DNA from: Alphaproteobacteria bacterium | GTDB lineage: Bacteria; Pseudomonadota; Alphaproteobacteria; UBA8366; GCA-2717185 | Assembly (NCBI GenBank): GCA_021774385.1 | Contig: JAJFJC010000025.1 | Span: 1 to 53,590 of the forward strand | Length of the DNA stretch: 53,590 nucleotides | Direction: 5' to 3' | Part shown: one piece after another, positions 1 to 53,590 of the stretch | Numbering within the stretch: position 1 is the first letter of the stretch | How the letters are laid out: each line of letters opens with the position of its first letter | The notes under the pieces: generated by a model | What the model saw: the letters and a program-made list of their open reading frames with translations, nothing else | Told to the model about the DNA's origin: nothing | Databases searched by the model: none | Translations under genes and position numbers: made by a program

Positions 1-1500
1 AAAAATCCCTGCCGAAAATCAAATAGCCCGCGCCGGCGTCGACACCGCCCTCGTCATTGAGCTCCGAGCCGACCAACACATCGTCGAAGCCGTCGCCATC
101 GACATCGCCGGCAGCCGAAACAGCCTTGCCACGATTTGATATTTGCGAGCCGCCAGCCTTATCATCCGCCGCCTCGCCGTCGATGAAGAACCCGCCGGTA
201 CCATTGGCAACATCGGTGAGGTTGATACTCGTGATACTGGCTGTCGTACCGAACACGACAAAGGCCGCACCCGAATCCGTCCCACCAACGGTACTGGTAG
301 GCGCGCCAATGATCACATCGTCGAGGCCGTCGCCATTGACGTCACCCGCGATTGAAACGCTGTATCCGGACTGATCGCCGGCGGTTTCACCGATAATCTT
401 AATGCCGCCATTCGCAGGAATGGCATCAAGATCGATATCCGCGCCCAGGCCACTGGCGCCAAAAATTACGTAGGTCGCGCCGGCATCCACGCCGCCCGTG
501 TCATCGCCGGCCGCACCGACTATAAGATCAGCGATCCCATCGCCGTTAAAATCGCCACCGCCGGAAACCGACCCGCCAGCGCTATCGTTATCGATCTGGC
601 CGATAATCTTAAAACCAGCGGTCCCCAGGCTTCCCAAACTCACCGATGAGCCGCCATCGGCCTCGCCAAAGACCACATAAGCCGCTCCGGCGCTGGAACC
701 ACCGGCGTCGTTGCCCGGTGCCGATACGATGATATCGTCGACACCGTCACCGTTCACGTCGCCCGCTGCCGAAACGGCGAGACCCGCGAAATCGGGTGAA
801 AATTCGCCGGTCATTTTAAAACCGTCGAAATTCGCGACAACATCCGTCAGGTTCAATACTGACGTAGGGGCGAACGTATCGCCGAAAACCACATAGGCCG
901 CACCGGAACTGGCACCGGCGCCGTCGTTAAAGGGCGCACCGATAAGAACATCGTCCAGACCATCGCCATTCACGTCACCGGCGGACGACACGAAAAAGCC
1001 TGCCGCGTCTCCAGAGACTTCGCCAACAAACTTGACGAAATCGGTTCCAAGCACCGCGGTGCTTAGGTCAACCGCCGTCGGTCCGGCGGATCCGAATACG
1101 ATATAGGTCGAACCCGTAACCGTGCCGCTGATATCATTGTAGGTTGCGCCAAGGATGATGTCGCCAAAACCGTCACCATCGACATCCCCGGCCGACGCCG
1201 CGCTTGTCGCATGATCTCCGGCAGCCTCACCGGTAATTTTAAAACCACCGGCGCCGCCGGCAATCGCGCCCAAATCGATCGAGGCGGAAAAACCAGCGGT
1301 GGACCCGAACAAGACATAGGCCGCACCGGCATCCACGCCACCCGCGTCATCTTGGAACGCGCTGACGAGAATATCGCCGATCCCATCGCCATTCACGTCC
1401 CCGGCATCGGATACCTGACCGGCCCTGTCGTCGCCATTCTCGCCGATTATCTTGAACCCGTTGGCACCATTGAGGAGACCGAGATCGATACCCAAATTTG
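1..1500 (-). repeat. FG-GAP/VCBS repeat array 2 (propeller-type), continues off the window
   Basis: Recurring units of about 60-70 codons of the type GFKIxGExxxDxxGxSVSxAGDVNGDGxxDxxxGAxxxDxxGxxxGAAYVVFG, read on the reverse strand. Confidence 0.8.
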
Positions 1501-4500
1501 TCTGTACGCCGTCAACGTCAACATCGATATCGACTAACAGCGTCTTGCCGTCGCGCGTGAAGGAGAAGAATTCCTGACTTTCGATCGTGACATTGGTGCC
1601 AACGTCCCAGGTATCCGCCGTTACGATCGAGTTCGTCCCATCGCCCAAGACACTCAGCGTATTCGTATCGGACATCGCCGCTACGTCACGCGATTCCAGG
1701 GTCAGGGTGTTGTTGCTCGTCAAACCAACGGTTTCGATTCCAGAGAGTTTTTCGTCTCCAATCGCCGTTAGATCGACCGCGACTCCCGCGCCGGAAACCG
1801 TCAGCGTATCGTCGCCAAGCCCGCCATCAAGGCGTGAGAAAGTCGCGTCGCCGATCAATAACGTATCGTCACCACTGCCGCCTCTGAGGACATCCGCGCC
1901 GCCATTCCCGGTAAGCAGGTCGTTCCCACCGCCGCCGATCAGAACGTCTATACCGGCCGTACCGTTAAATGCGTTCGCGTTGACGTCGCCTTCCTGCGTT
2001 ACGGCGCTCGAAAAATCGCCGCCATAGACGATATAGGCAGCGCCGCCTCCGGTGGCGCCTTCGTCGTTACCAGGCGCGCCGACGAGCAAATCGTCGTATC
2101 CGTCACCATTCACATCACCCGCAGCCGATACCGACTCGCCTGCAAAATCATCCGTCGCTTCACCCGTAATCCGAAATCCGCCGGTACCCAACGCGACATC
2201 GGCCAGATCTATCGTCGACGATCCACCCGATACGCCAAATACGACGAATACCGAGCCTGTATCTGCGCCGGTGTTGGCCCTTGCGCCGACCAGAAGGTCG
2301 TCAATGCCATCGCCATTGATATCGCCCGCGCCAGAGACGGAGATACCGGCATCATCACCAGCTACCGCGCCGATAATCTTATAGCCATTTCCACCAAGCA
2401 CGAACGAGCCAGAGCTGAACCCATTGGCGCCAAGGACGACATAGGCAGCCCCCGCATCGGTGCCGCCCTCGTCATTGCCGATGGCGCCAACGATAAGGTC
2501 GGATATGCCGTCGCCATTAACGTCACCAGCCGCGGAAACCGAGGTGCCCGCGAAGTTGTTAATCGCCTGGCCGGTCATCCGAACGCCTTGAGCCGTATTC
2601 AAAAGGGCTAAATCGATGGATGTCGGTCCCGCGGCATTGCCGAAAATGAGGTAGGCCGAACCCGATGCACCGCCATTCCCGTCATTCAGCGACGACCCAA
2701 CAAGGACATCGTCAATCCCGTCACCGTTCACATCGCCAGCACCGGAAACCGCGCTGCCGGTCAAATCGATATTCGCCTCGCCAAAAATCGCGAAGCCACC
2801 ATTGTCATTGACGACGTCGCTTAAATTCACGGTAGCGGCCGGTGTCGCGGAGCCGAAGACGACAAATGCCGTGCCGGAACTTCCCCTGAAGTTGGCATCA
2901 TCCAGGGGCGCACCGACAATAACATCGCCAAAACCGTCGCCGTTGACGTCACCCGCGCCGGCGACCGAGGCGCCGGCTTGATCGCCGGCGGACTCGCCAA
3001 CGATTTTGAAGCCGCCCGTTCCCGCGGCGACGTTCGTCAAATTAATGGAGGATGCGAAACTCCCAGTGCCAAAAACAACGTACGCCGCGCCACCAACACC
3101 ATTGTTGTAAGTACCAACGATTAGATCGTCGATGCCGTCGCCATTTACGTCTCCCGCGTCGGCGACTTGTGTCAGCCCGTCAGAGGCGCCCTCGGCCACA
3201 ATATTGAACCCGGGCAAGCTCCCGCCCACATCGTCAAGGTTTACCGAAGACCCGGTATTCGCGGCGCCAAAGACAACGAAAATCTCATCCCCAGGCCCCG
3301 CTTCGTTGCCGGCTTTCGCAACACCGAAGTCAGCGAACCCATCGTTATTGATGTCGCCAAGACCGGAAACGGCTTGTCCGGAAAGATCGCTCGCGGTTCC
3401 GCCGAGCAGTTCAAAGCCATTGCTCCCATCCAATTGGGAGAAGGAAGTCGGCGCGAGGGTCAACTCGGAGGAATCGGTAACCGTAATGTCGGTATCGACA
3501 AGTAACGTACCGACGCCGCTTGTGAACAATTGAAAGTCCACGCCTTCGAAATTAGTTGTACCGCCGTTGCTGAACGCTTCGGTCGTGAAAACCTTGTCAT
3601 CCGTGTCGCCGGTTACCACGAGTATGTTTTCCGCATCGGTTACCGACAGCAGGCTAGATTCGGAAATCGTCAGTGAATTTCCACCGGTACCCGTCAGGTC
3701 GACGGTTTCGATGTTGGAAATCGCGGGCGTGCTCAGCGTCAAGTCGATGCCCGCGCCCTCGCCATCCACGCGTAGCGTATCGTCCCCGGCACCGCCATCG
3801 ACAGCCGAGTCAGCGGCATCGAACACAATTGTGTCGTCGCCGTCTTCGCCGCGCAAATCGTCGGCGCCTCCGCTGCCGTCGAGCACATCGTTGCCGCCAC
3901 GGCCTTGCAATATGTTAAAGCCGGCGTCACCGGTAAGCGTATCGTCGAACTCCGAACCCCGGATACGCTCGATATTGGTGATTGTGTCCGTTCCGCCGAG
4001 ACCGTCAGAAACCGTGACGGTCGCGCCAGTCGAGAGATCCACCGTCACGCCACTTCCAGAGCCGACATAATCGACCCGGTCGTTGGTGCCGCCGCCGCCG
4101 TCGATGAAATCATTTCCGCCAAGACCACGGAAGCTTTCGAAGTCTGTTCCGTCGCTGCCCACCAGCGTATCGGCGAACGCCGAACCCTTAACCTGACTTA
4201 CATTCGTGAAAGTATCGGAACCTACCGACGCATCGCCAACCGCTGTTCCGGCGCCGAAATCGACCGTAACGCCGCCGGTCGCCTTCTGATAACTGATCCG
4301 CGTATTGTCGTTACCGTTGATAACGTCGTTGCCGCCCTGCCCTTCGATATCGATGAAATCGCCAAAATTGGCACTATGCAGATTATCGGCGGTGAAGGTA
4401 TCGGCGAAGTTAGACCCGAACAGCCGGTCAATATTCTCCAACGTGTCGGTTCCAACCGATGCATCGCCGGTGACAGTGCCGGTCGTCGACATATTCGCGG

Positions 4501-7500
4501 TGATGCCCGCCGTCGCATCCGTATAATCGGCGGTGTTAAAATCATTGAGGAAATCGCCGCCGATACTACCCGTTAGGAAGTCGTCACCGGCACCACCCTT
4601 CAGCAAATCGACGCCAGCACCGCCATCCAGCGTATCGTTGCCAGCGTCGCCTTCCAACGTATCGCTGCCGTCGCCACCGCTGAGGTTATCGTTCCCGCCT
4701 TCGCCCTCAAGCTTGTTGTTACCGGCATCGCCGGTCAGGGTATCGCCGAACCCGGAGCCGCGGATGCGCTCGATATTGGTAATCGTATCGGTGCCGCCAA
4801 AACCGTCGCCGGCGGTAACTGTAGCACCACCCGACAGATCGACCGTAACGCCCGCATTTGAATTCAGATAGTCGACCCGGTCGTTCGTACCGCCGCCGCC
4901 ATCGATGAAATCATTGCCGGCCTGGCCACGGAAGCTCTCGAAATTCGCGCCATCTCCGCCAAGCAATGTATCGTCGTTCGATGAGCCTCGCACCTGTGAA
5001 ATGCCGCCGAGCAGGGTATCCGTACCGCCGAACCCATCGTCCGCGGTGCCAGCACCGAGATCGACCGTGACCGCGGCCGACGAGCGTGAGTAACCGATAC
5101 GCGTTGCATCGTTACCCGTAATTGTGTCGTCGCCCTGCATGCCTTCGAATTCGTTGAAACTGCCGAACTGACCAAGATGGGAAGCGCTGGCGAAGAAAGT
5201 ATCTCCGGCCTGACTACCAAATATTCGATCGATGAATTGGAGCGTATCCGTTCCAAATTCCGAACCGCTAACGCTCCCGTCACTGCCGGAATCACCCAGG
5301 TTAATCACCACGGACGCGGTGCCGGCGGAGTAGTCCACCTGGTTGAAATCGTCGTTGGTCCCTTGCGTCCCACCCGTCAGGACATCATTGCCAGCGCTCG
5401 CCAAGAGAAGGTTCGCCCCGGTTCCACCGTCCAGCCGATCGTTCCCCGTACCGCCTTCCAGTTGGTCGTCGCCGTCACCGCCTTCCAGCGTATCGCCATT
5501 GTCGCTCGCGATCAGCAAATCATCCCCGGTCCCGCCGATCACCCTATCGATGCCGGTAATTGTGTCATTGCCGATTTCGTCGCCAGACGCGGTGCCCGCG
5601 AAAAGATCGACCGATATACCAAGCGTGGTACTGGAAAAATCGATCGTATCGATTCCCCCAACGCCACCATCGTAATCATCGTCGCCAAGCCCGCTTCCGG
5701 CGATCAGCGTGTCACTACCCGCGCCGCCGATCACCACATCGTCGCCAGCGCCACCAGTCAGGGTGTCGTCGCCATCGCCGCCATCAATGGTATTGGCATT
5801 CGCGTCGCCGACGATCACGTCACCAGAAGCACTGCCGGTAACGTTCTCGATGCCAGTGACCGTATCGGTCGCGCCGGTCGTCGCCGTACCTTGTTCAAGA
5901 TCGACGGTTCCGCCGACGAGGAGTTCCAGCGTATCCTCACCGGTACCGCCGTCGAAGGTGTCGACCGAAGTATCGTTGGAAACGAACAAGGTATCGTTGC
6001 CGGCACCGCCCTCGCTCAGATCAGCACCCAGGCCATCGGTCAGGAAATCGTCGCCGGCGTCGCCAAGCAGGACGTCATCGCCAGCACCGCCATCAATATC
6101 GTCGTCGCCAGTGGCGCCGCTCAGCGTATTTCCGAGGGCGTCGCCCGTAATCGTATCGTTGCCCGCGCCACCGATGACATGCTCGATATTGGTTAGCGTA
6201 TCACTGTCGATATCTTGTCCCGACGCAAAACCCGTCGAGAGATCGACCGACACCGAATTCGTCGCGCTCGAAAAATCGATGGTGTCGGCACCATCGCCGC
6301 CGTCATAAGTATCGTTGCCCGTGCCGGTCGCCGCGATCAGCGTATCGTCCCCGGCCCCGCCATCGACGGTATCGTCGCCGGCGCCACCGGTAATCGTGTC
6401 GCCACCGTCGCCCCCGGCCAGCAAATCGTTCCCCGCGCCACCCAGAATAATATCATTGCCCGACGAGCCATCGATATTGTCATTGCCGCCACTACCATCG
6501 ATGGTGTCGTTGCCGAGTCCGCCCGGCAAGGTATCGTCACCGCCAGTTCCCGTGATGTTTTGATCGCCGGCCGTGAGGACCTGGGCAATATTTACGAAGG
6601 TATCGATAAAACCCGCGCCGCTAACGGTCCCGGCCTGCAAATCGACGGTAACGCCCTCGAAATCATAGACTAGGACATTGTTGCCGGCACCGCCATCTAT
6701 GAAATCATTGCCGAAACTCCCGAAAATCGTATCGTCGCCACCGCCTGCGTCGACCGTATCCACGCCGGCGCTCGTGGAAATTTCGTCGCCATTGCTCCCA
6801 CCGACAAAGGATTCAATGCCGACGAAAGTATCGAGAACCGCAGCCGATCCGGTTGAAAATTCAGCGGTTTGCGCGCCGAGATCAACCGTGAGAGGCGAAC
6901 CGACATTCGAATAATCCAAAACATCGAAACCGGTACCACCATCATAGGTATCGTCCGCCGCATCGCCGGAGGCGAAGAGCGTATCGTTCCCCGTGCCCGC
7001 GCCAATGATATCTGAGCCCGCGCCACCGGTCAGCGTGTCGTCGCCGTCGCCGCCATCCAGAATATCGTCGCCCGTGCCGCCATCGATAATATCGTTCCCG
7101 GCGCCGCCGAACAGAAAATCGATTCCGGCGAGACCCTCGATCGTATCCGCCCCGGCCGCGCCTAGAATTAAATTATCGCTATTACTGCCGAGAATAACAT
7201 CATCGCCGTCGCCACTGGTCACGCCCTCAATTTCAATGAGCCGGTCATTCCCGACCAGGAAGTCGCCATTCGCGAAGCCCTCGGTTAGGTCGATGTCGAG
7301 GGCCGATGACGTGCTCGAAAATACCACGGTATCGACGCCGTCCCCGCCGTTATAGGTATCATTGCCTTCACCGCTGGCGGCGACAAAGGTATCGTTACCG
7401 GCACCACCAAAAATCGAATCATCGCCGGCGTCGCCGAACAGAGAATCATCGCCGTCGCCACCGTCGATAGCATCATTTCCCGCGCCGCCAATGATAATAT

Positions 7501-10500
7501 CATTGCCCGACGAGCCATCTATATCGTCATTGCCGCCACGGCCATCGATGAGGTCGTTGCCAAGGCCACCCAGCAAAATGTCATCGCCATCCGAGCCCGT
7601 GATACTTTGATCGCCCGTCGTGAGGACCTGAGCAATATTGACGAAGGTATCGATAAAGCCCGCGCCACTGACGGTACCGGCCTGAAAATCAACCGTAAGC
7701 CCATCAAAATCATAGACCAGGATGTCAGTGCCCGTACCGCCATCAATAAAATCATTGCCGAAACTGCCAAGAATAGTGTCATCGCCGCCCGCCGCATCAA
7801 TCGTATCGTTGCCCCCGCTCCCGATGAAGACATCGGCACCGGAACCACCGACGAATTGTTCGAAATTCGTAAAGCTGGAATTCGTTGAAAAGACCGATGC
7901 ACCGCCGCCGAACGAGAAATTATCAAGGGCGTAATTAAATGACGTGCTGTCACCCTGAATGACGACTGACGCGATGTCGGCTTGATCGCTCTGGAACCCA
8001 AAAAAAGAAGTTCCCGAGACCGCCAGCGTATCGGACAAAGAACCGCTGGAAGAAAAATTGATGGTGATGTCAAAAGCAGAGCCCATCGAGCTATTTGTAT
8101 CAAATCCGAACGCGGAGGATGGCGTGTCGAAGGTGATAGTGAGCGCGCGCGGTCCAGTTCCAATCAGGCTATCCAGAAAACCGCCGGCAAACCCACCACC
8201 GGCGTCGATATTAAAGAAACTCCCCGAGCCGACGGGAGTCGAGTAGGTGACGCCGGGCTCGATATCTCCGGCCACGAGACCCGCCTCGGTCGTGAACTGA
8301 TTGAGAATACCCGAATTGATCGGAAAATGACTGGTGGAGGTAAAATCCTCGAGCGTTGTGAAGCCGACCGCCGCATCGAAAACGGCCCGGCTGGCAAATT
8401 GCGTGATTGTCGTCAAGATCTGCGGGGGTGGAAGTGTCTGACTCGTGTTCTGAACATTGACCAACGTTCCTGCGGACAGATCGAAGATCATCGTTTCAGC
8501 GGTACCCGAGAAGCTCAGCGTATCGGTACCACTACCGCCGTCATAGAAGTCGTTACCCACGCTGCCGATGACCAGATCGTCGCCGGCGTCACCGCTAACG
8601 GTATCGTCACCACCGCCGCCATTGAGCGTATCGTCGCCGCCCGCGCCGGAAAGACTATTGTCGGCACCATTACCGGTAATCGTGTCGCCGCCGGCGCCAC
8701 CTTTGACATTCTCGATACCAATAAGCGTATCGCTGTCGATATCGATGCCAGAGGCCGACCCAGACCCAAGATTGACCGTGACCGGCTCAACGGCACTCGA
8801 AAATACCGCGGTATCAACGCCATCCCCACCATTGTATGTGTCGTTGCCTTGCCCGCTTGCCGCAATCAGCGTGTCATCGCCCGCACCACCGATTACGTTG
8901 TCGTTGCCGGCGCCACCAACCAGAAAATCATCACCTTCGCCACCATCGATAATATCGTTTCCATCGCCGCCCAAGATAACGTCGCCACCGCCTTCGCCAG
9001 ACAAATTGTCGCCGAAGCTACTGCCGATTATTTGCTCAGCCCCTTCACCACCGGCAAAGGATTGAGGCTCCGTAGCGCCTCTGCCATCGAACGTAATGGG
9101 AAGGCCGAATTCGCCAATCTCAAATTCAATGACTTCATCATCGTCATCATCATCTTCGTCTATGAGAGCTTCTCCGCCTTCTCCCTCACCGCCACCTGCA
9201 TCACCGCCGTCGCCGCCGTCACCACTAGAAGCCTTATCTGCTTCGTCCTTGCCGAAGTCGGGCTCTTCTTCCTCCTGTTGTTGTTGTTCTTGAATATTTT
9301 CATCGCTGAATTCGCCACCAGTAACACTGACAATGTCAACATTCTCTCCCTCGTCTCCCTCGTCTCCCTCGTCTCCCTCGTCTCCCTCGCCTTCATCGCC
9401 GTCACCCGCGGCTGGTGCGATATCCTCGAGGCCTCCTTCGCCTTCGCCTTCGCCCTCCCCTTCGCCCTTGGCTTCTTCACCTTCAGCCGGTCCTTCAACG
9501 CCGCCCAGTGAACGGCCTTCCGCCTCGCCCTCACCACCGGGCCGGCCTTCGCCTTCACCGCCAGTGGGGCCTTGCCCGCCCTGCGACGGCGCACCGAGGC
9601 CACCGGGAGCATTGCTGGCCGACCCATAATTGGCATCGATCTGGCTCTGCGACAGCACAACCGGTTCACTCGGCGGAGCGAGGAAATTGGTCACGATGGT
9701 CGTAGCGTATTGGTCACTCATGATGACCGTACCGCCCTGCGTCACGATCGCGATCTCGCCGTCGATGACCGTGAACTTCGTTTCTTCGCCAGCAGGCTTG
9801 ACGTCGCCGGCGACCTTGGTGCCGCGAATACCAATCGTGGCGACTGGCGTCGTTACGGTCATCTTGGTGTTGTCGGTCGACGCGATTTGGCCGCTGACGA
9901 AGACGAATACGCCCTTCAGGATCGAAAAGGAAGATTGACCCTGTTGGGTCGCGGGGTTGTAGACCATCTCGTCGAGGGCCAAACGCGCCGAATCGCCAAG
10001 CGCGAACGTTGTTTCGTCAACGAACAGCAAATTGATCGCGCCACCATCGCCGGTCTCGATCACGTCACCTTGGAAGACCGGATCGCCGGCCGACAGCGCG
10101 ACCCGCGTCCCATCGGTCCGCACCGCGAAGGCTTGTCCTGTGAGATCCTTTACCTGGCCAATCGGTTGCCCCGCCTGCGCCAATTGGTCACCGGCCGCCG
10201 CATATTGTCCTGCCGCCTCTGGCGGCGTGAAGGACCGCACCATTGCCGCCGTCATGCGGCCACCTTCGGGCGTCACCAGGTCGGGTGGATTGTCGAGCAG
10301 GAAGTAGTCACGAACGATAAATGTCGTCCCATCAGTACCGATCAGGACAAGATCATCGCCTTGCTGTAGATAAGCCGCATCGGACAAAAACCGACCGCTC
10401 GGCAACAATACCGATTCGCCCGGTGTCACATCAACGGTTGTGAGCGGCTCCAAACTGTCAGTATTTTCTAACCGGCCGACAGAAACCGGTGTCGTGGCTG

Positions 10501-10516
10501 GTGCGCGAAACGCCAC
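1..10516 (-). CDS. Giant RTX / FG-GAP repeat protein, probable type I-secreted adhesin (5' part only; the 3' end lies beyond the window start, more than 3,500 codons visible)
   Basis: The reverse frame with codon first bases at coordinate = 1 mod 3 is consistent at four hand-checked points (112, 3622, 8506, 10516). All 14 reverse ORFs the track lists in 1-10500 are in the 0 mod 3 frame and none is in this one, as expected for a frame with no stop in the window. GTG at 10514-10516 is the first start-capable codon after the in-frame TGA at 10553-10555, with GGAGAGGA ending 8 nt upstream. The translation carries AGDVNGDGxxDxxVGA (FG-GAP/VCBS) and GGxGxDxL (RTX) motifs throughout. Confidence 0.85.
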   Translation of the reverse strand, partial: MAFRAPATTPVSVGRLENTDSLEPLTTVDVTPGESVLLPSGRFLSDAAYLQQGDDLVLIGTDGTTFIVRDYFLLDNPPDLVTPEGGRMTAAMVRSFTPPEAAGQYAAAGDQLAQAGQPIGQVKDLTGQAFAVRTDGTRVALSAGDPVFQGDVIETGDGGAINLLFVDETTFALGDSARLALDEMVYNPATQQGQSSFSILKGVFVFVSGQIASTDNTKMTVTTPVATIGIRGTKVAGDVKPAGEETKFTVIDGEIAIVTQGGTVIMSDQYATTIVTNFLAPPSEPVVLSQSQIDANYGSASNAPGGLGAPSQGGQGPTGGEGEGRPGGEGEAEGRSLGGVEGPAEGEEAKGEGEGEGEGEGGLEDIAPAAGDGDEGEGDEGDEGDEGDEGENVDIVSVTGGEFSDENIQEQQQQEEEEPDFGKDEADKASSGDGGDGGDAGGGEGEGGEALIDEDDDDDDEVIEFEIGEFGLPITFDGRGATEPQSFAGGEGAEQIIGSSFGDNLSGEGGGDVILGGDGNDIIDGGEGDDFLVGGAGNDNVIGGAGDDTLIAASGQGNDTYNGGDGVDTAVFSSAVEPVTVNLGSGSASGIDIDSDTLIGIENVKGGAGGDTITGNGADNSLSGAGGDDTLNGGGGDDTVSGDAGDDLVIGSVGNDFYDGGSGTDTLSFSGTAETMIFDLSAGTLVNVQNTSQTLPPPQILTTITQFASRAVFDAAVGFTTLEDFTSTSHFPINSGILNQFTTEAGLVAGDIEPGVTYSTPVGSGSFFNIDAGGGFAGGFLDSLIGTGPRALTITFDTPSSAFGFDTNSSMGSAFDITINFSSSGSLSDTLAVSGTSFFGFQSDQADIASVVIQGDSTSFNYALDNFSFGGGASVFSTNSSFTNFEQFVGGSGADVFIGSGGNDTIDAAGGDDTILGSFGNDFIDGGTGTDILVYDFDGLTVDFQAGTVSGAGFIDTFVNIAQVLTTGDQSITGSDGDDILLGGLGNDLIDGRGGNDDIDGSSGNDIIIGGAGNDAIDGGDGDDSLFGDAGDDSIFGGAGNDTFVAASGEGNDTYNGGDGVDTVVFSSTSSALDIDLTEGFANGDFLVGNDRLIEIEGVTSGDGDDVILGSNSDNLILGAAGADTIEGLAGIDFLFGGAGNDIIDGGTGDDILDGGDGDDTLTGGAGSDIIGAGTGNDTLFASGDAADDTYDGGTGFDVLDYSNVGSPLTVDLGAQTAEFSTGSAAVLDTFVGIESFVGGSNGDEISTSAGVDTVDAGGGDDTIFGSFGNDFIDGGAGNNVLVYDFEGVTVDLQAGTVSGAGFIDTFVNIAQVLTAGDQNITGTGGDDTLPGGLGNDTIDGSGGNDNIDGSSGNDIILGGAGNDLLAGGDGGDTITGGAGDDTVDGGAGDDTLIAATGTGNDTYDGGDGADTIDFSSATNSVSVDLSTGFASGQDIDSDTLTNIEHVIGGAGNDTITGDALGNTLSGATGDDDIDGGAGDDVLLGDAGDDFLTDGLGADLSEGGAGNDTLFVSNDTSVDTFDGGTGEDTLELLVGGTVDLEQGTATTGATDTVTGIENVTGSASGDVIVGDANANTIDGGDGDDTLTGGAGDDVVIGGAGSDTLIAGSGLGDDDYDGGVGGIDTIDFSSTTLGISVDLFAGTASGDEIGNDTITGIDRVIGGTGDDLLIASDNGDTLEGGDGDDQLEGGTGNDRLDGGTGANLLLASAGNDVLTGGTQGTNDDFNQVDYSAGTASVVINLGDSGSDGSVSGSEFGTDTLQFIDRIFGSQAGDTFFASASHLGQFGSFNEFEGMQGDDTITGNDATRIGYSRSSAAVTVDLGAGTADDGFGGTDTLLGGISQVRGSSNDDTLLGGDGANFESFRGQAGNDFIDGGGGTNDRVDYLNSNAGVTVDLSGGATVTAGDGFGGTDTITNIERIRGSGFGDTLTGDAGNNKLEGEGGNDNLSGGDGSDTLEGDAGNDTLDGGAGVDLLKGGAGDDFLTGSIGGDFLNDFNTADYTDATAGITANMSTTGTVTGDASVGTDTLENIDRLFGSNFADTFTADNLHSANFGDFIDIEGQGGNDVINGNDNTRISYQKATGGVTVDFGAGTAVGDASVGSDTFTNVSQVKGSAFADTLVGSDGTDFESFRGLGGNDFIDGGGGTNDRVDYVGSGSGVTVDLSTGATVTVSDGLGGTDTITNIERIRGSEFDDTLTGDAGFNILQGRGGNDVLDGSGGADDLRGEDGDDTIVFDAADSAVDGGAGDDTLRVDGEGAGIDLTLSTPAISNIETVDLTGTGGNSLTISESSLLSVTDAENILVVTGDTDDKVFTTEAFSNGGTTNFEGVDFQLFTSGVGTLLVDTDITVTDSSELTLAPTSFSQLDGSNGFELLGGTASDLSGQAVSGLGDINNDGFADFGVAKAGNEAGPGDEIFVVFGAANTGSSVNLDDVGGSLPGFNIVAEGASDGLTQVADAGDVNGDGIDDLIVGTYNNGVGGAAYVVFGTGSFASSINLTNVAAGTGGFKIVGESAGDQAGASVAGAGDVNGDGFGDVIVGAPLDDANFRGSSGTAFVVFGSATPAATVNLSDVVNDNGGFAIFGEANIDLTGSAVSGAGDVNGDGIDDVLVGSSLNDGNGGASGSAYLIFGNAAGPTSIDLALLNTAQGVRMTGQAINNFAGTSVSAAGDVNGDGISDLIVGAIGNDEGGTDAGAAYVVLGANGFSSGSFVLGGNGYKIIGAVAGDDAGISVSGAGDINGDGIDDLLVGARANTGADTGSVFVVFGVSGGSSTIDLADVALGTGGFRITGEATDDFAGESVSAAGDVNGDGYDDLLVGAPGNDEGATGGGAAYIVYGGDFSSAVTQEGDVNANAFNGTAGIDVLIGGGGNDLLTGNGGADVLRGGSGDDTLLIGDATFSRLDGGLGDDTLTVSGAGVAVDLTAIGDEKLSGIETVGLTSNNTLTLESRDVAAMSDTNTLSVLGDGTNSIVTADTWDVGTNVTIESQEFFSFTRDGKTLLVDIDVDVDGVQTNLGIDLGLLNGANGFKIIGENGDDRAGQVSDAGDVNGDGIGDILVSAFQDDAGGVDAGAAYVLFGSTAGFSASIDLGAIAGGAGGFKITGEAAGDHATSAASAGDVDGDGFGDIILGATYNDISGTVTGSTYIVFGSAGPTAVDLSTAVLGTDFVKFVGEVSGDAAGFFVSSAGDVNGDGLDDVLIGAPFNDGAGASSGAAYVVFGDTFAPTSVLNLTDVVANFDGFKMTGEFSPDFAGLAVSAAGDVNGDGVDDIIVSAPGNDAGGSSAGAAYVVFGEADGGSSVSLGSLGTAGFKIIGQIDNDSAGGSVSGGGDFNGDGIADLIVGAAGDDTGGVDAGATYVIFGASGLGADIDLDAIPANGGIKIIGETAGDQSGYSVSIAGDVNGDGLDDVIIGAPTSTVGGTDSGAAFVVFGTTASITSINLTDVANGTGGFFIDGEAADDKAGGSQISNRGKAVSAAGDVDGDGFDDVLVGSELNDEGGVDAGAGYLIFGRDF
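2030..3440 (-). repeat. FG-GAP/VCBS repeat array 1 (about seven units)
   Basis: Same unit as array 2, for example AGDVNGDGIDDLIVG, AGDVNGDGFGDVIVGAP, AGDVNGDGISDLIVGA, AGDINGDGIDDLLVGA, AGDVNGDGYDDLLVGAP. Confidence 0.8.
3640..9080 (-). repeat. RTX (hemolysin-type Ca-binding) beta-roll module array with higher-order duplications
   Basis: Dense GGxGxDxL/I nonapeptides alternate with xVDLxxGxAxGxxxGxDTLxxIExVxGS linkers. Units of about 1.05 kb recur: the + strand shadow ORFs 6315-6563 and 7362-7610 are clear paralogs exactly 1047 bp apart. Units of about 0.79 kb also recur (FESFRGxxGNDFIDGGGGTNDRVDY at about 4070-4200 and 4860-4990). The array is interrupted at about 7870-8470 by a non-repeat insert. 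Confidence 0.75.
9345..9389 (-). repeat. Perfect 9-bp tandem repeat x5 (TCTCCCTCG on the + strand), in frame, encoding (GDE)n inside the acidic linker of the giant protein
   Basis: Counted base by base: five identical copies at 9345-9353, 9354-9362, 9363-9371, 9372-9380 and 9381-9389. Confidence 0.95.
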
Positions 10517-10629
10517 TACGGATATCCTCTCCGCCCCCTGTTGGCGCGCCTTTCACGTACCGAATTTACCCATCGGCATCGTGGCGCTTCCATTGTAACC
10601 CGGCCTTACCCCTAAAGCCGTTACGAGGC

Positions 10630-10659
10630 AATTTTCAGAGCAAAATATGCCTGAAAATT
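10630..10659. promoter_or_regulatory. Inverted repeat AATTTTCAG-N12-CTGAAAATT in the AT-rich leader/promoter region of the giant gene
   Basis: Perfect 9-bp arms read directly, 115-145 nt upstream of the GTG at 10516. It could be an operator or a 5'-UTR hairpin; the function is unknown. Confidence 0.3.
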
Positions 10660-10743
10660 CGCACAAATGCAATCTAAACGAATCAACACAACAGTAATAT
10701 CAATAAGTTCCACTAAAGCGAGAAGAGCCGCCGGCTTTCTCGG

Positions 10744-12096
10744 CTATTGTTTAGCGAGGCCGAGTGCGGCGGGTGTGAGGGTGCCGGTGCGGCGGGCCAG
10801 CAGGTAGCTGGCGATGCGGGCGTCGAACTCGGCCGAAATCTGGTTGATCCGCGCGCTGAACACCTCGCGCTCCGCGTCCAGAACGTTCAGCGACGTCTCC
10901 TTGCCCGCTTCCCGCAAGCGCTTCTTCGCATTGAACACCTCGATCGCCAAATTCACCGCGTTGTTCAGCAAGTCCACACGACGATGCTCCGTCAGCAAGC
11001 GGTCCCAGGCCACCCGGACGTCCTCCTCCACACGCCGTACCGCGAAATTGTAGCTGCTCTTCCGCGCCGCCAGTGTCCGCGTTGCGCTCTCAACCCGCGA
11101 CCGCGTCCGGAAACCGCTGAAAAACTCCCAACGCGCCCGAACCAATAGCGATTGCTCCCGCTCGATGCCCCGCGTCGTCCCCACATTCTTCTCGTAATCA
11201 AGCGTGCCCACAAGATCAACCGTCGGATAATAGTCCGCCCGCGCGATACGGCCCTGCTCGCGCGCCGCATCCGCCTGATAGCGCGTCTGACGCAAGGCCG
11301 GATGATATTGCGACGCCGTCGCGATCGCGCTCTCCAGGTCTGGCGCCACCAAATCCGCCGGCGGCACGCCCTCCTCAAGCGTCGACACCTCCGGCAAATG
11401 ACCGAAAAGCTGCTTGTAACGCGCCAGCGCTTCCTGCAAGCGGCCCTCGAACGCAACCCGCTGCTCCTTCGCCACCTGAAGGCGCGATTTCGCCTGCAAA
11501 ACATCAACCGCGATACCTGAACCGCGCTGAACCCGTTCGTCCTCAAGGCGAAGCTGCGTACGGATCGTGCTCTCCGTGCTCTGCGCCACCGCGATCAAAC
11601 GCACATTGCGCAAAACATCCAGATACTGGTTCAAACCCTGAAACAGCAATTCCTGGCGCGTGTTCTCAAGGCTCATCTGCTGCTCAACATGGCCCAGCTC
11701 CGCCGCGTTCAAACCCGCCTCGTCCCGGAAACCATTGAAAAGATTCTGTGTCGCCGTCAAGGTCAGCTTGTCCCGGCGGATGCTAAACGCGCCAAGGTCA
11801 CTCAAACGGCGCGTCGGCTCGTCCGTACGCTCCGAACCGCTATCCCCGGAAAGCTCAAAGCGCGGCAAATACGCCGCACGGGCCTCCTCGATACGCGCCC
11901 GTGCCGCGGAAGCCTCGTTCCGCGCCCGACGTAAATCCGGATGCTCCAAAAGCAAGCTGTCCAATTCCGGACGCAAAGGTTCGCCCGATACCGAAACCGA
12001 CATCGAAACAAACACCAATATCAACAGAAAGCTTAACGGCCTTAACCGCAATCTCGAACCCCGACCAATATGCGAACGCTCCTCTTTATCGCTCAT
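10744..12096 (-). CDS. tolC: TolC-family outer-membrane efflux/type I secretion protein
   Basis: 450 aa with a signal-like LSFLLILVFVSMSVSVSG. Two-repeat architecture with the typical LPRFELSGDSG, YYPTVDLVG and coiled-coil Arg/Glu/Ala-rich helices. Sits directly upstream of the RTX gene and is co-oriented with it. Confidence 0.85.
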   Translation of the reverse strand: MSDKEERSHIGRGSRLRLRPLSFLLILVFVSMSVSVSGEPLRPELDSLLLEHPDLRRARNEASAARARIEEARAAYLPRFELSGDSGSERTDEPTRRLSDLGAFSIRRDKLTLTATQNLFNGFRDEAGLNAAELGHVEQQMSLENTRQELLFQGLNQYLDVLRNVRLIAVAQSTESTIRTQLRLEDERVQRGSGIAVDVLQAKSRLQVAKEQRVAFEGRLQEALARYKQLFGHLPEVSTLEEGVPPADLVAPDLESAIATASQYHPALRQTRYQADAAREQGRIARADYYPTVDLVGTLDYEKNVGTTRGIEREQSLLVRARWEFFSGFRTRSRVESATRTLAARKSSYNFAVRRVEEDVRVAWDRLLTEHRRVDLLNNAVNLAIEVFNAKKRLREAGKETSLNVLDAEREVFSARINQISAEFDARIASYLLARRTGTLTPAALGLAKQ

Positions 12097-12448
12097 CCAA
12101 AGCCACCGGCGACAAAGCGCGCCAAGTGGTCCAATATTTCAAGAATCAATTGCCCCGCACAAATTAGAGCGGAACATCAAGGACATGACAAATTAACCTG
12201 AAAAAACCTCAAAATAAGAGACGAACTACTCTAGTGTTCTGCATCGTCAAATAATTTGCAAGTAATAATTACGAATTTAACAATCAATATGAACAAGATT
12301 ACAGCAAAAGCAAAACAATCATATGCTGCAAAACTAATATAAAATACACCAAATTTTGATGGACAATGTCGAACTTTCGCCGTGCCGGACGAACAAACAT
12401 CGCATATATAGTTTACTTTACCGTAGGGCGATAAGCTGGGGTTTAACG

Positions 12449-13066
12449 GTGAAAACGCACAGGCTTTTATTTTTCGGCACCGCGGCTTTGGTTCTTGGCT
12501 TAACCGCGATCATCGCAACATTTTGGGTACATGAAACGACGGGAAACCAAGCGCATACGCTTGTTCTCCAAAAAGCACTGCAAAATGTGATCCCACCACG
12601 CGATACCAAATTCAACCTCATCGATCATACTGGCAGGCCCGTGACGGAACGAACCTTTCGCGGCCGCTTCATGCTGGTCTATTTCGGCTATACGCGCTGC
12701 GTCGATATCTGTCCGCATGACCTCGCGGCGGTAGCCGGCGCGCTCGATCTGCTCCGGGACCGTGAAATCGAGATTCAGCCCCTATTCATCACCATCGACC
12801 CCGAAATAGACACGCAAGCGGTATTGTCCAACTATGTCTCTCTCTATCACCCGAAAATTATCGGCCTAACCGGCCCCCTCGCCCGAGTTACCGCGGCGGC
12901 GAAATCCTATGGCGCCTCCTTCGAGAAGGAGCAAATCCCAAGTTTTACCGGTCACGGGCATTCGGCGAACTTGTATCTAATCGGTCGCGATGGCGAGTTC
13001 TTGCGTGCTTTCCGTACCCCCACGACGGGAGAGGTCATCGCCTCTATCATCAAGCTTTATCCGTGA
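12449..13066 (+). CDS. SCO1/SenC-family copper chaperone / thiol-disulfide protein
   Basis: Motif FGYTRCVDICPHDL (CxxxCP) plus a downstream His (GHGHSANLYLIGRDGEF) and a single N-terminal TM helix. The track ORF starts at 12356, but that extension lies in AT-rich non-coding-looking sequence. GTG at 12449 (VKTHRLLFFGTAALVLG) is preferred. Confidence 0.8.
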   Translation: MKTHRLLFFGTAALVLGLTAIIATFWVHETTGNQAHTLVLQKALQNVIPPRDTKFNLIDHTGRPVTERTFRGRFMLVYFGYTRCVDICPHDLAAVAGALDLLRDREIEIQPLFITIDPEIDTQAVLSNYVSLYHPKIIGLTGPLARVTAAAKSYGASFEKEQIPSFTGHGHSANLYLIGRDGEFLRAFRTPTTGEVIASIIKLYP

Positions 13067-13113
13067 TATGGCGGGAAAGTGATATAGTCAGCCGACCCTA
13101 TCCAGGAGAGGCG

Positions 13114-14313
13114 ATGATGCGTGAAATCGACCGGAACAGGCAATTTCAACAGATTGAATCCTATATCGACGAATTAACAACAGTTCGCCGCGATATACAT
13201 CGGCACCCCGAAACCGCATATGAAGAGAACCGGACCGCCGATATCGTTGCCGCGCGCCTGGAAGCATGGGGTCTGGACGTACATCGAGGCCTCGGTGGCA
13301 CAGGCGTGGTAGGCACCCTCCGCAGCGGCGACTCTAATAGGGCCATCGGTTTTCGTGCCGACATGGATGCGCTGTTCATTCAGGAAAAAAACACGTTCGA
13401 CCACCGGTCGGTCCATGACGGAAAGATGCATGCCTGCGGTCATGACGGCCATACCACGATGCTTTTGGGTGCCGCGCGATATCTCTGCGAGAACAATGAT
13501 TTCAATGGCACGCTGCATTTTATATTTCAGCCGGCCGAAGAAGGCGAAGCCGGTGCCAAGGCGATGATGGATGACGGCCTTTTCGATCTATTCCCCTGCG
13601 ACGCCATTTACGGACTTCACAACATGCCGGGTATCGAAGCGGGGCATATTGGCTTGCGGGTTGGACCGATCCTCGCGGCCAGTGACCGCTGGACGGCGGA
13701 GTTTAAGGGGTCGGGTGGACATGGCTCGATGCCGCACAAGGGTACCGACCCAACCGTCGCGGTCGCGCAATTCATCGGTGCCATGCAAACCATCGTCAGC
13801 CGAAACGTGAATCCAATCGATACGGCGGCCATCAGCGTCGGTCATATCGCTGGCGGCGACCCCGGCGCCCTCAATATAATTCCGTCCGACGTTATCGTGG
13901 GCGGCACCGCGCGTTCCTTCACCGATACGACACGGGACATAATCGAGCGGCGGCTGGGCGAAGTTGCCGAAGCGGTTGCCGGCGCACATGGCTGCGATGT
14001 CGAACTTTCTTATATTCGCGGCTATCCGCCGACGGTGAATTGGCGCGAACAGACCGAAATCGCGGTGCGCGCCGCCGAAGCAGCGGTCGGCGCGGAACGA
14101 ACCGATCCCAACCTCAACCCCCTTCCCGGCGGCGAGGATTTCTCGTTCATGTTACAGCAAGTTCCTGGTTCTTATGCCTTCATTGGCAACGGATTTACGG
14201 ATCCGGACGAATTTGTTCATGCGCCGCGTTATGATTTCAATGATGACATCATCGCGAACGGCGTAAATTACTGGGTTGAACTGGCCAAAGCGGAACTCGA
14301 GGAAATGCCGTAA
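13114..14313 (+). CDS. M20D-family amidohydrolase (hippurate hydrolase / N-acyl-amino-acid amidohydrolase like)
   Basis: Motifs RRDIHRHPETAYEE, MHACGHDGH and FQPAEEG. ATG at 13114 is preceded by AGGAGAGG; the track ORF begins earlier, at 13063. Confidence 0.85.
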   Translation: MMREIDRNRQFQQIESYIDELTTVRRDIHRHPETAYEENRTADIVAARLEAWGLDVHRGLGGTGVVGTLRSGDSNRAIGFRADMDALFIQEKNTFDHRSVHDGKMHACGHDGHTTMLLGAARYLCENNDFNGTLHFIFQPAEEGEAGAKAMMDDGLFDLFPCDAIYGLHNMPGIEAGHIGLRVGPILAASDRWTAEFKGSGGHGSMPHKGTDPTVAVAQFIGAMQTIVSRNVNPIDTAAISVGHIAGGDPGALNIIPSDVIVGGTARSFTDTTRDIIERRLGEVAEAVAGAHGCDVELSYIRGYPPTVNWREQTEIAVRAAEAAVGAERTDPNLNPLPGGEDFSFMLQQVPGSYAFIGNGFTDPDEFVHAPRYDFNDDIIANGVNYWVELAKAELEEMP

Positions 14314-14354
14314 TCGAAGGTTTCCCGCATCCCGACTTCAAAGGTCATTTAATT

Positions 14355-14456
14355 TCAAAGGTCACCAAGAAAGCTTTCCAGCGCCTCATTCACATCGTCT
14401 GTTTTCTCGCTAATTATGCCATGTCCCGCGCATGTTTTGGAAAAACTCACTTCATT
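14355..14456 (-). pseudogene. C-terminal remnant (about 33 codons) of an alpha/beta-hydrolase gene
   Basis: The reverse translation NEVSFSKTCAGHGIISEKTDDVNEALESFLGDL* aligns with the C-terminus of the intact hydrolase at 19899-20654 (PGAGHGVNVEKPDTVNGALESFLERL*). It is bounded upstream by an in-frame TGA (14457-14459) and has no start codon or catalytic core. Confidence 0.6.
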
Positions 14457-14478
14457 TCATACGTACTTCGCGGCGCCT

Positions 14479-15420
14479 TTAACACTGCCTCAAATTCTCT
14501 TTATCCGGGCCGGCACAGGGCAACAGCCCGCCAACCGCTCCCGAAAGATCCCCCGCTCCAATTGCATCCATCATTTCGCGTGCGTTGGCATCGCTTGGTG
14601 ATGCAATCAACGCCGAGGCCTGAGGCACGGACTTCAGCGCAGCTTTAGCATCCTCGGCTCGCTTCATTTGCGCTGCCTTGTATTGTTGGTCGGCTCCCGC
14701 CGAGGCGGACGCATCTGTAGCGGAAACAAGCTTCGCGGCCTGACCGGCGACAAATAACCTGGCTAATTGCGCAGCCGAACGTTTTTGCAGCCAGTGGCTC
14801 ATTTTGCCCTGGGAAAACAGGACGATTTCAAAGGACTGATTTATTGGATGCCCCGCTCCCAGCATCGTAGCGAAAGCCTCGCCGCTGATTTCCGGACGGG
14901 CCAGGCCATGACACTTCATGCAATTGACCGCCAGATCGTAGGGCATCGAGGCCCAGGCCAACCCGGCATGCTTGGAATCGGCAATCCGCTTGGATTTGTG
15001 ATCCGCCGTCTCCGCTTCCCGCTTGACGTTCTTGCCGCCATAATCGAAGTGGATGGGCTCCCAGTTGGACGAGGCGCCGTGGCAGCTTTCGCAGGAGGGG
15101 CCGGTCTTGATTTTAGGCTTGGCTTCCGCTGATTTCCGTTCACTCGAATAATGGCAGACGACGCAGTCCTTGTTGCGCTTCATGTTCTTCTTGCCGCCCA
15201 CGGCAACAGCAATCTTCTTCGCGTCCTTCGCCTTGTGCACGTTGCGGTACGAGGAGAAATGCTTGGTTCCTTCCCAAACCTTATATTCATCCCTGTGGCA
15301 ATCCTGGCAGGTTTTCAAGCCTTGTGAAAAGGGTTTGGCGATCGCCGACGGCGTCCATGCGAACGCCGCGAACAATATCGCCAATAACGCCGTCAAACGT
15401 CCGATGGATGAAACCGACAT
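14479..15420 (-). CDS. Tetraheme c-type cytochrome, secreted/periplasmic
   Basis: Signal peptide ending AWTPSAIA. Four CxxCH motifs (CQDCH, CVVCH, CESCH, CMKCH). Ala/Gln-rich C-terminal third ending in two Cys. SD GGGGGAG lies before the ATG. Confidence 0.85.
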   Translation of the reverse strand: MSVSSIGRLTALLAILFAAFAWTPSAIAKPFSQGLKTCQDCHRDEYKVWEGTKHFSSYRNVHKAKDAKKIAVAVGGKKNMKRNKDCVVCHYSSERKSAEAKPKIKTGPSCESCHGASSNWEPIHFDYGGKNVKREAETADHKSKRIADSKHAGLAWASMPYDLAVNCMKCHGLARPEISGEAFATMLGAGHPINQSFEIVLFSQGKMSHWLQKRSAAQLARLFVAGQAAKLVSATDASASAGADQQYKAAQMKRAEDAKAALKSVPQASALIASPSDANAREMMDAIGAGDLSGAVGGLLPCAGPDKENLRQC

Positions 15421-15540
15421 GACTCCCCCTAGACCAATTAATTAAAAAAACGGCTTGCAGATAGCGCGCCCTATAGATCGTCAATGACTTTTGACCAGCC
15501 GCGAAATACCGGTCTGTCGAGACCGCTGACAAAGCGGCCC

Positions 15541-16947
15541 CTAGAAGGCGATGTTTATTTTCGTCCGAATTCCATATCCGTTATCGATGGAATCTTGCAT
15601 CACGGCAAATCCGCCGACTTCAAAAAATGTATGCTGATTGAGTTTCTGTGAATAACGCACCGCAGCGCCGAAACGGTCGATCCCGCCCGGCGAATTATCA
15701 TCCTTGCCGCCAATTTCGAAGACCAGGTTTCTGTCGAGGGAGGGCCATATCAACTGGTAGCCAATCGCGCCGCCATAGGTATCGTTGGCTCTATTGCTGA
15801 TTGCCGCGCCGGCCAAACCGTTTCCGGAGAACAATAAACCAGTAAGACTCAGCGGCCCGCCCCTTTCGCGCGAAGCGGGTGCATAGGCCCCCTCGGCCGC
15901 GAATAAATTCACATACATGATATCGTCGGTCCGTTTCGGCGCCCAGGAAAAGCTTGTGTAAAGCAAGGTGCCGTCCGTGGCCTGTGCGGTTTCTTGGTCC
16001 GGCGTAAAGGACGATGCGAGATGGACCTTTGTATCGACGGCGCGTTCGAAGAAGACAAAGCCATGCGTAAAACTGGCCCCGATATTAAATTGATCGCCGA
16101 TGACATCGCTGCTGTCGACATAAATCATATCAAGATCGACCGTTGAGTGCGCGATATCGGCAGACGTGAAAATGCCATACAATTCGCCATCAGGATCGTC
16201 AATATTGTTACTTCGTTGAACGTTGTTCACACCCACAAAACCGCCAATGCGCGCGAAATTGGAGCCTGGAAACGGAATCGTGCTTCTCGTAACAGCGATC
16301 GAATCCATTGTGTCGTTAATCAATATGCCGTCTTGAATGATGGCACGTTGTCGGCCAAAGGAAAATTCGTAGTCGAGCGGTAACCGACCGAGCCAATCGA
16401 TTTTTGGAAATATTTCCGACAGCTCACCCTCAAAAAATGCAGTGGTTAAGCGAAGGTTCGTTTCGTTTTCAAACCCGGATTCCGGTTGAAACGAATATCG
16501 GGTTCGTGGTCCGCCTTCGCGCTCCAAAGGGGAAATGCCCACCAAAATTCGCTCCGTACCGCTGAGTGTTAGATTCAGGAACAAGTCCAGTCTGGTCACA
16601 AAATCGATTGAGGTATCGGCAACCCCGTTGTCCGTAACTTCCAATCCTGTATTGATAAATCCGTACAACAACAGGCCGGGCGATATGATCATACCCGTGG
16701 GCAATTCGAATTCGCAGCAGTACTCCCCTTCGTTTACGTAGTCCTGAAACAATTCGAAAATTGGCTTCGGACGCGGTGGAAAGTCCTTCTGTTCCTTGAG
16801 CCCAGGCACCTTGTCTGAGTAGCGTGACGGACTTTCGGCGGCGGGCTTGGCGCTGGACTTTTTATCATCGGCAAAAACATCATTCGAAAATCCGATACCG
16901 AAACCGATAAGAGTGAAAACGCCAGTGATGATGATTTTTTTCAACAT
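15541..16947 (-). CDS. Outer-membrane beta-barrel protein (porin-like), family unassigned
   Basis: Signal peptide MLKKIIITGVFTLIGFGIGFSNDVFA. No heme motifs. Alternating hydrophobic strands with Gly/Asn/Asp turns. C-terminal KINIAF (terminal Phe). FGRQRAIIQDG resembles alginate-export-type barrels. The track start at 16968 is possible, but ATG at 16947 gives a canonical signal peptide. Confidence 0.7.
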   Translation of the reverse strand: MLKKIIITGVFTLIGFGIGFSNDVFADDKKSSAKPAAESPSRYSDKVPGLKEQKDFPPRPKPIFELFQDYVNEGEYCCEFELPTGMIISPGLLLYGFINTGLEVTDNGVADTSIDFVTRLDLFLNLTLSGTERILVGISPLEREGGPRTRYSFQPESGFENETNLRLTTAFFEGELSEIFPKIDWLGRLPLDYEFSFGRQRAIIQDGILINDTMDSIAVTRSTIPFPGSNFARIGGFVGVNNVQRSNNIDDPDGELYGIFTSADIAHSTVDLDMIYVDSSDVIGDQFNIGASFTHGFVFFERAVDTKVHLASSFTPDQETAQATDGTLLYTSFSWAPKRTDDIMYVNLFAAEGAYAPASRERGGPLSLTGLLFSGNGLAGAAISNRANDTYGGAIGYQLIWPSLDRNLVFEIGGKDDNSPGGIDRFGAAVRYSQKLNQHTFFEVGGFAVMQDSIDNGYGIRTKINIAF

Positions 16948-16957
16948 GTTAGGCACT

Positions 16958-18745
16958 CTACTTTCCAATTTTCACCGTCTCGGTTTTTTCCCACAGGTTC
17001 ATGCTTAGGTCGACCACCCGCTTCGCCAACTCGCGCAAGGAGAAGTTATAGTCGAGCCCAACACCGGAAATGACGTGGACAAAAAATGCCGGCATCGGTT
17101 GGGCAATCAGCTTCATATTCACCGTGTAGGTTTCGCCCGGCTTCAACAGATCGGAATCGACGGAGTAACTTGCCCAACGGTGACCGCCAGGCTCAATGCT
17201 GTTCTTCAACGTGCGGGCGCTTTGCGGGCGCATAAGGATGGCGGTCGAATTCGTGGGGGGACGGATAAACGGCCGGACCGCGGCCGAGAACGGAACAAAC
17301 CGCAATTGCGTGCGCTCGCCACCCCAAAATGTTCGGGTCATGAAATGGCTTTCCAGATTGAACAGTTGTTTGTCGAATTCCACTTCGCCATTGCGCACGT
17401 AACGGGAGTAGCGCTCTCGCAGGTCGCCGTTCGGATCGCGGTCGCCGGATTTGAAAACGACCTCACCCTGGCTGTCCTTGACCGTGACCTGGAAAAACAC
17501 CATCCGTTCATGGATGAAGCCCGATGGCGCGTTATGACCGAGCACGGCATTTCTCAGTTTGATCTTGAAGTTGAGACCGCTGCTCATATTGGCATCGTCG
17601 ATGACGACCTCATCCACCTTATACCCAGCCTTCATTAACGCATCGCGCTGACCCTTGGCCCAGCCCAACAGTTCGAACTGCTCGTCGAGAATTTCCCGGG
17701 CTTCGTAGCGCAAATTCTGATCCTGCCAGAATTTCGGGAACTTATAATCGTCGGCGACGTCGTCCTCGAATTTGTCCGTACCCCAACCCTTTTTGTGGTC
17801 GAACTCTAGCCATTGCTCGTAGGTCGCGATCTGCACCGCATCTGGATTATGTGGAAAGATACCGGGATGCAGAACCGAGAAATCCGGCCCGGCAAAATAG
17901 TGATTCGACAGCCGCCGATGCTTGGTCTCGGTCTTGCCGATCACCGCGCCGGGCCCCTTGGAGAATCCCTTATTCTCACCCGGTACCTTGCCCATGTGGC
18001 AATCTTGGCATGTTACGCCGTCGCGGGCCGATTGCGAGGTGCGGTATTCGTCGAAGGTTTCCTCATTGTGCAAGCCGGTCGGCAACCTCGATGAATGGCA
18101 ATTGCTACAGAAGGTCGAGGCCCTGAGAAACGAATAGGGTTCGACCTTGCCATGGATCTTCCGGCCTTTCTTGCCGGGTTTGGTGACCAGAGACAGCGAG
18201 GCGTCTTTTTCGGCCTCGGCCTGGATTTTGTTGTTGGTCGGTCCAAAGATCGGCGCAAAGATATCCCCTTTTGTGATCTTCGCCCGCGCGCTGCGTTTGC
18301 CATAGCGTTCGGCGAATCGGTGACAAACGACGCAGGTAATCCCTTCGATCACCGGACCCAGGAAGTCCTCGCCCGCTCGCGCGAATTGCGCTCTCTTCAT
18401 GTTGGAAATCTGCATAACCTTCAATACCGCCGCCAACGGTGCGTGACACCGCGAACAAGTGTCGGCCGAGGTGCTGTTGACTTTGGACAGGAGCGCAAGC
18501 TCCGTCGAGACGAAGAAGGGGCTCAGATTGGCATAGGCATGCTGCGAGGCGGACCACTGACGAAACTGAATCTCATGACAGGATTTGCATTCGAAAGCGG
18601 AGGGGAACTGCTTGTTTCGAAAAAGCTCCTCGTGCGCTTTGTCTTCGTCGACTTTGCCACCGGCCTTTTGTGCCAACGCCGATCCCGTGATCGCCATGGC
18701 CAACGACAGGATAATTGCAAACAGTACCCTCGATTGCGAAAACAT
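16958..18745 (-). CDS. Pentaheme c-type cytochrome with a large heme-free C-terminal domain, secreted/periplasmic
   Basis: Signal peptide ending GSALA. Five CxxCH motifs (CKSCH, CSRCH, CVVCH, CSNCH, CQDCH) within the first 260 aa or so, followed by about 330 aa without Cys-heme motifs. SD AAGGGGG lies 5 nt before the ATG. Confidence 0.85.
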   Translation of the reverse strand: MFSQSRVLFAIILSLAMAITGSALAQKAGGKVDEDKAHEELFRNKQFPSAFECKSCHEIQFRQWSASQHAYANLSPFFVSTELALLSKVNSTSADTCSRCHAPLAAVLKVMQISNMKRAQFARAGEDFLGPVIEGITCVVCHRFAERYGKRSARAKITKGDIFAPIFGPTNNKIQAEAEKDASLSLVTKPGKKGRKIHGKVEPYSFLRASTFCSNCHSSRLPTGLHNEETFDEYRTSQSARDGVTCQDCHMGKVPGENKGFSKGPGAVIGKTETKHRRLSNHYFAGPDFSVLHPGIFPHNPDAVQIATYEQWLEFDHKKGWGTDKFEDDVADDYKFPKFWQDQNLRYEAREILDEQFELLGWAKGQRDALMKAGYKVDEVVIDDANMSSGLNFKIKLRNAVLGHNAPSGFIHERMVFFQVTVKDSQGEVVFKSGDRDPNGDLRERYSRYVRNGEVEFDKQLFNLESHFMTRTFWGGERTQLRFVPFSAAVRPFIRPPTNSTAILMRPQSARTLKNSIEPGGHRWASYSVDSDLLKPGETYTVNMKLIAQPMPAFFVHVISGVGLDYNFSLRELAKRVVDLSMNLWEKTETVKIGK

Positions 18746-18777
18746 TGAGCCCCCTTACTCCCTAGTACCAACGTCGT

Positions 18778-18819
18778 ATTGTATTGGGCTAGATTCGGGC
18801 CGTTATTGATCTATATCAA
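18778..18819 (-). promoter_or_regulatory. Class II FNR/FixK-type promoter: TTGATCTATATCAA box (18806-18819) plus a TACAAT -10 element (18783-18778, reverse strand)
   Basis: Perfect TTGAT-N4-ATCAA palindrome. The box centre (18812.5) is about 41.5 bp from a TSS predicted about 7 nt downstream of the -10 (about 18771). This leaves a leader of about 26 nt before the ATG at 18745. Confidence 0.65.
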
Positions 18820-18879
18820 TTTTTATAGTGCTAAATTTTGTTAGACAGCTTAAATATGAAGTAATTCACGGATTTGTTG

Positions 18880-18900
18880 TAAATTTCCCTTAAATTTCCC
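18880..18900. repeat. Direct repeat TAAATTTCCC x2 with 11-bp periodicity, upstream of the FNR-type box
   Basis: 18880-18889 and 18891-18900 are identical, read directly. Possibly a binding site for a second regulator. Confidence 0.4.
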
Positions 18901-19040
18901 AAGATTAGTTGTGAAATTGAATCTTGAGATGATTTGAGACTTTGGGGCCAATTTTGGCAGCCCTTGGTTTCGCCTCCTCCCCAAGCCGCCAGCATCGAAA
19001 ACGTCTCCGAAAACCTGTCAGGAACGAGTAGAGACGGAGC

Positions 19041-19718
19041 TTAAACGGCCTCGGTACCTTTTACGATATGATCGTGAAGGGAATGAAATGCGGTCTCTAA
19101 ATTTTCGCCGAACAACGGATCCGCGTTCCCGGCGAAGGCATCATCGATGTCACGCCAGTCTTTCTCGGTCAACGTCATCTTGGCCGCGGGAATAATCTTT
19201 TCCTCTTCGAGGCGCATATGTTGGCGTTGTGATGCGATAAAATTCTCCGCCTTCGTCGCCAAATCCTCGAGCCCATTTGGATAATTCATTTCGTATGCCT
19301 TTAATGCGGCATCAAGTTCGTCAATCTGGCGTTCGCCCGCGGTGTGTTGATCGATTAGCTCGTCCAGAACCTCTCCGATATTGGGGCTTCGCATTCGGAC
19401 TGCCCTAAAAAGATGGTGCTCTTCCTTTGGATGATGAAACTGGTTGGGAAAGACGCGAATGTAATAAACGATGGAATAGAGCAGATTGAGATCAGGCACC
19501 TTCCGCGACTGGATTTTGTGGCCAAGCGCCGCGAGCCGCCTCCCATCGTAAGCCCGCAAATATTGAACGACGTCACGTAGGCAGGCCAAAACACGCGCGT
19601 AGTCTCTATGCTCCGACTGAATTCTCTCGATTGCACTCGCCATACCGACACCCAAAATTCGAAAACCCAATGCTTCTATTACTGGTATTGCCCGACTGGG
19701 AAGCACGCCATGATTCAT
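19041..19718 (-). CDS. Hemerythrin (HHE cation-binding) domain protein
   Basis: IQSEHRDYARVL and HHPKEEHHLF His/Glu-rich helices. An alternative start at 19643 (MASAIERIQSEH) is plausible. Confidence 0.7.
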   Translation of the reverse strand: MNHGVLPSRAIPVIEALGFRILGVGMASAIERIQSEHRDYARVLACLRDVVQYLRAYDGRRLAALGHKIQSRKVPDLNLLYSIVYYIRVFPNQFHHPKEEHHLFRAVRMRSPNIGEVLDELIDQHTAGERQIDELDAALKAYEMNYPNGLEDLATKAENFIASQRQHMRLEEEKIIPAAKMTLTEKDWRDIDDAFAGNADPLFGENLETAFHSLHDHIVKGTEAV

Positions 19719-19898
19719 ATCAATTCACGCTATCGACAAAAAATATTGAACTGCGCGGCACGGTGCGGGAAGTGAGAGGGCCAAGTTTCTGGAATTGAAA
19801 AGTCGCGATGTATCGGCTTGCACAACAATCACGCCATAGCGCTGCTATTTTCTCCCAAACCCTAGTTGCGCGTCCGACCGGCTAAGCCTCAGCCGTCT

Positions 19899-20654
19899 TC
19901 AAAGCCTCTCTAGAAAGCTCTCCAGCGCGCCGTTAACGGTATCCGGTTTCTCGACATTCACACCATGACCCGCCCCCGGAACGACGACGTTGATGGCACC
20001 GGGAATTCGACTGGCCATGTAGCTAGATCCGTCCAGATAATTGGTATCGCCATCACCGATAACGACAAGCGTCGGAACGGAAATTCCGGGCAGGCTATCG
20101 ATCACCCGTGAATCAACCTGGCTGAGAATGCCACGTGCCGCCTGCGCGAGGCTTTTGGCCGAACCTTGCACGCTTTCGCCGACCTCGGCACCACCGCCGA
20201 GCGCCGCCAAACCGCCCTCTTCCAACGTCCGTGCCCGGTTTTCCGCGCGTTCGTTCCATTTTTCCCGAGCCTCATCACGGCGGTAGCCAGGACCGCAGCC
20301 CTGCAGGACAAGCGCCTGCACGCGTTCGGGATAGGCGACATTGAAGGCAAGCGACATAAATCCACCCAGCGAATGGCCCGCAATCACCGCTTTCTCGATG
20401 CCAAGGTGATCGAGCAGCGCACGCATGTCCTCGGCCGTATGTGCTTGGCTGTAATGCGTCAGGTCTTCCGGGCACTCGGTTTTCCCGTGGCCGCGCATGT
20501 CCCAGCGAATAAGCCGATAGCGATCGGCGAAAGCCGCGACCTGCCCCGCCCACATGCCGGTCGAGGCGCCAAAACCATGGGTCAGTAAAACAGGCACGCC
20601 CGCGCCATCGTCTTCATAGAAAAGCCGGGCCGCCTCACGCTCCAGATATGGCAT
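19899..20654 (-). CDS. Alpha/beta-fold hydrolase
   Basis: HGFG oxyanion motif, nucleophile elbow GHSLGG, and C-terminal PGAGHGVNVEKP. Confidence 0.85.
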   Translation of the reverse strand: MPYLEREAARLFYEDDGAGVPVLLTHGFGASTGMWAGQVAAFADRYRLIRWDMRGHGKTECPEDLTHYSQAHTAEDMRALLDHLGIEKAVIAGHSLGGFMSLAFNVAYPERVQALVLQGCGPGYRRDEAREKWNERAENRARTLEEGGLAALGGGAEVGESVQGSAKSLAQAARGILSQVDSRVIDSLPGISVPTLVVIGDGDTNYLDGSSYMASRIPGAINVVVPGAGHGVNVEKPDTVNGALESFLERL

Positions 20655-20674
20655 CTAGAAAACTCCTTCTCGTC

Positions 20675-21343
20675 TCAGTCCTTCGTAAATGCATCACCGT
20701 CGAAGCGTTCGTATACGGCGATATCCTCCACGGGGTTGCGGCGCAGTTTGGTAAGCTGTTTTACCGGCTTGCCCATGGGCACGATGGCACAGACGCCGAA
20801 ATCCGGAGGGATATTCAACAATTCCCGGATCTTCGGTTCCTGCGCGATCGCCAGCGTCGTGATCGTGCCGCCAAACCCGGCTTGCCTCGCCAGGAGGCAG
20901 ACATTCCAGACAAACGGATAAACCGACGCGCCACTGACGATTCCCACGCGATCGAGGTCCTGATCCATCGACGCGACCACCTTCAGGTCAACCACGAAGA
21001 CAAGCACCACCGAAGCGGCGCGAAACGGCTCTGTCAGCAGCCCCGCGGCAGGCGTCGCCTCGATCTGTTCGGGCGTCGCCTTGGTCGGTACGACAGCGTT
21101 CCACGGGCTCTCGCCCAAATTGATCTGAGCCATGTAACGCTTCGCCGCCGGCACGGCGAGTTCGGCGAGGCTGTTCCTGGTTTCCGCGTCGCGTACGACA
21201 ATAACCCGGTTACCCTGACGGTTCCCGCCGCTCGGTGCGAAGCGGGCCGTCTCCAGGATGTCGTACAAGGTCTCGTCCGATAACGGTTCGCCCGTATAAT
21301 CCCGCGCCGCGAACGTCGTCCGCACGACATCGTTCAGTTCCAT
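20675..21343 (-). CDS. Nitroreductase-family protein
   Basis: RDYTGEPLSDETLYDILETARFAPSGGNRQ is a typical nitroreductase N-terminal motif. Confidence 0.8.
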   Translation of the reverse strand: MELNDVVRTTFAARDYTGEPLSDETLYDILETARFAPSGGNRQGNRVIVVRDAETRNSLAELAVPAAKRYMAQINLGESPWNAVVPTKATPEQIEATPAAGLLTEPFRAASVVLVFVVDLKVVASMDQDLDRVGIVSGASVYPFVWNVCLLARQAGFGGTITTLAIAQEPKIRELLNIPPDFGVCAIVPMGKPVKQLTKLRRNPVEDIAVYERFDGDAFTKD

Positions 21344-21434
21344 GGGTGCCCCTTGCGTTACCGTGTAAGTTTTGTTTGTGGGATAGTAACCGGCCAGGCT
21401 TCCGCCGCAAACAGGCGAACGGCAGAGCCGGCTT

Positions 21435-22898
21435 CTACGCCGCCGATTCTCGATTGAGGAAAATCGGTATCACCATCAGCAACGCCAGGACGGCGAAACC
21501 GATATTGACGATATAAACCCATTGCATGGCGAAGATGATTGCCTCGCGGCTGGACCCGTCGACGAGACCCGCCATGGCGGCGATCATGCCCGAGGCGGCC
21601 GCACCGAAAGCAATGCCGATATTGCGAACCGTCTGCACGGACGTACCGGCGAGTTGCTTCTCCGATTCCGATGCTGCGGCAATGACACGCTGCATGGCCG
21701 GGATATTGAGCAACCCCATACCGGTACCGTTGATACCCATGGCGATAGCGATCGCCAACACCGGTCCGTTCTCAAGCGTCAAGGCAATCGCAACCGCCGA
21801 GACCAATAGACAAATCAGACCCGCCGCAAGCAAATAGGGCTCCATTTTTCGCGTTGCACCCGTCAGGCCTAACGCGGCAACCGTCCACATCATAGACTGG
21901 ATGGCCAGCAGGTACCCCGCCGTCAATGGCGCGATGCCATGCAGAACCTGCAGGTAAAACGTGGTGTAGGTATTGACGAATGTTAACACGATACTGACGA
22001 GAAACAGGATCCAGTAGCCGGCGCCCAACTGACTGGCGACCGCCGTAATACCTCGCGGGAACATATTGTGGATCGAACGCGCGTCGCGGTGGAAGGCAAT
22101 CGCCGCAAAACCGAGAGCCACAACGAGTAGCAGCAAGCGCTGCCAGTTCAAATCGACCAGCGACGTCGCGCTCATCATCAATACCGACAAAGCCAGAAGC
22201 GAGAGGCGCCAGAACGGCAAGTCGGATAAGCGGCCATGGCCGCGCCGCCCCTCGACATACCGCCACGCCAGGACGACGAAAATGATGGCGAATACCATCA
22301 TCGTCCAAAACGCGCCGCGCCAAAGCCCCGGCGCCGCGAAGAAACCGCCGAGCGCCGGCCCGCTGACCGTACCAAAACCCCAAATGCCGGACACCAGGCC
22401 AAAGACGCGGCCGCGCAGCCTCTGCGGATAGACGACAGCCACCAAGCCATAGGCCAGCGACGCGACGCCGCCGCCACCGATTCCCTGCACGAGCCGGAAA
22501 CCGACAACGCTCGGCATATCCCAGGCAAGCGCCGTCCCCGCCAGACCAATGGCAAAGACCAATCCGGCGCCGGCATAGACGCGGCGCATCCCGAACGCAT
22601 CGCTCAGAGGACCGACACTGGCCGCACCGACAATCGAGCCGACGGCAAACAGAGAGAAAGCCCAGGTGTAGTAATCCAGCCCGCCGAGGTCGGCGACAAC
22701 GGTCGGCATGATCGTCGCCACGACGAATTGATTTATGGCGAAAACCGTCATGCCCAAATTGAGCACCAAGGTATAAATGCCGTACCGGCCTACGAAGATT
22801 TCCGACCACTGCCCCGCGGCTTGGTCTTCCTCGTCTGAGGCGGGCGTCACGTCCTCGTCTCGCCCGTGGCGCGTTGATTTGCTACCCGTTCGCGCCAT
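21435..22898 (-). CDS. MFS transporter (multi-TM, drug/H+ antiporter-like)
   Basis: About 12-14 hydrophobic helices, with LSDAFGMRRV (motif A-like). The 5' end overlaps the upstream DMT gene by 52 nt, so the true start is uncertain. Confidence 0.8.
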   Translation of the reverse strand: MARTGSKSTRHGRDEDVTPASDEEDQAAGQWSEIFVGRYGIYTLVLNLGMTVFAINQFVVATIMPTVVADLGGLDYYTWAFSLFAVGSIVGAASVGPLSDAFGMRRVYAGAGLVFAIGLAGTALAWDMPSVVGFRLVQGIGGGGVASLAYGLVAVVYPQRLRGRVFGLVSGIWGFGTVSGPALGGFFAAPGLWRGAFWTMMVFAIIFVVLAWRYVEGRRGHGRLSDLPFWRLSLLALSVLMMSATSLVDLNWQRLLLLVVALGFAAIAFHRDARSIHNMFPRGITAVASQLGAGYWILFLVSIVLTFVNTYTTFYLQVLHGIAPLTAGYLLAIQSMMWTVAALGLTGATRKMEPYLLAAGLICLLVSAVAIALTLENGPVLAIAIAMGINGTGMGLLNIPAMQRVIAAASESEKQLAGTSVQTVRNIGIAFGAAASGMIAAMAGLVDGSSREAIIFAMQWVYIVNIGFAVLALLMVIPIFLNRESAA

Positions 22899-23833
22899 GC
22901 CACGAACAGACCGGCGCCCGCGATCATGGCCATACCGGCTAGGGTCAGCACATCCGGCACGTGACTCCAGAACACATAGCCCCAGAACGTCGCGAAAACG
23001 ATGTAGCTGTAGTCAAACGGCGCCAGCCAACTAGCCTCCGCGCTTTGATAGGCGCGGGATAATGCGATATTGGCGGTGAGATTGATCAAGGAACAGAGCC
23101 CAATAAGCGCGACAACCCAAAAGTCAATCGCATGCCATCCAGTTAGGAGATAGGGCCATTGCGATGCCTGCGAAGGCACCAGCAAGAACGAGAAAACCAC
23201 CACACCGAGCGCGCCGGCTGTAAAAAAGGTGAAAGCGACGCCATACGCCAACGTTATCGGCGACTCGTCGCGGCAAAGACGGCGCGTCGTCAAAATCGTC
23301 CCCGCGTAACAAAGCCCCGCACCGACCGGCATTAGACCAACCAGTTGGAACGCATCCGTCCCAGGCTTGAGGATCAGCAAGGTACCGGCAAACCCGATCA
23401 GAATTGCCAAAACGCGGCGTGGCCCCACGCGTTCACCCAGCAACAATGCCGAAAGGACGGCCACGAAGAGCGGGAAGACATAGAGACCCGCGGCAATGTT
23501 GGCGAGGTCCAAGAACGGGATGCCGCCGAAATAGAAGACCATCGCGCCGACTAGAAACAAACTACGCAACGCCACTGCCCAAAACCGCTTCGGCGGCGGA
23601 CAGGAGGCCCCCCAGATGACGCGGGTCAGCAGAAGCAAGAGGATTACGTTAAGGCCCGCCCGGATCACCTGGAACTGCCATAGTGACAGTTCCGAACTGG
23701 TCAGTTTGACGACGCTGTCTTGAAAGGCGAGCAGGAATAGCGCCCCGACCATTATCGTCGCGGCGTGTCCGGGCCGATCCACTGTCGTGCCCGACAGCAG
23801 GCTGTGCCGCTTCGGTTTCCCCGATATGGTCAA
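22847..23833 (-). CDS. DMT-superfamily (EamA-like) transporter
   Basis: Ten hydrophobic helices in two similar halves, about 300 aa. Confidence 0.75.
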   Translation of the reverse strand: MTISGKPKRHSLLSGTTVDRPGHAATIMVGALFLLAFQDSVVKLTSSELSLWQFQVIRAGLNVILLLLLTRVIWGASCPPPKRFWAVALRSLFLVGAMVFYFGGIPFLDLANIAAGLYVFPLFVAVLSALLLGERVGPRRVLAILIGFAGTLLILKPGTDAFQLVGLMPVGAGLCYAGTILTTRRLCRDESPITLAYGVAFTFFTAGALGVVVFSFLLVPSQASQWPYLLTGWHAIDFWVVALIGLCSLINLTANIALSRAYQSAEASWLAPFDYSYIVFATFWGYVFWSHVPDVLTLAGMAMIAGAGLFVAWRERVANQRATGETRT

Positions 23834-23857
23834 TGTCTGTCCTGCCGTGCAAAACCG

Positions 23858-24244
23858 CTATGGCAACCGGGCAACCGCTTCAATCTCTACCGTCATCTCT
23901 GGAAGCGCCAATTTGCGTACTTCAACCAACGTGCTGGCCGGATGATCGATGAAATGCGCACGGTAAACGTCGGTATGTTCGTGGAAGGCCTCGATGTCGG
24001 TCGTGTACATCGTGTATTTCACGACGTCCCCAAAACCCGCACCGGCGGCATGTAGAACATGGCCCAGATTTTCAAAACAGGTTTCGATCTGTCTGCGAAT
24101 ATCACCCGCGCCGACAAGGTTGCCATCCGGGTCACGGGCTGTGATGCCAGAGGTGAACAACAAACGTCCCTCCACGGTAACGCCTTGCGCAAAAGCGCTC
24201 TTCTTTACCCAGGGCTTGTCGATATGAATCGGCGCTCTGCTCAT
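23858..24244 (-). CDS. RidA/YjgF-family protein
   Basis: 128 aa with LLFTSGITARDPDG and a VEIEAVA C-terminal signature. Confidence 0.85.
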   Translation of the reverse strand: MSRAPIHIDKPWVKKSAFAQGVTVEGRLLFTSGITARDPDGNLVGAGDIRRQIETCFENLGHVLHAAGAGFGDVVKYTMYTTDIEAFHEHTDVYRAHFIDHPASTLVEVRKLALPEMTVEIEAVARLP

Positions 24245-24267
24245 CTATTTTCCTCTCCATAATGCCG

Positions 24268-25326
24268 TTAGGCGGCGGTGGACCAACGCTCAGTGTTATG
24301 TCCCTCATACAACGCGGGAATACGCTGCAAATCTTGCACGATCTCGCGTTTGAAGCCGGCGGCGGTTCCCTCCGGGAAGGCCAATCGAATTGAGTCCGCG
24401 CCCTCGAACCGCTCCTCGATGGCGCTGGCGATAGTGTCATAGGTCCCGACCGCCGCGAACAGGCGAACCACATCATCGGGAACCTCACCGGCGAGCTTAT
24501 CCCACTGGCCGTCCGCCACCATGCGGTGGAGTTTCAGCCCAAGATCCTCCAACCCGTACAGTTCCCATACGGGAAAATAGGTCCGCGTCGAACCGTAAAA
24601 GCCGACCCGGTAGCGGACGCCATCGACCATTTTCGCCACGGCCTCTTCATCCGAACCCGTGGCGACGAAACCGCCGCCGAAAATTTCGATGTCCTTGCGT
24701 TCGCGGCCGCTCTGCGCCAACCCTTCCTGGATATGGGCCATGCAGACTTCTTCCATATAGCGGCGTGTGCAGAACGAATGCAGGCGCACGCCATCGGCGA
24801 CGCGGCCACCGACCCGCAGCATCGCGGGACCCACGGCGGCGAGCGATATCGCGGGCATTGGTAGATCGGTCTTTGGCGGCGAAAATTCTGGTGTCATGAG
24901 TGTGAAATTGTAATGTTTCCCGACGTAATTGAGCTTCTCGCCGGTCTCCCAGCAGCGCCAAATCGCCCGCAAACTTTCGATATACTCCTGCATCCGCGGT
25001 GCCGGCGCGGACCACGGCGCGCTGAAGCGGCGCTCATTGTGCCCCTTAACCTGGCTGCCGAGCCCCAAATAGAAACGGCCACCGGAATTGGCATGTAGGT
25101 CCCAAGACATATTGGCCACGATCATGGGACTGCGGGCAAACGCGATCGCGATTCCCGTGGATAGCTCCACCTTCTTCGTTGTTTGCGACGCTAGAACGAG
25201 CCGCATGAAAGGTTCATGCGCCAATTCGGCCGTCGAAATTGAGTCGAACCCGATATCTTCCGCATCCGCCGCGGCGGAACCAATTTCCGACCATGGCCCG
25301 GAAGGCAGGCCAATATCCACTTTCAT
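24268..25326 (-). CDS. Luciferase-like (LLM class) flavin/F420-dependent oxidoreductase
   Basis: FDSISTAELAHEPF, RFYLGLGSQVKGHNERRF. ATG at 25326 (MKVDIGL) is preferred; the track extension to 25482 is Arg/Cys-rich and unlike the family. Confidence 0.8.
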   Translation of the reverse strand: MKVDIGLPSGPWSEIGSAAADAEDIGFDSISTAELAHEPFMRLVLASQTTKKVELSTGIAIAFARSPMIVANMSWDLHANSGGRFYLGLGSQVKGHNERRFSAPWSAPAPRMQEYIESLRAIWRCWETGEKLNYVGKHYNFTLMTPEFSPPKTDLPMPAISLAAVGPAMLRVGGRVADGVRLHSFCTRRYMEEVCMAHIQEGLAQSGRERKDIEIFGGGFVATGSDEEAVAKMVDGVRYRVGFYGSTRTYFPVWELYGLEDLGLKLHRMVADGQWDKLAGEVPDDVVRLFAAVGTYDTIASAIEERFEGADSIRLAFPEGTAAGFKREIVQDLQRIPALYEGHNTERWSTAA

Positions 25327-25523
25327 TCCATCATTTCCTTCAGACTGTTTGGGAACCGTGTGCGCGAACCGCCGTATCCACGGTTTAACGAGTGGCGAAA
25401 TAATGCGACCCAAGCCGCTTTTCGGCAAGCAAACTTCGCGGCAATCGTCACCACGGCACGGTTGACAACCGTACCGGCGCATTCGATTCTCGGCTTCCCC
25501 GACCTTGAAATACGGAAATTATC

Positions 25524-27119
25524 ATGACAAGGCGTCTTTCTGTCCCCGAGGTAACGTCGATTCTCGCCGATGGTGGCGAAATTGCTTTCATCGACGTGCG
25601 CGAGATCGTCCCGTTCGGGACCGGTCATCCACTACTCGCGGCCAATGTGCCGTTGTCTCGCATGGAATTGGATTTTGGAAGGCTTGTTCCCAGACTAGAT
25701 ACGCGAATTGTGTTTACCGATGGCGGCGATGGCCTATCCGAACTCGCGGCGGCTCGAATTGAAGCGCGGCGTTATACAAATGTGTCGGTATTGGACGGTG
25801 GCGCACCGGCTTGGACAGCTGCCGGCGAAGCCTTATTCCCCGAAATCGAAGTTCCCGCGAAAGGGTTCGGCGCATTCGCGAGAATCAACGGAAAACCGAA
25901 TTTCATCTCTCCCCCGGACCTCGATCGCGCCCTAAAGTCCGACGAAGATTGGGTCGTCCTCGATAGCCGGCCAAGCCGGGAATATGGTTGGGGCAACATC
26001 CCCGGCAGCACCAACGTACCGGGCGCCGATCTTGTCCGATGGTTCGATGATTTGGTACCCAATCCAAACACCAAGGTCGTCGTTAATTGCATGAGCGGAA
26101 CCCGAGGTATCCTGGGCGGTCTGAGCTTGGTTGCCGCTGGCGTTCCCAACGAAGTCCGTGTCTTGTTCCACGGCACCCGCGGCTGGCTCCTGGATGGGTT
26201 GGCGCTTGAGAAAGGTGCGAACCGCAAGGCGGGGCCGGTCTCGGCTGAGTCCCGCGCGGCAGGTGTCGCCCGTGCCGCCCGGATCGCGGAAAATGCCAAC
26301 ATCCAGCGAATCGATACGAACACGCTCGAAGGCTGGCTTGGCGAGCCCGACCGCACGACGTATCTCTTCGATGTCCGGAGCCGGCAAGAATTCGAAGCGG
26401 GCCATATACCGGGATCATGCTGCACGCCGGAAGGCACGCTGCCGATGAGCCCCGAGCGTTATTTCGCGACCTCGAACGCGCGCTATGTCCTGATCGACGA
26501 CGATACCGTGCGCGCAACGGTAACGGCATTATGGCTCAGGCAAATGGGATGGGGCGACGTTGTCGTCCTTCTGGACGGACTAGAGGGAACGCCCCTTGAA
26601 ACAGGACCTGAGCCTGCACCAGAAATCGAACCTTCCATAAACCAGTCACCGGAAATTAACCCAAAGAACCTTGAAGCACTTTGCAAGGCGGGATCGGTCC
26701 GGATCATCGATACCGGCACGTCGGACGCCTACGAAGCAGGGCATATTTGCGGTGCGATCTGGTGCTCGCGTGTCGCACTATCTGAATTTTTGGCTTCAGA
26801 ACCACACGATGGCGCGACGGTCTTGACCAGTGAAGAGGGGATAGTCGCCAGTCTCGCGGCGGGAGATTTACCGCCAGCGGTTCAAGAAACATTGTCCGTG
26901 CTAAAGGGCGGGAATACCGCGTGGCGCGGTGCAGGGCACGAACTCGTAACCGGAGCCGAAGATTTGGCATCGGCACGAGACGACCACTGGCTGGCGTCCT
27001 CGGAACGGCCTGGCGATGTCCGCCAAAACGTTGTCGATTATCTGGAATGGGAAATTACACTATTGGACGATATCGCGCGCGGCGGACCGGTTCCCTATCA
27101 AAACCTGATTTGGAACTAA
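25524..27119 (+). CDS. Multi-rhodanese-domain sulfurtransferase-like protein
   Basis: Four tandem rhodanese-like modules of about 120-130 aa. Only one carries an active-site loop (VVNCMSGTRG). Confidence 0.75.
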   Translation: MTRRLSVPEVTSILADGGEIAFIDVREIVPFGTGHPLLAANVPLSRMELDFGRLVPRLDTRIVFTDGGDGLSELAAARIEARRYTNVSVLDGGAPAWTAAGEALFPEIEVPAKGFGAFARINGKPNFISPPDLDRALKSDEDWVVLDSRPSREYGWGNIPGSTNVPGADLVRWFDDLVPNPNTKVVVNCMSGTRGILGGLSLVAAGVPNEVRVLFHGTRGWLLDGLALEKGANRKAGPVSAESRAAGVARAARIAENANIQRIDTNTLEGWLGEPDRTTYLFDVRSRQEFEAGHIPGSCCTPEGTLPMSPERYFATSNARYVLIDDDTVRATVTALWLRQMGWGDVVVLLDGLEGTPLETGPEPAPEIEPSINQSPEINPKNLEALCKAGSVRIIDTGTSDAYEAGHICGAIWCSRVALSEFLASEPHDGATVLTSEEGIVASLAAGDLPPAVQETLSVLKGGNTAWRGAGHELVTGAEDLASARDDHWLASSERPGDVRQNVVDYLEWEITLLDDIARGGPVPYQNLIWN

Positions 27120-27125
27120 GTCCGC

Positions 27126-28115
27126 TCAGGTTAAATAGGCAAGACAGCCCGCGCTTTCCAGGATCGGGTCCAGCGGCGCCTTATCCGAAACAGCCGCATA
27201 GCGTTCCCGCAAAACCTTCAATGAGCGGGCGTGGTATTTTTGCGGCGGCTGAACATAGGCCTCGCCATCGAGGTTGACGGAGAAACTTTCAGCTCCCGCC
27301 GCCAATGCCGTGGCATTCGCCGTCGACCAGGGCAGGAAATAATCACCGATATTTTGCAGCAATGGCGCGAGTGTTGGACGCAGTTCGTCCCAGCTTTCAA
27401 AGGGGCCGTCATTGCGAGGTTCCGTCATCCGGTAGGCCCAGGCCAAAACATTCGGTGTCCGAGACCGGATGATAGCCCCGGCGGTCGGATCGAGGGCCAT
27501 TTCATAGACTTGGAGTCCCAATCCGAAATCGGCGAATGCCGGCCGGGCGCCGAACAGATATTTCCGAGTTTCAAGATGCGGCGCAAGAATTTCCAATAGC
27601 CGGTCGAGATAACCGGAAATCAACGGGGCGGTTGCATCGCTCGACCCGACGAAATGGCCACGCCCGGTCATGCGTTCGCGGATTTTCTCCGCCATTCGGT
27701 CGACCTTATCGCTGTCGCCATAGGGGTCAGCGCCACGCGCCAGGACCAGCGCAGTCGCGAGTTGGTCGGGCTTGGTGTACCAGCGGTGATGGAACATCAG
27801 CTTGTTGCCCCACTCGTCGCCGAATTCCTCGATCAGCGCCGACAGGAAAGCCAATGCGGGATCTTCTGGATGAATTGACGGTTCGGGAAACACCGCGTCG
27901 AGTTTCTCCATGATCGGTGTCGAGTCTTGTATTCCCGTCCCGTCCGGCGTCACGACCAAAGGGATAATTGGGAGACGCGCGAATTTTTGGAATTCTTCCT
28001 CATGTTGGCGGCGCGACAACCACTCATGCGGAATGCCCTTGTAGCGAAAATAGGCCCGGATCTTGACCGAGTAAGGCGACATCTCCGCCCCGAAAATCCT
28101 GTATTTTTCAACCAT
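27126..28115 (-). CDS. Glutathione S-transferase-family protein (long form)
   Basis: N-terminal thioredoxin-like fold with SPYS in the CPYC position, and a helical C-terminal domain. Confidence 0.7.
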   Translation of the reverse strand: MVEKYRIFGAEMSPYSVKIRAYFRYKGIPHEWLSRRQHEEEFQKFARLPIIPLVVTPDGTGIQDSTPIMEKLDAVFPEPSIHPEDPALAFLSALIEEFGDEWGNKLMFHHRWYTKPDQLATALVLARGADPYGDSDKVDRMAEKIRERMTGRGHFVGSSDATAPLISGYLDRLLEILAPHLETRKYLFGARPAFADFGLGLQVYEMALDPTAGAIIRSRTPNVLAWAYRMTEPRNDGPFESWDELRPTLAPLLQNIGDYFLPWSTANATALAAGAESFSVNLDGEAYVQPPQKYHARSLKVLRERYAAVSDKAPLDPILESAGCLAYLT

Positions 28116-28132
28116 CCCTTTGCACCCCTTTT

Positions 28133-28798
28133 TTAGATCGAGGATTGAGACCGCGCCTGCGATTGAATGAATTGCTCCTTGCCAATATTAGCTGCGCGCT
28201 GCACGGCCGGACGGCCACCGACCCGTTTGAACCAGGCGCGCAAGTTCGGAAATTCCGTTAGATCGATGCCATAGGCTTTATACCCCCGAATCCACGGCCA
28301 GGACGCCATATCCGCGATAGAGTAATCGCCGCCCAGGAAGTCACGGTCGGCGAGCCGGCCTTCCATTACGCCGTACAGCCGAATGACTTCATTCGTGTAA
28401 CGCGCGACCGCGTAGTCAATTTTATCTTTCTTATAATTCCGGAAGTGCGCCGCCTGTCCCGCCATCGGGCCAAGGCCGCCGACTTGCCAGAACAGCCATT
28501 CCTCGACCGCGCTGCGCGCCCGCTGTTCCGCCGGATAGAACTTTCCCGTTTTGTTGCCGAGATATTGCAGAACCGCGCCGGATTCAAAAATAGAGATCGG
28601 TTCGCCACCAGGTCCTTCATGATCGACAATCGCGGGCATCCTGCCATTCGGTGAAATCTTCAGGAACGATTCCGAAAACTGCTCCTTCTCGCGCAAATTG
28701 ACGTATTTGATGTCGTAGGGAAGATCACACTCTTCCAACATGAGGGTAATTTTCCAGCCATTCGGCGTCGGCCAGAAGTAAAGATCGATTGGCGCCAT
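28133..28798 (-). CDS. yfcG: Nu-class glutathione S-transferase (YfcG-like disulfide reductase)
   Basis: IDLYFWPTPNGWKITLMLEE ... ISPNGRMPAIVDH ... ESGAVLQYL ... WLFWQVGGLGPM closely parallels E. coli YfcG as I recall it. Confidence 0.75.
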   Translation of the reverse strand: MAPIDLYFWPTPNGWKITLMLEECDLPYDIKYVNLREKEQFSESFLKISPNGRMPAIVDHEGPGGEPISIFESGAVLQYLGNKTGKFYPAEQRARSAVEEWLFWQVGGLGPMAGQAAHFRNYKKDKIDYAVARYTNEVIRLYGVMEGRLADRDFLGGDYSIADMASWPWIRGYKAYGIDLTEFPNLRAWFKRVGGRPAVQRAANIGKEQFIQSQARSQSSI

Positions 28799-28941
28799 TC
28801 TGAAGATCCCTGAATTGATAGCGTGTCTGGATACGGTTAAATGTCATTCTAGATACCCGGCCACGGTGACGGAACTCTATTCCGCGTCTTGCGGATAAGA
28901 CCTATGATCCGGCCCCGTATCGTAACTTTCGGAATTGAGAA

Positions 28942-31356
28942 ATGACGCCGTCCGGCGACCCTTCGAACCCGCAGCGTGTCACCATCGCGCAGGCCCTGGA
29001 AATTGCGATCCAGAATCACAACGCCGGGCACCTTGGTGAAGCACGGCGTATCTACGAGCAGATCTTGTCGGCAGCGCCGACGAACCATGACGCGCTGCAT
29101 CTGCTTGGGCTTATCGCGAATGAGCAAGGTGAAAACGAGCGGGCCGTCGCCCTGATCCAACAGGCCATCGCTCTTGCCCCCGGTGTCGGTGAAATGCACG
29201 GCAATCTGGGTCTTGTGTTTCAAGATTTGGAACGGCCGGCGGAAGCTGTCGCTTGTTTCGAGAAGGCGCTCGACCTCAACCCAAATTTCGCCGAGGGCCA
29301 TAACAATTTGGGTCTCGCGCGACAGGACCTGGGACGGCTCAAAGACGCTCTCGAGAGCTTCAAACGCGCCCTCGCCATAAATCCCCGTTTCGCCGAAGCG
29401 CATAGCAATTTAGGAAATGCGCTCAAGGAATCCGGACGGTTGGACGACGCGGCGGCAAGCCACCGTCGCGCTTTGAAAATCGCACCGGATTTCGCGGAAG
29501 CGCATAACAATTTAGGAAATGTTCTCCATGCGTTGGGACAGTTGGACGATGCAACCGAAAGCTTCCATACGGCGCTTCGCCTGAATCCGGAGTTTGCCGA
29601 GGCGCAAACCAATCTCGGCGGCGTATTGCAGGAGCAGGGCCGATTTGATGACGCCATCACGTGTTACCGGAATGCCCTTGCAAACAATCCCGTGCTCGCC
29701 GAGGCGCACAGCAATCTTGGCATTGCCCTGATGGAAACGGAGGCCCGGGAAGAAGCCCTTGCCTGTCATCGCAAAGCCGTGGCCTTGATGCCGGAAAACG
29801 ATGCTTTCTGGATCGGACTTGCCGCCTGTGTCGAGGTTCTAATACTTACATCGTCGGACCCTGAACTATTTGAAGATTTGCTTCAGCTCTTGGACCACCC
29901 GGCGATCGACCCTCAAGCCATCGCGCCATCGATCCTCGACGCGCTTCGTACTCATCCGGTGGTAGCGGCGGTCCTCGACGAAACGCCACAGATCAAAATC
30001 CTGGCCGCGGCTGAAAATCTTGCGACGATACCGCTCCTACTCCGAATTTTGACGCTGAGCCCTCTCAAGGATTTGGAAGTCGAAGCGATGCTCACGGCAC
30101 TGCGTCGCGGCCTCCTCGATTTGGCGTTGGAAAATGACACCGACGAGCGCGGCATCGACTTTCTCACCGCCTTGGCCCGCCATTGTTTCATCAATGAGTA
30201 TGTATTCAGCGAAACCGCGGAAGAGACCGAAAACATCGATCGGCTTCAAAGCAAGATTGACGCATTGTTAGCGTCGGAACAGAAGCCGTCGCCAGTGCAG
30301 TTCGCCGCATTCGCCGCGTACCGACCACTTCACGAACTGGAACGGGCCGACGATCTGATGCAGACGCCTTCGCCGAAAGCGGTGCAAGACCTCCTCACGC
30401 AGCAAATCGCCGAACCGCGCGCGGAACAAGCCGCGCGTGCTGACTTTCCGGCACTCACGCCCGTCGCAGGCGCCGTCTCCCAATCGGTCCGTGCGCAATA
30501 TGAGGAAAACCCCTATCCCCGTTGGATCAAATTCGCCGCACAACATAAACCCGCCATCATTGGCGAGGTTCTGCGAGGTGCGTCACTCCGTTTCGAATTG
30601 CGGGACTACCAGCCGCCGTCACAACCGAGAATCCTAATTGCGGGGTGCGGGACAGGTCAGCAAGCACTGCTTGCCGCCAGCCGATATCGGGATGCCGACA
30701 TTCTGGCCGTCGATTTGAGCCTGAGCAGCCTGTCCTATGCGCAACGAAAAACCCGTGAATACGGCGTCGGGAATATCCGCTATGCGAATGGCGACATCAT
30801 GGCGCTTGATGGTATGCAGCAGCGGTTCGACTTGATCGAATGTGTCGGCGTGCTCCACCATTTAGCCGACCCGCTCGCGGGCTGGCGGATACTTACCAAC
30901 CGGCTGGAAGCGGACGGTGTCATGAAGATCGGATTGTATAGCGAAACCGCGCGGCAAGATGTCGTGGCAGCGCGCGCCCTGATCGCCGAACGTGGTTATG
31001 ACACAACACCGGGCGGCATCCGCCATTGCCGCGAAGCGATCATGGCATTAGCGCAAGACGGCGATCCCGACATGGCCCGCCTAATCGGACGCAATAGCTT
31101 CTTCACGACGAGCGAATGCCGCGATCTCATATTCCATGTCCAAGAATACCGCTTCACATTGCCCCAGATCGAAACAGCGTTGGAGGCGCTTGGCCTGAAC
31201 TTTCTCGGTTTTGAAATGAGAAACCAGAATCTGCTACGGCAATTTAAGGAAAGCCACCCCGATGCGCTTACATCGCTCGCGAAATGGCATGCCTTCGAGC
31301 TTGAGAACCCGGAGACCTTTAGCGGCATGTACCAGTTCTGGGTTAGGAAACGTTAA
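28942..31356 (+). CDS. TPR-repeat protein fused to a class I SAM-dependent methyltransferase domain
   Basis: About eight 34-aa TPR units (AExHxNLGxxLxxxGRLDDAxxxxxxALxxxP) in the first 300 aa or so. C-terminal ILIAGCGTGQQAL (SAM motif I) and a DLIECVGVLHHL motif. Confidence 0.85.
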   Translation: MTPSGDPSNPQRVTIAQALEIAIQNHNAGHLGEARRIYEQILSAAPTNHDALHLLGLIANEQGENERAVALIQQAIALAPGVGEMHGNLGLVFQDLERPAEAVACFEKALDLNPNFAEGHNNLGLARQDLGRLKDALESFKRALAINPRFAEAHSNLGNALKESGRLDDAAASHRRALKIAPDFAEAHNNLGNVLHALGQLDDATESFHTALRLNPEFAEAQTNLGGVLQEQGRFDDAITCYRNALANNPVLAEAHSNLGIALMETEAREEALACHRKAVALMPENDAFWIGLAACVEVLILTSSDPELFEDLLQLLDHPAIDPQAIAPSILDALRTHPVVAAVLDETPQIKILAAAENLATIPLLLRILTLSPLKDLEVEAMLTALRRGLLDLALENDTDERGIDFLTALARHCFINEYVFSETAEETENIDRLQSKIDALLASEQKPSPVQFAAFAAYRPLHELERADDLMQTPSPKAVQDLLTQQIAEPRAEQAARADFPALTPVAGAVSQSVRAQYEENPYPRWIKFAAQHKPAIIGEVLRGASLRFELRDYQPPSQPRILIAGCGTGQQALLAASRYRDADILAVDLSLSSLSYAQRKTREYGVGNIRYANGDIMALDGMQQRFDLIECVGVLHHLADPLAGWRILTNRLEADGVMKIGLYSETARQDVVAARALIAERGYDTTPGGIRHCREAIMALAQDGDPDMARLIGRNSFFTTSECRDLIFHVQEYRFTLPQIETALEALGLNFLGFEMRNQNLLRQFKESHPDALTSLAKWHAFELENPETFSGMYQFWVRKR

Positions 31357-32360
31357 TCGGCGACCTTGACGGCCAGCTTGCCGGTCGTCGTCCCCTCGAA
31401 CAGCATGGTGAGGCCCTCGGGTGCTTTTTCAAGGCCGTCGAGAATATGCAGGCGCTGTTTGATGTCACCGGCCTTTAATTTCTCGGACAGCCACCGCCGC
31501 GCTTCATCATAGCGGTCGTTGAAATCCGACACGATGAAACCTTCCATCCGCGCCCGTTTGCCAATCAGCAAACCGACATTAGTTACGCCGTACAATTCAT
31601 CGGCGGCCGTCTGCGAGATCCGGCCGCAAATCACCGCGCGCCCCTTGTGACGCAAATTCGCAAGCGCGGCATCCAAGGTCGGGCCGCCGACATTGTCGAA
31701 ATAGACATCGACGCCATTCGGACATGCAGCCGAAATCGCGGCGGCGAGATCGGGTTCCGCCTTGTAATCGATCGCCGCGTCATAGCCCAGCTCTTCGGTA
31801 ATGAAGCGGCATTTCGCTGGGCCACCGGCGATACCGACGACACGGCACCCTTCGAGCCTCGCCACCTGTCCCGCGATCTGTCCAACGCCACCGGCCGCGC
31901 CCGAGACGAGCACTGTCTCCCCCGATGCAACACGGCCCACCTCCTTCACGCCGAACCATGCGGTCAGCGCAGTCGTGCCCAAGGGACCAATCCAATCCTC
32001 AAGCGAGCCGAGACCGAGGTCGAGCTTTTGCATTCCCGCCGCGCCCAAAGTGGGATGACTCTGCCAGCCAAGCCGCGCCTGTACGTAGTCGCCGGGCACG
32101 ATTCCATCGATACGGCTTTCGATGACACGCGCAATACCACCAGCCCGCATCACCGCGCCGATTTCGACCGGCGGCACATAGCCCGGATCTTCCTTAAGCC
32201 ACACGCGCATCGCCGGATCGACCGAAAGATAGACAGTTTCCAACAATGCTTCGCCTTCTTCGGGCTGACGGATTGGTTCGGTCGTTTCCTCGAAGTTATC
32301 CGGACCAGCCAGCCCCGTCGGGCGCGACTTCAGTTTCAATTGCCGGTTCGCATTTCGCAT
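31353..32360 (-). CDS. NADP-dependent medium-chain oxidoreductase (YncB/PTGR-like alkenal/one reductase)
   Basis: YLSVDPAMRVW, VSGAAGGVGQIAGQ. The stop codon overlaps the convergent TPR gene stop within TTAA. Confidence 0.8.
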   Translation of the reverse strand: MRNANRQLKLKSRPTGLAGPDNFEETTEPIRQPEEGEALLETVYLSVDPAMRVWLKEDPGYVPPVEIGAVMRAGGIARVIESRIDGIVPGDYVQARLGWQSHPTLGAAGMQKLDLGLGSLEDWIGPLGTTALTAWFGVKEVGRVASGETVLVSGAAGGVGQIAGQVARLEGCRVVGIAGGPAKCRFITEELGYDAAIDYKAEPDLAAAISAACPNGVDVYFDNVGGPTLDAALANLRHKGRAVICGRISQTAADELYGVTNVGLLIGKRARMEGFIVSDFNDRYDEARRWLSEKLKAGDIKQRLHILDGLEKAPEGLTMLFEGTTTGKLAVKVAD

Positions 32361-32455
32361 AAAGCCGTCTTCCTTTATCAGTCAGATTTTATTCGTCCAC
32401 GTGATCCCATAAACTGAACCTCACAACCCGCGCACGCAAACCGAAAGGACCCAAT

Positions 32456-33358
32456 ATGACCAACTGCATCCATGACCATTCCCGATGGGGCGCGGGAGAC
32501 CAACTCGGTGCGGGACACCTCCTGACACCAGCCAACACGCTGGCTGCCCTGAGTTCGGTTAACCAAGGACGGATCTACGACCTCAGTCATGTGATTGAAA
32601 TGGGGGCGCCGAAGATTGAACCGGTGCAGCTTCCCTATATCATTACGTCATCGGCGACTTCAGCGAACGGCATTAAGCGCCGCCGCGCGGCCGGGGCGGA
32701 AAACGATGCCGGCTCCAATCTCGAACGAATCGAAATGACGACCCATGTCGGCACCCACATCGACGCGCTGGGACACTTCACCAAGGGCGACCTGATGTAT
32801 GGCGGCCGCAGCTCGCTGGATGAAGTCGGTGACTGGGGGTTGGAAAATCTCGGCATCGAGCACGCGCCGTCGATCATTACGCGGGGTGTCTGCGTCGATG
32901 TTTCGGGCCTCGACGGTGGAGAATATTTGGAAGCCGGCCGCGCCGTAACCCGCGAGGATTTGGAACGCGCGCTGGACAAAGCTGATGTCGGGCTCCAACC
33001 CGGCGACGTATTCTGCGTGAATACCGGCTGGGGCCGGTTCTTCATGAAGGACAATGCGCGCTATGTGTCAGGCGAACCGGGAATCGAACTGGGCGCCGCT
33101 GAATGGCTCACCGGACAGGAGGTCGCCGCGATTTGTTGCGACAACATGGCCGTCGAGGTTCTGCCGGGCACCGAGCACCCTAAAGTCTCGATGCCGGTAC
33201 ACCAGCATTCCCTGGTCGAAGCCGGCGTCTATTTGGTCGAGAATTTGGTCATGGACGAATTGGTGCGCGATGCCGTCACGACATTCTGTTTCATCCTGCT
33301 GCCAACGAAGTTCAAGGGGGCGACCGGCTGTCCCGTGCGTCCCGTCGCGATTATTTAG
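32456..33358 (+). CDS. Cyclase-family protein (kynurenine-formamidase-like fold)
   Basis: THVGTHIDALGHF matches the HxGTHxDxPxH metal motif. Confidence 0.75.
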   Translation: MTNCIHDHSRWGAGDQLGAGHLLTPANTLAALSSVNQGRIYDLSHVIEMGAPKIEPVQLPYIITSSATSANGIKRRRAAGAENDAGSNLERIEMTTHVGTHIDALGHFTKGDLMYGGRSSLDEVGDWGLENLGIEHAPSIITRGVCVDVSGLDGGEYLEAGRAVTREDLERALDKADVGLQPGDVFCVNTGWGRFFMKDNARYVSGEPGIELGAAEWLTGQEVAAICCDNMAVEVLPGTEHPKVSMPVHQHSLVEAGVYLVENLVMDELVRDAVTTFCFILLPTKFKGATGCPVRPVAII

Positions 33359-33535
33359 GCGCAACGGTCCGCCAGCGTCCTGTAGGCCTAACCGTCACCT
33401 CCGACTTGATCGGGGGCCCAGGGCAACGTCTGACATTAACGGGAAAGCTAGATCCCTGATCGCTGCCTTTTCTTCACCAAATCGTAGATTTGGAGGAAAG
33501 CCGCGTCTGGGATGACCCGGAATGAGGAACCGCCC

Positions 33536-34402
33536 CTAAGCCGCAAACTCCGGCCACGCGCCTTTGCTGGAAATCGTCGTGCGCTGCATGAGACGGCGAT
33601 GCTTGTTGGTATCGTACGCGGTCGCGCGGTGTACCGCCGCTTGGTTATCCCAGACGATGGTATCCCCCGTTTGCCATTCGTGGCGCAGGCAGATTTCAGG
33701 TTGCGTTGCCCGCTCCTGCAGGTCGTCCAGCAAGGCACGTCCCTTCTCCGCCGGCCAACCAATAATCCCCTTGGCATGCGCGCCGATCAGGACCGACTTG
33801 CGACCATTTCCGGCATTGGTCCGCACGAACTTGTGCCGTACCGGTGGGAAGTGCGCCGACTCTTCAGCCGTAAACTTAAACCCAACAAGTCCGCGTGAAT
33901 GGTTGAAATCATGTTCGACCTCAAGCATATCTAGCTCTGCTTTCTCCGCGTCCGACAGGCTGTCATAGGCCACCCGGGTAGAGGCGAACTCAGTCGCCCC
34001 GCCTTCCGGCGGCACCTCGCGCGCGGACAGGATCGAGCACAGCGATACGGTCACCTTAAAGCTGCTGTCGGAATGCCACAGATAGTTGGCCTTCTGATAG
34101 AACATCCGCCGGTCGTCGGGTGGAATCACCTCACCGGTCTTCATATCCAGATTGGATTGGCGCGCGAAGACCGTGCCGGCAGCGGGGTTTGCCGTCTTGG
34201 TCCCCTCGCACGGCCCAAAGCGTTCGCTGAAGGCAATCTGCGTCTCGTCGTCCAAGGATTGCCCCGGAAAGATCAAAACCGAATAACGATCGAACGCCGC
34301 GCGAATTTCGCGAAAGACTTCGAAATCCAGCGGCACGGCGATATCGACACCCGTCACGCGGGCACCGAATTCGGGGGTTAAAGGGCTAACCTGTAATGAC
34401 AC
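33536..34402 (-). CDS. TauD/TfdA-family Fe(II)/2-oxoglutarate dioxygenase
   Basis: WHSDSSF (HxD facial triad) and a C-terminal WDNQAAVHRAT. Confidence 0.85.
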   Translation of the reverse strand: MSLQVSPLTPEFGARVTGVDIAVPLDFEVFREIRAAFDRYSVLIFPGQSLDDETQIAFSERFGPCEGTKTANPAAGTVFARQSNLDMKTGEVIPPDDRRMFYQKANYLWHSDSSFKVTVSLCSILSAREVPPEGGATEFASTRVAYDSLSDAEKAELDMLEVEHDFNHSRGLVGFKFTAEESAHFPPVRHKFVRTNAGNGRKSVLIGAHAKGIIGWPAEKGRALLDDLQERATQPEICLRHEWQTGDTIVWDNQAAVHRATAYDTNKHRRLMQRTTISSKGAWPEFAA

Positions 34403-34453
34403 GAAAATTTCTCCTCGAAAATTCTCCGTCTCAATATAGACGAAATTGCATTT

Positions 34454-35359
34454 CTATTCGCGCGGCCCCAGCTTGATGTCCGCCATCTCCTCATAGAGCG
34501 TGATCAGGGCGCTGCCGTCCTTCTTGTTCAATCCAGCCGCGCGGGCCATCTGATAGACCTGCTGCGAGGTATTCGCCATGAACATTGGCACACCAAGCGC
34601 CTTGGCGAAGGATGTTTCCAGATCCTGATCCTTGTAGGAAATATCAATCGTCCCACCGGGTGAGAAATCGCCGCTTAGATAGCGCGGTGCGACGGACTGG
34701 AAGCTCGAACTATTGCCAGTGCTGACGCTGATCACGTCGACCATCTGCTGCGGATCCAGCCCCGCCTTGGTCCCGAGCGCCATCGCCTCCGCGATCACCA
34801 CCTTGGTGACCTGGGTGAGCATGTTATTACAGAGTTTCATTGCCAAGCCCTGCCCGATGCCGCCCATGTGAAAAATCTTCGATGCCATGGGTTCGAAAAT
34901 CGGTCCGCACTTTTCGACGATTGCGGCATCGCCGCCAACGATGATCGACAGATCACCGGAATTCGCGCGTGGGACGCCGCCGCTGACCGGCGCATCGAGC
35001 ATCGCGACGCCACGCTCGGCGAACACCGCGTGCATTTCCTTAACGGCAATCGGATCGATCGTCGCCATACAAATCACCGTGTCACCGGCCTCGACACCGT
35101 CAATGACGCCACCTTCGCCAACGAGAACCTCTTCGACTTGCGCCGTCGTTTCAACAATGCAGATGACCGTCGAGGCGGCACTCGCGACGCCCGCGGGTCC
35201 ATTCGCGATTGTGGCGCCGAGTCCGGCGAAGCGGTCATTCTTCGCTTGATCGATATCGTAGGCGACCAGGGAAAAATCGGCCTTCAACAGGTTGGCGGCC
35301 ATGCCGCCGCCCATCATGCCCATACCGATGAAACCGACATTGTCATTGCGATTACTCAT
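34454..35359 (-). CDS. NAD(P)-dependent beta-hydroxyacid dehydrogenase (3-hydroxyisobutyrate dehydrogenase family)
   Basis: VGFIGMGMMGGGMA Rossmann motif at the start. ATG at 35359 overlaps the upstream SDR stop as ATGA. The track extension to 35521 is rejected. Confidence 0.85.
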   Translation of the reverse strand: MSNRNDNVGFIGMGMMGGGMAANLLKADFSLVAYDIDQAKNDRFAGLGATIANGPAGVASAASTVICIVETTAQVEEVLVGEGGVIDGVEAGDTVICMATIDPIAVKEMHAVFAERGVAMLDAPVSGGVPRANSGDLSIIVGGDAAIVEKCGPIFEPMASKIFHMGGIGQGLAMKLCNNMLTQVTKVVIAEAMALGTKAGLDPQQMVDVISVSTGNSSSFQSVAPRYLSGDFSPGGTIDISYKDQDLETSFAKALGVPMFMANTSQQVYQMARAAGLNKKDGSALITLYEEMADIKLGPRE

Positions 35360-36123
35360 GAAAGACCTCCCGTCACGTCGATAGTAAGACCGGTTACAAA
35401 ATCGGCATCTTGCGATGCCAGGAATGCGATCACGCGTGCCTGATCGATTGCTTTGGGAATTCGCTTCAGCGGCACTTTCTCGATTTCCGCCGCCTGATCC
35501 TCGGCACTGCGCTTTTCCCAATGCGGCATGAGACGCTCTGTTAGCGTCAGGCTCGGCGCAATGGCGTTCACGTTCACGCCGAATGGTCCCAGTTCGCTTG
35601 AGAGCTTACGCGTGAAGGCAATGATACCGCCCTTCGCCGCCGCGTAAGCACTGCTACTGTTGCCACTGAACCCGCGCCCGGCGATCGACGACAGGTTGAC
35701 GATTTTGCCGCTACCGGTCCGTTTCATCACCGGCACAACCGCATTGCAAAACAGGAATGTGGCGCTGAGATTGAAATCGATCAGCTTCCGCCATTCCTCG
35801 AACGTCAATTCGTCGACGGCTGCTTTCGGATTATCAACGATAGTGCTGCCGCCAACCGCATTGACCAGGATATCGACTCCGCCATGCGCCGCGTCCGCCT
35901 CCGCGACCAACTCCCGAACCTGCGCCTCATCCATCGCATTGATGCAGCGGCCTTCCACCTTTCCTGGGCTGCCCGCTAGATCGGTGGCCATCTTGTCCAA
36001 ACGCGACTGATCGATCTCCACGGCCACGACCGTCGCGCCTTCCTTGACGAGTATGTCCGCCGTCGCCCGGCCGATGCCCGCGCCCGCCGCCGTGATGATC
36101 GCCGTCTTGTCTTCGAACCGCAT
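35356..36123 (-). CDS. SDR-family oxidoreductase
   Basis: TAAGAGIGRA (TGxxxGIG), NAVG, and the YAAAK catalytic motif. Confidence 0.85.
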   Translation of the reverse strand: MRFEDKTAIITAAGAGIGRATADILVKEGATVVAVEIDQSRLDKMATDLAGSPGKVEGRCINAMDEAQVRELVAEADAAHGGVDILVNAVGGSTIVDNPKAAVDELTFEEWRKLIDFNLSATFLFCNAVVPVMKRTGSGKIVNLSSIAGRGFSGNSSSAYAAAKGGIIAFTRKLSSELGPFGVNVNAIAPSLTLTERLMPHWEKRSAEDQAAEIEKVPLKRIPKAIDQARVIAFLASQDADFVTGLTIDVTGGLS

Positions 36124-36192
36124 TATCCGTCCCTTTCCCGATTAACTTCGAATCATGTTAGGAGGCAATGTCGGTATCACCAAGTGAGGTAC

Positions 36193-37761
36193 CTATCGTC
36201 GGCTAGGCCGCCCCATGCGCCAGGCCGGGACCAACGCCAGCACGAAGATAACGGCAAGGATCAAGAACCCGTCCTTGAACCCTAACGTATTGGCCTGAGC
36301 CTCGATGACCTGCCCCAGATAATGCAGCGCACCGGACTGAAGGAATGCTTCGGCGACACCACCTTGTTGCATCAATTCGGTGACCTGATCGAGCAGTTCG
36401 CGGCTGGCGCTATTGTTCGAGGTTTGTGTTGCCGTCAATGCGATGCTGTGGAATTCGGTGCGCTGTTCCATGAAGACGACCAGCGAATTGACGCCAAACG
36501 CCCCGCCCAGGAGGCGAACGAAATTAATTGTCCCCGCGCCTTGATCTAGTTGCTCCGGTGGCAAGGCATTTAGGGCGGACACGTTAATGGCCGGGACCAT
36601 GATACTGAAACCAAGGCGGCCGATTATGGCAAAGAACGCCAACGTCCAGAACGCCGTGTTCACATCCGTCGTGTGCAGCAACATCATGCCAAACGCAAAC
36701 AGCGACAGACCAGTCATCGCAAGATAGCGGACCGGGAAGGTATCGACGAGACGCCCCATCACCGGATACAGGCACATGACGACGATACCTGCCGGCACCG
36801 TCACCATGCCAGCCGCCGTCGGAGTAAAGTCCTGTACCGTCTGCACGAAGACCGGGATGATGTAAGTCGAGCCGAAATTACCGGCGCCGAATACGAAGCC
36901 GAGCGTTGCGGCGATGACGAATTGCGGGTGCCGGAATACGGCGAAGTTCAAAATCGGCGACGACGACCGGAACTGCGAGATGACAAAAGCCGCGGCCAAA
37001 CTAAACCCTGTAAGCAGCAATCCCACGATTTTGTTGGAGACCCAGCCATCGCGTTGACCGTTGGCGACCGCGGTCATCAGGCAGACGATCGCCAGACACA
37101 CGAGGATGTAGCCGGTCCAGTCGAAAGGCGGCCGCTTCACCGTCGGATCACGCGTCGGCATGAACAGGACAGCCATCAACATCGCGACCCCGGCGACGGG
37201 TATCGGTATGAAGAAGACATGCCGCCAGCTCAGCCAATCGATGGTAACCCCACCGACCACCGGCCCCATGATTGGGGCGATCATAATGCCCATGGCGTAC
37301 AGGCTCATGGCGAGACCACGCTGGTCAGCCGGATAGGCCCTGAAAATGACCACCATGGCGACCGGCTGAACAAGTCCGGCGGCGAAGCCCTGCACGACGC
37401 GGCCGAAGATCAGTATATCGATATTTGGCGCGCCGGCGCAGATCAATGACCCGATGATGAACACGCAGACCGCGGCGATATAGGCCACACGCGGCCCCAC
37501 CGCAGCGATAGACCAGGCGCCAAGGAGCTGGCTCGCCGTCATGGTGGCGAGAAATGAGGAGGCCATCCATTGCGCTTGATCTTGTCCGACGCCGAACGTC
37601 CCCATGATGCTGGGGACCGCGACATTGGCCATGGTCGACGCCAGGATCATGACCATGGCACCCATCATCCCGGTCATCGTGACCAGCCAACGGTAGGCGG
37701 GACCATACCGTTTAAAAAGAGTATCGACGCTTTCGGTGGCCAAACTGATCTCGACTTCCAA
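36193..37761 (-). CDS. MFS transporter, DHA2 (EmrB/QacA-like, 14-TMS) family
   Basis: 522 aa with about 14 helices and the typical N-terminal LASTMANVAVPSI. Confidence 0.8.
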   Translation of the reverse strand: MEVEISLATESVDTLFKRYGPAYRWLVTMTGMMGAMVMILASTMANVAVPSIMGTFGVGQDQAQWMASSFLATMTASQLLGAWSIAAVGPRVAYIAAVCVFIIGSLICAGAPNIDILIFGRVVQGFAAGLVQPVAMVVIFRAYPADQRGLAMSLYAMGIMIAPIMGPVVGGVTIDWLSWRHVFFIPIPVAGVAMLMAVLFMPTRDPTVKRPPFDWTGYILVCLAIVCLMTAVANGQRDGWVSNKIVGLLLTGFSLAAAFVISQFRSSSPILNFAVFRHPQFVIAATLGFVFGAGNFGSTYIIPVFVQTVQDFTPTAAGMVTVPAGIVVMCLYPVMGRLVDTFPVRYLAMTGLSLFAFGMMLLHTTDVNTAFWTLAFFAIIGRLGFSIMVPAINVSALNALPPEQLDQGAGTINFVRLLGGAFGVNSLVVFMEQRTEFHSIALTATQTSNNSASRELLDQVTELMQQGGVAEAFLQSGALHYLGQVIEAQANTLGFKDGFLILAVIFVLALVPAWRMGRPSRR

Positions 37762-37823
37762 GCCCGCTAGTCCCGGCGCGCGCGAACACCGTGCGGCGGC
37801 AATTCCAACGATATTAGTGTATC

Positions 37824-37837
37824 ATCGTTACAACGAT
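37824..37837. promoter_or_regulatory. Palindrome ATCGTT-AC-AACGAT (with a third AACGAT half-site at 37807-37812) in a divergent promoter region
   Basis: Read directly. Lies between the MFS gene (minus strand) and the tautomerase gene (plus strand). Confidence 0.35.
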
Positions 37838-37864
37838 AATTAATGATCTGAAAAACATACGAAA

Positions 37865-37892
37865 TTATCGAGTTTCCCAAAACCCTCGATAA
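37865..37892. promoter_or_regulatory. Perfect 8-bp inverted repeat TTATCGAG-N12-CTCGATAA, a candidate operator
   Basis: Read directly, 31-58 nt upstream of the tautomerase GTG at 37923. Confidence 0.35.
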
Positions 37893-37922
37893 TCAAATTC
37901 ATGGATTAACGAGGGGAGTCTT

Positions 37923-38312
37923 GTGCCGCACGCCGTCATTCATCGCCTCCAAAATTCGGAACCAAGGGATCGCCGCGCCATCGTACAGGCCGTAAACGGC
38001 GCAATGGTCGAAGCCCTCAAGGTACCCAATGACACCCATCCGACGCGCCTTTGCACGTACGACGCAGACGCTTTTCTAATCCCAAAGGATTCAAGCGATC
38101 ACTTCACGCTTGTTGAAATTACGATTTATCCGGGACGTTCCTTGGAAACACGGCGATCCTTATACAAGGCAGTCGTAGACCGTCTGAGTGCCCTGGGAAT
38201 TGATCCGTTGGACGTGCGGGTCGTTCTTTATGAAGTGCCGCTGGAGAACTGGGGTTTGCGGGGCGGTATTCCAGCCAGCGAAATCGATTTGGGTTTCGAA
38301 ATCGCAATCTGA
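37923..38312 (+). CDS. Tautomerase-superfamily protein (long, about 129 aa form)
   Basis: Starts (M)PHAVIH, so Pro-1 follows Met removal. GAGGGGAG SD precedes the GTG. Confidence 0.65.
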   Translation: MPHAVIHRLQNSEPRDRRAIVQAVNGAMVEALKVPNDTHPTRLCTYDADAFLIPKDSSDHFTLVEITIYPGRSLETRRSLYKAVVDRLSALGIDPLDVRVVLYEVPLENWGLRGGIPASEIDLGFEIAI

Positions 38313-38333
38313 TTGACAAAAAATCCGCGCCGC

Positions 38334-39566
38334 TTATGGACGGTTCAGCGCCGGTAGTTGCCGTGAGAATGAGCGACGGCCGCGTTTGAACCCAAAGATC
38401 GGCAGCGCCGCCGTCGCGACCGCTTCCGCAGTTGATTGAACATCCCATACCGCCAAGTCGGCGGGGTTTCCAATCGCGACCCCGTAGTCATCGCGCCGCA
38501 ACAAACGCGCCGAACGATGCGTTACCATCTCGAAACATTCCGTGAGTTCCTCCATCGCGCCGCGCTGCACCGTGTTGGCGTAAAGATTGGCAATCCGCAT
38601 CAGTGACCCGTCGCCAAACGGCGTGAAGGGATTGAGAATATTATTCGACGACAGCGAGCAATTTACGCCGCAGGAAACCAGCGCGTTCGCATCGGCGACG
38701 CCACGCACCACGCTGTGTTCCCGCTCGCGCCCCATCACGAACAAATCCGTGGCCGGCAGTACCGTCACCGCAACGCCGCTATCCGCGAGGCGTTTTCCGA
38801 GGTCACGCAATTCGTTGGCGGGAAGCAACGAATATTTCGCGCCATGCCCGACGGCGACGCGGCCACCCCAACCGAATTTCTCCGTCAGATCGCAGACCTG
38901 ATAGATGTCCATATCCTCGGCCGTTGGGCCGACATCGAGATGAATATCAACATCGACATCGAACTCCCGCGCCAACTCGAAGATGCGATCAATCTGTCCC
39001 GCGTGGTCAGGGTCGTAACCCGGCGCGCCACCGACCACCTTGGCGCCCTGCTTCAGCGCCTCGACAATATTGACGTCAACCTCGGGTACGTCGGTCCAAC
39101 CCTCTTGCGCGAAGACGCAGAGTTCAAGATCGACCGCCCAACGATAATCTTTCGCCAGTTGTTGCAACGCCTCGAAGCTGCGCAACCCAACATTCGGATC
39201 GAGTTCCACATGGGTCCGCACATGAGTCGTTCCGTGCAGCAGGCAGCCTTCCAGCGTCGCCTTCGCCCGTTCATAAACATCTTCGACGGTGAACTCCGAT
39301 TTGACGGCGGCAACCCGCGCCATGTGATCGCGTCCGCGATTGGGCGACGGCGAACAGCGGTCGAGGATGCGTGACTTGTCGAGATGGATATGAGTTTCGA
39401 TCAGACCCGGCGAGACCAGGGCGCCATCAAGATCGAGCGTCTCGCCCTCCGCCGCCAAATCCGGCTCAATTGCCACGATTTTGCCGTTTTGAACGCCAAC
39501 ATCCCGGAGCGGTTCAGTTTCCGCGCCGGCAATTCGAACGTTCCGTAAAATCAGATCCAGGGCCAT
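38334..39566 (-). CDS. Amidohydrolase-superfamily deaminase/hydrolase (cytosine-deaminase-like)
   Basis: GLIETHIHLDKS (HxH metal motif), followed by conserved His and Asp positions downstream. Confidence 0.75.
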   Translation of the reverse strand: MALDLILRNVRIAGAETEPLRDVGVQNGKIVAIEPDLAAEGETLDLDGALVSPGLIETHIHLDKSRILDRCSPSPNRGRDHMARVAAVKSEFTVEDVYERAKATLEGCLLHGTTHVRTHVELDPNVGLRSFEALQQLAKDYRWAVDLELCVFAQEGWTDVPEVDVNIVEALKQGAKVVGGAPGYDPDHAGQIDRIFELAREFDVDVDIHLDVGPTAEDMDIYQVCDLTEKFGWGGRVAVGHGAKYSLLPANELRDLGKRLADSGVAVTVLPATDLFVMGREREHSVVRGVADANALVSCGVNCSLSSNNILNPFTPFGDGSLMRIANLYANTVQRGAMEELTECFEMVTHRSARLLRRDDYGVAIGNPADLAVWDVQSTAEAVATAALPIFGFKRGRRSFSRQLPALNRP

Positions 39567-39592
39567 ATTCTGTCCTTGTTTCTATGAGGACG

Positions 39593-40786
39593 CTAAAACA
39601 GGCCCTCTTTGCGCAATGACTCGATTTCCGCCACCTCGAACCCCGCTTCCCGCAATATTTCATCGGTATGTTCACCGACAATGGCGGGCCCGCGCTCGAC
39701 GCTGCCACCGCCATGGGCCAGCTTGAAGCCGGAACCGACAATTGTCATCGGTCCGTTTGGCCCCTCGGTTTTCTGCAGCACATCGCGGTGTTCCAACTGC
39801 GGATGCTGCACCGCACCTGCGATCGAATTGATCCGCCCGGCCGGCGCATCCGCCGCGGCCAACCGCGCTTCCCAGGTTTCCGCATCAGCTTCGGCAAAGG
39901 CGGTTTCGATGATCTCGCGCAATGCGGCCTCGTTTTCCGAACGCGCCGGCCAGTCTGCGAAACGCGGATCGTCGAGTAGCGCCGGCCGGCCGATCGCCTT
40001 ACACAGATTGGCGAACTGGCCCTCGCTGTTGACCGCCAGCAGGATATGCCCGTCCTTAACCTTGAACAGGTTCGCCGTCGGCTTGCGGCTAATCGCCTGA
40101 TTGCCGAATTGGCCCTGATTGTGGCCGGCAAGCGTATAGTCGCAGACACCCGGCGACAGAAATGTGAGGGTCGAATCGAGCATCGCCACGTCGATGAGTT
40201 GGCCGCGTCCCGTGTGGGTACGCTGGAACAGCGCGCTCGACACCGCGAACGCGGCAGTCATACCGCTCAGCGCATCGCAGACCGCGAAACCCGCACGCAC
40301 CGGCCCCGACGCTTCATGGCCAGTGATCGACATAATGCCCGACAGTGCCTGAATCTTGCCGTCATAGGATGGCGTATTCTTCTCCGGCCCCGATTGTCCG
40401 AACCCCGATACAGCGCAGTAGATCACGCCCGGATTGATTTCCGACAACACCTCATAGCCGATGCCCAGCCGGTCCATGACGCCGGGCCGGAAATTTTCCA
40501 TGACAACGTCGGCGTCCTTGACCAACCGCTTGACGATCTCAATAGCCTTTGGGTGTTTCAGATCGAGCGCGATATTGCGCTTGTTGGCGTTCACCGCGAT
40601 CCAGGCCGGCGACATTGTGTCGTCGGTCCAGGACGCGTTCGGCGCCGAGCGGCGCATATCCTCGCCACCCGGCCGCTCTACCTTGATGACGTCCGCGCCC
40701 AGCAGCGACAGCTGATAACTCGCGAACGGGCCCGCGAAGACCTGGGTGAAATCCAGGATACGAGTCCCGCTGAACGGTTTACTCAT
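39593..40786 (-). CDS. Family III CoA-transferase (CaiB/BaiF)
   Basis: GTRILDFTQVFAGPFASYQLSLLGADVIKVERPGGED is the canonical N-terminus. Confidence 0.85.
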   Translation of the reverse strand: MSKPFSGTRILDFTQVFAGPFASYQLSLLGADVIKVERPGGEDMRRSAPNASWTDDTMSPAWIAVNANKRNIALDLKHPKAIEIVKRLVKDADVVMENFRPGVMDRLGIGYEVLSEINPGVIYCAVSGFGQSGPEKNTPSYDGKIQALSGIMSITGHEASGPVRAGFAVCDALSGMTAAFAVSSALFQRTHTGRGQLIDVAMLDSTLTFLSPGVCDYTLAGHNQGQFGNQAISRKPTANLFKVKDGHILLAVNSEGQFANLCKAIGRPALLDDPRFADWPARSENEAALREIIETAFAEADAETWEARLAAADAPAGRINSIAGAVQHPQLEHRDVLQKTEGPNGPMTIVGSGFKLAHGGGSVERGPAIVGEHTDEILREAGFEVAEIESLRKEGLF

Positions 40787-40788
40787 AC

Positions 40789-41742
40789 CTACTCCGCGGC
40801 GCTTACTTTAAGGCCGTCCTTCTCGCGCTGTACCTTTGCGACCCGCTTTACTTCGTCAAATGCGGCGCGCCGCTTGGCGAGTTCTTCCTCCGACATCTGC
40901 TCGATATTACTGAAGTCGATTTTCCAGCGCGCATCGTCGTTCCAGCGCAACGGTGACTGAACCGTCGTCCGGGGACCAATAGCCGTTTCAAGCACCCGTA
41001 AGGCAAGATCGAGAGTGAAGACCTGCGAGCCCCGATCGTTCGGCTTGCCGGCCGAATTGCCGAGCGGGAAATCGCTGAACAGGAAGCGCGGCACGCCGCA
41101 CTGTTCGACAATGTCCTTCGCACATCCCATCACGACCGTCGGGATGCCATTTTCTTCAAGGTAGCGTGCAATCAGACTCACGGTCTGATGACACACTGGT
41201 CAATTAGCGACAATGACAGCGACGTCGGCCTCATCCTCACGGACACCGGCGAGAATATCGCGGCAATCCTGTTCGATCGTCGTAACCTGACTACGGTTCG
41301 TCGGCGCGCCATGGAAGCGCGGCGCGACAGAGCCGACCCGGCCGCTCTCGGCCGCCTTGTGAAGCTGCCCCAACGGGAAATACGTATTGATGTCTTCCGC
41401 CGTGGTGTATTTGCGGTCGTAACCAAGGTGCGAGATGCGGAGATCGTGCTCCTTATCGGTCTCGCCCGAATAGACCTTGTAGAACTTAGCCGAGGCGTTG
41501 TACGCGGCGCCCGGCCCCTGATCGCCTTTATCGTCTTGGTAGGGTGCGGCCGTCGTCACCAGCGCAACACGCGACTCCGACAAAGGTTTCTTCAAGGGTG
41601 TGAACGGTACATCGGTATATTGCGCCCATCGGTAGGGATTACCGTAGCCGAGCGCCAAATAATACGACGTGATCCGATGGATATACGGAACCGGCGTATC
41701 ATGCGGCGCGGCAAATCCCAGCGCGGCATCTTGATCTGTCAT
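40789..41742 (-). CDS. GrdB-family (glycine/sarcosine/betaine reductase component B-like) selenoprotein, 317 codons with in-frame UGA (Sec) at 41200-41202
   Basis: Track ORFs 41200-41742 and 40789-41196 are in the same frame (954 nt in total) and are separated only by TGA plus CCA. The joined sequence AVIVAN-U-PVC-HQTVSLIARYLEENGIPTVVMGC parallels the GrdB Sec region AVILTST-U-GTC-TRCGATMVKEIERAGIPVVHMC as I recall it. The motif is UxxC. Confidence 0.8.
41164..41196 (-). other. SECIS-like mRNA hairpin immediately 3' of the in-frame UGA
   Basis: mRNA: UGA CCA GUGUGU-C-AUCAGAC-CGUGA-GUCUGAU-U-GCACGC. A 7-bp perfect upper stem plus a 6-bp lower stem (two G-U pairs) with a 1x1 C/U mismatch. The apical loop contains GU at about 22-23 nt from the U of UGA. 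Confidence 0.65.
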
Positions 41743-41828
41743 AGGTGTTCCTCTTTAGGCAATTGGTCTTAAAACAACAATACAGCATGCAACGAGCCAA
41801 ACAAATCAGCCAACCAAAGTTGGCAGAG

Positions 41829-43235
41829 TTATGCTGTTTTGGGATCGATAGGCAGCAGAGACAAGCCGAGTTCCGCTTCCAGCGCCGCCGCGTGGCGCAA
41901 CAAATCCGCTTCGCCGCGCGGCTTGCCCACGAGTTGCAGCCCAACGGGCAGACCTGCCTCGGTAAAACCACACGGGAGCGATAAGGCGGGGCATCCCGTC
42001 AGCGTGATTGCATACGTCATGCTGAGCCATTCGATATAATTTGTCAGCACCTTGCCGTTGATCTCTTTCACGTAGCGTTCCCCGACCGGAAACGGCGATA
42101 CCGCAACGCAAGGTGTCACCAGTATGTCATGGGTTTCGAAGAAGGCGGCAACATCGGCACAGAGCGCCGCCCGCTGACGCTCCGCGCGTCCAATATCGGC
42201 GGCCTTTAAAGCCATCCCCTGTTCGGTATTGCCAATTACCTCGGGTTTGAGTTGATCGCGGTGCCGGTCAAGCAACTCCTCCATAACCGTCGCAAAGGAC
42301 GCCGCGCGCAGAGTCTGGAAAGACTCGTGGGCAGCGGAAAAGTCCGGACAGGTATCATCAACATCCGCGCCCAGAGCGGAGAACCGCTGGGCCGCCGATG
42401 CGCAAATCTCAACAACCTCCCTGTCCACGGGCGTAATCCCAAGGTCTGGGGAGAACCCGACGCGGATCGGTGCCGCCGGAGACAATCCAGCTTCGAGGAA
42501 AGAACCAACCGGGCGGTCAAATGTTAAGGGGTCGCGCGGATCCAAGCCGCACATCGCATCGAGAAACAGGCCGACATCGGCAACGTCTCGCGCCATCGGA
42601 CCATCGACCCAAAGCGGCGTAAAGGGCTCAAGTCCCGGCCCGTGCGGAACCCGTCCCGACGACGGGCGCAAACCAACCACATTGCAGAACGCGGCGGGAA
42701 TGCGCAGCGAGCCCCCAAGGTCGGACCCTGTCGCAAGCCACGCCATGCCCGTCGCCAACGCTACCGCCGACCCGCCGGATGATCCTCCGCAGCTTAACGC
42801 CGTGTTCCAGGGATTCACGGTTTTGCCGAAGACTTCATTGAAGGTATTCGCCCCTGCGCCCCATTCCGGCGTGTTCGACTTGCCGAGAACCACGGCCCCA
42901 TTTGCCTCAAGCAACTCAACGAGGAAGTTCGATCGTTCTGGAATATGGTCACTATAGATTGGCGAACCGTAGGTCGTCCGCACACCGGCGACGTCGACCA
43001 AATCCTTCACCAGGATTGGAAGGCCCTGAAGATTCCGCTCCGCGCCGCCGGTTCCGCCGATATCCTTCGCGGCATCCTTGGCCCGTTCGATACAAAGGGT
43101 CGGTACGGCATTAACAGCGATATCAACTTCCTCAATCCGCGCCACCGCGGCGTCTATTAAATCGATCGGCGTAATATCTTTCGATCGTAGCCGTTGCACG
43201 ATATTGCGGGCCGAGGAGGCAATAAGTTCATTCAT
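41829..43235 (-). CDS. Amidase-signature family amidase
   Basis: GGSSGGSAVALATG and the upstream KD...G motif. Confidence 0.85.
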   Translation of the reverse strand: MNELIASSARNIVQRLRSKDITPIDLIDAAVARIEEVDIAVNAVPTLCIERAKDAAKDIGGTGGAERNLQGLPILVKDLVDVAGVRTTYGSPIYSDHIPERSNFLVELLEANGAVVLGKSNTPEWGAGANTFNEVFGKTVNPWNTALSCGGSSGGSAVALATGMAWLATGSDLGGSLRIPAAFCNVVGLRPSSGRVPHGPGLEPFTPLWVDGPMARDVADVGLFLDAMCGLDPRDPLTFDRPVGSFLEAGLSPAAPIRVGFSPDLGITPVDREVVEICASAAQRFSALGADVDDTCPDFSAAHESFQTLRAASFATVMEELLDRHRDQLKPEVIGNTEQGMALKAADIGRAERQRAALCADVAAFFETHDILVTPCVAVSPFPVGERYVKEINGKVLTNYIEWLSMTYAITLTGCPALSLPCGFTEAGLPVGLQLVGKPRGEADLLRHAAALEAELGLSLLPIDPKTA

Positions 43236-43384
43236 GGGAATCGCCCTTTTAGACGGATTAACACGGTTTGCCCGGCACTATATCCATTCGATCGCAATGA
43301 CCCACGCTAAATGAGAACCGACTCCACAGTACGGTTTCGTCGCGGTACTGTAGCCACACGGCAAATATTAAGGGGGAACACAAA

Positions 43385-43786
43385 ATGAGCGTTACCGCGC
43401 TGACGAAAACCGACTCTGGCGGCGCTTCGGTGGCGCTCCTGGAAGCAATCGGAGACGCCTTCAACCGGCACGATGTCGACTCCATCATCGACTTCTTCGC
43501 CGAGGACGGTAGCTTCGACAATGCCATGGGGCCGGACATCCACGGTCAACGCTATATCGGCAAGGAAACGCTGCGTGCCTTCTTCTCCGAACTGATGCGC
43601 ACCTGTCCGGACATCCAGTGGAACGCCCTCGACAACCGTGTCGACGGAAATAAGGGATTTTCGGAATGGCGCCGCCAATGCACTTTACCCAACGGCGAGA
43701 AACAGGACTGGCTAGGCCTCGATATTTTCACCTTCCGCGACGGGCAGATCGTGAAGAAGGACACCTACTTCAAAAACGTCATATAG
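43385..43786 (+). CDS. SnoaL/NTF2-like fold protein
   Basis: 133 aa. The pattern AFNRHDVDSIIDFFAEDGSF ... W is typical of this fold. Confidence 0.65.
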   Translation: MSVTALTKTDSGGASVALLEAIGDAFNRHDVDSIIDFFAEDGSFDNAMGPDIHGQRYIGKETLRAFFSELMRTCPDIQWNALDNRVDGNKGFSEWRRQCTLPNGEKQDWLGLDIFTFRDGQIVKKDTYFKNVI

Positions 43787-43837
43787 GCCCCCTCCCCCGT
43801 GGCCATCCATGGGGGAAGGTGGCAAACCGAAGGCGGA

Positions 43838-45352
43838 CTAGTCCGCTCCGGCGCGGTTGGCTTCGGCATCGGGGTGCATGCTGTCGAGCGGCACGGAACG
43901 ACCGTCGGCGGTTACCATACGTGCATGGTAGCGGCGTAACAAACGAGGTTCCCGAACTCCGCAGGAATGCGCAATGACGCCGATCTCATGCGTCATGTTC
44001 TCGATATAGTGCTGTACGCGCAACGCCTTGTCGTTTGGATCAAGCCCCTTTTGCAGTCTCGGGTTGTGTGTGGTTATCCCGGTGGGACAGGTGTTCTTGT
44101 TGCATTGCAACGCTTGAATACAACCGAGCGCGAACATGAACCCACGGGCCGAGACACAAAAATCCGCGCCAACGCACAAGGCCCATGCCGCTTCCGCCGG
44201 CGTAACCAGCTTACCCGACGCGATGACCTTAACCCTGTCCCGCAAACCATGCGCCACCAGCAAGTCGACCAACAATGGCAGGCTTTCGGATATTGGCAGG
44301 CCCACGTAATCGATTAAACTGGAAGGTGCCGCGCCGGTGCCGCCATCGGCGCTATCGACGGTAATGAAATCTGGTGCGGATTCGAGGCCGCGCCGCTTGA
44401 TTTCCTCAAACAGCGTTTCCAACCAGCCGAAGGCGCCGATCACCACCTTGAAGCCCACCGGTTTACCCGTGGCCGCGCGAACACGGCTGATCAAATCTAA
44501 CAGGTCGGCGGCGGAGTCGACTTCCGGATGCCGGTTCGGACTGATTGAATCCTGCCCGGCCGGAATGCCACGGATCTCGGAAATCTGTGGCGTCACTTTA
44601 CCGCCCGGCAGGATGCCCCCCTTGCCTGGTTTCGCCCCCTGACTCAGCTTTATTTCGAACATTCGAACCCGTTGATGGGCCGCGACTTCACGCAATTTGT
44701 CGTCACAGAGATTTCCATCTTCGTCGCGCACGCCATACTTCGCGGTGCCGATTTGAAAAACGATGTCGCCACCGCCCAGCAGATGGAAGGGCGACAAGCC
44801 ACCCTCGCCCGTATTCATCCACGCGCCGGCGGCGGCGGCGCCACGCGAAAGCGCCGTCACGGCAACATCGGAAATCGCGCCGTAACTCATCCCCGAAATA
44901 TTGAACAGGCTTTTCGTTGTAAAAGGCGTGGCGCAATCGGGCCCAATCGTCACGCCCGAGGTATCCGCCGCGTCCTCCTCCAGTGTCGGAAAGGGACAGT
45001 TGACGAACATTACGGTCCCGACCGGATTCAAATCCCGGGTCGAGCCGAAGGCAACCGTCGTATCAACATCTTTCGAGGCGCGATAAACGTAGTTCCGTTG
45101 CTCACGGTTGAAAGGCATCTCCTCGCGATCCATCGCGAAGAAGTACTGGCGAAAAAACGTGCCCATATGTTCGAAGAAATAACGAAACCGGCCGATCACG
45201 GGATAGTTGCGGCGTATAGCGTGCTCGGTTTGCGTTATATCGACGACGTAAAGCACGGCGGCGAACAGCACACCGCCGCCAATCAAGAAAACAAACGCGA
45301 TTGCCATATAGGTTACGATTTCGACACCCAAATTGGGTGATATGTTGATCAT
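43838..45352 (-). CDS. FMN-binding glutamate-synthase-family protein with an N-terminal membrane anchor
   Basis: LSQGAKPGKGGILPG, DFITVDSADGGTGAAP, and an N-terminal TM helix. Confidence 0.85.
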   Translation of the reverse strand: MINISPNLGVEIVTYMAIAFVFLIGGGVLFAAVLYVVDITQTEHAIRRNYPVIGRFRYFFEHMGTFFRQYFFAMDREEMPFNREQRNYVYRASKDVDTTVAFGSTRDLNPVGTVMFVNCPFPTLEEDAADTSGVTIGPDCATPFTTKSLFNISGMSYGAISDVAVTALSRGAAAAGAWMNTGEGGLSPFHLLGGGDIVFQIGTAKYGVRDEDGNLCDDKLREVAAHQRVRMFEIKLSQGAKPGKGGILPGGKVTPQISEIRGIPAGQDSISPNRHPEVDSAADLLDLISRVRAATGKPVGFKVVIGAFGWLETLFEEIKRRGLESAPDFITVDSADGGTGAAPSSLIDYVGLPISESLPLLVDLLVAHGLRDRVKVIASGKLVTPAEAAWALCVGADFCVSARGFMFALGCIQALQCNKNTCPTGITTHNPRLQKGLDPNDKALRVQHYIENMTHEIGVIAHSCGVREPRLLRRYHARMVTADGRSVPLDSMHPDAEANRAGAD

Positions 45353-45403
45353 CTTGTTGCTCCAATTTCCTGTATTTTTTTTGCGCGTGCGATGACGAGG
45401 CGA

Positions 45404-45853
45404 TTATCGGTTTAGGAAACCGATAATCCCGCCCAACACGGCGCCGTAAAGGATGTGTCCCACGAACGACGCCATCGCCGGTGGGAATTCGCCCATGAAA
45501 AAGCCGCCGCCGGTTACCGGCATCACGACAACCATCGCCGCCAGCCACAGGATCACGCCCCAAGCGATACCCTTGAGCCACATCGGGCCAGGCAGGAAAT
45601 TAACGGCAATTAGAACAAAGATTAATGGAAACAGAATGGTTCCGAGCATGAAATGAATGGCCATTCCAACCATCCAGATTCCGCCGGTCATCGCGCCGAG
45701 ATGGGCAGCGATATCCATTGGTTTACCGATCATCATCGGTGCCGCTTTGTACATCATCAGTGTCATCAGAACCGTCGCGATGAAGCCCGCGACCGGCGCA
45801 TGCCACAGCCTTGTCCTCGGCGTGTCAGAATCAGATTTCGTGAATGTAGGCAT
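45404..45853 (-). CDS. Small 4-TM membrane protein of unknown function
   Basis: Four hydrophobic helices. ATG at 45853 is preceded by AGAGGA; the track start at 45895 is less likely. Confidence 0.55.
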   Translation of the reverse strand: MPTFTKSDSDTPRTRLWHAPVAGFIATVLMTLMMYKAAPMMIGKPMDIAAHLGAMTGGIWMVGMAIHFMLGTILFPLIFVLIAVNFLPGPMWLKGIAWGVILWLAAMVVVMPVTGGGFFMGEFPPAMASFVGHILYGAVLGGIIGFLNR

Positions 45854-46045
45854 CAGTAATCCTCTATGGTCAAATTCGATCGCTATGCGAACCATGGTTT
45901 GGAAATTAGACGCTCGAATGCGGCACAGGTTACAAACGGACTCCAGTCGCTAAATTTTTTAGAAGGACATTGATGGGAAATCGTTGTGATCCGGGGTGAA
46001 CTCAAATAGATTTTCTCCAATTAAGCGACTGGTTGTGGAGTTAAA

Positions 46046-46618
46046 GTGGACGATACGGAGAACAATCCGCGCGACAGTACCGCGCTTGAGCAAGCCATTC
46101 GCGAACATGGCCCCGCCATGCTGGCCGTTGCGCGGCGCCTCCTGAGGAATGAAGAAGACGCGCGTGAGTGTGTGCAAGACGCCTATCTTCGGGCATTTAC
46201 AAAATCCGATCAGTTCGACGGCCGCTCCACATTTCGAACATGGCTCCACCGTATCGTGGTCAATTCGGCATTAGGTCTTTTGCGGAAACGTAAAAGAAGC
46301 GCAGTGCAGACATTGGACGGGTTGCTGCCCGAATTTGACGCCAATGGTTGCCGCATCGAACCAATGTGGCAAATCGATGAACCGCTGGAGAAGGTGCTGG
46401 AAAATAGGCTTGTCCGCGACACCGTTCATCAATCAATCGACAAACTTCCTGATATTTATCGTATCGTTTTGCTCCTTCGTGACATCGAAGGGTACAGCAC
46501 TGAAGAAGTTGCACAATTATTGGATACAAATGTAGCCGTCGTTAAAACAAGGTTGCATCGCGCACGCGCCGCGTTGAAAAGACTGTTGGAGCCTCTGTGG
46601 ACAGGAGGCGAAATATGA
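46046..46618 (+). CDS. ECF-type RNA polymerase sigma-70 factor
   Basis: Region 2 (DAYLRAFTKSDQFDGRSTFRTWLHRIVVN) and region 4 (YSTEEVAQLLDTNVAVVKTRLHRAR). Confidence 0.9.
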   Translation: MDDTENNPRDSTALEQAIREHGPAMLAVARRLLRNEEDARECVQDAYLRAFTKSDQFDGRSTFRTWLHRIVVNSALGLLRKRKRSAVQTLDGLLPEFDANGCRIEPMWQIDEPLEKVLENRLVRDTVHQSIDKLPDIYRIVLLLRDIEGYSTEEVAQLLDTNVAVVKTRLHRARAALKRLLEPLWTGGEI

Positions 46619-46935
46619 ATCCCGATCGTGGCGTATTGAGAAAGCTCAAAGGTTTGCTAGGGAAGATGCCAATGATGCTGACGTGTCAGGAATTTGAAGA
46701 TTTTGTGCTGGATTATTTCGAAGGCACCTTGACGGCAAAAGAAAACGCCATTTTCAAAATGCACCTATTGGTGTGCACGGATTGTAAACGTTACCTCGCG
46801 GCATATAAACGAAGTGTCGAACTAGGCCAAAACCTTTTCAAGGAGCCAAATTCTCCGGTTCCCGACGATATGCCCGAAGATTTGGTACAAGCGATATTGG
46901 CGGCAAAAGAATCCGAACCCGAACTTGGTCCCTAA
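46615..46935 (+). CDS. Anti-sigma factor, zf-HC2 type (short, apparently soluble)
   Basis: CQEFEDFVLDY ... HLLVCTDCKRYL (Hx3Cx2C). The ATG overlaps the sigma-factor stop as ATGA, which indicates translational coupling. Confidence 0.75.
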   Translation: MNPDRGVLRKLKGLLGKMPMMLTCQEFEDFVLDYFEGTLTAKENAIFKMHLLVCTDCKRYLAAYKRSVELGQNLFKEPNSPVPDDMPEDLVQAILAAKESEPELGP

Positions 46936-47159
46936 GAAGATAAACCTAACGAAAATTAATATTCGGCATAGCATTTGGACTTAAAGGAACCTCATATCCT
47001 TTTCAAAAAACGCCTTTCACGCGCCAATTAACATTCATGTACCCAATCCGCGGACCAAAGCATCATAACCCTTGAAACCCTTGCGTCTTGGCGCAGTTGT
47101 CTTTGGGCCTGGTCGACGTAATCCGCGAAATTTCGTGGAGCATTTGGAGAACATTAGTC

Positions 47160-48539
47160 ATGGCGAATAAATTCGACGCGATCATCATTGGAACGGGCCA
47201 ATCCGGCCCCTCTCTCGCGCAACGGATGACCCAGCAAGGGCTCAAGACGGCGATTATCGAGCGCAACCTTTTCGGTGGCACATGCGTCAATGTTGGCTGC
47301 ATTCCGACCAAGGCCTTGGTCGCTAGTGCGCGCGCTGTGCATATGGCGCGGCGCGGCGCGGATTTCGGCGTCGTCATCGACGGCGCTATCAACGTAGACA
47401 TGAAACAAGTAAAGGCGCGCAAGGATGGCATCGTTCGCCAATCCAACGAAGGTGTCACCAACTGGCTCAAGAACATGGACAACCTGACCGTCTATGAAGG
47501 TCATGGCAGACTAGAGAGCGCCAATACCGTCAGCGTCAACGGTGAGCTGTTGGAGGCGGACAAGATCGTCCTCAATGTCGGTGGCCGCGCCTTGGTTCCC
47601 GAGATGCCGGGCGTGCACGACATCCCCTATCTCACGAACTCGAACATAATGGACGTGGACTTCCTGCCCGAACATCTGGTGGTCATCGGCGGCAGCTATA
47701 TTGGGCTTGAATTCGCGCAAATGTATCGCCGTTTCGGCAGCAAGGTCACCGTGATGCAGCGCGGTGCCCGCTTGGTGGCGCGCGAGGACGAAGATGTTTC
47801 CGAGGGTATTAAGGAAATCATCGAGGATTCGGGAATAGAGGTAAAACTGAATGCCGAATGCATGGCGTTCGAGAAACGCGGCAACCAGGTTGCCGTAACC
47901 TCAAATTGCCCTGACGGGCCGGAAGATACCGTCGGCAGCCATGTCCTGCTCGCCGTCGGGCGAATTCCGAACACCGGAGACCTTGGACTTGAAGCAGCTG
48001 GCGTTGAATCGGATAAGCGCGGTTTTATTACGGTTGACGACGAACTTCGCACCAACGTACCGGGCATCTGGGCAATGGGTGACGCCAATGGACGCGGCGC
48101 GTTCACGCACACGTCTTACAACGACTACGAAATTCTTGCGGCAAACATGTTCGATAACGACCCACGCCGTGTCTCCGACCGCATCACCACCTACGGCCTT
48201 TTCATCGACCCGCCGTTGGGCAGGGTTGGCATGACGGAACGCGAGGTAAGGGAATCTGGCCGCAAGGCGCTGATCGGCAAGATGATGATGACGCGGGTCG
48301 GGCGGGCCAAGGAACGCAGCGAAACGCAGGGTTTCATGAAAGTGCTGGTCGATGCGGAGACCAAGAAAATCTTGGGCGCGTCTATCCTAGGGATTGGCGG
48401 GGACGAGATCATCCATTCCCTACTCGATATCATGTATGCCGACGCCCCTTACACCGTGATTCAGAGAGCCATGCACATTCATCCCACCGTTTCGGAGCTA
48501 ATTCCGACGATGCTGGGTGATCTACGGCCCATGGAGTAG
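47160..48539 (+). CDS. Class I pyridine-nucleotide-disulfide oxidoreductase (flavoprotein disulfide reductase; MerA-core/RclA-like)
   Basis: FDAIIIGTGQSGP (FAD), GGTCVNVGCIPTK (redox CxxxxC), and a C-terminal HIHPTVSE dimer-interface motif. It has no NmerA domain and no C-terminal Cys pair. Confidence 0.8.
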   Translation: MANKFDAIIIGTGQSGPSLAQRMTQQGLKTAIIERNLFGGTCVNVGCIPTKALVASARAVHMARRGADFGVVIDGAINVDMKQVKARKDGIVRQSNEGVTNWLKNMDNLTVYEGHGRLESANTVSVNGELLEADKIVLNVGGRALVPEMPGVHDIPYLTNSNIMDVDFLPEHLVVIGGSYIGLEFAQMYRRFGSKVTVMQRGARLVAREDEDVSEGIKEIIEDSGIEVKLNAECMAFEKRGNQVAVTSNCPDGPEDTVGSHVLLAVGRIPNTGDLGLEAAGVESDKRGFITVDDELRTNVPGIWAMGDANGRGAFTHTSYNDYEILAANMFDNDPRRVSDRITTYGLFIDPPLGRVGMTEREVRESGRKALIGKMMMTRVGRAKERSETQGFMKVLVDAETKKILGASILGIGGDEIIHSLLDIMYADAPYTVIQRAMHIHPTVSELIPTMLGDLRPME

Positions 48540-48586
48540 CGCTCAATACCGCGCGGATACACGCGAGCCAGAAGGATTAGAGGGCT

Positions 48587-49597
48587 TTGATTCTCGATAT
48601 AGCATTGCTCATTGTAACAATGCTTTTTGCGGGCATTCTCGGCTTTGCCGCCCATCGTTCGAGCATCTGCAATGTGAAGGCGGTCGTCGAAATTATGACG
48701 ACCCGCCGCGCCTATCTGTTCGCCAGTTTCGGCAAATCGGTACTGTGGAGCATTGTCGTCACGCTGGCGCTCTTGTTCCTCTTGCCCTCGACCGGCGCGG
48801 CGGGCGGCGGCTTATCGCTGTCGGCTCTTTCGTTGTTTGGTGGTTTTGTGTGCGGTCTCGGGATGGCGATCAACGGAAGTTGCGCCTTCGCCACCCTGAG
48901 CCGCCTTGCCGAAGGCGACGCCAGAATGCTGGTTACACTGATAACGCTGATTGCCGGTGCCGTCGGAACAACCATCGCCTTACCGTATTTCAATCCAACC
49001 CCACCAGACTCGCTACCAACCCCCTATGATCCATCGCAAGGCTGGGTCTCAATTTTACTCATTGTCCTCGGACTCTGGGCCGTGTGGGAGCTCGTCCGCT
49101 TGGCTCGAACGCGCGGCAAGGCTGGGCCCGGCGTCCTTCGTTTGTCGATAGCCGCCCTGCTGATTGGCGTCGCAAACGGATTTCTCTTCGCCTTTTCCGG
49201 CAACTGGCCCTATACCGCGACACTCATTGGCGGCGCACGGAATTTAGCAAGTGTCGGCCCCGCGCCTTCAATAGCTCTGTGGAGCCTCTTCGGGGCGTTA
49301 CTGTTCGGCATGATAGTTTCAGCAATTCAGCGTGGCAGCTTCCGTCTTCGCGCAAGACCACGCCTGTCCTGGTTGCGCAACCTATTCGGCGGCGGGCTTA
49401 TCGGTGCGGGGGTCGTGATGATTCCCGGCGGCAACGACGTGCTCCTCCTTCATGGCATACCGAACCTATCGCCCCACGCCGCACCGGCCTATGTCGCCAT
49501 GGTGCTTGGAATTGCAACCGTCCTCATTTGCCTTCACGTGAGCGGCAGGCGGTCGACTTCCGTTGATTGCGGCGGCGATATTTGCCGCACGGTCTGA
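48587..49597 (+). CDS. YeeE/YedE-family membrane protein (sulfur/selenium-compound transport family)
   Basis: About nine helices. LGFAAHRSSICNV and GGFVCGLGMAINGSCAF resemble the repeated GxxxxQRSxxC / GGC motifs of the family. TTG start. Confidence 0.55.
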   Translation: MILDIALLIVTMLFAGILGFAAHRSSICNVKAVVEIMTTRRAYLFASFGKSVLWSIVVTLALLFLLPSTGAAGGGLSLSALSLFGGFVCGLGMAINGSCAFATLSRLAEGDARMLVTLITLIAGAVGTTIALPYFNPTPPDSLPTPYDPSQGWVSILLIVLGLWAVWELVRLARTRGKAGPGVLRLSIAALLIGVANGFLFAFSGNWPYTATLIGGARNLASVGPAPSIALWSLFGALLFGMIVSAIQRGSFRLRARPRLSWLRNLFGGGLIGAGVVMIPGGNDVLLLHGIPNLSPHAAPAYVAMVLGIATVLICLHVSGRRSTSVDCGGDICRTV

Positions 49598-49687
49598 CGG
49601 AGGCTCCTTCAATCCGCAGTTCCTGATAAGTTTTTAATTAACGCTTTGTCCTTGACGCCAATAGAAATGCGCGTTACTCGTGCGCCC

Positions 49688-49745
49688 CTCGTGGTGATTT
49701 GTCCGACCGGATTGCGGCCACGTTAAATAAACCGCTAAAAGGTCT
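49688..49745 (+). promoter_or_regulatory. Candidate SAM-II (metA-element) riboswitch
   Basis: An H-type pseudoknot is possible: CGUGG (49690-94)/CCACG (49718-22) interleaved with GCGG (49714-17)/CCGC (49732-35). It has a GAUUU loop and a 3' AAACCGCUAAAAGG tail resembling the conserved AAAGCUAAAA strand. It lies in the leader of metZ, a typical SAM-II-regulated gene class. Confidence 0.4.
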
Positions 49746-49761
49746 GATTGGTTTGTTTCAA

Positions 49762-49788
49762 GCCTCGGCCTAGCGGTCGGGGCTTTTT
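49762..49788 (+). terminator. Intrinsic terminator / attenuator hairpin with a U-tract
   Basis: GCCTCGGCC-TAGC-GGTCGGGGC (9 bp including two G-U pairs) followed by TTTTT, 41 nt before the metZ ATG. Confidence 0.55.
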
Positions 49789-49828
49789 CGTTGCCCCGCC
49801 CGTTCGAGGATGAGAAGCGGAGGGGACG

Positions 49829-51055
49829 ATGACGCAAAGAGAAAGCAGCAATCCAAGCTGGCGGCCCGCAACAAACTTGGTACGGGGCGGCCTTACGCGT
49901 AGCGGGTTTTCCGAAACCAGCGAAGCACTCTACATGACGTCGGGATATGTCTACGAGTCGGCGGAAGAAGCCGAGGCGGCGTTCTCGAACGACATCGACC
50001 GCTATATCTATTCGCGCTACGCCAACCCAACATTGTCAATGCTCGAGGAGCGACTCTGCCTGTTGGAGGGCGCGGAAGCCTGCGCGACCACGGCAAGCGG
50101 CATGGCGGCCGTCTTCGCCGCGCTCGCCTGTCAGGTGGAAGCCGGCGATTATGTCGTCGCGTCACGGGCGCTGTTCGGCTCCTGCCTTTACATCATCAAC
50201 GATATTTTGCCCCGGCTCGGTGTCGAAACCCGTGTCGTGGACGGCACCGATTTGGCGGAATGGGAGGACGCCCTGAGCCGTCCCACCAAATGTGTTTTCC
50301 TGGAAACCCCAACCAATCCGACATTAGAAATTATCGATCTGGCTGCGGTGTGCGAGCTCGCCCATGCGGTCGGCGCCCGCGTCATTGTCGATAATGTTTT
50401 CTCGACCCCCATGCTACAGCGGCCGCTTCAGCTCGGTGCGGATATCGTCGTTTATTCGACCACCAAACATATCGATGGGCAGGGCCGCTCGCTTGGCGGG
50501 GCAATCCTATGCGACGCGGAGTTCCACAAGGAGTTCGTGACGCCATTCATGCGCCATACCGGACCGGCACTGAGCCCGTTCAACGCCTGGATTTGTTTGA
50601 AAGGTCTAGAAACCCTGGACCTGCGCGTCCGGCAACATTGCGAAAATGCGCGCGCCGTCGCGGAGTTTCTGGAAGGACAGCCCGGCCTCAACCGCGTCAT
50701 CTATCCGGGGCTGGCCTCACATCCTCAGCATGATTTGGCGAAAACCCAGATGAGCGGCGCCAGCAGCATGGTGAGTTTCGAGCTGCCCGGCGGCAAGGAA
50801 GCGGCGTTCCGTTTTCTGAATGCGCTGGAGATCATCGATTTGTCGAACAATCTCGGCGACGCAAAAAGCCTCATCACGCATCCGGAGACAACCACACATC
50901 AACGCCTCAGCGACGAGGAGCGCGTGCAACTCGGAATCAACGGTGGCTTAGTGCGCTTATCGGTCGGGCTCGAGGATCCACTCGATTTGCAGGACGATAT
51001 CGCCCGCGCGCTCGACTTTTCCGCGCTTAAGGCAGATCGAGCCGTACGGCGATAG
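49829..51055 (+). CDS. metZ: O-succinylhomoserine sulfhydrylase (Cys/Met-metabolism PLP enzyme)
   Basis: YIYSRYANPT, EGAEACATTASGMAAV, VVYSTTKHIDGQGRSLGG (PLP-Lys). GGAGGGG SD. Confidence 0.85.
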   Translation: MTQRESSNPSWRPATNLVRGGLTRSGFSETSEALYMTSGYVYESAEEAEAAFSNDIDRYIYSRYANPTLSMLEERLCLLEGAEACATTASGMAAVFAALACQVEAGDYVVASRALFGSCLYIINDILPRLGVETRVVDGTDLAEWEDALSRPTKCVFLETPTNPTLEIIDLAAVCELAHAVGARVIVDNVFSTPMLQRPLQLGADIVVYSTTKHIDGQGRSLGGAILCDAEFHKEFVTPFMRHTGPALSPFNAWICLKGLETLDLRVRQHCENARAVAEFLEGQPGLNRVIYPGLASHPQHDLAKTQMSGASSMVSFELPGGKEAAFRFLNALEIIDLSNNLGDAKSLITHPETTTHQRLSDEERVQLGINGGLVRLSVGLEDPLDLQDDIARALDFSALKADRAVRR

Positions 51056-51374
51056 CGGCACTGGCGATAACCATCGTATCGCCGCTTCCTTCGCTTGGCA
51101 CATTCAAGCCGCCTTTGACCGCGCTCACGGTGACAACGCCGACGGGAAGGGTTTCCTTCACGGCGTTGGTATCGACCTTGTCCGGCTGCTGCACGCCAAT
51201 CGTCACATCGACGAACATCTTGTCCTTATCCACGCCCAAGGTGCGGATCATGGTCAGTGAGCTGTGATGCAAGGCATCCTGGACCGCCCGAAGCGCGGCT
51301 TTGGTATAGTCGCCGCCATGCAGATCGTTGCCGGCGCCCATTTCGAGGATCACGCGTTTCGCGGTCATATCCAC
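51027..51374 (-). CDS. Lin0512-family protein (function unknown), paralog 2
   Basis: EMGAGNDLHGGDYTKAALRAVQDALHHSSL ... AIAVRLDLP. Its 3' end overlaps the metZ 3' end by 29 bp (convergent genes). Confidence 0.7.
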   Translation of the reverse strand: MDMTAKRVILEMGAGNDLHGGDYTKAALRAVQDALHHSSLTMIRTLGVDKDKMFVDVTIGVQQPDKVDTNAVKETLPVGVVTVSAVKGGLNVPSEGSGDTMVIASAAIAVRLDLP

Positions 51375-51377
51375 CCC

Positions 51378-51719
51378 CTATGGTAAATCGAGCCGCACGA
51401 CCGCGGCGGCATGAGCAATCAGCGTGGAATCGGTTCCGGCATCGTTCGGAATTTCAAGCCCGCCCTCGACAACATTCACCGTTCCCGTACCGTGCGGCAG
51501 GACCGATAAGACGGCCTCCCGGTCAACCTGGCCCGGTTGCGGCACGCCGATAGTGACCTCGACTTGCATGGAGTCGGTCGGTTGCCCAAGCGCGGCGGCG
51601 ACACTCAACGAATTATGCCAAAGCGCATCACGCAGCGCCCGTACCGCTGCCTTCGTATGATCGGCGCCCCGAATATCGGTCCCCATCCCGATTTCCGTGA
51701 CCACATGCTTCAATGCCAT
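51378..51719 (-). CDS. Lin0512-family protein (function unknown), paralog 1
   Basis: EIGMGTDIRGADHTKAAVRALRDALWHNSL ... AAVVRLDLP. Separated from paralog 2 by 3 nt. Confidence 0.7.
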   Translation of the reverse strand: MALKHVVTEIGMGTDIRGADHTKAAVRALRDALWHNSLSVAAALGQPTDSMQVEVTIGVPQPGQVDREAVLSVLPHGTGTVNVVEGGLEIPNDAGTDSTLIAHAAAVVRLDLP

Positions 51720-51800
51720 GCCAAACCTTCCTCACCGTCATTGTCCCGTTCGTCGCGACCATGCGTTACCGCCGCGCGTGGGGCAAGTGAACTCTGGCAT

Positions 51801-52322
51801 TCAGTTGCCGGCTTCAACCCGCTTTTTCAACGCCACGTTCATTGCCTCGAACCCCTCACGCTTGTGCTCTATGTAGGATGCCGTCAAAGGGCCGATCAAG
51901 AGCCCGCTCAAATCCTCTTCATGCCGCAATCGCGTACGACCACTTCCCATTGCGTCAATAATCAGCTTGTGCTTCCCGACAAACATCCTCGGAATCGGTA
52001 GGGAATACTCCCATCGAAGTTCGTGGTCGACAATCAGTCCCAATAGCTTCGCATCATAATTCGTTGTCCCTTGATCCGGGACATCCAGCGTAACCTGGAT
52101 ACGGCCACCCGATCGGATATCACCCGTCAAACTTCTAATAAATGGATTCCATTCGCCATATTTCGCCGTATCGCCAAGAACCCGCCAAACAGACGATACT
52201 GGCGCATCAATCACGATTGCCGTGGAAATGCTTCGGTCGGCCCGCGTCAATGCAAGCCCGGTCACCGCTGCCGCGCCCAGTAAAACCAGACCAGCTATCA
52301 ATAAAAACAGAATTCGCCGCAT
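51801..52322 (-). CDS. SRPBCC (START/polyketide-cyclase-like) domain protein with an N-terminal signal/anchor
   Basis: MRRILFLLIAGLVLLGAAAVTG, followed by WRVLGDTAKYGEWNPF, typical of the SRPBCC fold. Confidence 0.65.
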   Translation of the reverse strand: MRRILFLLIAGLVLLGAAAVTGLALTRADRSISTAIVIDAPVSSVWRVLGDTAKYGEWNPFIRSLTGDIRSGGRIQVTLDVPDQGTTNYDAKLLGLIVDHELRWEYSLPIPRMFVGKHKLIIDAMGSGRTRLRHEEDLSGLLIGPLTASYIEHKREGFEAMNVALKKRVEAGN

Positions 52323-52564
52323 CGTCTTTCACGCCCCCGTATACCGTATGGAATTAAAACAAACGGGCCCGAGGTGTAAAATAAATTGGCGTGCAGGCGG
52401 AAACGATGATGCGAACCAGTGGCTCATCGTAGTATCTCTCCCAGCGGTTCGAGCTTTGTGAAGCAGGTAAATCAACGAAAGATTTGGTAACAATCCTATT
52501 TTTGAAAACGTCTGCTTACAAAGTAAACACACAAAATATCTAAGGTTCGGCATCCATGGTTAGG

Positions 52565-53455
52565 TTAGCCATCAAGGATCGTCCGCAATTTGCGTCCCAA
52601 CTCTTTGGAAGTGAAAGGCTTCGCCAGCAATTCCACGCCAGGGTCGAGACGGCCTTGGTGGACGATGGCATTCTGGGTATATCCCGACATATAGAGAATT
52701 TTTAAACCGGGCTTATGCTCCAAGGCCGTCTTGGCCAGGGCGGGGCCGGACATTCCGCCTGGCAAGACCACATCGGTTAGCACTAGGTCTATCCGAGGCG
52801 CGGCCGCCAGGGCCTGCAGAGCTTCCTCTCCGGTCGCCGCGACGATCGCGGCAAAGCCCAAATTCGCCAGCATGGCGGCAACGAGCTCTCGCAAGTCAGG
52901 ATCGTCCTCGACCGCCAGAATTGTCTCCCCTGGCGTCGCTCCTAGCGTTGTTGCGGTCGTGGCCGGCGCGAGCGTAGCGGTCGCCGCCCGCGAACGTGGC
53001 AGGTAGAGGCGAAATGTCGTGCCCTCACCCAATTCACTGTAAACCGAAACATGGCCACCCGATTGCTTGACGAAACCGAACACCATGCTGAGGCCCAGAC
53101 CAGTACCCCTTCCACTCTCCTTGGTCGTGAAAAAGGGTTCGAAGATTTTCTCCTTAACCTCCGGCTCTATGCCGATGCCACTGTCGCTAACCGCCAGCAG
53201 GACGTATTCGCCAGCCGTTACCTCTTGATGTTTGGCCGCGTAGGTCTCGTCGATTTTGGTATTGGATGCCTCGATGGTCAGACGCCCGCCATCGGGCATG
53301 GCATCGCGGGCATTGATGGCCAAGTTCAGCACGGCCTGTTCCAATTGCCCGGGGTCGACTACGCACAGCCACAAGCTGTCTTCTATGTCGAACTCGACTT
53401 CGATATCTTCGCCCAAGGAGCGTCGCAACATATCGTCCATGCCGGTAAGTAATGA
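52565..53455 (-). pseudogene. Hybrid sensor histidine kinase/response regulator, 5'-truncated (HATPase_c + REC only; no HisKA or sensor domain)
   Basis: N-box (NLAINARDAM), G1 (DSGIGI), F (FEPFFTTK) and G2 (GTGLGLS) boxes, then REC (ILAVEDDPDLRE ... DLVLTDVVLPG ... KPF). No H-box. Upstream of about 53455 the reverse frame reads antisense through IS sequence. The junction coordinate is approximate. Confidence 0.7.
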
Positions 53456-53590
53456 CCCAGGGTGTGTAAAAACGTTGAGTTCTCTATGATTCTTCCAGGC
53501 GTGTTGGGAGGCTCGGATGAAGCGTTTTATCGAGGGCGCGGACCGCACTCAAAGCAGCTTGTTTCCGGAGTGCCTGGAAGATTGGATCGG
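53456..53590 (+). mobile_element. Left end of an IS element (IS5/IS1182-type), continues off the window
   Basis: Contains the transposase start at 53517. The left terminal repeat must lie somewhere in 53456-53516, but I cannot define it without the other end. Confidence 0.65.
53517..53590 (+). CDS. Transposase, N-terminal 24 codons (IS5/IS1182 family, DUF772-type N-terminus)
   Basis: ATG at 53517 gives MKRFIEGADRTQSSLFPECLEDWI. This matches the highly stereotyped M(K/G)RFIEGxDRxQxxL(F/L)PExLDD(Y/W)I N-terminus of this transposase group. Confidence 0.7.
   Translation, partial: MKRFIEGADRTQSSLFPECLEDWI

Follow-up and report, generated by a model that had tools for sequence, protein, structure and literature searches.

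Introduction

A 53.6-kb stretch of DNA (the window, that is, the whole stretch analyzed) carries genes for a multiheme cytochrome, an outer-membrane beta-barrel and a second multiheme cytochrome, a gene order that resembles that of the mtr, pio and pcc clusters. The host of the locus is a marine MAG of an uncultured bacterium, probably an alphaproteobacterium. A preliminary description suggested that the three genes might constitute a new small class of porin-cytochrome conduit. This raises the question of what the gene set is, and of how it might move electrons.

Judged from its sequence, the locus is ptdA-ptdB-ptdD, the outer part of the Ptd multiheme cytochrome-porin system, and the window genes match the published description of PtdA, PtdB and PtdD in heme counts, domain content and gene order. 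The ptdABCDEFG cluster, with its penta-, tetra- and decaheme cytochromes, was named in 2023-24 in marine low-oxygen bacteria, and ptdAB are strongly transcribed in the anoxic ETNP ODZ (bioRxiv 10.1101/2023.11.21.568154). The class thus already has a name. New in the present analysis are the stand-alone, FNR-controlled ptdABD variant of the operon, the architecture of the barrel, and the evidence for horizontal transfer.

Results and Discussion

All three ORFs lie on the minus strand, in the order described before (Table 1), and each protein starts with a hydrophobic signal segment and an AxA-type cleavage site, consistent with the signal peptides assigned earlier. Since ptdA and ptdD are the only CXXCH-containing ORFs longer than 100 aa in the window, their clustering is not a matter of chance.

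Table 1. Coordinates of the ptd genes and promoter elements in the window.
Feature	Position	Strand	Description
ptdA (cytA)	16958..18745	-	595 aa; Sec signal peptide; five-heme PHC-type domain; predicted periplasmic cytochrome c
ptdB	15541..16947	-	468 aa from ATG at 16947; signal peptide; predicted outer-membrane beta-barrel; C-terminal Phe (...KINIAF)
ptdD (cytB)	14479..15420	-	313 aa; predicted periplasmic tetraheme cytochrome, c554-like; Ala/Gln-rich tail of ~140 aa
FNR/CRP-family box TTGATCTATATCAA	18806..18819	-	TTGAT-N4-ATCAA, perfect palindrome; centre 67.5 nt upstream of ptdA ATG
Candidate -10 hexamer TACAAT	18778..18783	-	29.5 nt downstream of box centre; read from sequence

The size and the five heme motifs of PtdA (CKSCH, CSRCH, CVVCH, CSNCH, CQDCH) are as first described; the last motif ends at residue 250, and the heme-free stretch beyond it comprises ~345 residues. 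It includes a conserved, family-specific insertion of ~125 aa, in which H282, H293 and H299 ('HPGIFPHN') are invariant, followed by a beta-sandwich with a GHNxPxGF motif at the C-terminus. Instead of supplying heme ligands, the insertion may form a site for catalysis or metal binding. PtdA matches the NCBIfam ExtKL model NF040886 below its cutoff (E 2e-9, 36 bits; cutoff 250) and PDB 5ZE8 with E 6e-5 by sequence and 1e-13 by profile. The latter is also the single significant Foldseek match of the AF2 model (pLDDT 74.6; E 5.6e-11).

PtdD agrees with the earlier account in size, motifs (CQDCH, CVVCH, CESCH, CMKCH) and tail. It matches Pfam PF13435 (48.7 bits; cutoff 20.8) and cytochrome c554 (PDB 1BVB, E 5e-8). 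The two terminal Cys residues noted before are indeed present, but they are clade-specific, occurring in only 14 of 66 members. Conservation analysis yields four invariant non-motif histidines in PtdD (H54, H124, H191, H209), so that four bis-His hemes are possible, and six for the five hemes of PtdA. Given these ligands, and given that all heme motifs in both proteins are CXXCH with no CXXCK among them, the hemes appear to serve electron transfer rather than catalysis.

For ptdB, an alternative TTG start at 16968 would overlap ptdA by 11 nt. The ATG is the more likely start, because it leaves a 10-nt gap after ptdA and fits a 466-aa orthologue; the resulting length and C-terminus agree with the ~470 aa and terminal KINIAF noted before. 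PtdB forms a discrete family of 841 representatives, and in profile searches none of the 43 members examined matched Pfam or NCBIfam, including the MtrB/PioB and porin models. The single AF2 model (pLDDT 82) has 18-19 long strands according to DSSP, and its best Foldseek matches are the 18-strand channels MOMP, OccK/OpdK/OprD, AlgE and chitoporin. The N-terminal periplasmic segment is conserved (E-L-x3-F-x3-G...ELPTG). The Cys-Cys pair in YCCEF that had been singled out does exist, but only in 6 of 43 family members, as a clade-specific trait. Conserved charges are acidic overall (27 vs 14 basic) but balanced at the strand positions that probably face the lumen (8 vs 7), and they give no clear signal of selectivity.

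We now turn to the conservation of the gene set, which had been proposed as a unit and is indeed shared, as a syntenic block, by hundreds of genomes. Of 80 species-level genomes, representing ~10 phyla, 78 have ptdA immediately ahead of ptdB, and 57 of 84 gaps fall within -11 to +30 nt. In addition, there is one head-to-tail PtdA-PtdB fusion (P0367), seen in two assemblies that are probably from one sample, with sequencing error possible; its order would place PtdA at the periplasmic N-terminus of the barrel. Elsewhere in the PtdB family, the barrel is preceded by additional periplasmic domains at the N-terminus (SPOR-like, Cds6_C). Adjacency, tight spacing, the fusion and these domains together argue that PtdA and PtdB are functionally linked.

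The locus had been described as a compact operon, but this compactness is only apparent. The canonical cluster also encodes PtdC, an NAD(P)H/FAD/[2Fe-2S] reductase (FAD_binding_6, NAD_binding_1 and Fer2 domains, N-terminal anchor); PtdE, a cNMP/4Fe-4S protein with 4Fe-4S domains; PtdF, a di-heme-b membrane protein in which two pairs of His are invariant, the two residues of a pair lying in one TM helix at a spacing of 14; and PtdG, an N-terminally anchored decaheme cytochrome. The window contains none of these genes. The reported lack of a NapC/CymA-type inner-membrane partner therefore stands for the window, but it is a local trait, as the canonical cluster has the NAD(P)H-linked PtdC/E/F. 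In the clade of the window, the PtdC/E/F module is located in a separate operon or is absent.

The FNR/FixK-type promoter proposed earlier is borne out by a perfect box, the sole such box in the window, and the closest relatives, L005 (-74) and L008 (-62), have retained it in the corresponding place. Such boxes occur in 7 of 83 ptdA upstream regions (~0.4 expected), six of the seven within the window's clade. A sigma-70 consensus scan yielded no ordinary promoter upstream of ptdA, as expected for activator dependence; a -35 element is absent, and the spacing from box to -10 hexamer points to a class II activator-dependent promoter.

The idea of a lower-GC insert, on the other hand, fares poorly, as the GC content is 0.50 for ptdB, 0.55 for ptdA and 0.57 for ptdD, compared to 0.57 for the window. 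A search of the window revealed no tRNA and no flanking repeat around the ptd genes. That the module may have been acquired is suggested by its variable genomic context and by its cross-phylum identity, which provide indirect support for horizontal transfer of the ptd genes.

With moderate confidence, we favor a joint reading in which the locus is the periplasmic and outer-membrane end of the Ptd system, an FNR-driven operon encoding a Cyc2-like, PtdA-capped PtdB pore, with electrons likely flowing outward. Here, ptdABD would be a single operon under a class II FNR-type promoter, and such a promoter should switch it on when oxygen is scarce. PtdB would be an outer-membrane channel of ~18 strands, and soluble PtdA would cap its periplasmic mouth, probably docking via the conserved N-terminal segment of PtdB. 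PtdD would act as a c554-type electron shuttle between inner-membrane carriers and PtdA. [quoted passage not shown] A comparable arrangement has been proposed for Cyc2, whose small barrel of 16 strands is plugged by a cytochrome on the periplasmic side and takes the substrate into its pore (PMC8406198); the likeness lies in the small PtdB barrel and the P0367 fusion. Geobacter offers a precedent: the genes for ExtKL, of the PHC family like PtdA, stand next to those for the porin-like ExtI, for cytochromes with 4, 10 and 12 hemes and for a cytochrome b. By itself, ExtHIJKL sustains ~50% of the reduction of Fe(III) oxide and ~75% of that of Mn(IV) oxide, and selenite and tellurite reduction drops when ExtI is lost. 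In the canonical cluster, electrons would pass from cytoplasmic NAD(P)H via PtdC (FAD to [2Fe-2S]), PtdE ([4Fe-4S]), PtdF (two b hemes, spanning the inner membrane), PtdG and PtdD to PtdA, an outward path resembling NOX and ferric reductases. It is important to note that the direction is deduced from this cluster, which is absent in the window, and that ABD-only genomes could run inward.

Such inward uptake, in which a Cyc2-like PtdAB would oxidize a soluble external donor at the pore, such as the Fe(II) that builds up in oxygen-deficient water, and PtdD would feed the respiratory chain, is rather unlikely in our view. It shares the Cyc2-like topology and the fusion, the NAD(P)H module is missing from the window and from several relatives, FNR control and high ODZ transcription suit conditions in which Fe(II) is stable, and the carriers include the chemolithotrophs Nitrospirales and Nitrospinota. 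However, most genomes pair A-B with an NAD(P)H-oxidizing, NOX-like module, which makes thermodynamic sense only outward. Furthermore, T. tepidum c552, the one characterized homologue, is described as low-potential, which would fit reduction better than Fe(II) oxidation.

Another option, raised in the preprint, is that PtdA is a periplasmic reductase or oxidase of N-oxides or other small molecules, with PtdD as its partner and PtdB as its supply channel. PtdA shares a COG with NrfA and weakly matches NrfA and octaheme nitrite reductase, PtdD is similar to the c554 that partners hydroxylamine oxidoreductase in Nitrosomonas, and the cluster is common in nitrite oxidizers, Scalindua and ODZ bacteria. 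The unusual conservation of PtdA (~45% identity across phyla) and its His-rich insertion would also suit an enzyme. We nevertheless consider this option unlikely. In addition to the missing CXXCK, the Pfam Cytochrom_C552 score of 20.9 is under the cutoff of 24.1, and the invariant histidines suffice for six-coordination of every heme. A dedicated outer-membrane channel would be superfluous for small N-oxides, yet the gene most tightly linked to ptdA is ptdB, and many carriers are ordinary marine heterotrophs.

An Mtr-like wire, with a cytochrome threaded through PtdB that passes electrons at the cell surface directly to electrodes or solid minerals, was the mechanism first envisaged and is also the leading analogy drawn in the preprint (bioRxiv 10.1101/2023.11.21.568154). 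Besides the similar synteny, it can draw on the Geobacter Pcc/Ext porins, for which predictions also give sizes below that of MtrB; 21 transmembrane segments have been described for ExtI. However, MtrB-type barrels have the 26 strands needed to house MtrA (PMC8406198), while PtdB is predicted to have ~18 and to resemble narrow, substrate-specific channels. MtrA is a slim rod, whereas PtdA is modeled as a globular two-domain protein. As stated earlier, there is no lipoprotein cytochrome: the window proteins lack a lipobox, and few sequences of PtdA (8/85), PtdD (6/68) and PtdG (1/51) have a motif resembling one. The carriers, finally, are chiefly marine aerobes, nitrite oxidizers and planctomycetes, which are not known to respire minerals. 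The wire is thus quite improbable, and the separation of the triad from MtrCAB, MtoAB/PioAB and Geobacter Pcc is supported.

That the genes are unrelated neighbours or a decaying, functionless ptd remnant, as the absence of four of the seven canonical genes from the window might suggest, is hardly credible in view of three intact ORFs with signal peptides, the independent recurrence of the ABD layout in genomes where long flanks are available (L011, L056 and L072), the purifying selection implied by 75-97% PtdA identity within the clade, and the conserved promoter and strong in situ transcription.

Conclusion

Returning to the PtdA-capped pore, its likeliest job would be the reduction of an extracytoplasmic acceptor, as the canonical cluster constitutes an NAD(P)H-driven outward path; candidates are Fe(III)/Mn and metalloid or halogen oxyanions. 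In the clade of the window, which either lacks the NAD(P)H module or encodes it elsewhere, PtdABD would have to be connected with other periplasmic carriers.

Results and Discussion

The pentaheme, barrel and tetraheme genes of the window are ptdA, ptdB and ptdD of a gene set that Elbon et al. (bioRxiv 10.1101/2023.11.21.568154) have named the ptdABCDEFG operon, in ODZ Alphaproteobacteria of the order UBA11136. Ptd denotes a penta/tetra/deca-heme system. The preliminary description had proposed a possible new small class of porin-cytochrome conduit, and since the genes belong to this named cluster, that proposal has been overtaken. What the window adds to the known kind is a distinctive reduced, FNR-controlled arrangement. 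The distinction that had been drawn from the Mtr, Mto/Pio and Pcc systems is borne out.

The preprint reports c552 homology and a β-sandwich for PtdA, describes PtdF as 'ferric reductase-like', finds ptdAB to be highly transcribed, and names carriers among marine and saline Alpha- and Gammaproteobacteria, Nitrospirales and Planctomycetes; the function of Ptd, it states, 'remains completely unknown'. Its own scaffolds ended after ptdAB, and it makes no mention of an FNR-type promoter, of an architecture with ca 18 strands, or of an ABD-only variant. No later paper on ptd was found in the literature searched. Two other candidates were rejected: the cluster of a Methylobacter bioanode paper belongs to the MtrAB family, and the MHCscan paper covers cytochromes with more than 10 hemes. 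PtdA, PtdB and PtdD of the window match the published system in order, heme number and domains, and the window's relatives come from the same kind of habitat (ETNP, Saanich Inlet and other marine MAGs). Unlike the published system, the window has an operon of A, B and D only; tblastn with representatives of C, E, F and G gave no match in the 53.6 kb, and these four genes may sit elsewhere in the genome. The rest of the window likewise contains no nod/qNor or further ptd genes; an 804-aa ORF examined in this search is a TPR-methyltransferase.

The three ORFs, their heme counts and their signal peptides are real, and all lie on the minus strand (see the table). They are narrowly spaced, with a 10-nt gap or an 11-nt overlap between ptdA and ptdB, and besides ptdA and ptdD no ORF of more than 100 aa in the window bears a CXXCH motif. 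Each product starts with a hydrophobic signal segment that has an AxA-type cleavage site, and a lipobox is lacking in all three, in line with the stated lack of a lipoprotein cytochrome.

The FNR/FixK-type box of the proposed promoter is also confirmed. Upstream of ptdA there is a TACAAT hexamer 29.5 nt from the centre of the FNR-type box and no −35 element, which together with the perfect palindrome makes the layout read as a class II FNR/CRP-dependent promoter. The two closest relatives have the box in the same place, and four more members of the clade also carry it; it occurs in 7 of the 83 ptdA upstream regions, all but one of these in the window's clade, against ca 0.4 expected, and is otherwise absent from the wider family. 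This distribution points to a regulatory adaptation particular to the clade, which would fit the high expression reported in anoxic water. A scan for sigma-70 promoters and intrinsic terminators gave nothing above the shuffled expectation, and the ends of the operon therefore rest on gene spacing.

Features of the window, with positions on the forward strand
Feature	Position	Strand	Remarks
Giant ORF	2-10552	minus	3517 aa or more; cut by the start of the window
TolC-like outer-membrane efflux protein (OEP)	10744-12096		450 aa
SCO1/SenC copper chaperone gene	12356-13066	plus	GC 0.53
M20 amidohydrolase gene	13063-14313	plus	4-nt overlap with the SCO1/SenC gene
ptdD	14479-15420	minus	313 aa; four CXXCH motifs
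ptdB	15541-16968 from TTG; more probably 15541-16947 from ATG	minus	barrel; 468 aa from ATG
ptdA	16958-18745	minus	595 aa; five CXXCH motifs
FNR-type box	18806-18819		perfect palindrome TTGAT-N4-ATCAA; upstream of ptdA
Hemerythrin HHE-domain protein	19041-19718	minus	225 aa; GC 0.50; directly upstream of the ptdA promoter
Rhodanese gene	25524-27119	plus	only one in the window; ca 7 kb from ptd, unlinked
Second lower-GC stretch	45000-47000		GC 0.48-0.52 against ca 0.58; flanked by genes for a glutamate-synthase-domain protein and a pyridine-nucleotide disulphide oxidoreductase

For PtdA only weak, generic multiheme matches are obtained, the most specific one being to the NCBIfam ExtKL model NF040886 (E 2.1e-9, residues 12-253, 36 bits against a cutoff of 250). 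The sole solved structure resembling it is the c552 of Thermochromatium tepidum (PDB 5ZE8), with E values of 6e-5 by sequence and 1e-13 by profile, and with 5.6e-11 in Foldseek, where it is the only significant fold match. The two proteins share five hemes in the same order and an Ig-like sandwich with an HxxPTG motif. Unlike PtdA, however, the T. tepidum protein has 435 aa and lacks a conserved insertion of ca 125 aa between heme 5 and the β-sandwich, which in PtdA bears three invariant histidines (HPGIFPHN; H282/H293/H299).

According to a 2025 paper (PMC11976967), c552, ExtKL and Gsu2801 constitute one 'PHC' family of pentaheme cytochromes with an Ig-like domain. The features of this family are present in PtdA: the five CXXCH motifs come in the conserved order, the C-terminal domain is rich in β-strands in the AlphaFold model and forms the Ig-like β-sandwich, and the HxxP(T/S)G motif is seen as GHNAPSGF at residues 403-410, with H404 invariant. 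In its heme domain PtdA is homologous to ExtKL, with which it shares the PHC fold family, but its low score with the ExtKL model argues against orthology. An MtrC-domain Pfam match barely passes (30.8 bits, cutoff 30) and covers only the generic heme region, and the MtrA/DmsE model TIGR03508 gives E values of 0.005-0.02 and ca 15 bits against a cutoff of 192 for the window's cytochromes, which have 5 and 4 hemes.

PtdD, which is homologous to the tetraheme gene product of canonical ptd clusters, belongs to the cytochrome c554 family PF13435 (48.7 bits against a gathering cutoff of 20.8). Like the c554 of Nitrosomonas europaea (PDB 1BVB, E 5e-8), it has four hemes and is periplasmic, but it differs in having a C-terminal tail of ca 140 aa, and with 48 bits it falls far short of the 400 that the NCBIfam CycA equivalog model requires. 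Four invariant histidines outside the motifs are enough for four bis-His hemes, which suggests that all hemes of PtdD are six-coordinate.

The barrel protein PtdB is 36-93% identical to the barrels encoded downstream of ptdA in the relatives. In its AlphaFold model (pLDDT 82) there are 18-19 long strands, and the best Foldseek matches are 18-strand monomeric channels, namely Campylobacter MOMP, the OccK/OprD family, AlgE and chitoporin; the number is thus ca 18 and not that of the 26-strand MtrB/PioB type. The C-terminal residue is a Phe, nearly invariant in the family. A terminal Phe is typical of outer-membrane proteins. No Pfam or NCBIfam model matches PtdB alone or 43 family members at E<=1, including those for MtrB/PioB (TIGR03509), Alginate_exp (PF13372), OprP and other porins, and a PDB sequence search gave noise only. 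A deep HMM/profile search of 1.84 billion representative proteins yielded 841 members that make up a closed family, and no informative tail of distant matches tied it to a named porin superfamily. The conserved charges of PtdB show no clear sign of ion selectivity, with 27 acidic against 14 basic positions overall but a balance of 8 to 7 at the strand positions inferred to face the lumen.

The N-terminal periplasmic segment of PtdB is conserved, and N-terminal domain additions are frequent in the family. In three PtdB family members the added domain sits on a long linker; it is SPOR-like (peptidoglycan-binding) in P0267 and P0257 and a Cds6_C NTF2-like domain in P0024. The additions suggest that the N-terminus is a periplasmic docking or tethering arm. 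One family member, P0367 (1098 aa), is a natural head-to-tail fusion of PtdA and PtdB, in the order cytochrome then barrel, and the only fused one; it was recovered in two assemblies (L088:6001-9297 and L089:1030-4326), which perhaps derive from a single sample. In this high-GC organism the fusion gene is followed by an octaheme protein with two c554 domains and then by a PtdG-like cytochrome, with no PtdC, PtdE or PtdF, so the locus is another variant of the ptd cluster. An apparent PtdB-PtdC fusion, P0338, was dismissed as a frameshift artefact on account of its low-complexity, Arg-rich junction and tail.

We scanned one genome per GTDB species and found a barrel relative in 388 genomes, from which the best 80 loci were fetched. 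Species-level genomes that carry Ptd number at least 388; they span about ten phyla and are mostly marine or saline. The best 80 of the 388 loci come from Alpha- and Gammaproteobacteria, Nitrospinota, Nitrospirales, Planctomycetota, Verrucomicrobiota, Lentisphaerota, Acidobacteriota, Latescibacterota, Binatia and others. Conservation of the triad as a unit had been posed as a check. In these 80 loci ptdA immediately precedes ptdB in 78, the remaining two being cut by contig ends, and A-B-D recurs; the two genes overlap or lie at most 30 nt apart in 57 of 84 cases. The heme numbers are family constants, with five in A (78/85), four in D (74/76) and ten in G (43/51), and lipoboxes are rare across the Ptd cytochrome families.

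Compactness, as it had been described, is not intrinsic to the system. Most loci carry the seven gene types A-B-C-D-E-F-G, in exactly this order in 23 cases and with all types within the fetched DNA in 43. PtdC is a membrane-anchored reductase with FAD_binding_6, NAD_binding_1 and [2Fe-2S] domains, PtdE is cytoplasmic with three cNMP-binding-like domains and 4Fe-4S clusters, and PtdG is a membrane-anchored decaheme cytochrome. PtdF is a polytopic membrane protein of ca 270 aa covered by no Pfam model. In the protein encoded at L003:11161-11976 (a Nitrospirales locus) and its homologues, the invariant pairs H74/H88 and H247/H261 are each spaced 14 residues apart within a TM helix, a pattern that is the signature of a bis-heme-b transmembrane electron carrier. 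Between the helices there is also a large conserved soluble helical domain with an ERIP motif.

In the window's clade, which comprises marine MAGs labelled Rhodospirillaceae or Thalassospiraceae and two Nitrospinota (barrel identity 49-93%), the operon is A-B-D. In four loci of relatives (L012, L013, L016 and L018) the remaining genes, C, E, F and G, sit next to it as an operon of their own in the opposite orientation. L011 shows none of them within 10 kb, and none appear on one side of ptd in L008, L010 and L017. Planctomycetota also have A-B-D-only and A-B-only loci with long flanks (L056, L072, L066, L078). Taken together, these variants argue for A-B as the invariant core, with D as its usual partner and C/E/F/G as a separable electron-supply module. 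In six Nitrospirales loci (L003, L024, L033, L035, L036 and L045) a 155-aa [2Fe-2S] ferredoxin-only protein replaces PtdC and PtdE is missing, giving A-B-c-D-F-G. The electron input side of Ptd is evidently interchangeable.

The preliminary description had also placed the operon in an acquired lower-GC insert. The GC dip is small (ptdB 0.50, ptdA 0.55 and ptdD 0.57, against 0.57 for the window), and no tRNA, integrase signature or flanking repeat marks a mobile element at ptd, so that the proposed insert lacks structural support. The flanking genes are, on the other hand, shared only with the near-identical relative L005, and in every other lineage the module lies in a different neighbourhood. 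Moreover, PtdA of Nitrospinota (L017, L018) is 75-77% identical to that of the alphaproteobacterial MAGs, as high as among the alphaproteobacteria, which indicates a recent transfer of the ptdABD module between phyla. The different neighbourhoods and this identity together make horizontal transfer of the module likely.

As for the neighbouring genes, the HHE protein is probably outside the Ptd system, because only L005 also has it beside ptd. It is nevertheless notable as an O2/iron-binding protein adjoining an FNR-controlled operon. The SCO1/SenC and M20 genes are an odd functional pairing, convergent with ptdD and near ptd in none of the relatives examined. The giant ORF, directly downstream of the OEP gene, has FG-GAP/VCBS-like 'GDVNGDGxDD' repeats and probably encodes a type I-secreted giant adhesin; the plus-strand ORFs in its region have no family matches and are likely spurious.

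We now turn to the mechanism. Ptd resembles MtrCAB, MtoAB and PioAB in that multiheme cytochrome genes flank a barrel gene and in its presumed role in electron transfer through the envelope. In Mtr, however, a 26-strand barrel sheathes the slim decaheme MtrA and is joined by a surface lipoprotein cytochrome (PMC8406198), whereas the window has 5 + 4 hemes and no MtrB/PioB or DmsE/MtrA family-model match. With its ca 18 strands, a globular two-domain PtdA and essentially no lipoboxes in its cytochromes, Ptd is ill-suited to the Mtr model, and the Mtr-style conduit envisaged earlier is probably not what these genes encode.

In topology the nearer analogue is Cyc2 of iron oxidisers, a 16-strand barrel whose pore the substrate has to enter, since the cytochrome lies at its periplasmic opening (PMC8406198). 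The barrels are both small, and the P0367 fusion has the Cyc2 order of cytochrome then barrel. Cyc2, on the other hand, is one polypeptide with a single heme, whereas PtdA is as a rule a protein of its own, of 60 kDa, with five hemes and a β-sandwich; no sequence similarity between Cyc2 and Ptd was detected, and electrons probably flow in opposite directions in the two. The resemblance is thus one of topology and not of membership.

We favour Ptd as a pore-capping reductase whose extracellular acceptor would be soluble or chelated. PtdA would dock on the periplasmic side of PtdB and cap the pore, which the substrate would enter. Such docking fits the near-universal tight coupling of A and B, the conserved N-terminal segment of PtdB with its frequent domain additions, and the P0367 fusion. 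In canonical clusters electrons would pass from NAD(P)H to PtdC and PtdE, through PtdF across the inner membrane, and on to PtdG, PtdD and PtdA. This putative chain resembles a split NOX/ferric reductase, and from established bioenergetics we infer that it makes energetic sense only outward. In the ABD-only, FNR-controlled version, electrons would come from some other periplasmic carrier.

Geobacter sulfurreducens offers an experimental precedent for a PHC cytochrome that acts at the outer membrane with a porin-like protein: its extHIJKL(MNOPQS) cluster encodes the PHC pentaheme ExtKL and the porin-like ExtI, but no multiheme cytochrome of the outer membrane. On its own, ExtHIJKL supports about 50% of the reduction of Fe(III) oxide and about 75% of that of Mn(IV) oxide, and loss of ExtI impairs selenite/tellurite reduction. 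The 4-heme, 10-heme and b-type cytochromes of the extended ext cluster mirror the penta/tetra/deca composition of Ptd. Ptd differs in lacking the rhodanese lipoprotein ExtH, ExtJ and selenocysteine, and no ExtH- or ExtJ-like gene lies between or beside the window's ptdA, ptdB and ptdD. ExtI, compared by description only, is reported to be weakly OprP/FmdC-like, whereas PtdB matches no porin model, and the inner-membrane module is Rieske/cytochrome b in Ext but NAD(P)H/FAD/Fe-S/di-heme b in Ptd. It is the topology, the outward canonical chain and this precedent that lead us to favour the pore-capping reductase.

A serious rival is inward flow, in which the ABD-only version would carry out a Cyc2-like Fe(II) oxidation. 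A role of PtdA as a nitrogen-oxide enzyme is weakened by the lack of an NrfA-like CXXCK motif (all five are CXXCH, and the PF02335 match is 20.9 bits against a cutoff of 24.1 over 31 residues only), by invariant histidines sufficient to ligate every heme, and by a dedicated channel that small N-oxides would not need.

Returning to the pore-capping reductase, one can combine its parts into a single, wider reading, which as a whole we regard as doubtful. PtdA-PtdB would then add a third architecture to the redox machines of the outer membrane, one in which a multiheme cytochrome caps a small dedicated channel of 18 strands and which joins Cyc2-like topology to Mtr-like heme number. Together with PtdC/E/F/G it would make up a split, NOX/ferric-reductase-like bacterial pathway, in which an extracellular solute is reduced at the expense of cytoplasmic NAD(P)H, and the FNR-controlled ABD-only version could be a biological reductase of iron (or iodate) at the secondary nitrite maximum. 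The solute might be Fe(III) in organic complexes (for reductive iron acquisition), Mn, iodate, selenite, or O2, which would give extracellular superoxide.

Conclusion

For the clade in which ptd had been found on truncated scaffolds, the window provides the complete context, a stand-alone ptdABD operon with a putative class II FNR promoter. Also new are the architectural argument against the Mtr analogy and the cultured carriers (Roseibium/Labrenzia sp. PHM005, Breoghania sp. L-A4, Tistlia consotensis USBA 355, Colwellia sp. KU-HH00111, Oceanospirillum beijerinckii and Ferruginivarius sediminum), which make genetics possible. Ptd is an experimentally approachable problem of real biogeochemical relevance. 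If the substrate does enter the pore and NAD(P)H drives the transfer of electrons across the outer membrane, ordinary marine bacteria would have a new means of reducing iron, manganese, iodate or oxygen beyond the cytoplasm, with consequences for the cycling of trace metals and nitrogen in water poor in oxygen.

Follow-up and report, generated by a model that had tools for sequence, protein, structure and literature searches.

It is very probable that a single PrdB-like gene on the minus strand of the window (the whole stretch of DNA that was analysed, 53,590 nucleotides) encodes a reductase-type protein, and that its in-frame UGA codon is recoded to selenocysteine (Sec) by means of a SECIS element located within the gene. 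The locus appears in the list of open reading frames (ORFs) as two entries in the same frame, 41200..41742 (180 amino acids, ATG start) and 40789..41196 (135 amino acids, GTG start). Read directly, it forms one frame from the ATG at 41742 to a TAG at 40791-40789, with 317 sense codons and the TGA at codon 181 as the sole break; the minus-strand letters at the junction are GCT AAT TGA (41202-41200) CCA (41199-41197) GTG (41196-41194) TGT CAT CAG. A preliminary description of this DNA had proposed that the two ORFs are one gene split by an in-frame UGA, which was confirmed from the sequence, and the joined product (180 amino acids, the UGA as residue 181 and a further 136 amino acids, giving 317 residues) reads ...DEADVAVIVAN-U-PVCHQTVSLIARYLEENGIPTVVMGCAKDIV... 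around the UGA, exactly as had been given there. The features of the locus are listed in Table 1.

Table 1. Positions of the PrdB-like gene, its predicted recoding elements and its neighbours in the window
Feature	Position	Strand	Basis or remark
PrdB-like gene, complete, putative selenoprotein	40789..41742	-	One frame; joined TIGR04483 score; homology over residues ~1-317
UGA codon 181, predicted to be read as selenocysteine (U of U-P-V-C)	41200..41202	-	Sec/Cys column in homologues
TGT, Cys184 of the UxxC redox pair	41191..41193	-	Invariant in best 120/120 homologues and all 81 loci
Predicted SECIS stem-loop within coding sequence, full helix	41163..41197	-	Folding, covariation, TGA-form specificity
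Apical hairpin AUCAGAC-CGUGA-GUCUGAU	41189-41171; loop 41182-41178	-	7-bp upper stem
Shine-Dalgarno AAGAGG, 7 nt ahead of ATG 41742	41750..41755	-	Read directly from sequence
Family III (CaiB/BaiF-type) CoA-transferase, conserved operon partner	39593..40786	-	PF02515, 396 bits; begins 2 nt past the stop of the PrdB-like gene
Amidase, upstream neighbour (context only)	41829..43235	-	PF01425, 335 bits; syntenic in closest relatives L001-L006 only
Amidohydrolase (cytosine-deaminase-like), downstream of the CoA-transferase (context only)	38334..39566	-	PF07969/PF01979; syntenic in L002-L006 only

Comparison with related sequences strongly supports the prediction that UGA 181 does not terminate translation and is decoded as selenocysteine in a gene of the PrdB/GrdB reductase type (the decoding factors are ones that we infer). 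The expectation that homologues would carry Sec or Cys in this column was borne out: Cys (N-C-P-V-C-H-Q) was found in all of the best 120 database homologues, while codon 181 was TGA in 48, TGC in 26 and TGT in 6 of 80 related species genomes, which together with the window gave 81 loci (49 TGA forms and 32 Cys forms). Across these best 120 homologues and 80 genomes the column was strictly Cys or UGA and never Trp. The UxxC redox motif that had been described was also recovered, as U181-P-V-C184, with Cys184 unchanged throughout the best 120 homologues. In tblastn searches the joined product was 61-94% identical to PrdB-like proteins in the 80 genomes over residues ~1-317, and its nearest relatives were in marine Rhodospirillaceae/Alphaproteobacteria MAGs. 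The frame past the TGA stayed open in 48/48 TGA loci, for 128-139 codons (184 in one of them), compared to 126-150 codons in the Cys forms, which are single polypeptides of ~310-320 amino acids. A neighbour-joining tree placed the Sec forms in deep clades, with only three Sec/Cys changes. The whole window was also scanned for same-frame ORF pairs broken by a TGA, and of the 73 pairs detected the one at 40789-41742 alone had support; the pair 7982-9511 / 9572-10369 was considered as a selenoprotein gene and was rejected, as it lies antisense to a giant minus-strand ORF.

In bacteria, a SECIS-type hairpin recruits SelB with Sec-tRNASec. The signal in this gene would be a bacterial SECIS hairpin in the coding sequence, with a 7-bp upper stem and a CGUGA loop beginning 17 nt past the UGA. 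For a 45-nt segment the predicted minimum free energy (MFE) was -18.8 kcal/mol, and a 76-nt segment gave z=-2.2. The bSECISearch model, as summarised in PMC13188914, specifies a loop of 3-9 nt, an upper stem of 4-16 bp, a G in the first two loop positions, a UGA-to-loop distance of 16-37 nt and an MFE <= -7.5 kcal/mol. A SECIS search had been proposed in the preliminary description, and the hairpin found after the UGA lies within these published limits on all four counts (loop CGUGA, 7-bp stem, 17 nt spacing, -18.8 kcal/mol) and is kept in the TGA forms. Relative to the bSECIS consensus, as far as that summary gives it, the hairpin is alike in its 5-nt loop, its 7-bp upper stem, its second loop base G followed by U and its distance of 17 nt from the UGA, but differs in that its sequence, and not its shape alone, is almost invariant over many phyla.

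The apical five base pairs (CAGAC/GUCUG) and the loop CGUGA were intact in 49/49 TGA forms compared to 2/32 Cys forms (Fisher p=3.5e-20), and pairing over the SECIS helix was 85.9% in TGA forms versus 66.5% in Cys forms. At the codon level, positions +6 to +9 were nearly fixed in the TGA forms as ACC GTG AGT CTG, the rare AGT included; the same codons were free in the Cys forms, with AGC in 24/32. Compensatory changes were observed at two pairs of the apical hairpin (pair 18-28, G-C to A-U; pair 15-31, U-A to C-G) and at a third, lower in the SECIS stem. The 15-nt core of the hairpin, CAGACCGTGAGTCTG, occurs once in the window, at 41173-41187, where ~0.08 occurrences would be expected by chance with two mismatches allowed. 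An exact 30-nt string comprising the UGA and the hairpin was present in at least 120 further genomes from many phyla, in paralogues 31-74% identical; the persistence of this 30-mer at the nucleotide level in paralogues whose proteins are 31-45% identical, across many phyla, makes it a handy search tag for Sec forms of the family. A search of Rfam returned nothing meaningful over the hairpin, even at E<=10. The sole Rfam match in the window was a SAM_alpha riboswitch.

The possibility was considered that a TGT or TGC Cys codon has been mutated or misread to TGA, leaving a pseudogene or an assembly error. A single base change would suffice for this, Cys is present in all 120 best full-length homologues, and the 53,590-nt contig is MAG-like, so errors are possible. 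However, 48 independent species genomes have the same TGA and keep the frame beyond it intact, and at least 120 more carry the 30-mer; conservation of the hairpin and of synonymous sites is limited to the TGA forms, and the N-terminal half groups, in a 90% cluster of 98 members, with calls that are truncated in the same way. On these sequence comparisons the explanation is effectively refuted and scarcely credible. It is also extremely unlikely that the UGA ends a 180-amino-acid protein and that a separate protein of 135 amino acids starts at GTG 41196, although ORF finders report exactly this arrangement and GTG is a legal start codon. Direct reading found nothing ahead of GTG 41196 comparable to the Shine-Dalgarno AAGAGG of the ATG, and the codon was replaced by the non-start codons GTC, GTT or GTA in 15/49 TGA forms. 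Moreover, the Cys forms are one chain, the PrdB and GrdB profiles cross the junction, and the redox pair U181/C184 would fall on separate chains.

That the UGA is read through other than as Sec, by a near-cognate Trp or Cys tRNA or through reassignment of UGA in the lineage, was judged very unlikely. In its favour, none of selA, selB, selC (tRNA-Sec) and selD turned up in the window (53.6 kb), where neither a tRNA gene (ARAGORN) nor a SelD match (tblastn, with an E. coli query) was found; tRNA-Sec (ARAGORN) and SelD (tblastn, same query) were also not found in 200 related loci amounting to ~1.8 Mb of short flanks. These null results carry no weight, because the sequences searched are short flanks. 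UGA closes 8/31 tabulated ORFs of the window, nearly all of them Pfam-supported, and so UGA is not reassigned. Trp never occupies column 181, and a SelB-type hairpin is kept exactly at the place required by the bSECIS model. In addition, Reyranella massiliensis 521 is listed as Sec-utilising, with 10 selenoproteins (PMC5029168 Table S2), and other Reyranella genomes carry the same UGA-plus-hairpin 30-mer.

On profile scores, the predicted selenoprotein of 317 residues belongs to the GrdB/PrdB (Pfam GRDB) superfamily and is PrdB-like. The joined product scored 101.5 bits against TIGR04483 (PrdB), over residues 47-254 and profile positions 20-221 of 238, where the cut-off is 300; scored singly, the two halves gave 42.6 and 40.6 bits, so that the joined score exceeds their sum. 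Scores against the GrdB-type models were 37.4 (TIGR01917), 44.5 (NF040794), 40.0 (NF040795) and 39.5 bits (TIGR01918), with curated cut-offs of 602, 800, 775 and 65.45 bits (the last a subfamily model), respectively. By these scores the protein is nearer to PrdB than to GrdB and lies under every curated PrdB/GrdB cut-off. PF07355 (GRDB) matched at 30 bits against a gathering threshold of 22, over residues 39-178 and profile positions 208-345 of 347, the model stopping just short of the Sec. The Sec maps to position ~148 of the PrdB profile and ~350 of that of GrdF, from either half. The GrdB-family label of the preliminary description therefore held at the level of the PF07355-type superfamily, but the protein is closer to PrdB (101.5 bits) than to the GrdB-type models (37-44 bits); similarly, the claim that both halves are needed for one PF07355-like domain applies to the NCBIfam PrdB/GrdB models, which span both halves, but not to PF07355 itself, which covers residues 39-178 only.

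The protein resembles the PrdB of Clostridium sticklandii and C. difficile in its best-scoring curated model, its Sec column and its UxxC motif, but differs in having extra N-terminal (~46 amino acids) and helical C-terminal (~60 amino acids) extensions, and in its host, which is an alphaproteobacterium and not a Stickland-fermenting clostridium. With GrdB, GrdF and GrdH it shares an equivalent Sec column, and their C-terminal ~210 residues align with its residues 40-259; unlike GrdB, it has only 317 residues and lacks the N-terminal ~210, the alignments beginning at profile positions 211-217 of 431-435, and its motif is U-P-V-C-H-Q, whereas PMC13188914 gives UxxCxxC for GrdB. No match to the joined protein was obtained at E<=1 in a sequence search of the PDB. 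An AlphaFold model of a Cys form 68% identical to it (P0001; pLDDT 80, pTM 0.81) places C181 at the start of a helix (182-197), after a strand (174-178); this model gave no Foldseek match in the PDB at E<=0.001 (TM<=0.27). These searches thus yielded no solved relative as a guide to mechanism.

Among neighbour clusters, only that of the family III CoA-transferase, which reached no NCBIfam equivalog cut-off, recurred in over one third of the 81 loci, the other clusters being antisense artefacts. A family III CoA-transferase gene followed directly downstream in the same orientation in 36/46 TGA loci and 15/31 Cys loci (51/77 with enough flank), mostly at gaps of -4 to +50 nt, and the adjacency fell to about one quarter of loci in more distant paralogues. 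An apparent fusion of the C-terminal half to the CoA-transferase in Rokubacteria/Methylomirabilota proved artefactual, arising from ORFs that had been over-extended in a different frame. Two further genes were rejected as selenium markers, namely a YeeE/YedE-type transporter at 48587-49597 (43.5 bits against a YedE/FdhT cut-off of 350 bits) and an FAD disulfide reductase at 47088-48539 (syntenic in L001 and L003 only). The cluster had been described as GC-rich, which does not agree with the 57% G+C of the window. Among the ~47 window ORFs scanned there was no PrdA pyruvoyl proprotein, PrdC or PrdDE, and neither PrdA nor PrdC was conserved in the 80 related loci; likewise, grdA, grdE, grdC and grdD were missing from the window and not conserved in related loci.

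Since PrdA, GrdA and GrdE are missing from the window and not conserved in related loci, a D-proline or glycine reductase of the clostridial type is excluded for this family, which would be an abundant marine one. From the lack of a PrdA, GrdA or GrdE partner and the tight coupling to the CoA-transferase, together with gene order and the analogy to PrdB/GrdB, the role of the protein would most likely be in a reductive step of the CoA-linked catabolism of a small nitrogen-containing compound, and not in D-proline or glycine reduction. No characterised function for the proteobacterial PrdB-like family was found in the literature searched. The U-P-V-C motif with the selenocysteine would lie where an alpha-helix begins. 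If the protein acts as PrdB and GrdB do, attack on the substrate would come from the selenolate; Cys184 would then resolve the adduct to a selenenyl-sulfide, which a dithiol system would re-reduce. The conserved CoA-transferase partner offers a concrete experimental handle in cultured carriers such as Desertibaculum subflavum SYSU D60015, Enhydrobacter aerosaccus ATCC 27094 and Reyranella.

A more specific proposal, tentative and on balance unlikely, is that the selenoprotein and the family III CoA-transferase form an uncharacterised two-component reductase of aerobic marine Alpha- and Gammaproteobacteria. The CoA-transferase would supply a thioester that activates the alpha-carbon, replacing the pyruvoyl-bearing PrdA/GrdE. 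The substrate would be an osmolyte-like or nitrogen-rich compound bound to CoA, in which the Sec/Cys pair would break a C-N (or C-S/C-X) bond reductively. If true, one of the most abundant selenoprotein families of the ocean would gain a function, and the near-invariance of the UGA-SECIS 30-mer over more than 10 phyla might be explained.

The Sec reading of this gene is not itself new, the selenoprotein family having been known as common in marine bacteria since 2005. "Proline reductase PrdB", with a UxxC motif, was the third most abundant selenoprotein family of the Sargasso Sea, with 42 Sec genes (Zhang, Fomenko & Gladyshev 2005, PMC1088965), and 235 Sec and 110 Cys forms of "PrdB" were reported from the GOS (Zhang & Gladyshev 2008, PMC2398784); both papers list the marine family without gene context or function outside clostridia. 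When compared by descriptors alone, the family of the window and the marine "PrdB" family agree in pfam07355, the UxxC Sec motif, the occurrence of Sec and Cys forms and ocean prevalence, and these shared descriptors suggest that the two may be the same. The earlier view that such a protein is unusual in proteobacteria was not upheld, the PrdB-like Sec family being among the commonest marine selenoproteins (PMC1088965, PMC2398784). No report of selenium incorporation for this PrdB-like family was found in the literature searched. The prediction that gene callers would mis-annotate the gene proved correct: the truncated 180-amino-acid N-terminal half is stored as an entry of its own in the protein collection, in the 98-member 90% cluster, under the JGI name 'D-proline reductase (dithiol) PrdB'. 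In this contig and in hundreds of related MAGs the gene is recorded either in two pieces or as a 'PrdB' cut short, and merging of these records with a Sec translation exception is warranted.

Reading the minus strand as ATG (41742) ... GCT AAT TGA (41202-41200) CCA GTG (41196) TGT CAT CAG ... TAG (40791-40789), it was confirmed from the sequence and the mechanical ORF list that the two ORFs are one frame split by UGA, as the preliminary description had proposed. Once joined, the ORFs encode 317 residues, of which the UGA specifies number 181 (context VAVIVAN-U-PVCHQTVSL), and the proposed UxxC motif is present as U-P-V-C. The expectation that gene callers would split the gene was also borne out, as the 180-aa N-terminal half is filed as a stand-alone database entry in a 98-member cluster, under the JGI name PrdB.

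Features of the window (forward-strand coordinates)
Feature	Coordinates	Strand	Remarks
N-terminal ORF	41200..41742	-	180 aa; frame common to both ORFs
C-terminal ORF	40789..41196	-	135 aa, GTG start
Good Shine-Dalgarno sequence AAGAGG	41755-41750	-	5' of ATG 41742
ORF antisense to selenoprotein gene	41188-41772	+	194 aa
Giant open frame	2-10552	-	at least 3517 codons; runs past window start
ORFs antisense to giant frame	3567-10369	+	include TGA-split pair at 9509
TolC-like outer-membrane efflux gene	10744-12096		PF02321
Two multihaem c-type cytochrome genes	14479-15420 and 16958-18745	-	c554/MtrC-like Pfam matches
Four-rhodanese-domain protein	25524-27119	+	
Two GST genes	27126-28798		
Disulfide oxidoreductase and YeeE/YedE-family genes	47088-49597	+	oxidoreductase first (NF004992, 787 bits)
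SAM_alpha riboswitch	49681-49758	+	RF00521, 72.6 bits
O-succinylhomoserine sulfhydrylase gene	49829-51055		TIGR01325, 575 bits

The homologue alignment called for by the preliminary description placed cysteine at the UGA column in each of the 120 best homologues from the database (305-337 aa long; identity 64-70%), among which the motif N-C-P-V-C-H-Q was invariant. Related genomes were scanned with one genome per species, giving 80 loci (61-94% identical) in which codon 181 was TGA (48), TGC (26) or TGT (6), that is, Cys or TGA in every case. The frame beyond the TGA was open for 128-139 codons (184 in one) in 48 of 48 TGA loci, and for 126-150 codons in Cys forms. TGA forms were carried mostly by marine Alpha- and Gammaproteobacteria MAGs; a MAG of Rokubacteria and Desertibaculum subflavum, which is in culture, also had one. 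A neighbour-joining tree grouped the Sec forms into deep clades and showed just three changes between Sec and Cys.

A hairpin (GUGUGU-C-AUCAGAC-CGUGA-GUCUGAU-U-GCACGC) starts 3 nt past the UGA and folds with z=-2.2 over 76 nt. It agrees with the published bacterial SECIS model as quoted in PMC13188914, having an apical loop of 5 nt (required 3-9 nt), an upper stem of 7 bp (4-16 bp), a G within the first two loop positions (here the second, followed by U), a UGA-to-loop spacing of 17 nt (16-37 nt) and an MFE of -18.8 kcal/mol over 45 nt (<= -7.5 kcal/mol). At the level of sequence comparison, this putative recoding hairpin is tested decisively by setting TGA forms against Cys forms: with the window included, the five apical pairs were intact in 49/49 TGA forms versus 2/32 Cys forms (p=3.5e-20), and the helix was paired at 85.9% versus 66.5%. 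Codons +6 to +9 were near-fixed as ACC GTG AGT CTG in TGA forms and varied freely in Cys forms (AGC in 24/32), while compensatory changes were observed at pairs 18-28 and 15-31. One Cys form (TGT), L009:6541-6585 (+), retains a complete SECIS hairpin and falls inside a Sec clade, as if Sec had recently been converted to Cys and the SECIS left behind as a fossil; the sole other Cys form keeping the apical helix intact is L068.

A nonsense mutation or sequencing error at codon 181 is extremely improbable, given that the TGA recurs independently in other genomes. That the halves are two separate genes, the second starting at GTG 41196, is highly improbable: inspection of the sequence ahead of this GTG revealed no Shine-Dalgarno comparable to that of the ATG, the codon is GTC, GTT or GTA in 15 of the 49 TGA forms, and Cys forms are single chains. 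Read-through without Sec, or reassignment of UGA, is very unlikely; this position holds nothing but Cys or UGA, and the gene has a SelB-type hairpin. UGA is otherwise a normal stop in the window, ending 8 of the 31 ORFs tabulated, nearly all with Pfam support. The UGA-split feature is thus real, and the Cys column, the 48 TGA loci with open frames and the TGA-specific hairpin all strongly support its earlier reading as a predicted Sec-encoding gene. Neither a tRNA gene nor a SelD homologue was found within the 53,590-nt window.

The earlier assignment to the GrdB family held for the GRDB superfamily (PF07355, 30 bits; threshold 22) but not for GrdB proper. Since the PF07355 match covers residues 39-178 only (profile positions 208-345 of 347), that model ends just before the UGA. 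NCBIfam PrdB/GrdB-type models cross the junction of both ORFs: PrdB (TIGR04483), the closest curated model, scored 101.5 bits over residues 47-254 (cut-off 300), while GrdF, GrdH, TIGR01918 and GrdB scored 37-44 bits over residues ~40-259 (cut-offs 800, 775, 65.45 and 602), aligning with the C-terminal half alone of proteins of ~430 aa. On the PrdB model the halves separately scored 42.6 and 40.6 bits, and from either half residue 181 mapped to position ~148 in the PrdB profile and ~350 in the GrdF profile, which we take to be the Sec site of clostridial PrdB and GrdB. As PrdB scored best and every NCBIfam score lay below its cut-off, the protein is classed on profile scores as a PrdB-like member of the superfamily, neither PrdB nor GrdB proper.

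An AlphaFold model of P0001, a Cys form 68% identical to the window protein, had a pLDDT of 80 and a pTM of 0.81, and places C181 in the first turn of helix 182-197, directly past strand 174-178. Cys or Sec in the first turn of a helix after a strand is the usual geometry of redox-active CxxC/UxxC pairs. No solved relative was found by sequence search with the window protein or by fold search with the P0001 model. By analogy with PrdB/GrdB, the selenolate of Sec181 would attack the substrate, Cys184 would then resolve the adduct to give a selenenyl-sulfide, and a dithiol would re-reduce it.

The gene lies in a minus-strand run encoding a Glu-synthase-like FMN protein, an amidase, the PrdB-like protein, a family III CoA-transferase, an amidohydrolase, an MFS exporter, an SDR and a HIBADH-like protein, an order preserved in full only in the closest relatives. 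The CoA-transferase is the only widely conserved neighbour among the 80 loci: in 36/46 TGA loci and 15/31 Cys loci its gene follows immediately 3' in the same orientation, mostly after a gap of -4 to +50 nt (2 nt in the window); subclades add acyl-CoA dehydrogenase, enoyl-CoA hydratase, SDR and TauD-type dioxygenase genes. PrdA, GrdA, GrdE and GrdC/D were absent from the window and from the related loci examined, and therefore a D-proline or glycine reductase appears unlikely; our best guess, held with low confidence, is a CoA-linked reductive step. An ORF antisense to the selenoprotein gene, with similar ORFs in 74/81 related loci, was rejected as an opposite-strand codon-bias artefact.

The suggestion that the gene is unusual for a proteobacterium was not upheld. 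'Proline reductase PrdB' (UxxC Sec motif, pfam07355) was the third most abundant Sargasso Sea selenoprotein family with 42 genes (PMC1088965), and GOS data held 235 Sec and 110 Cys representatives (PMC2398784). The gene adds one more member to a family that is already known and common, and is no surprise. D-proline reductase is still the heading used for marine PrdB forms in reviews, and a literature search turned up no paper dealing with what the proteobacterial branch does or with its gene context. Interest remains in the gene's function, in the CoA-transferase conserved beside it and in the unusual invariance of the UGA-SECIS string.

The exact UGA-plus-hairpin 30-mer, TGACCNGTNTGYCAYCAGACCGTGAGTCTG, recurs in the genomes of at least 120 other species, a striking nucleotide-level invariance over such breadth. 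Among the matches listed, carriers included Acidimicrobiia, Dehalococcoidia, Myxococcota, Methylomirabilota, Binatia and Spirochaetales, and the genes were PrdB-like paralogues 31-74% identical to the window protein; loci from many phyla include L137, L112, L151, L092, L152 and L131. Also among these matches, a second Sec paralogue was identified in the orthologue-bearing MAGs of L001, L002, L023, L028 and L030, and several genomes carry at least two 30-mer genes. One genome combines a Cys orthologue (L054) with a Sec paralogue (L131). Reyranella gives indirect support for Sec decoding: R. massiliensis 521 is listed as using Sec and as having 10 selenoproteins (PMC5029168 Table S2); among the matches listed, the 30-mer occurred in other Reyranella genomes and not in strain 521.

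Elsewhere in the window, the giant frame ends in FG-GAP/VCBS-looking repeats (...DGDGFDDVLVG...) and probably encodes a type I-secreted giant adhesin, because the TolC-like gene adjoins it; the plus-strand ORFs antisense to it had no family match and were rejected as artefacts of that frame. The SAM_alpha riboswitch, with the sulfhydrylase gene directly 3' of it, marks the contig as alphaproteobacterial. The cytochrome genes, separated by a 475-aa ORF without family match, may form an extracellular electron-transfer module. The FAD-dependent pyridine-nucleotide disulfide oxidoreductase gene, which L001 and L003 (both among the closest relatives) also have near the selenoprotein gene, is followed by one for a 'sulphur transport' membrane protein of the YeeE/YedE family. 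On the selenium model YedE/FdhT this membrane protein reached only 43.5 bits (cut-off 350). The two GST genes lie just beyond that of the four-rhodanese-domain protein.
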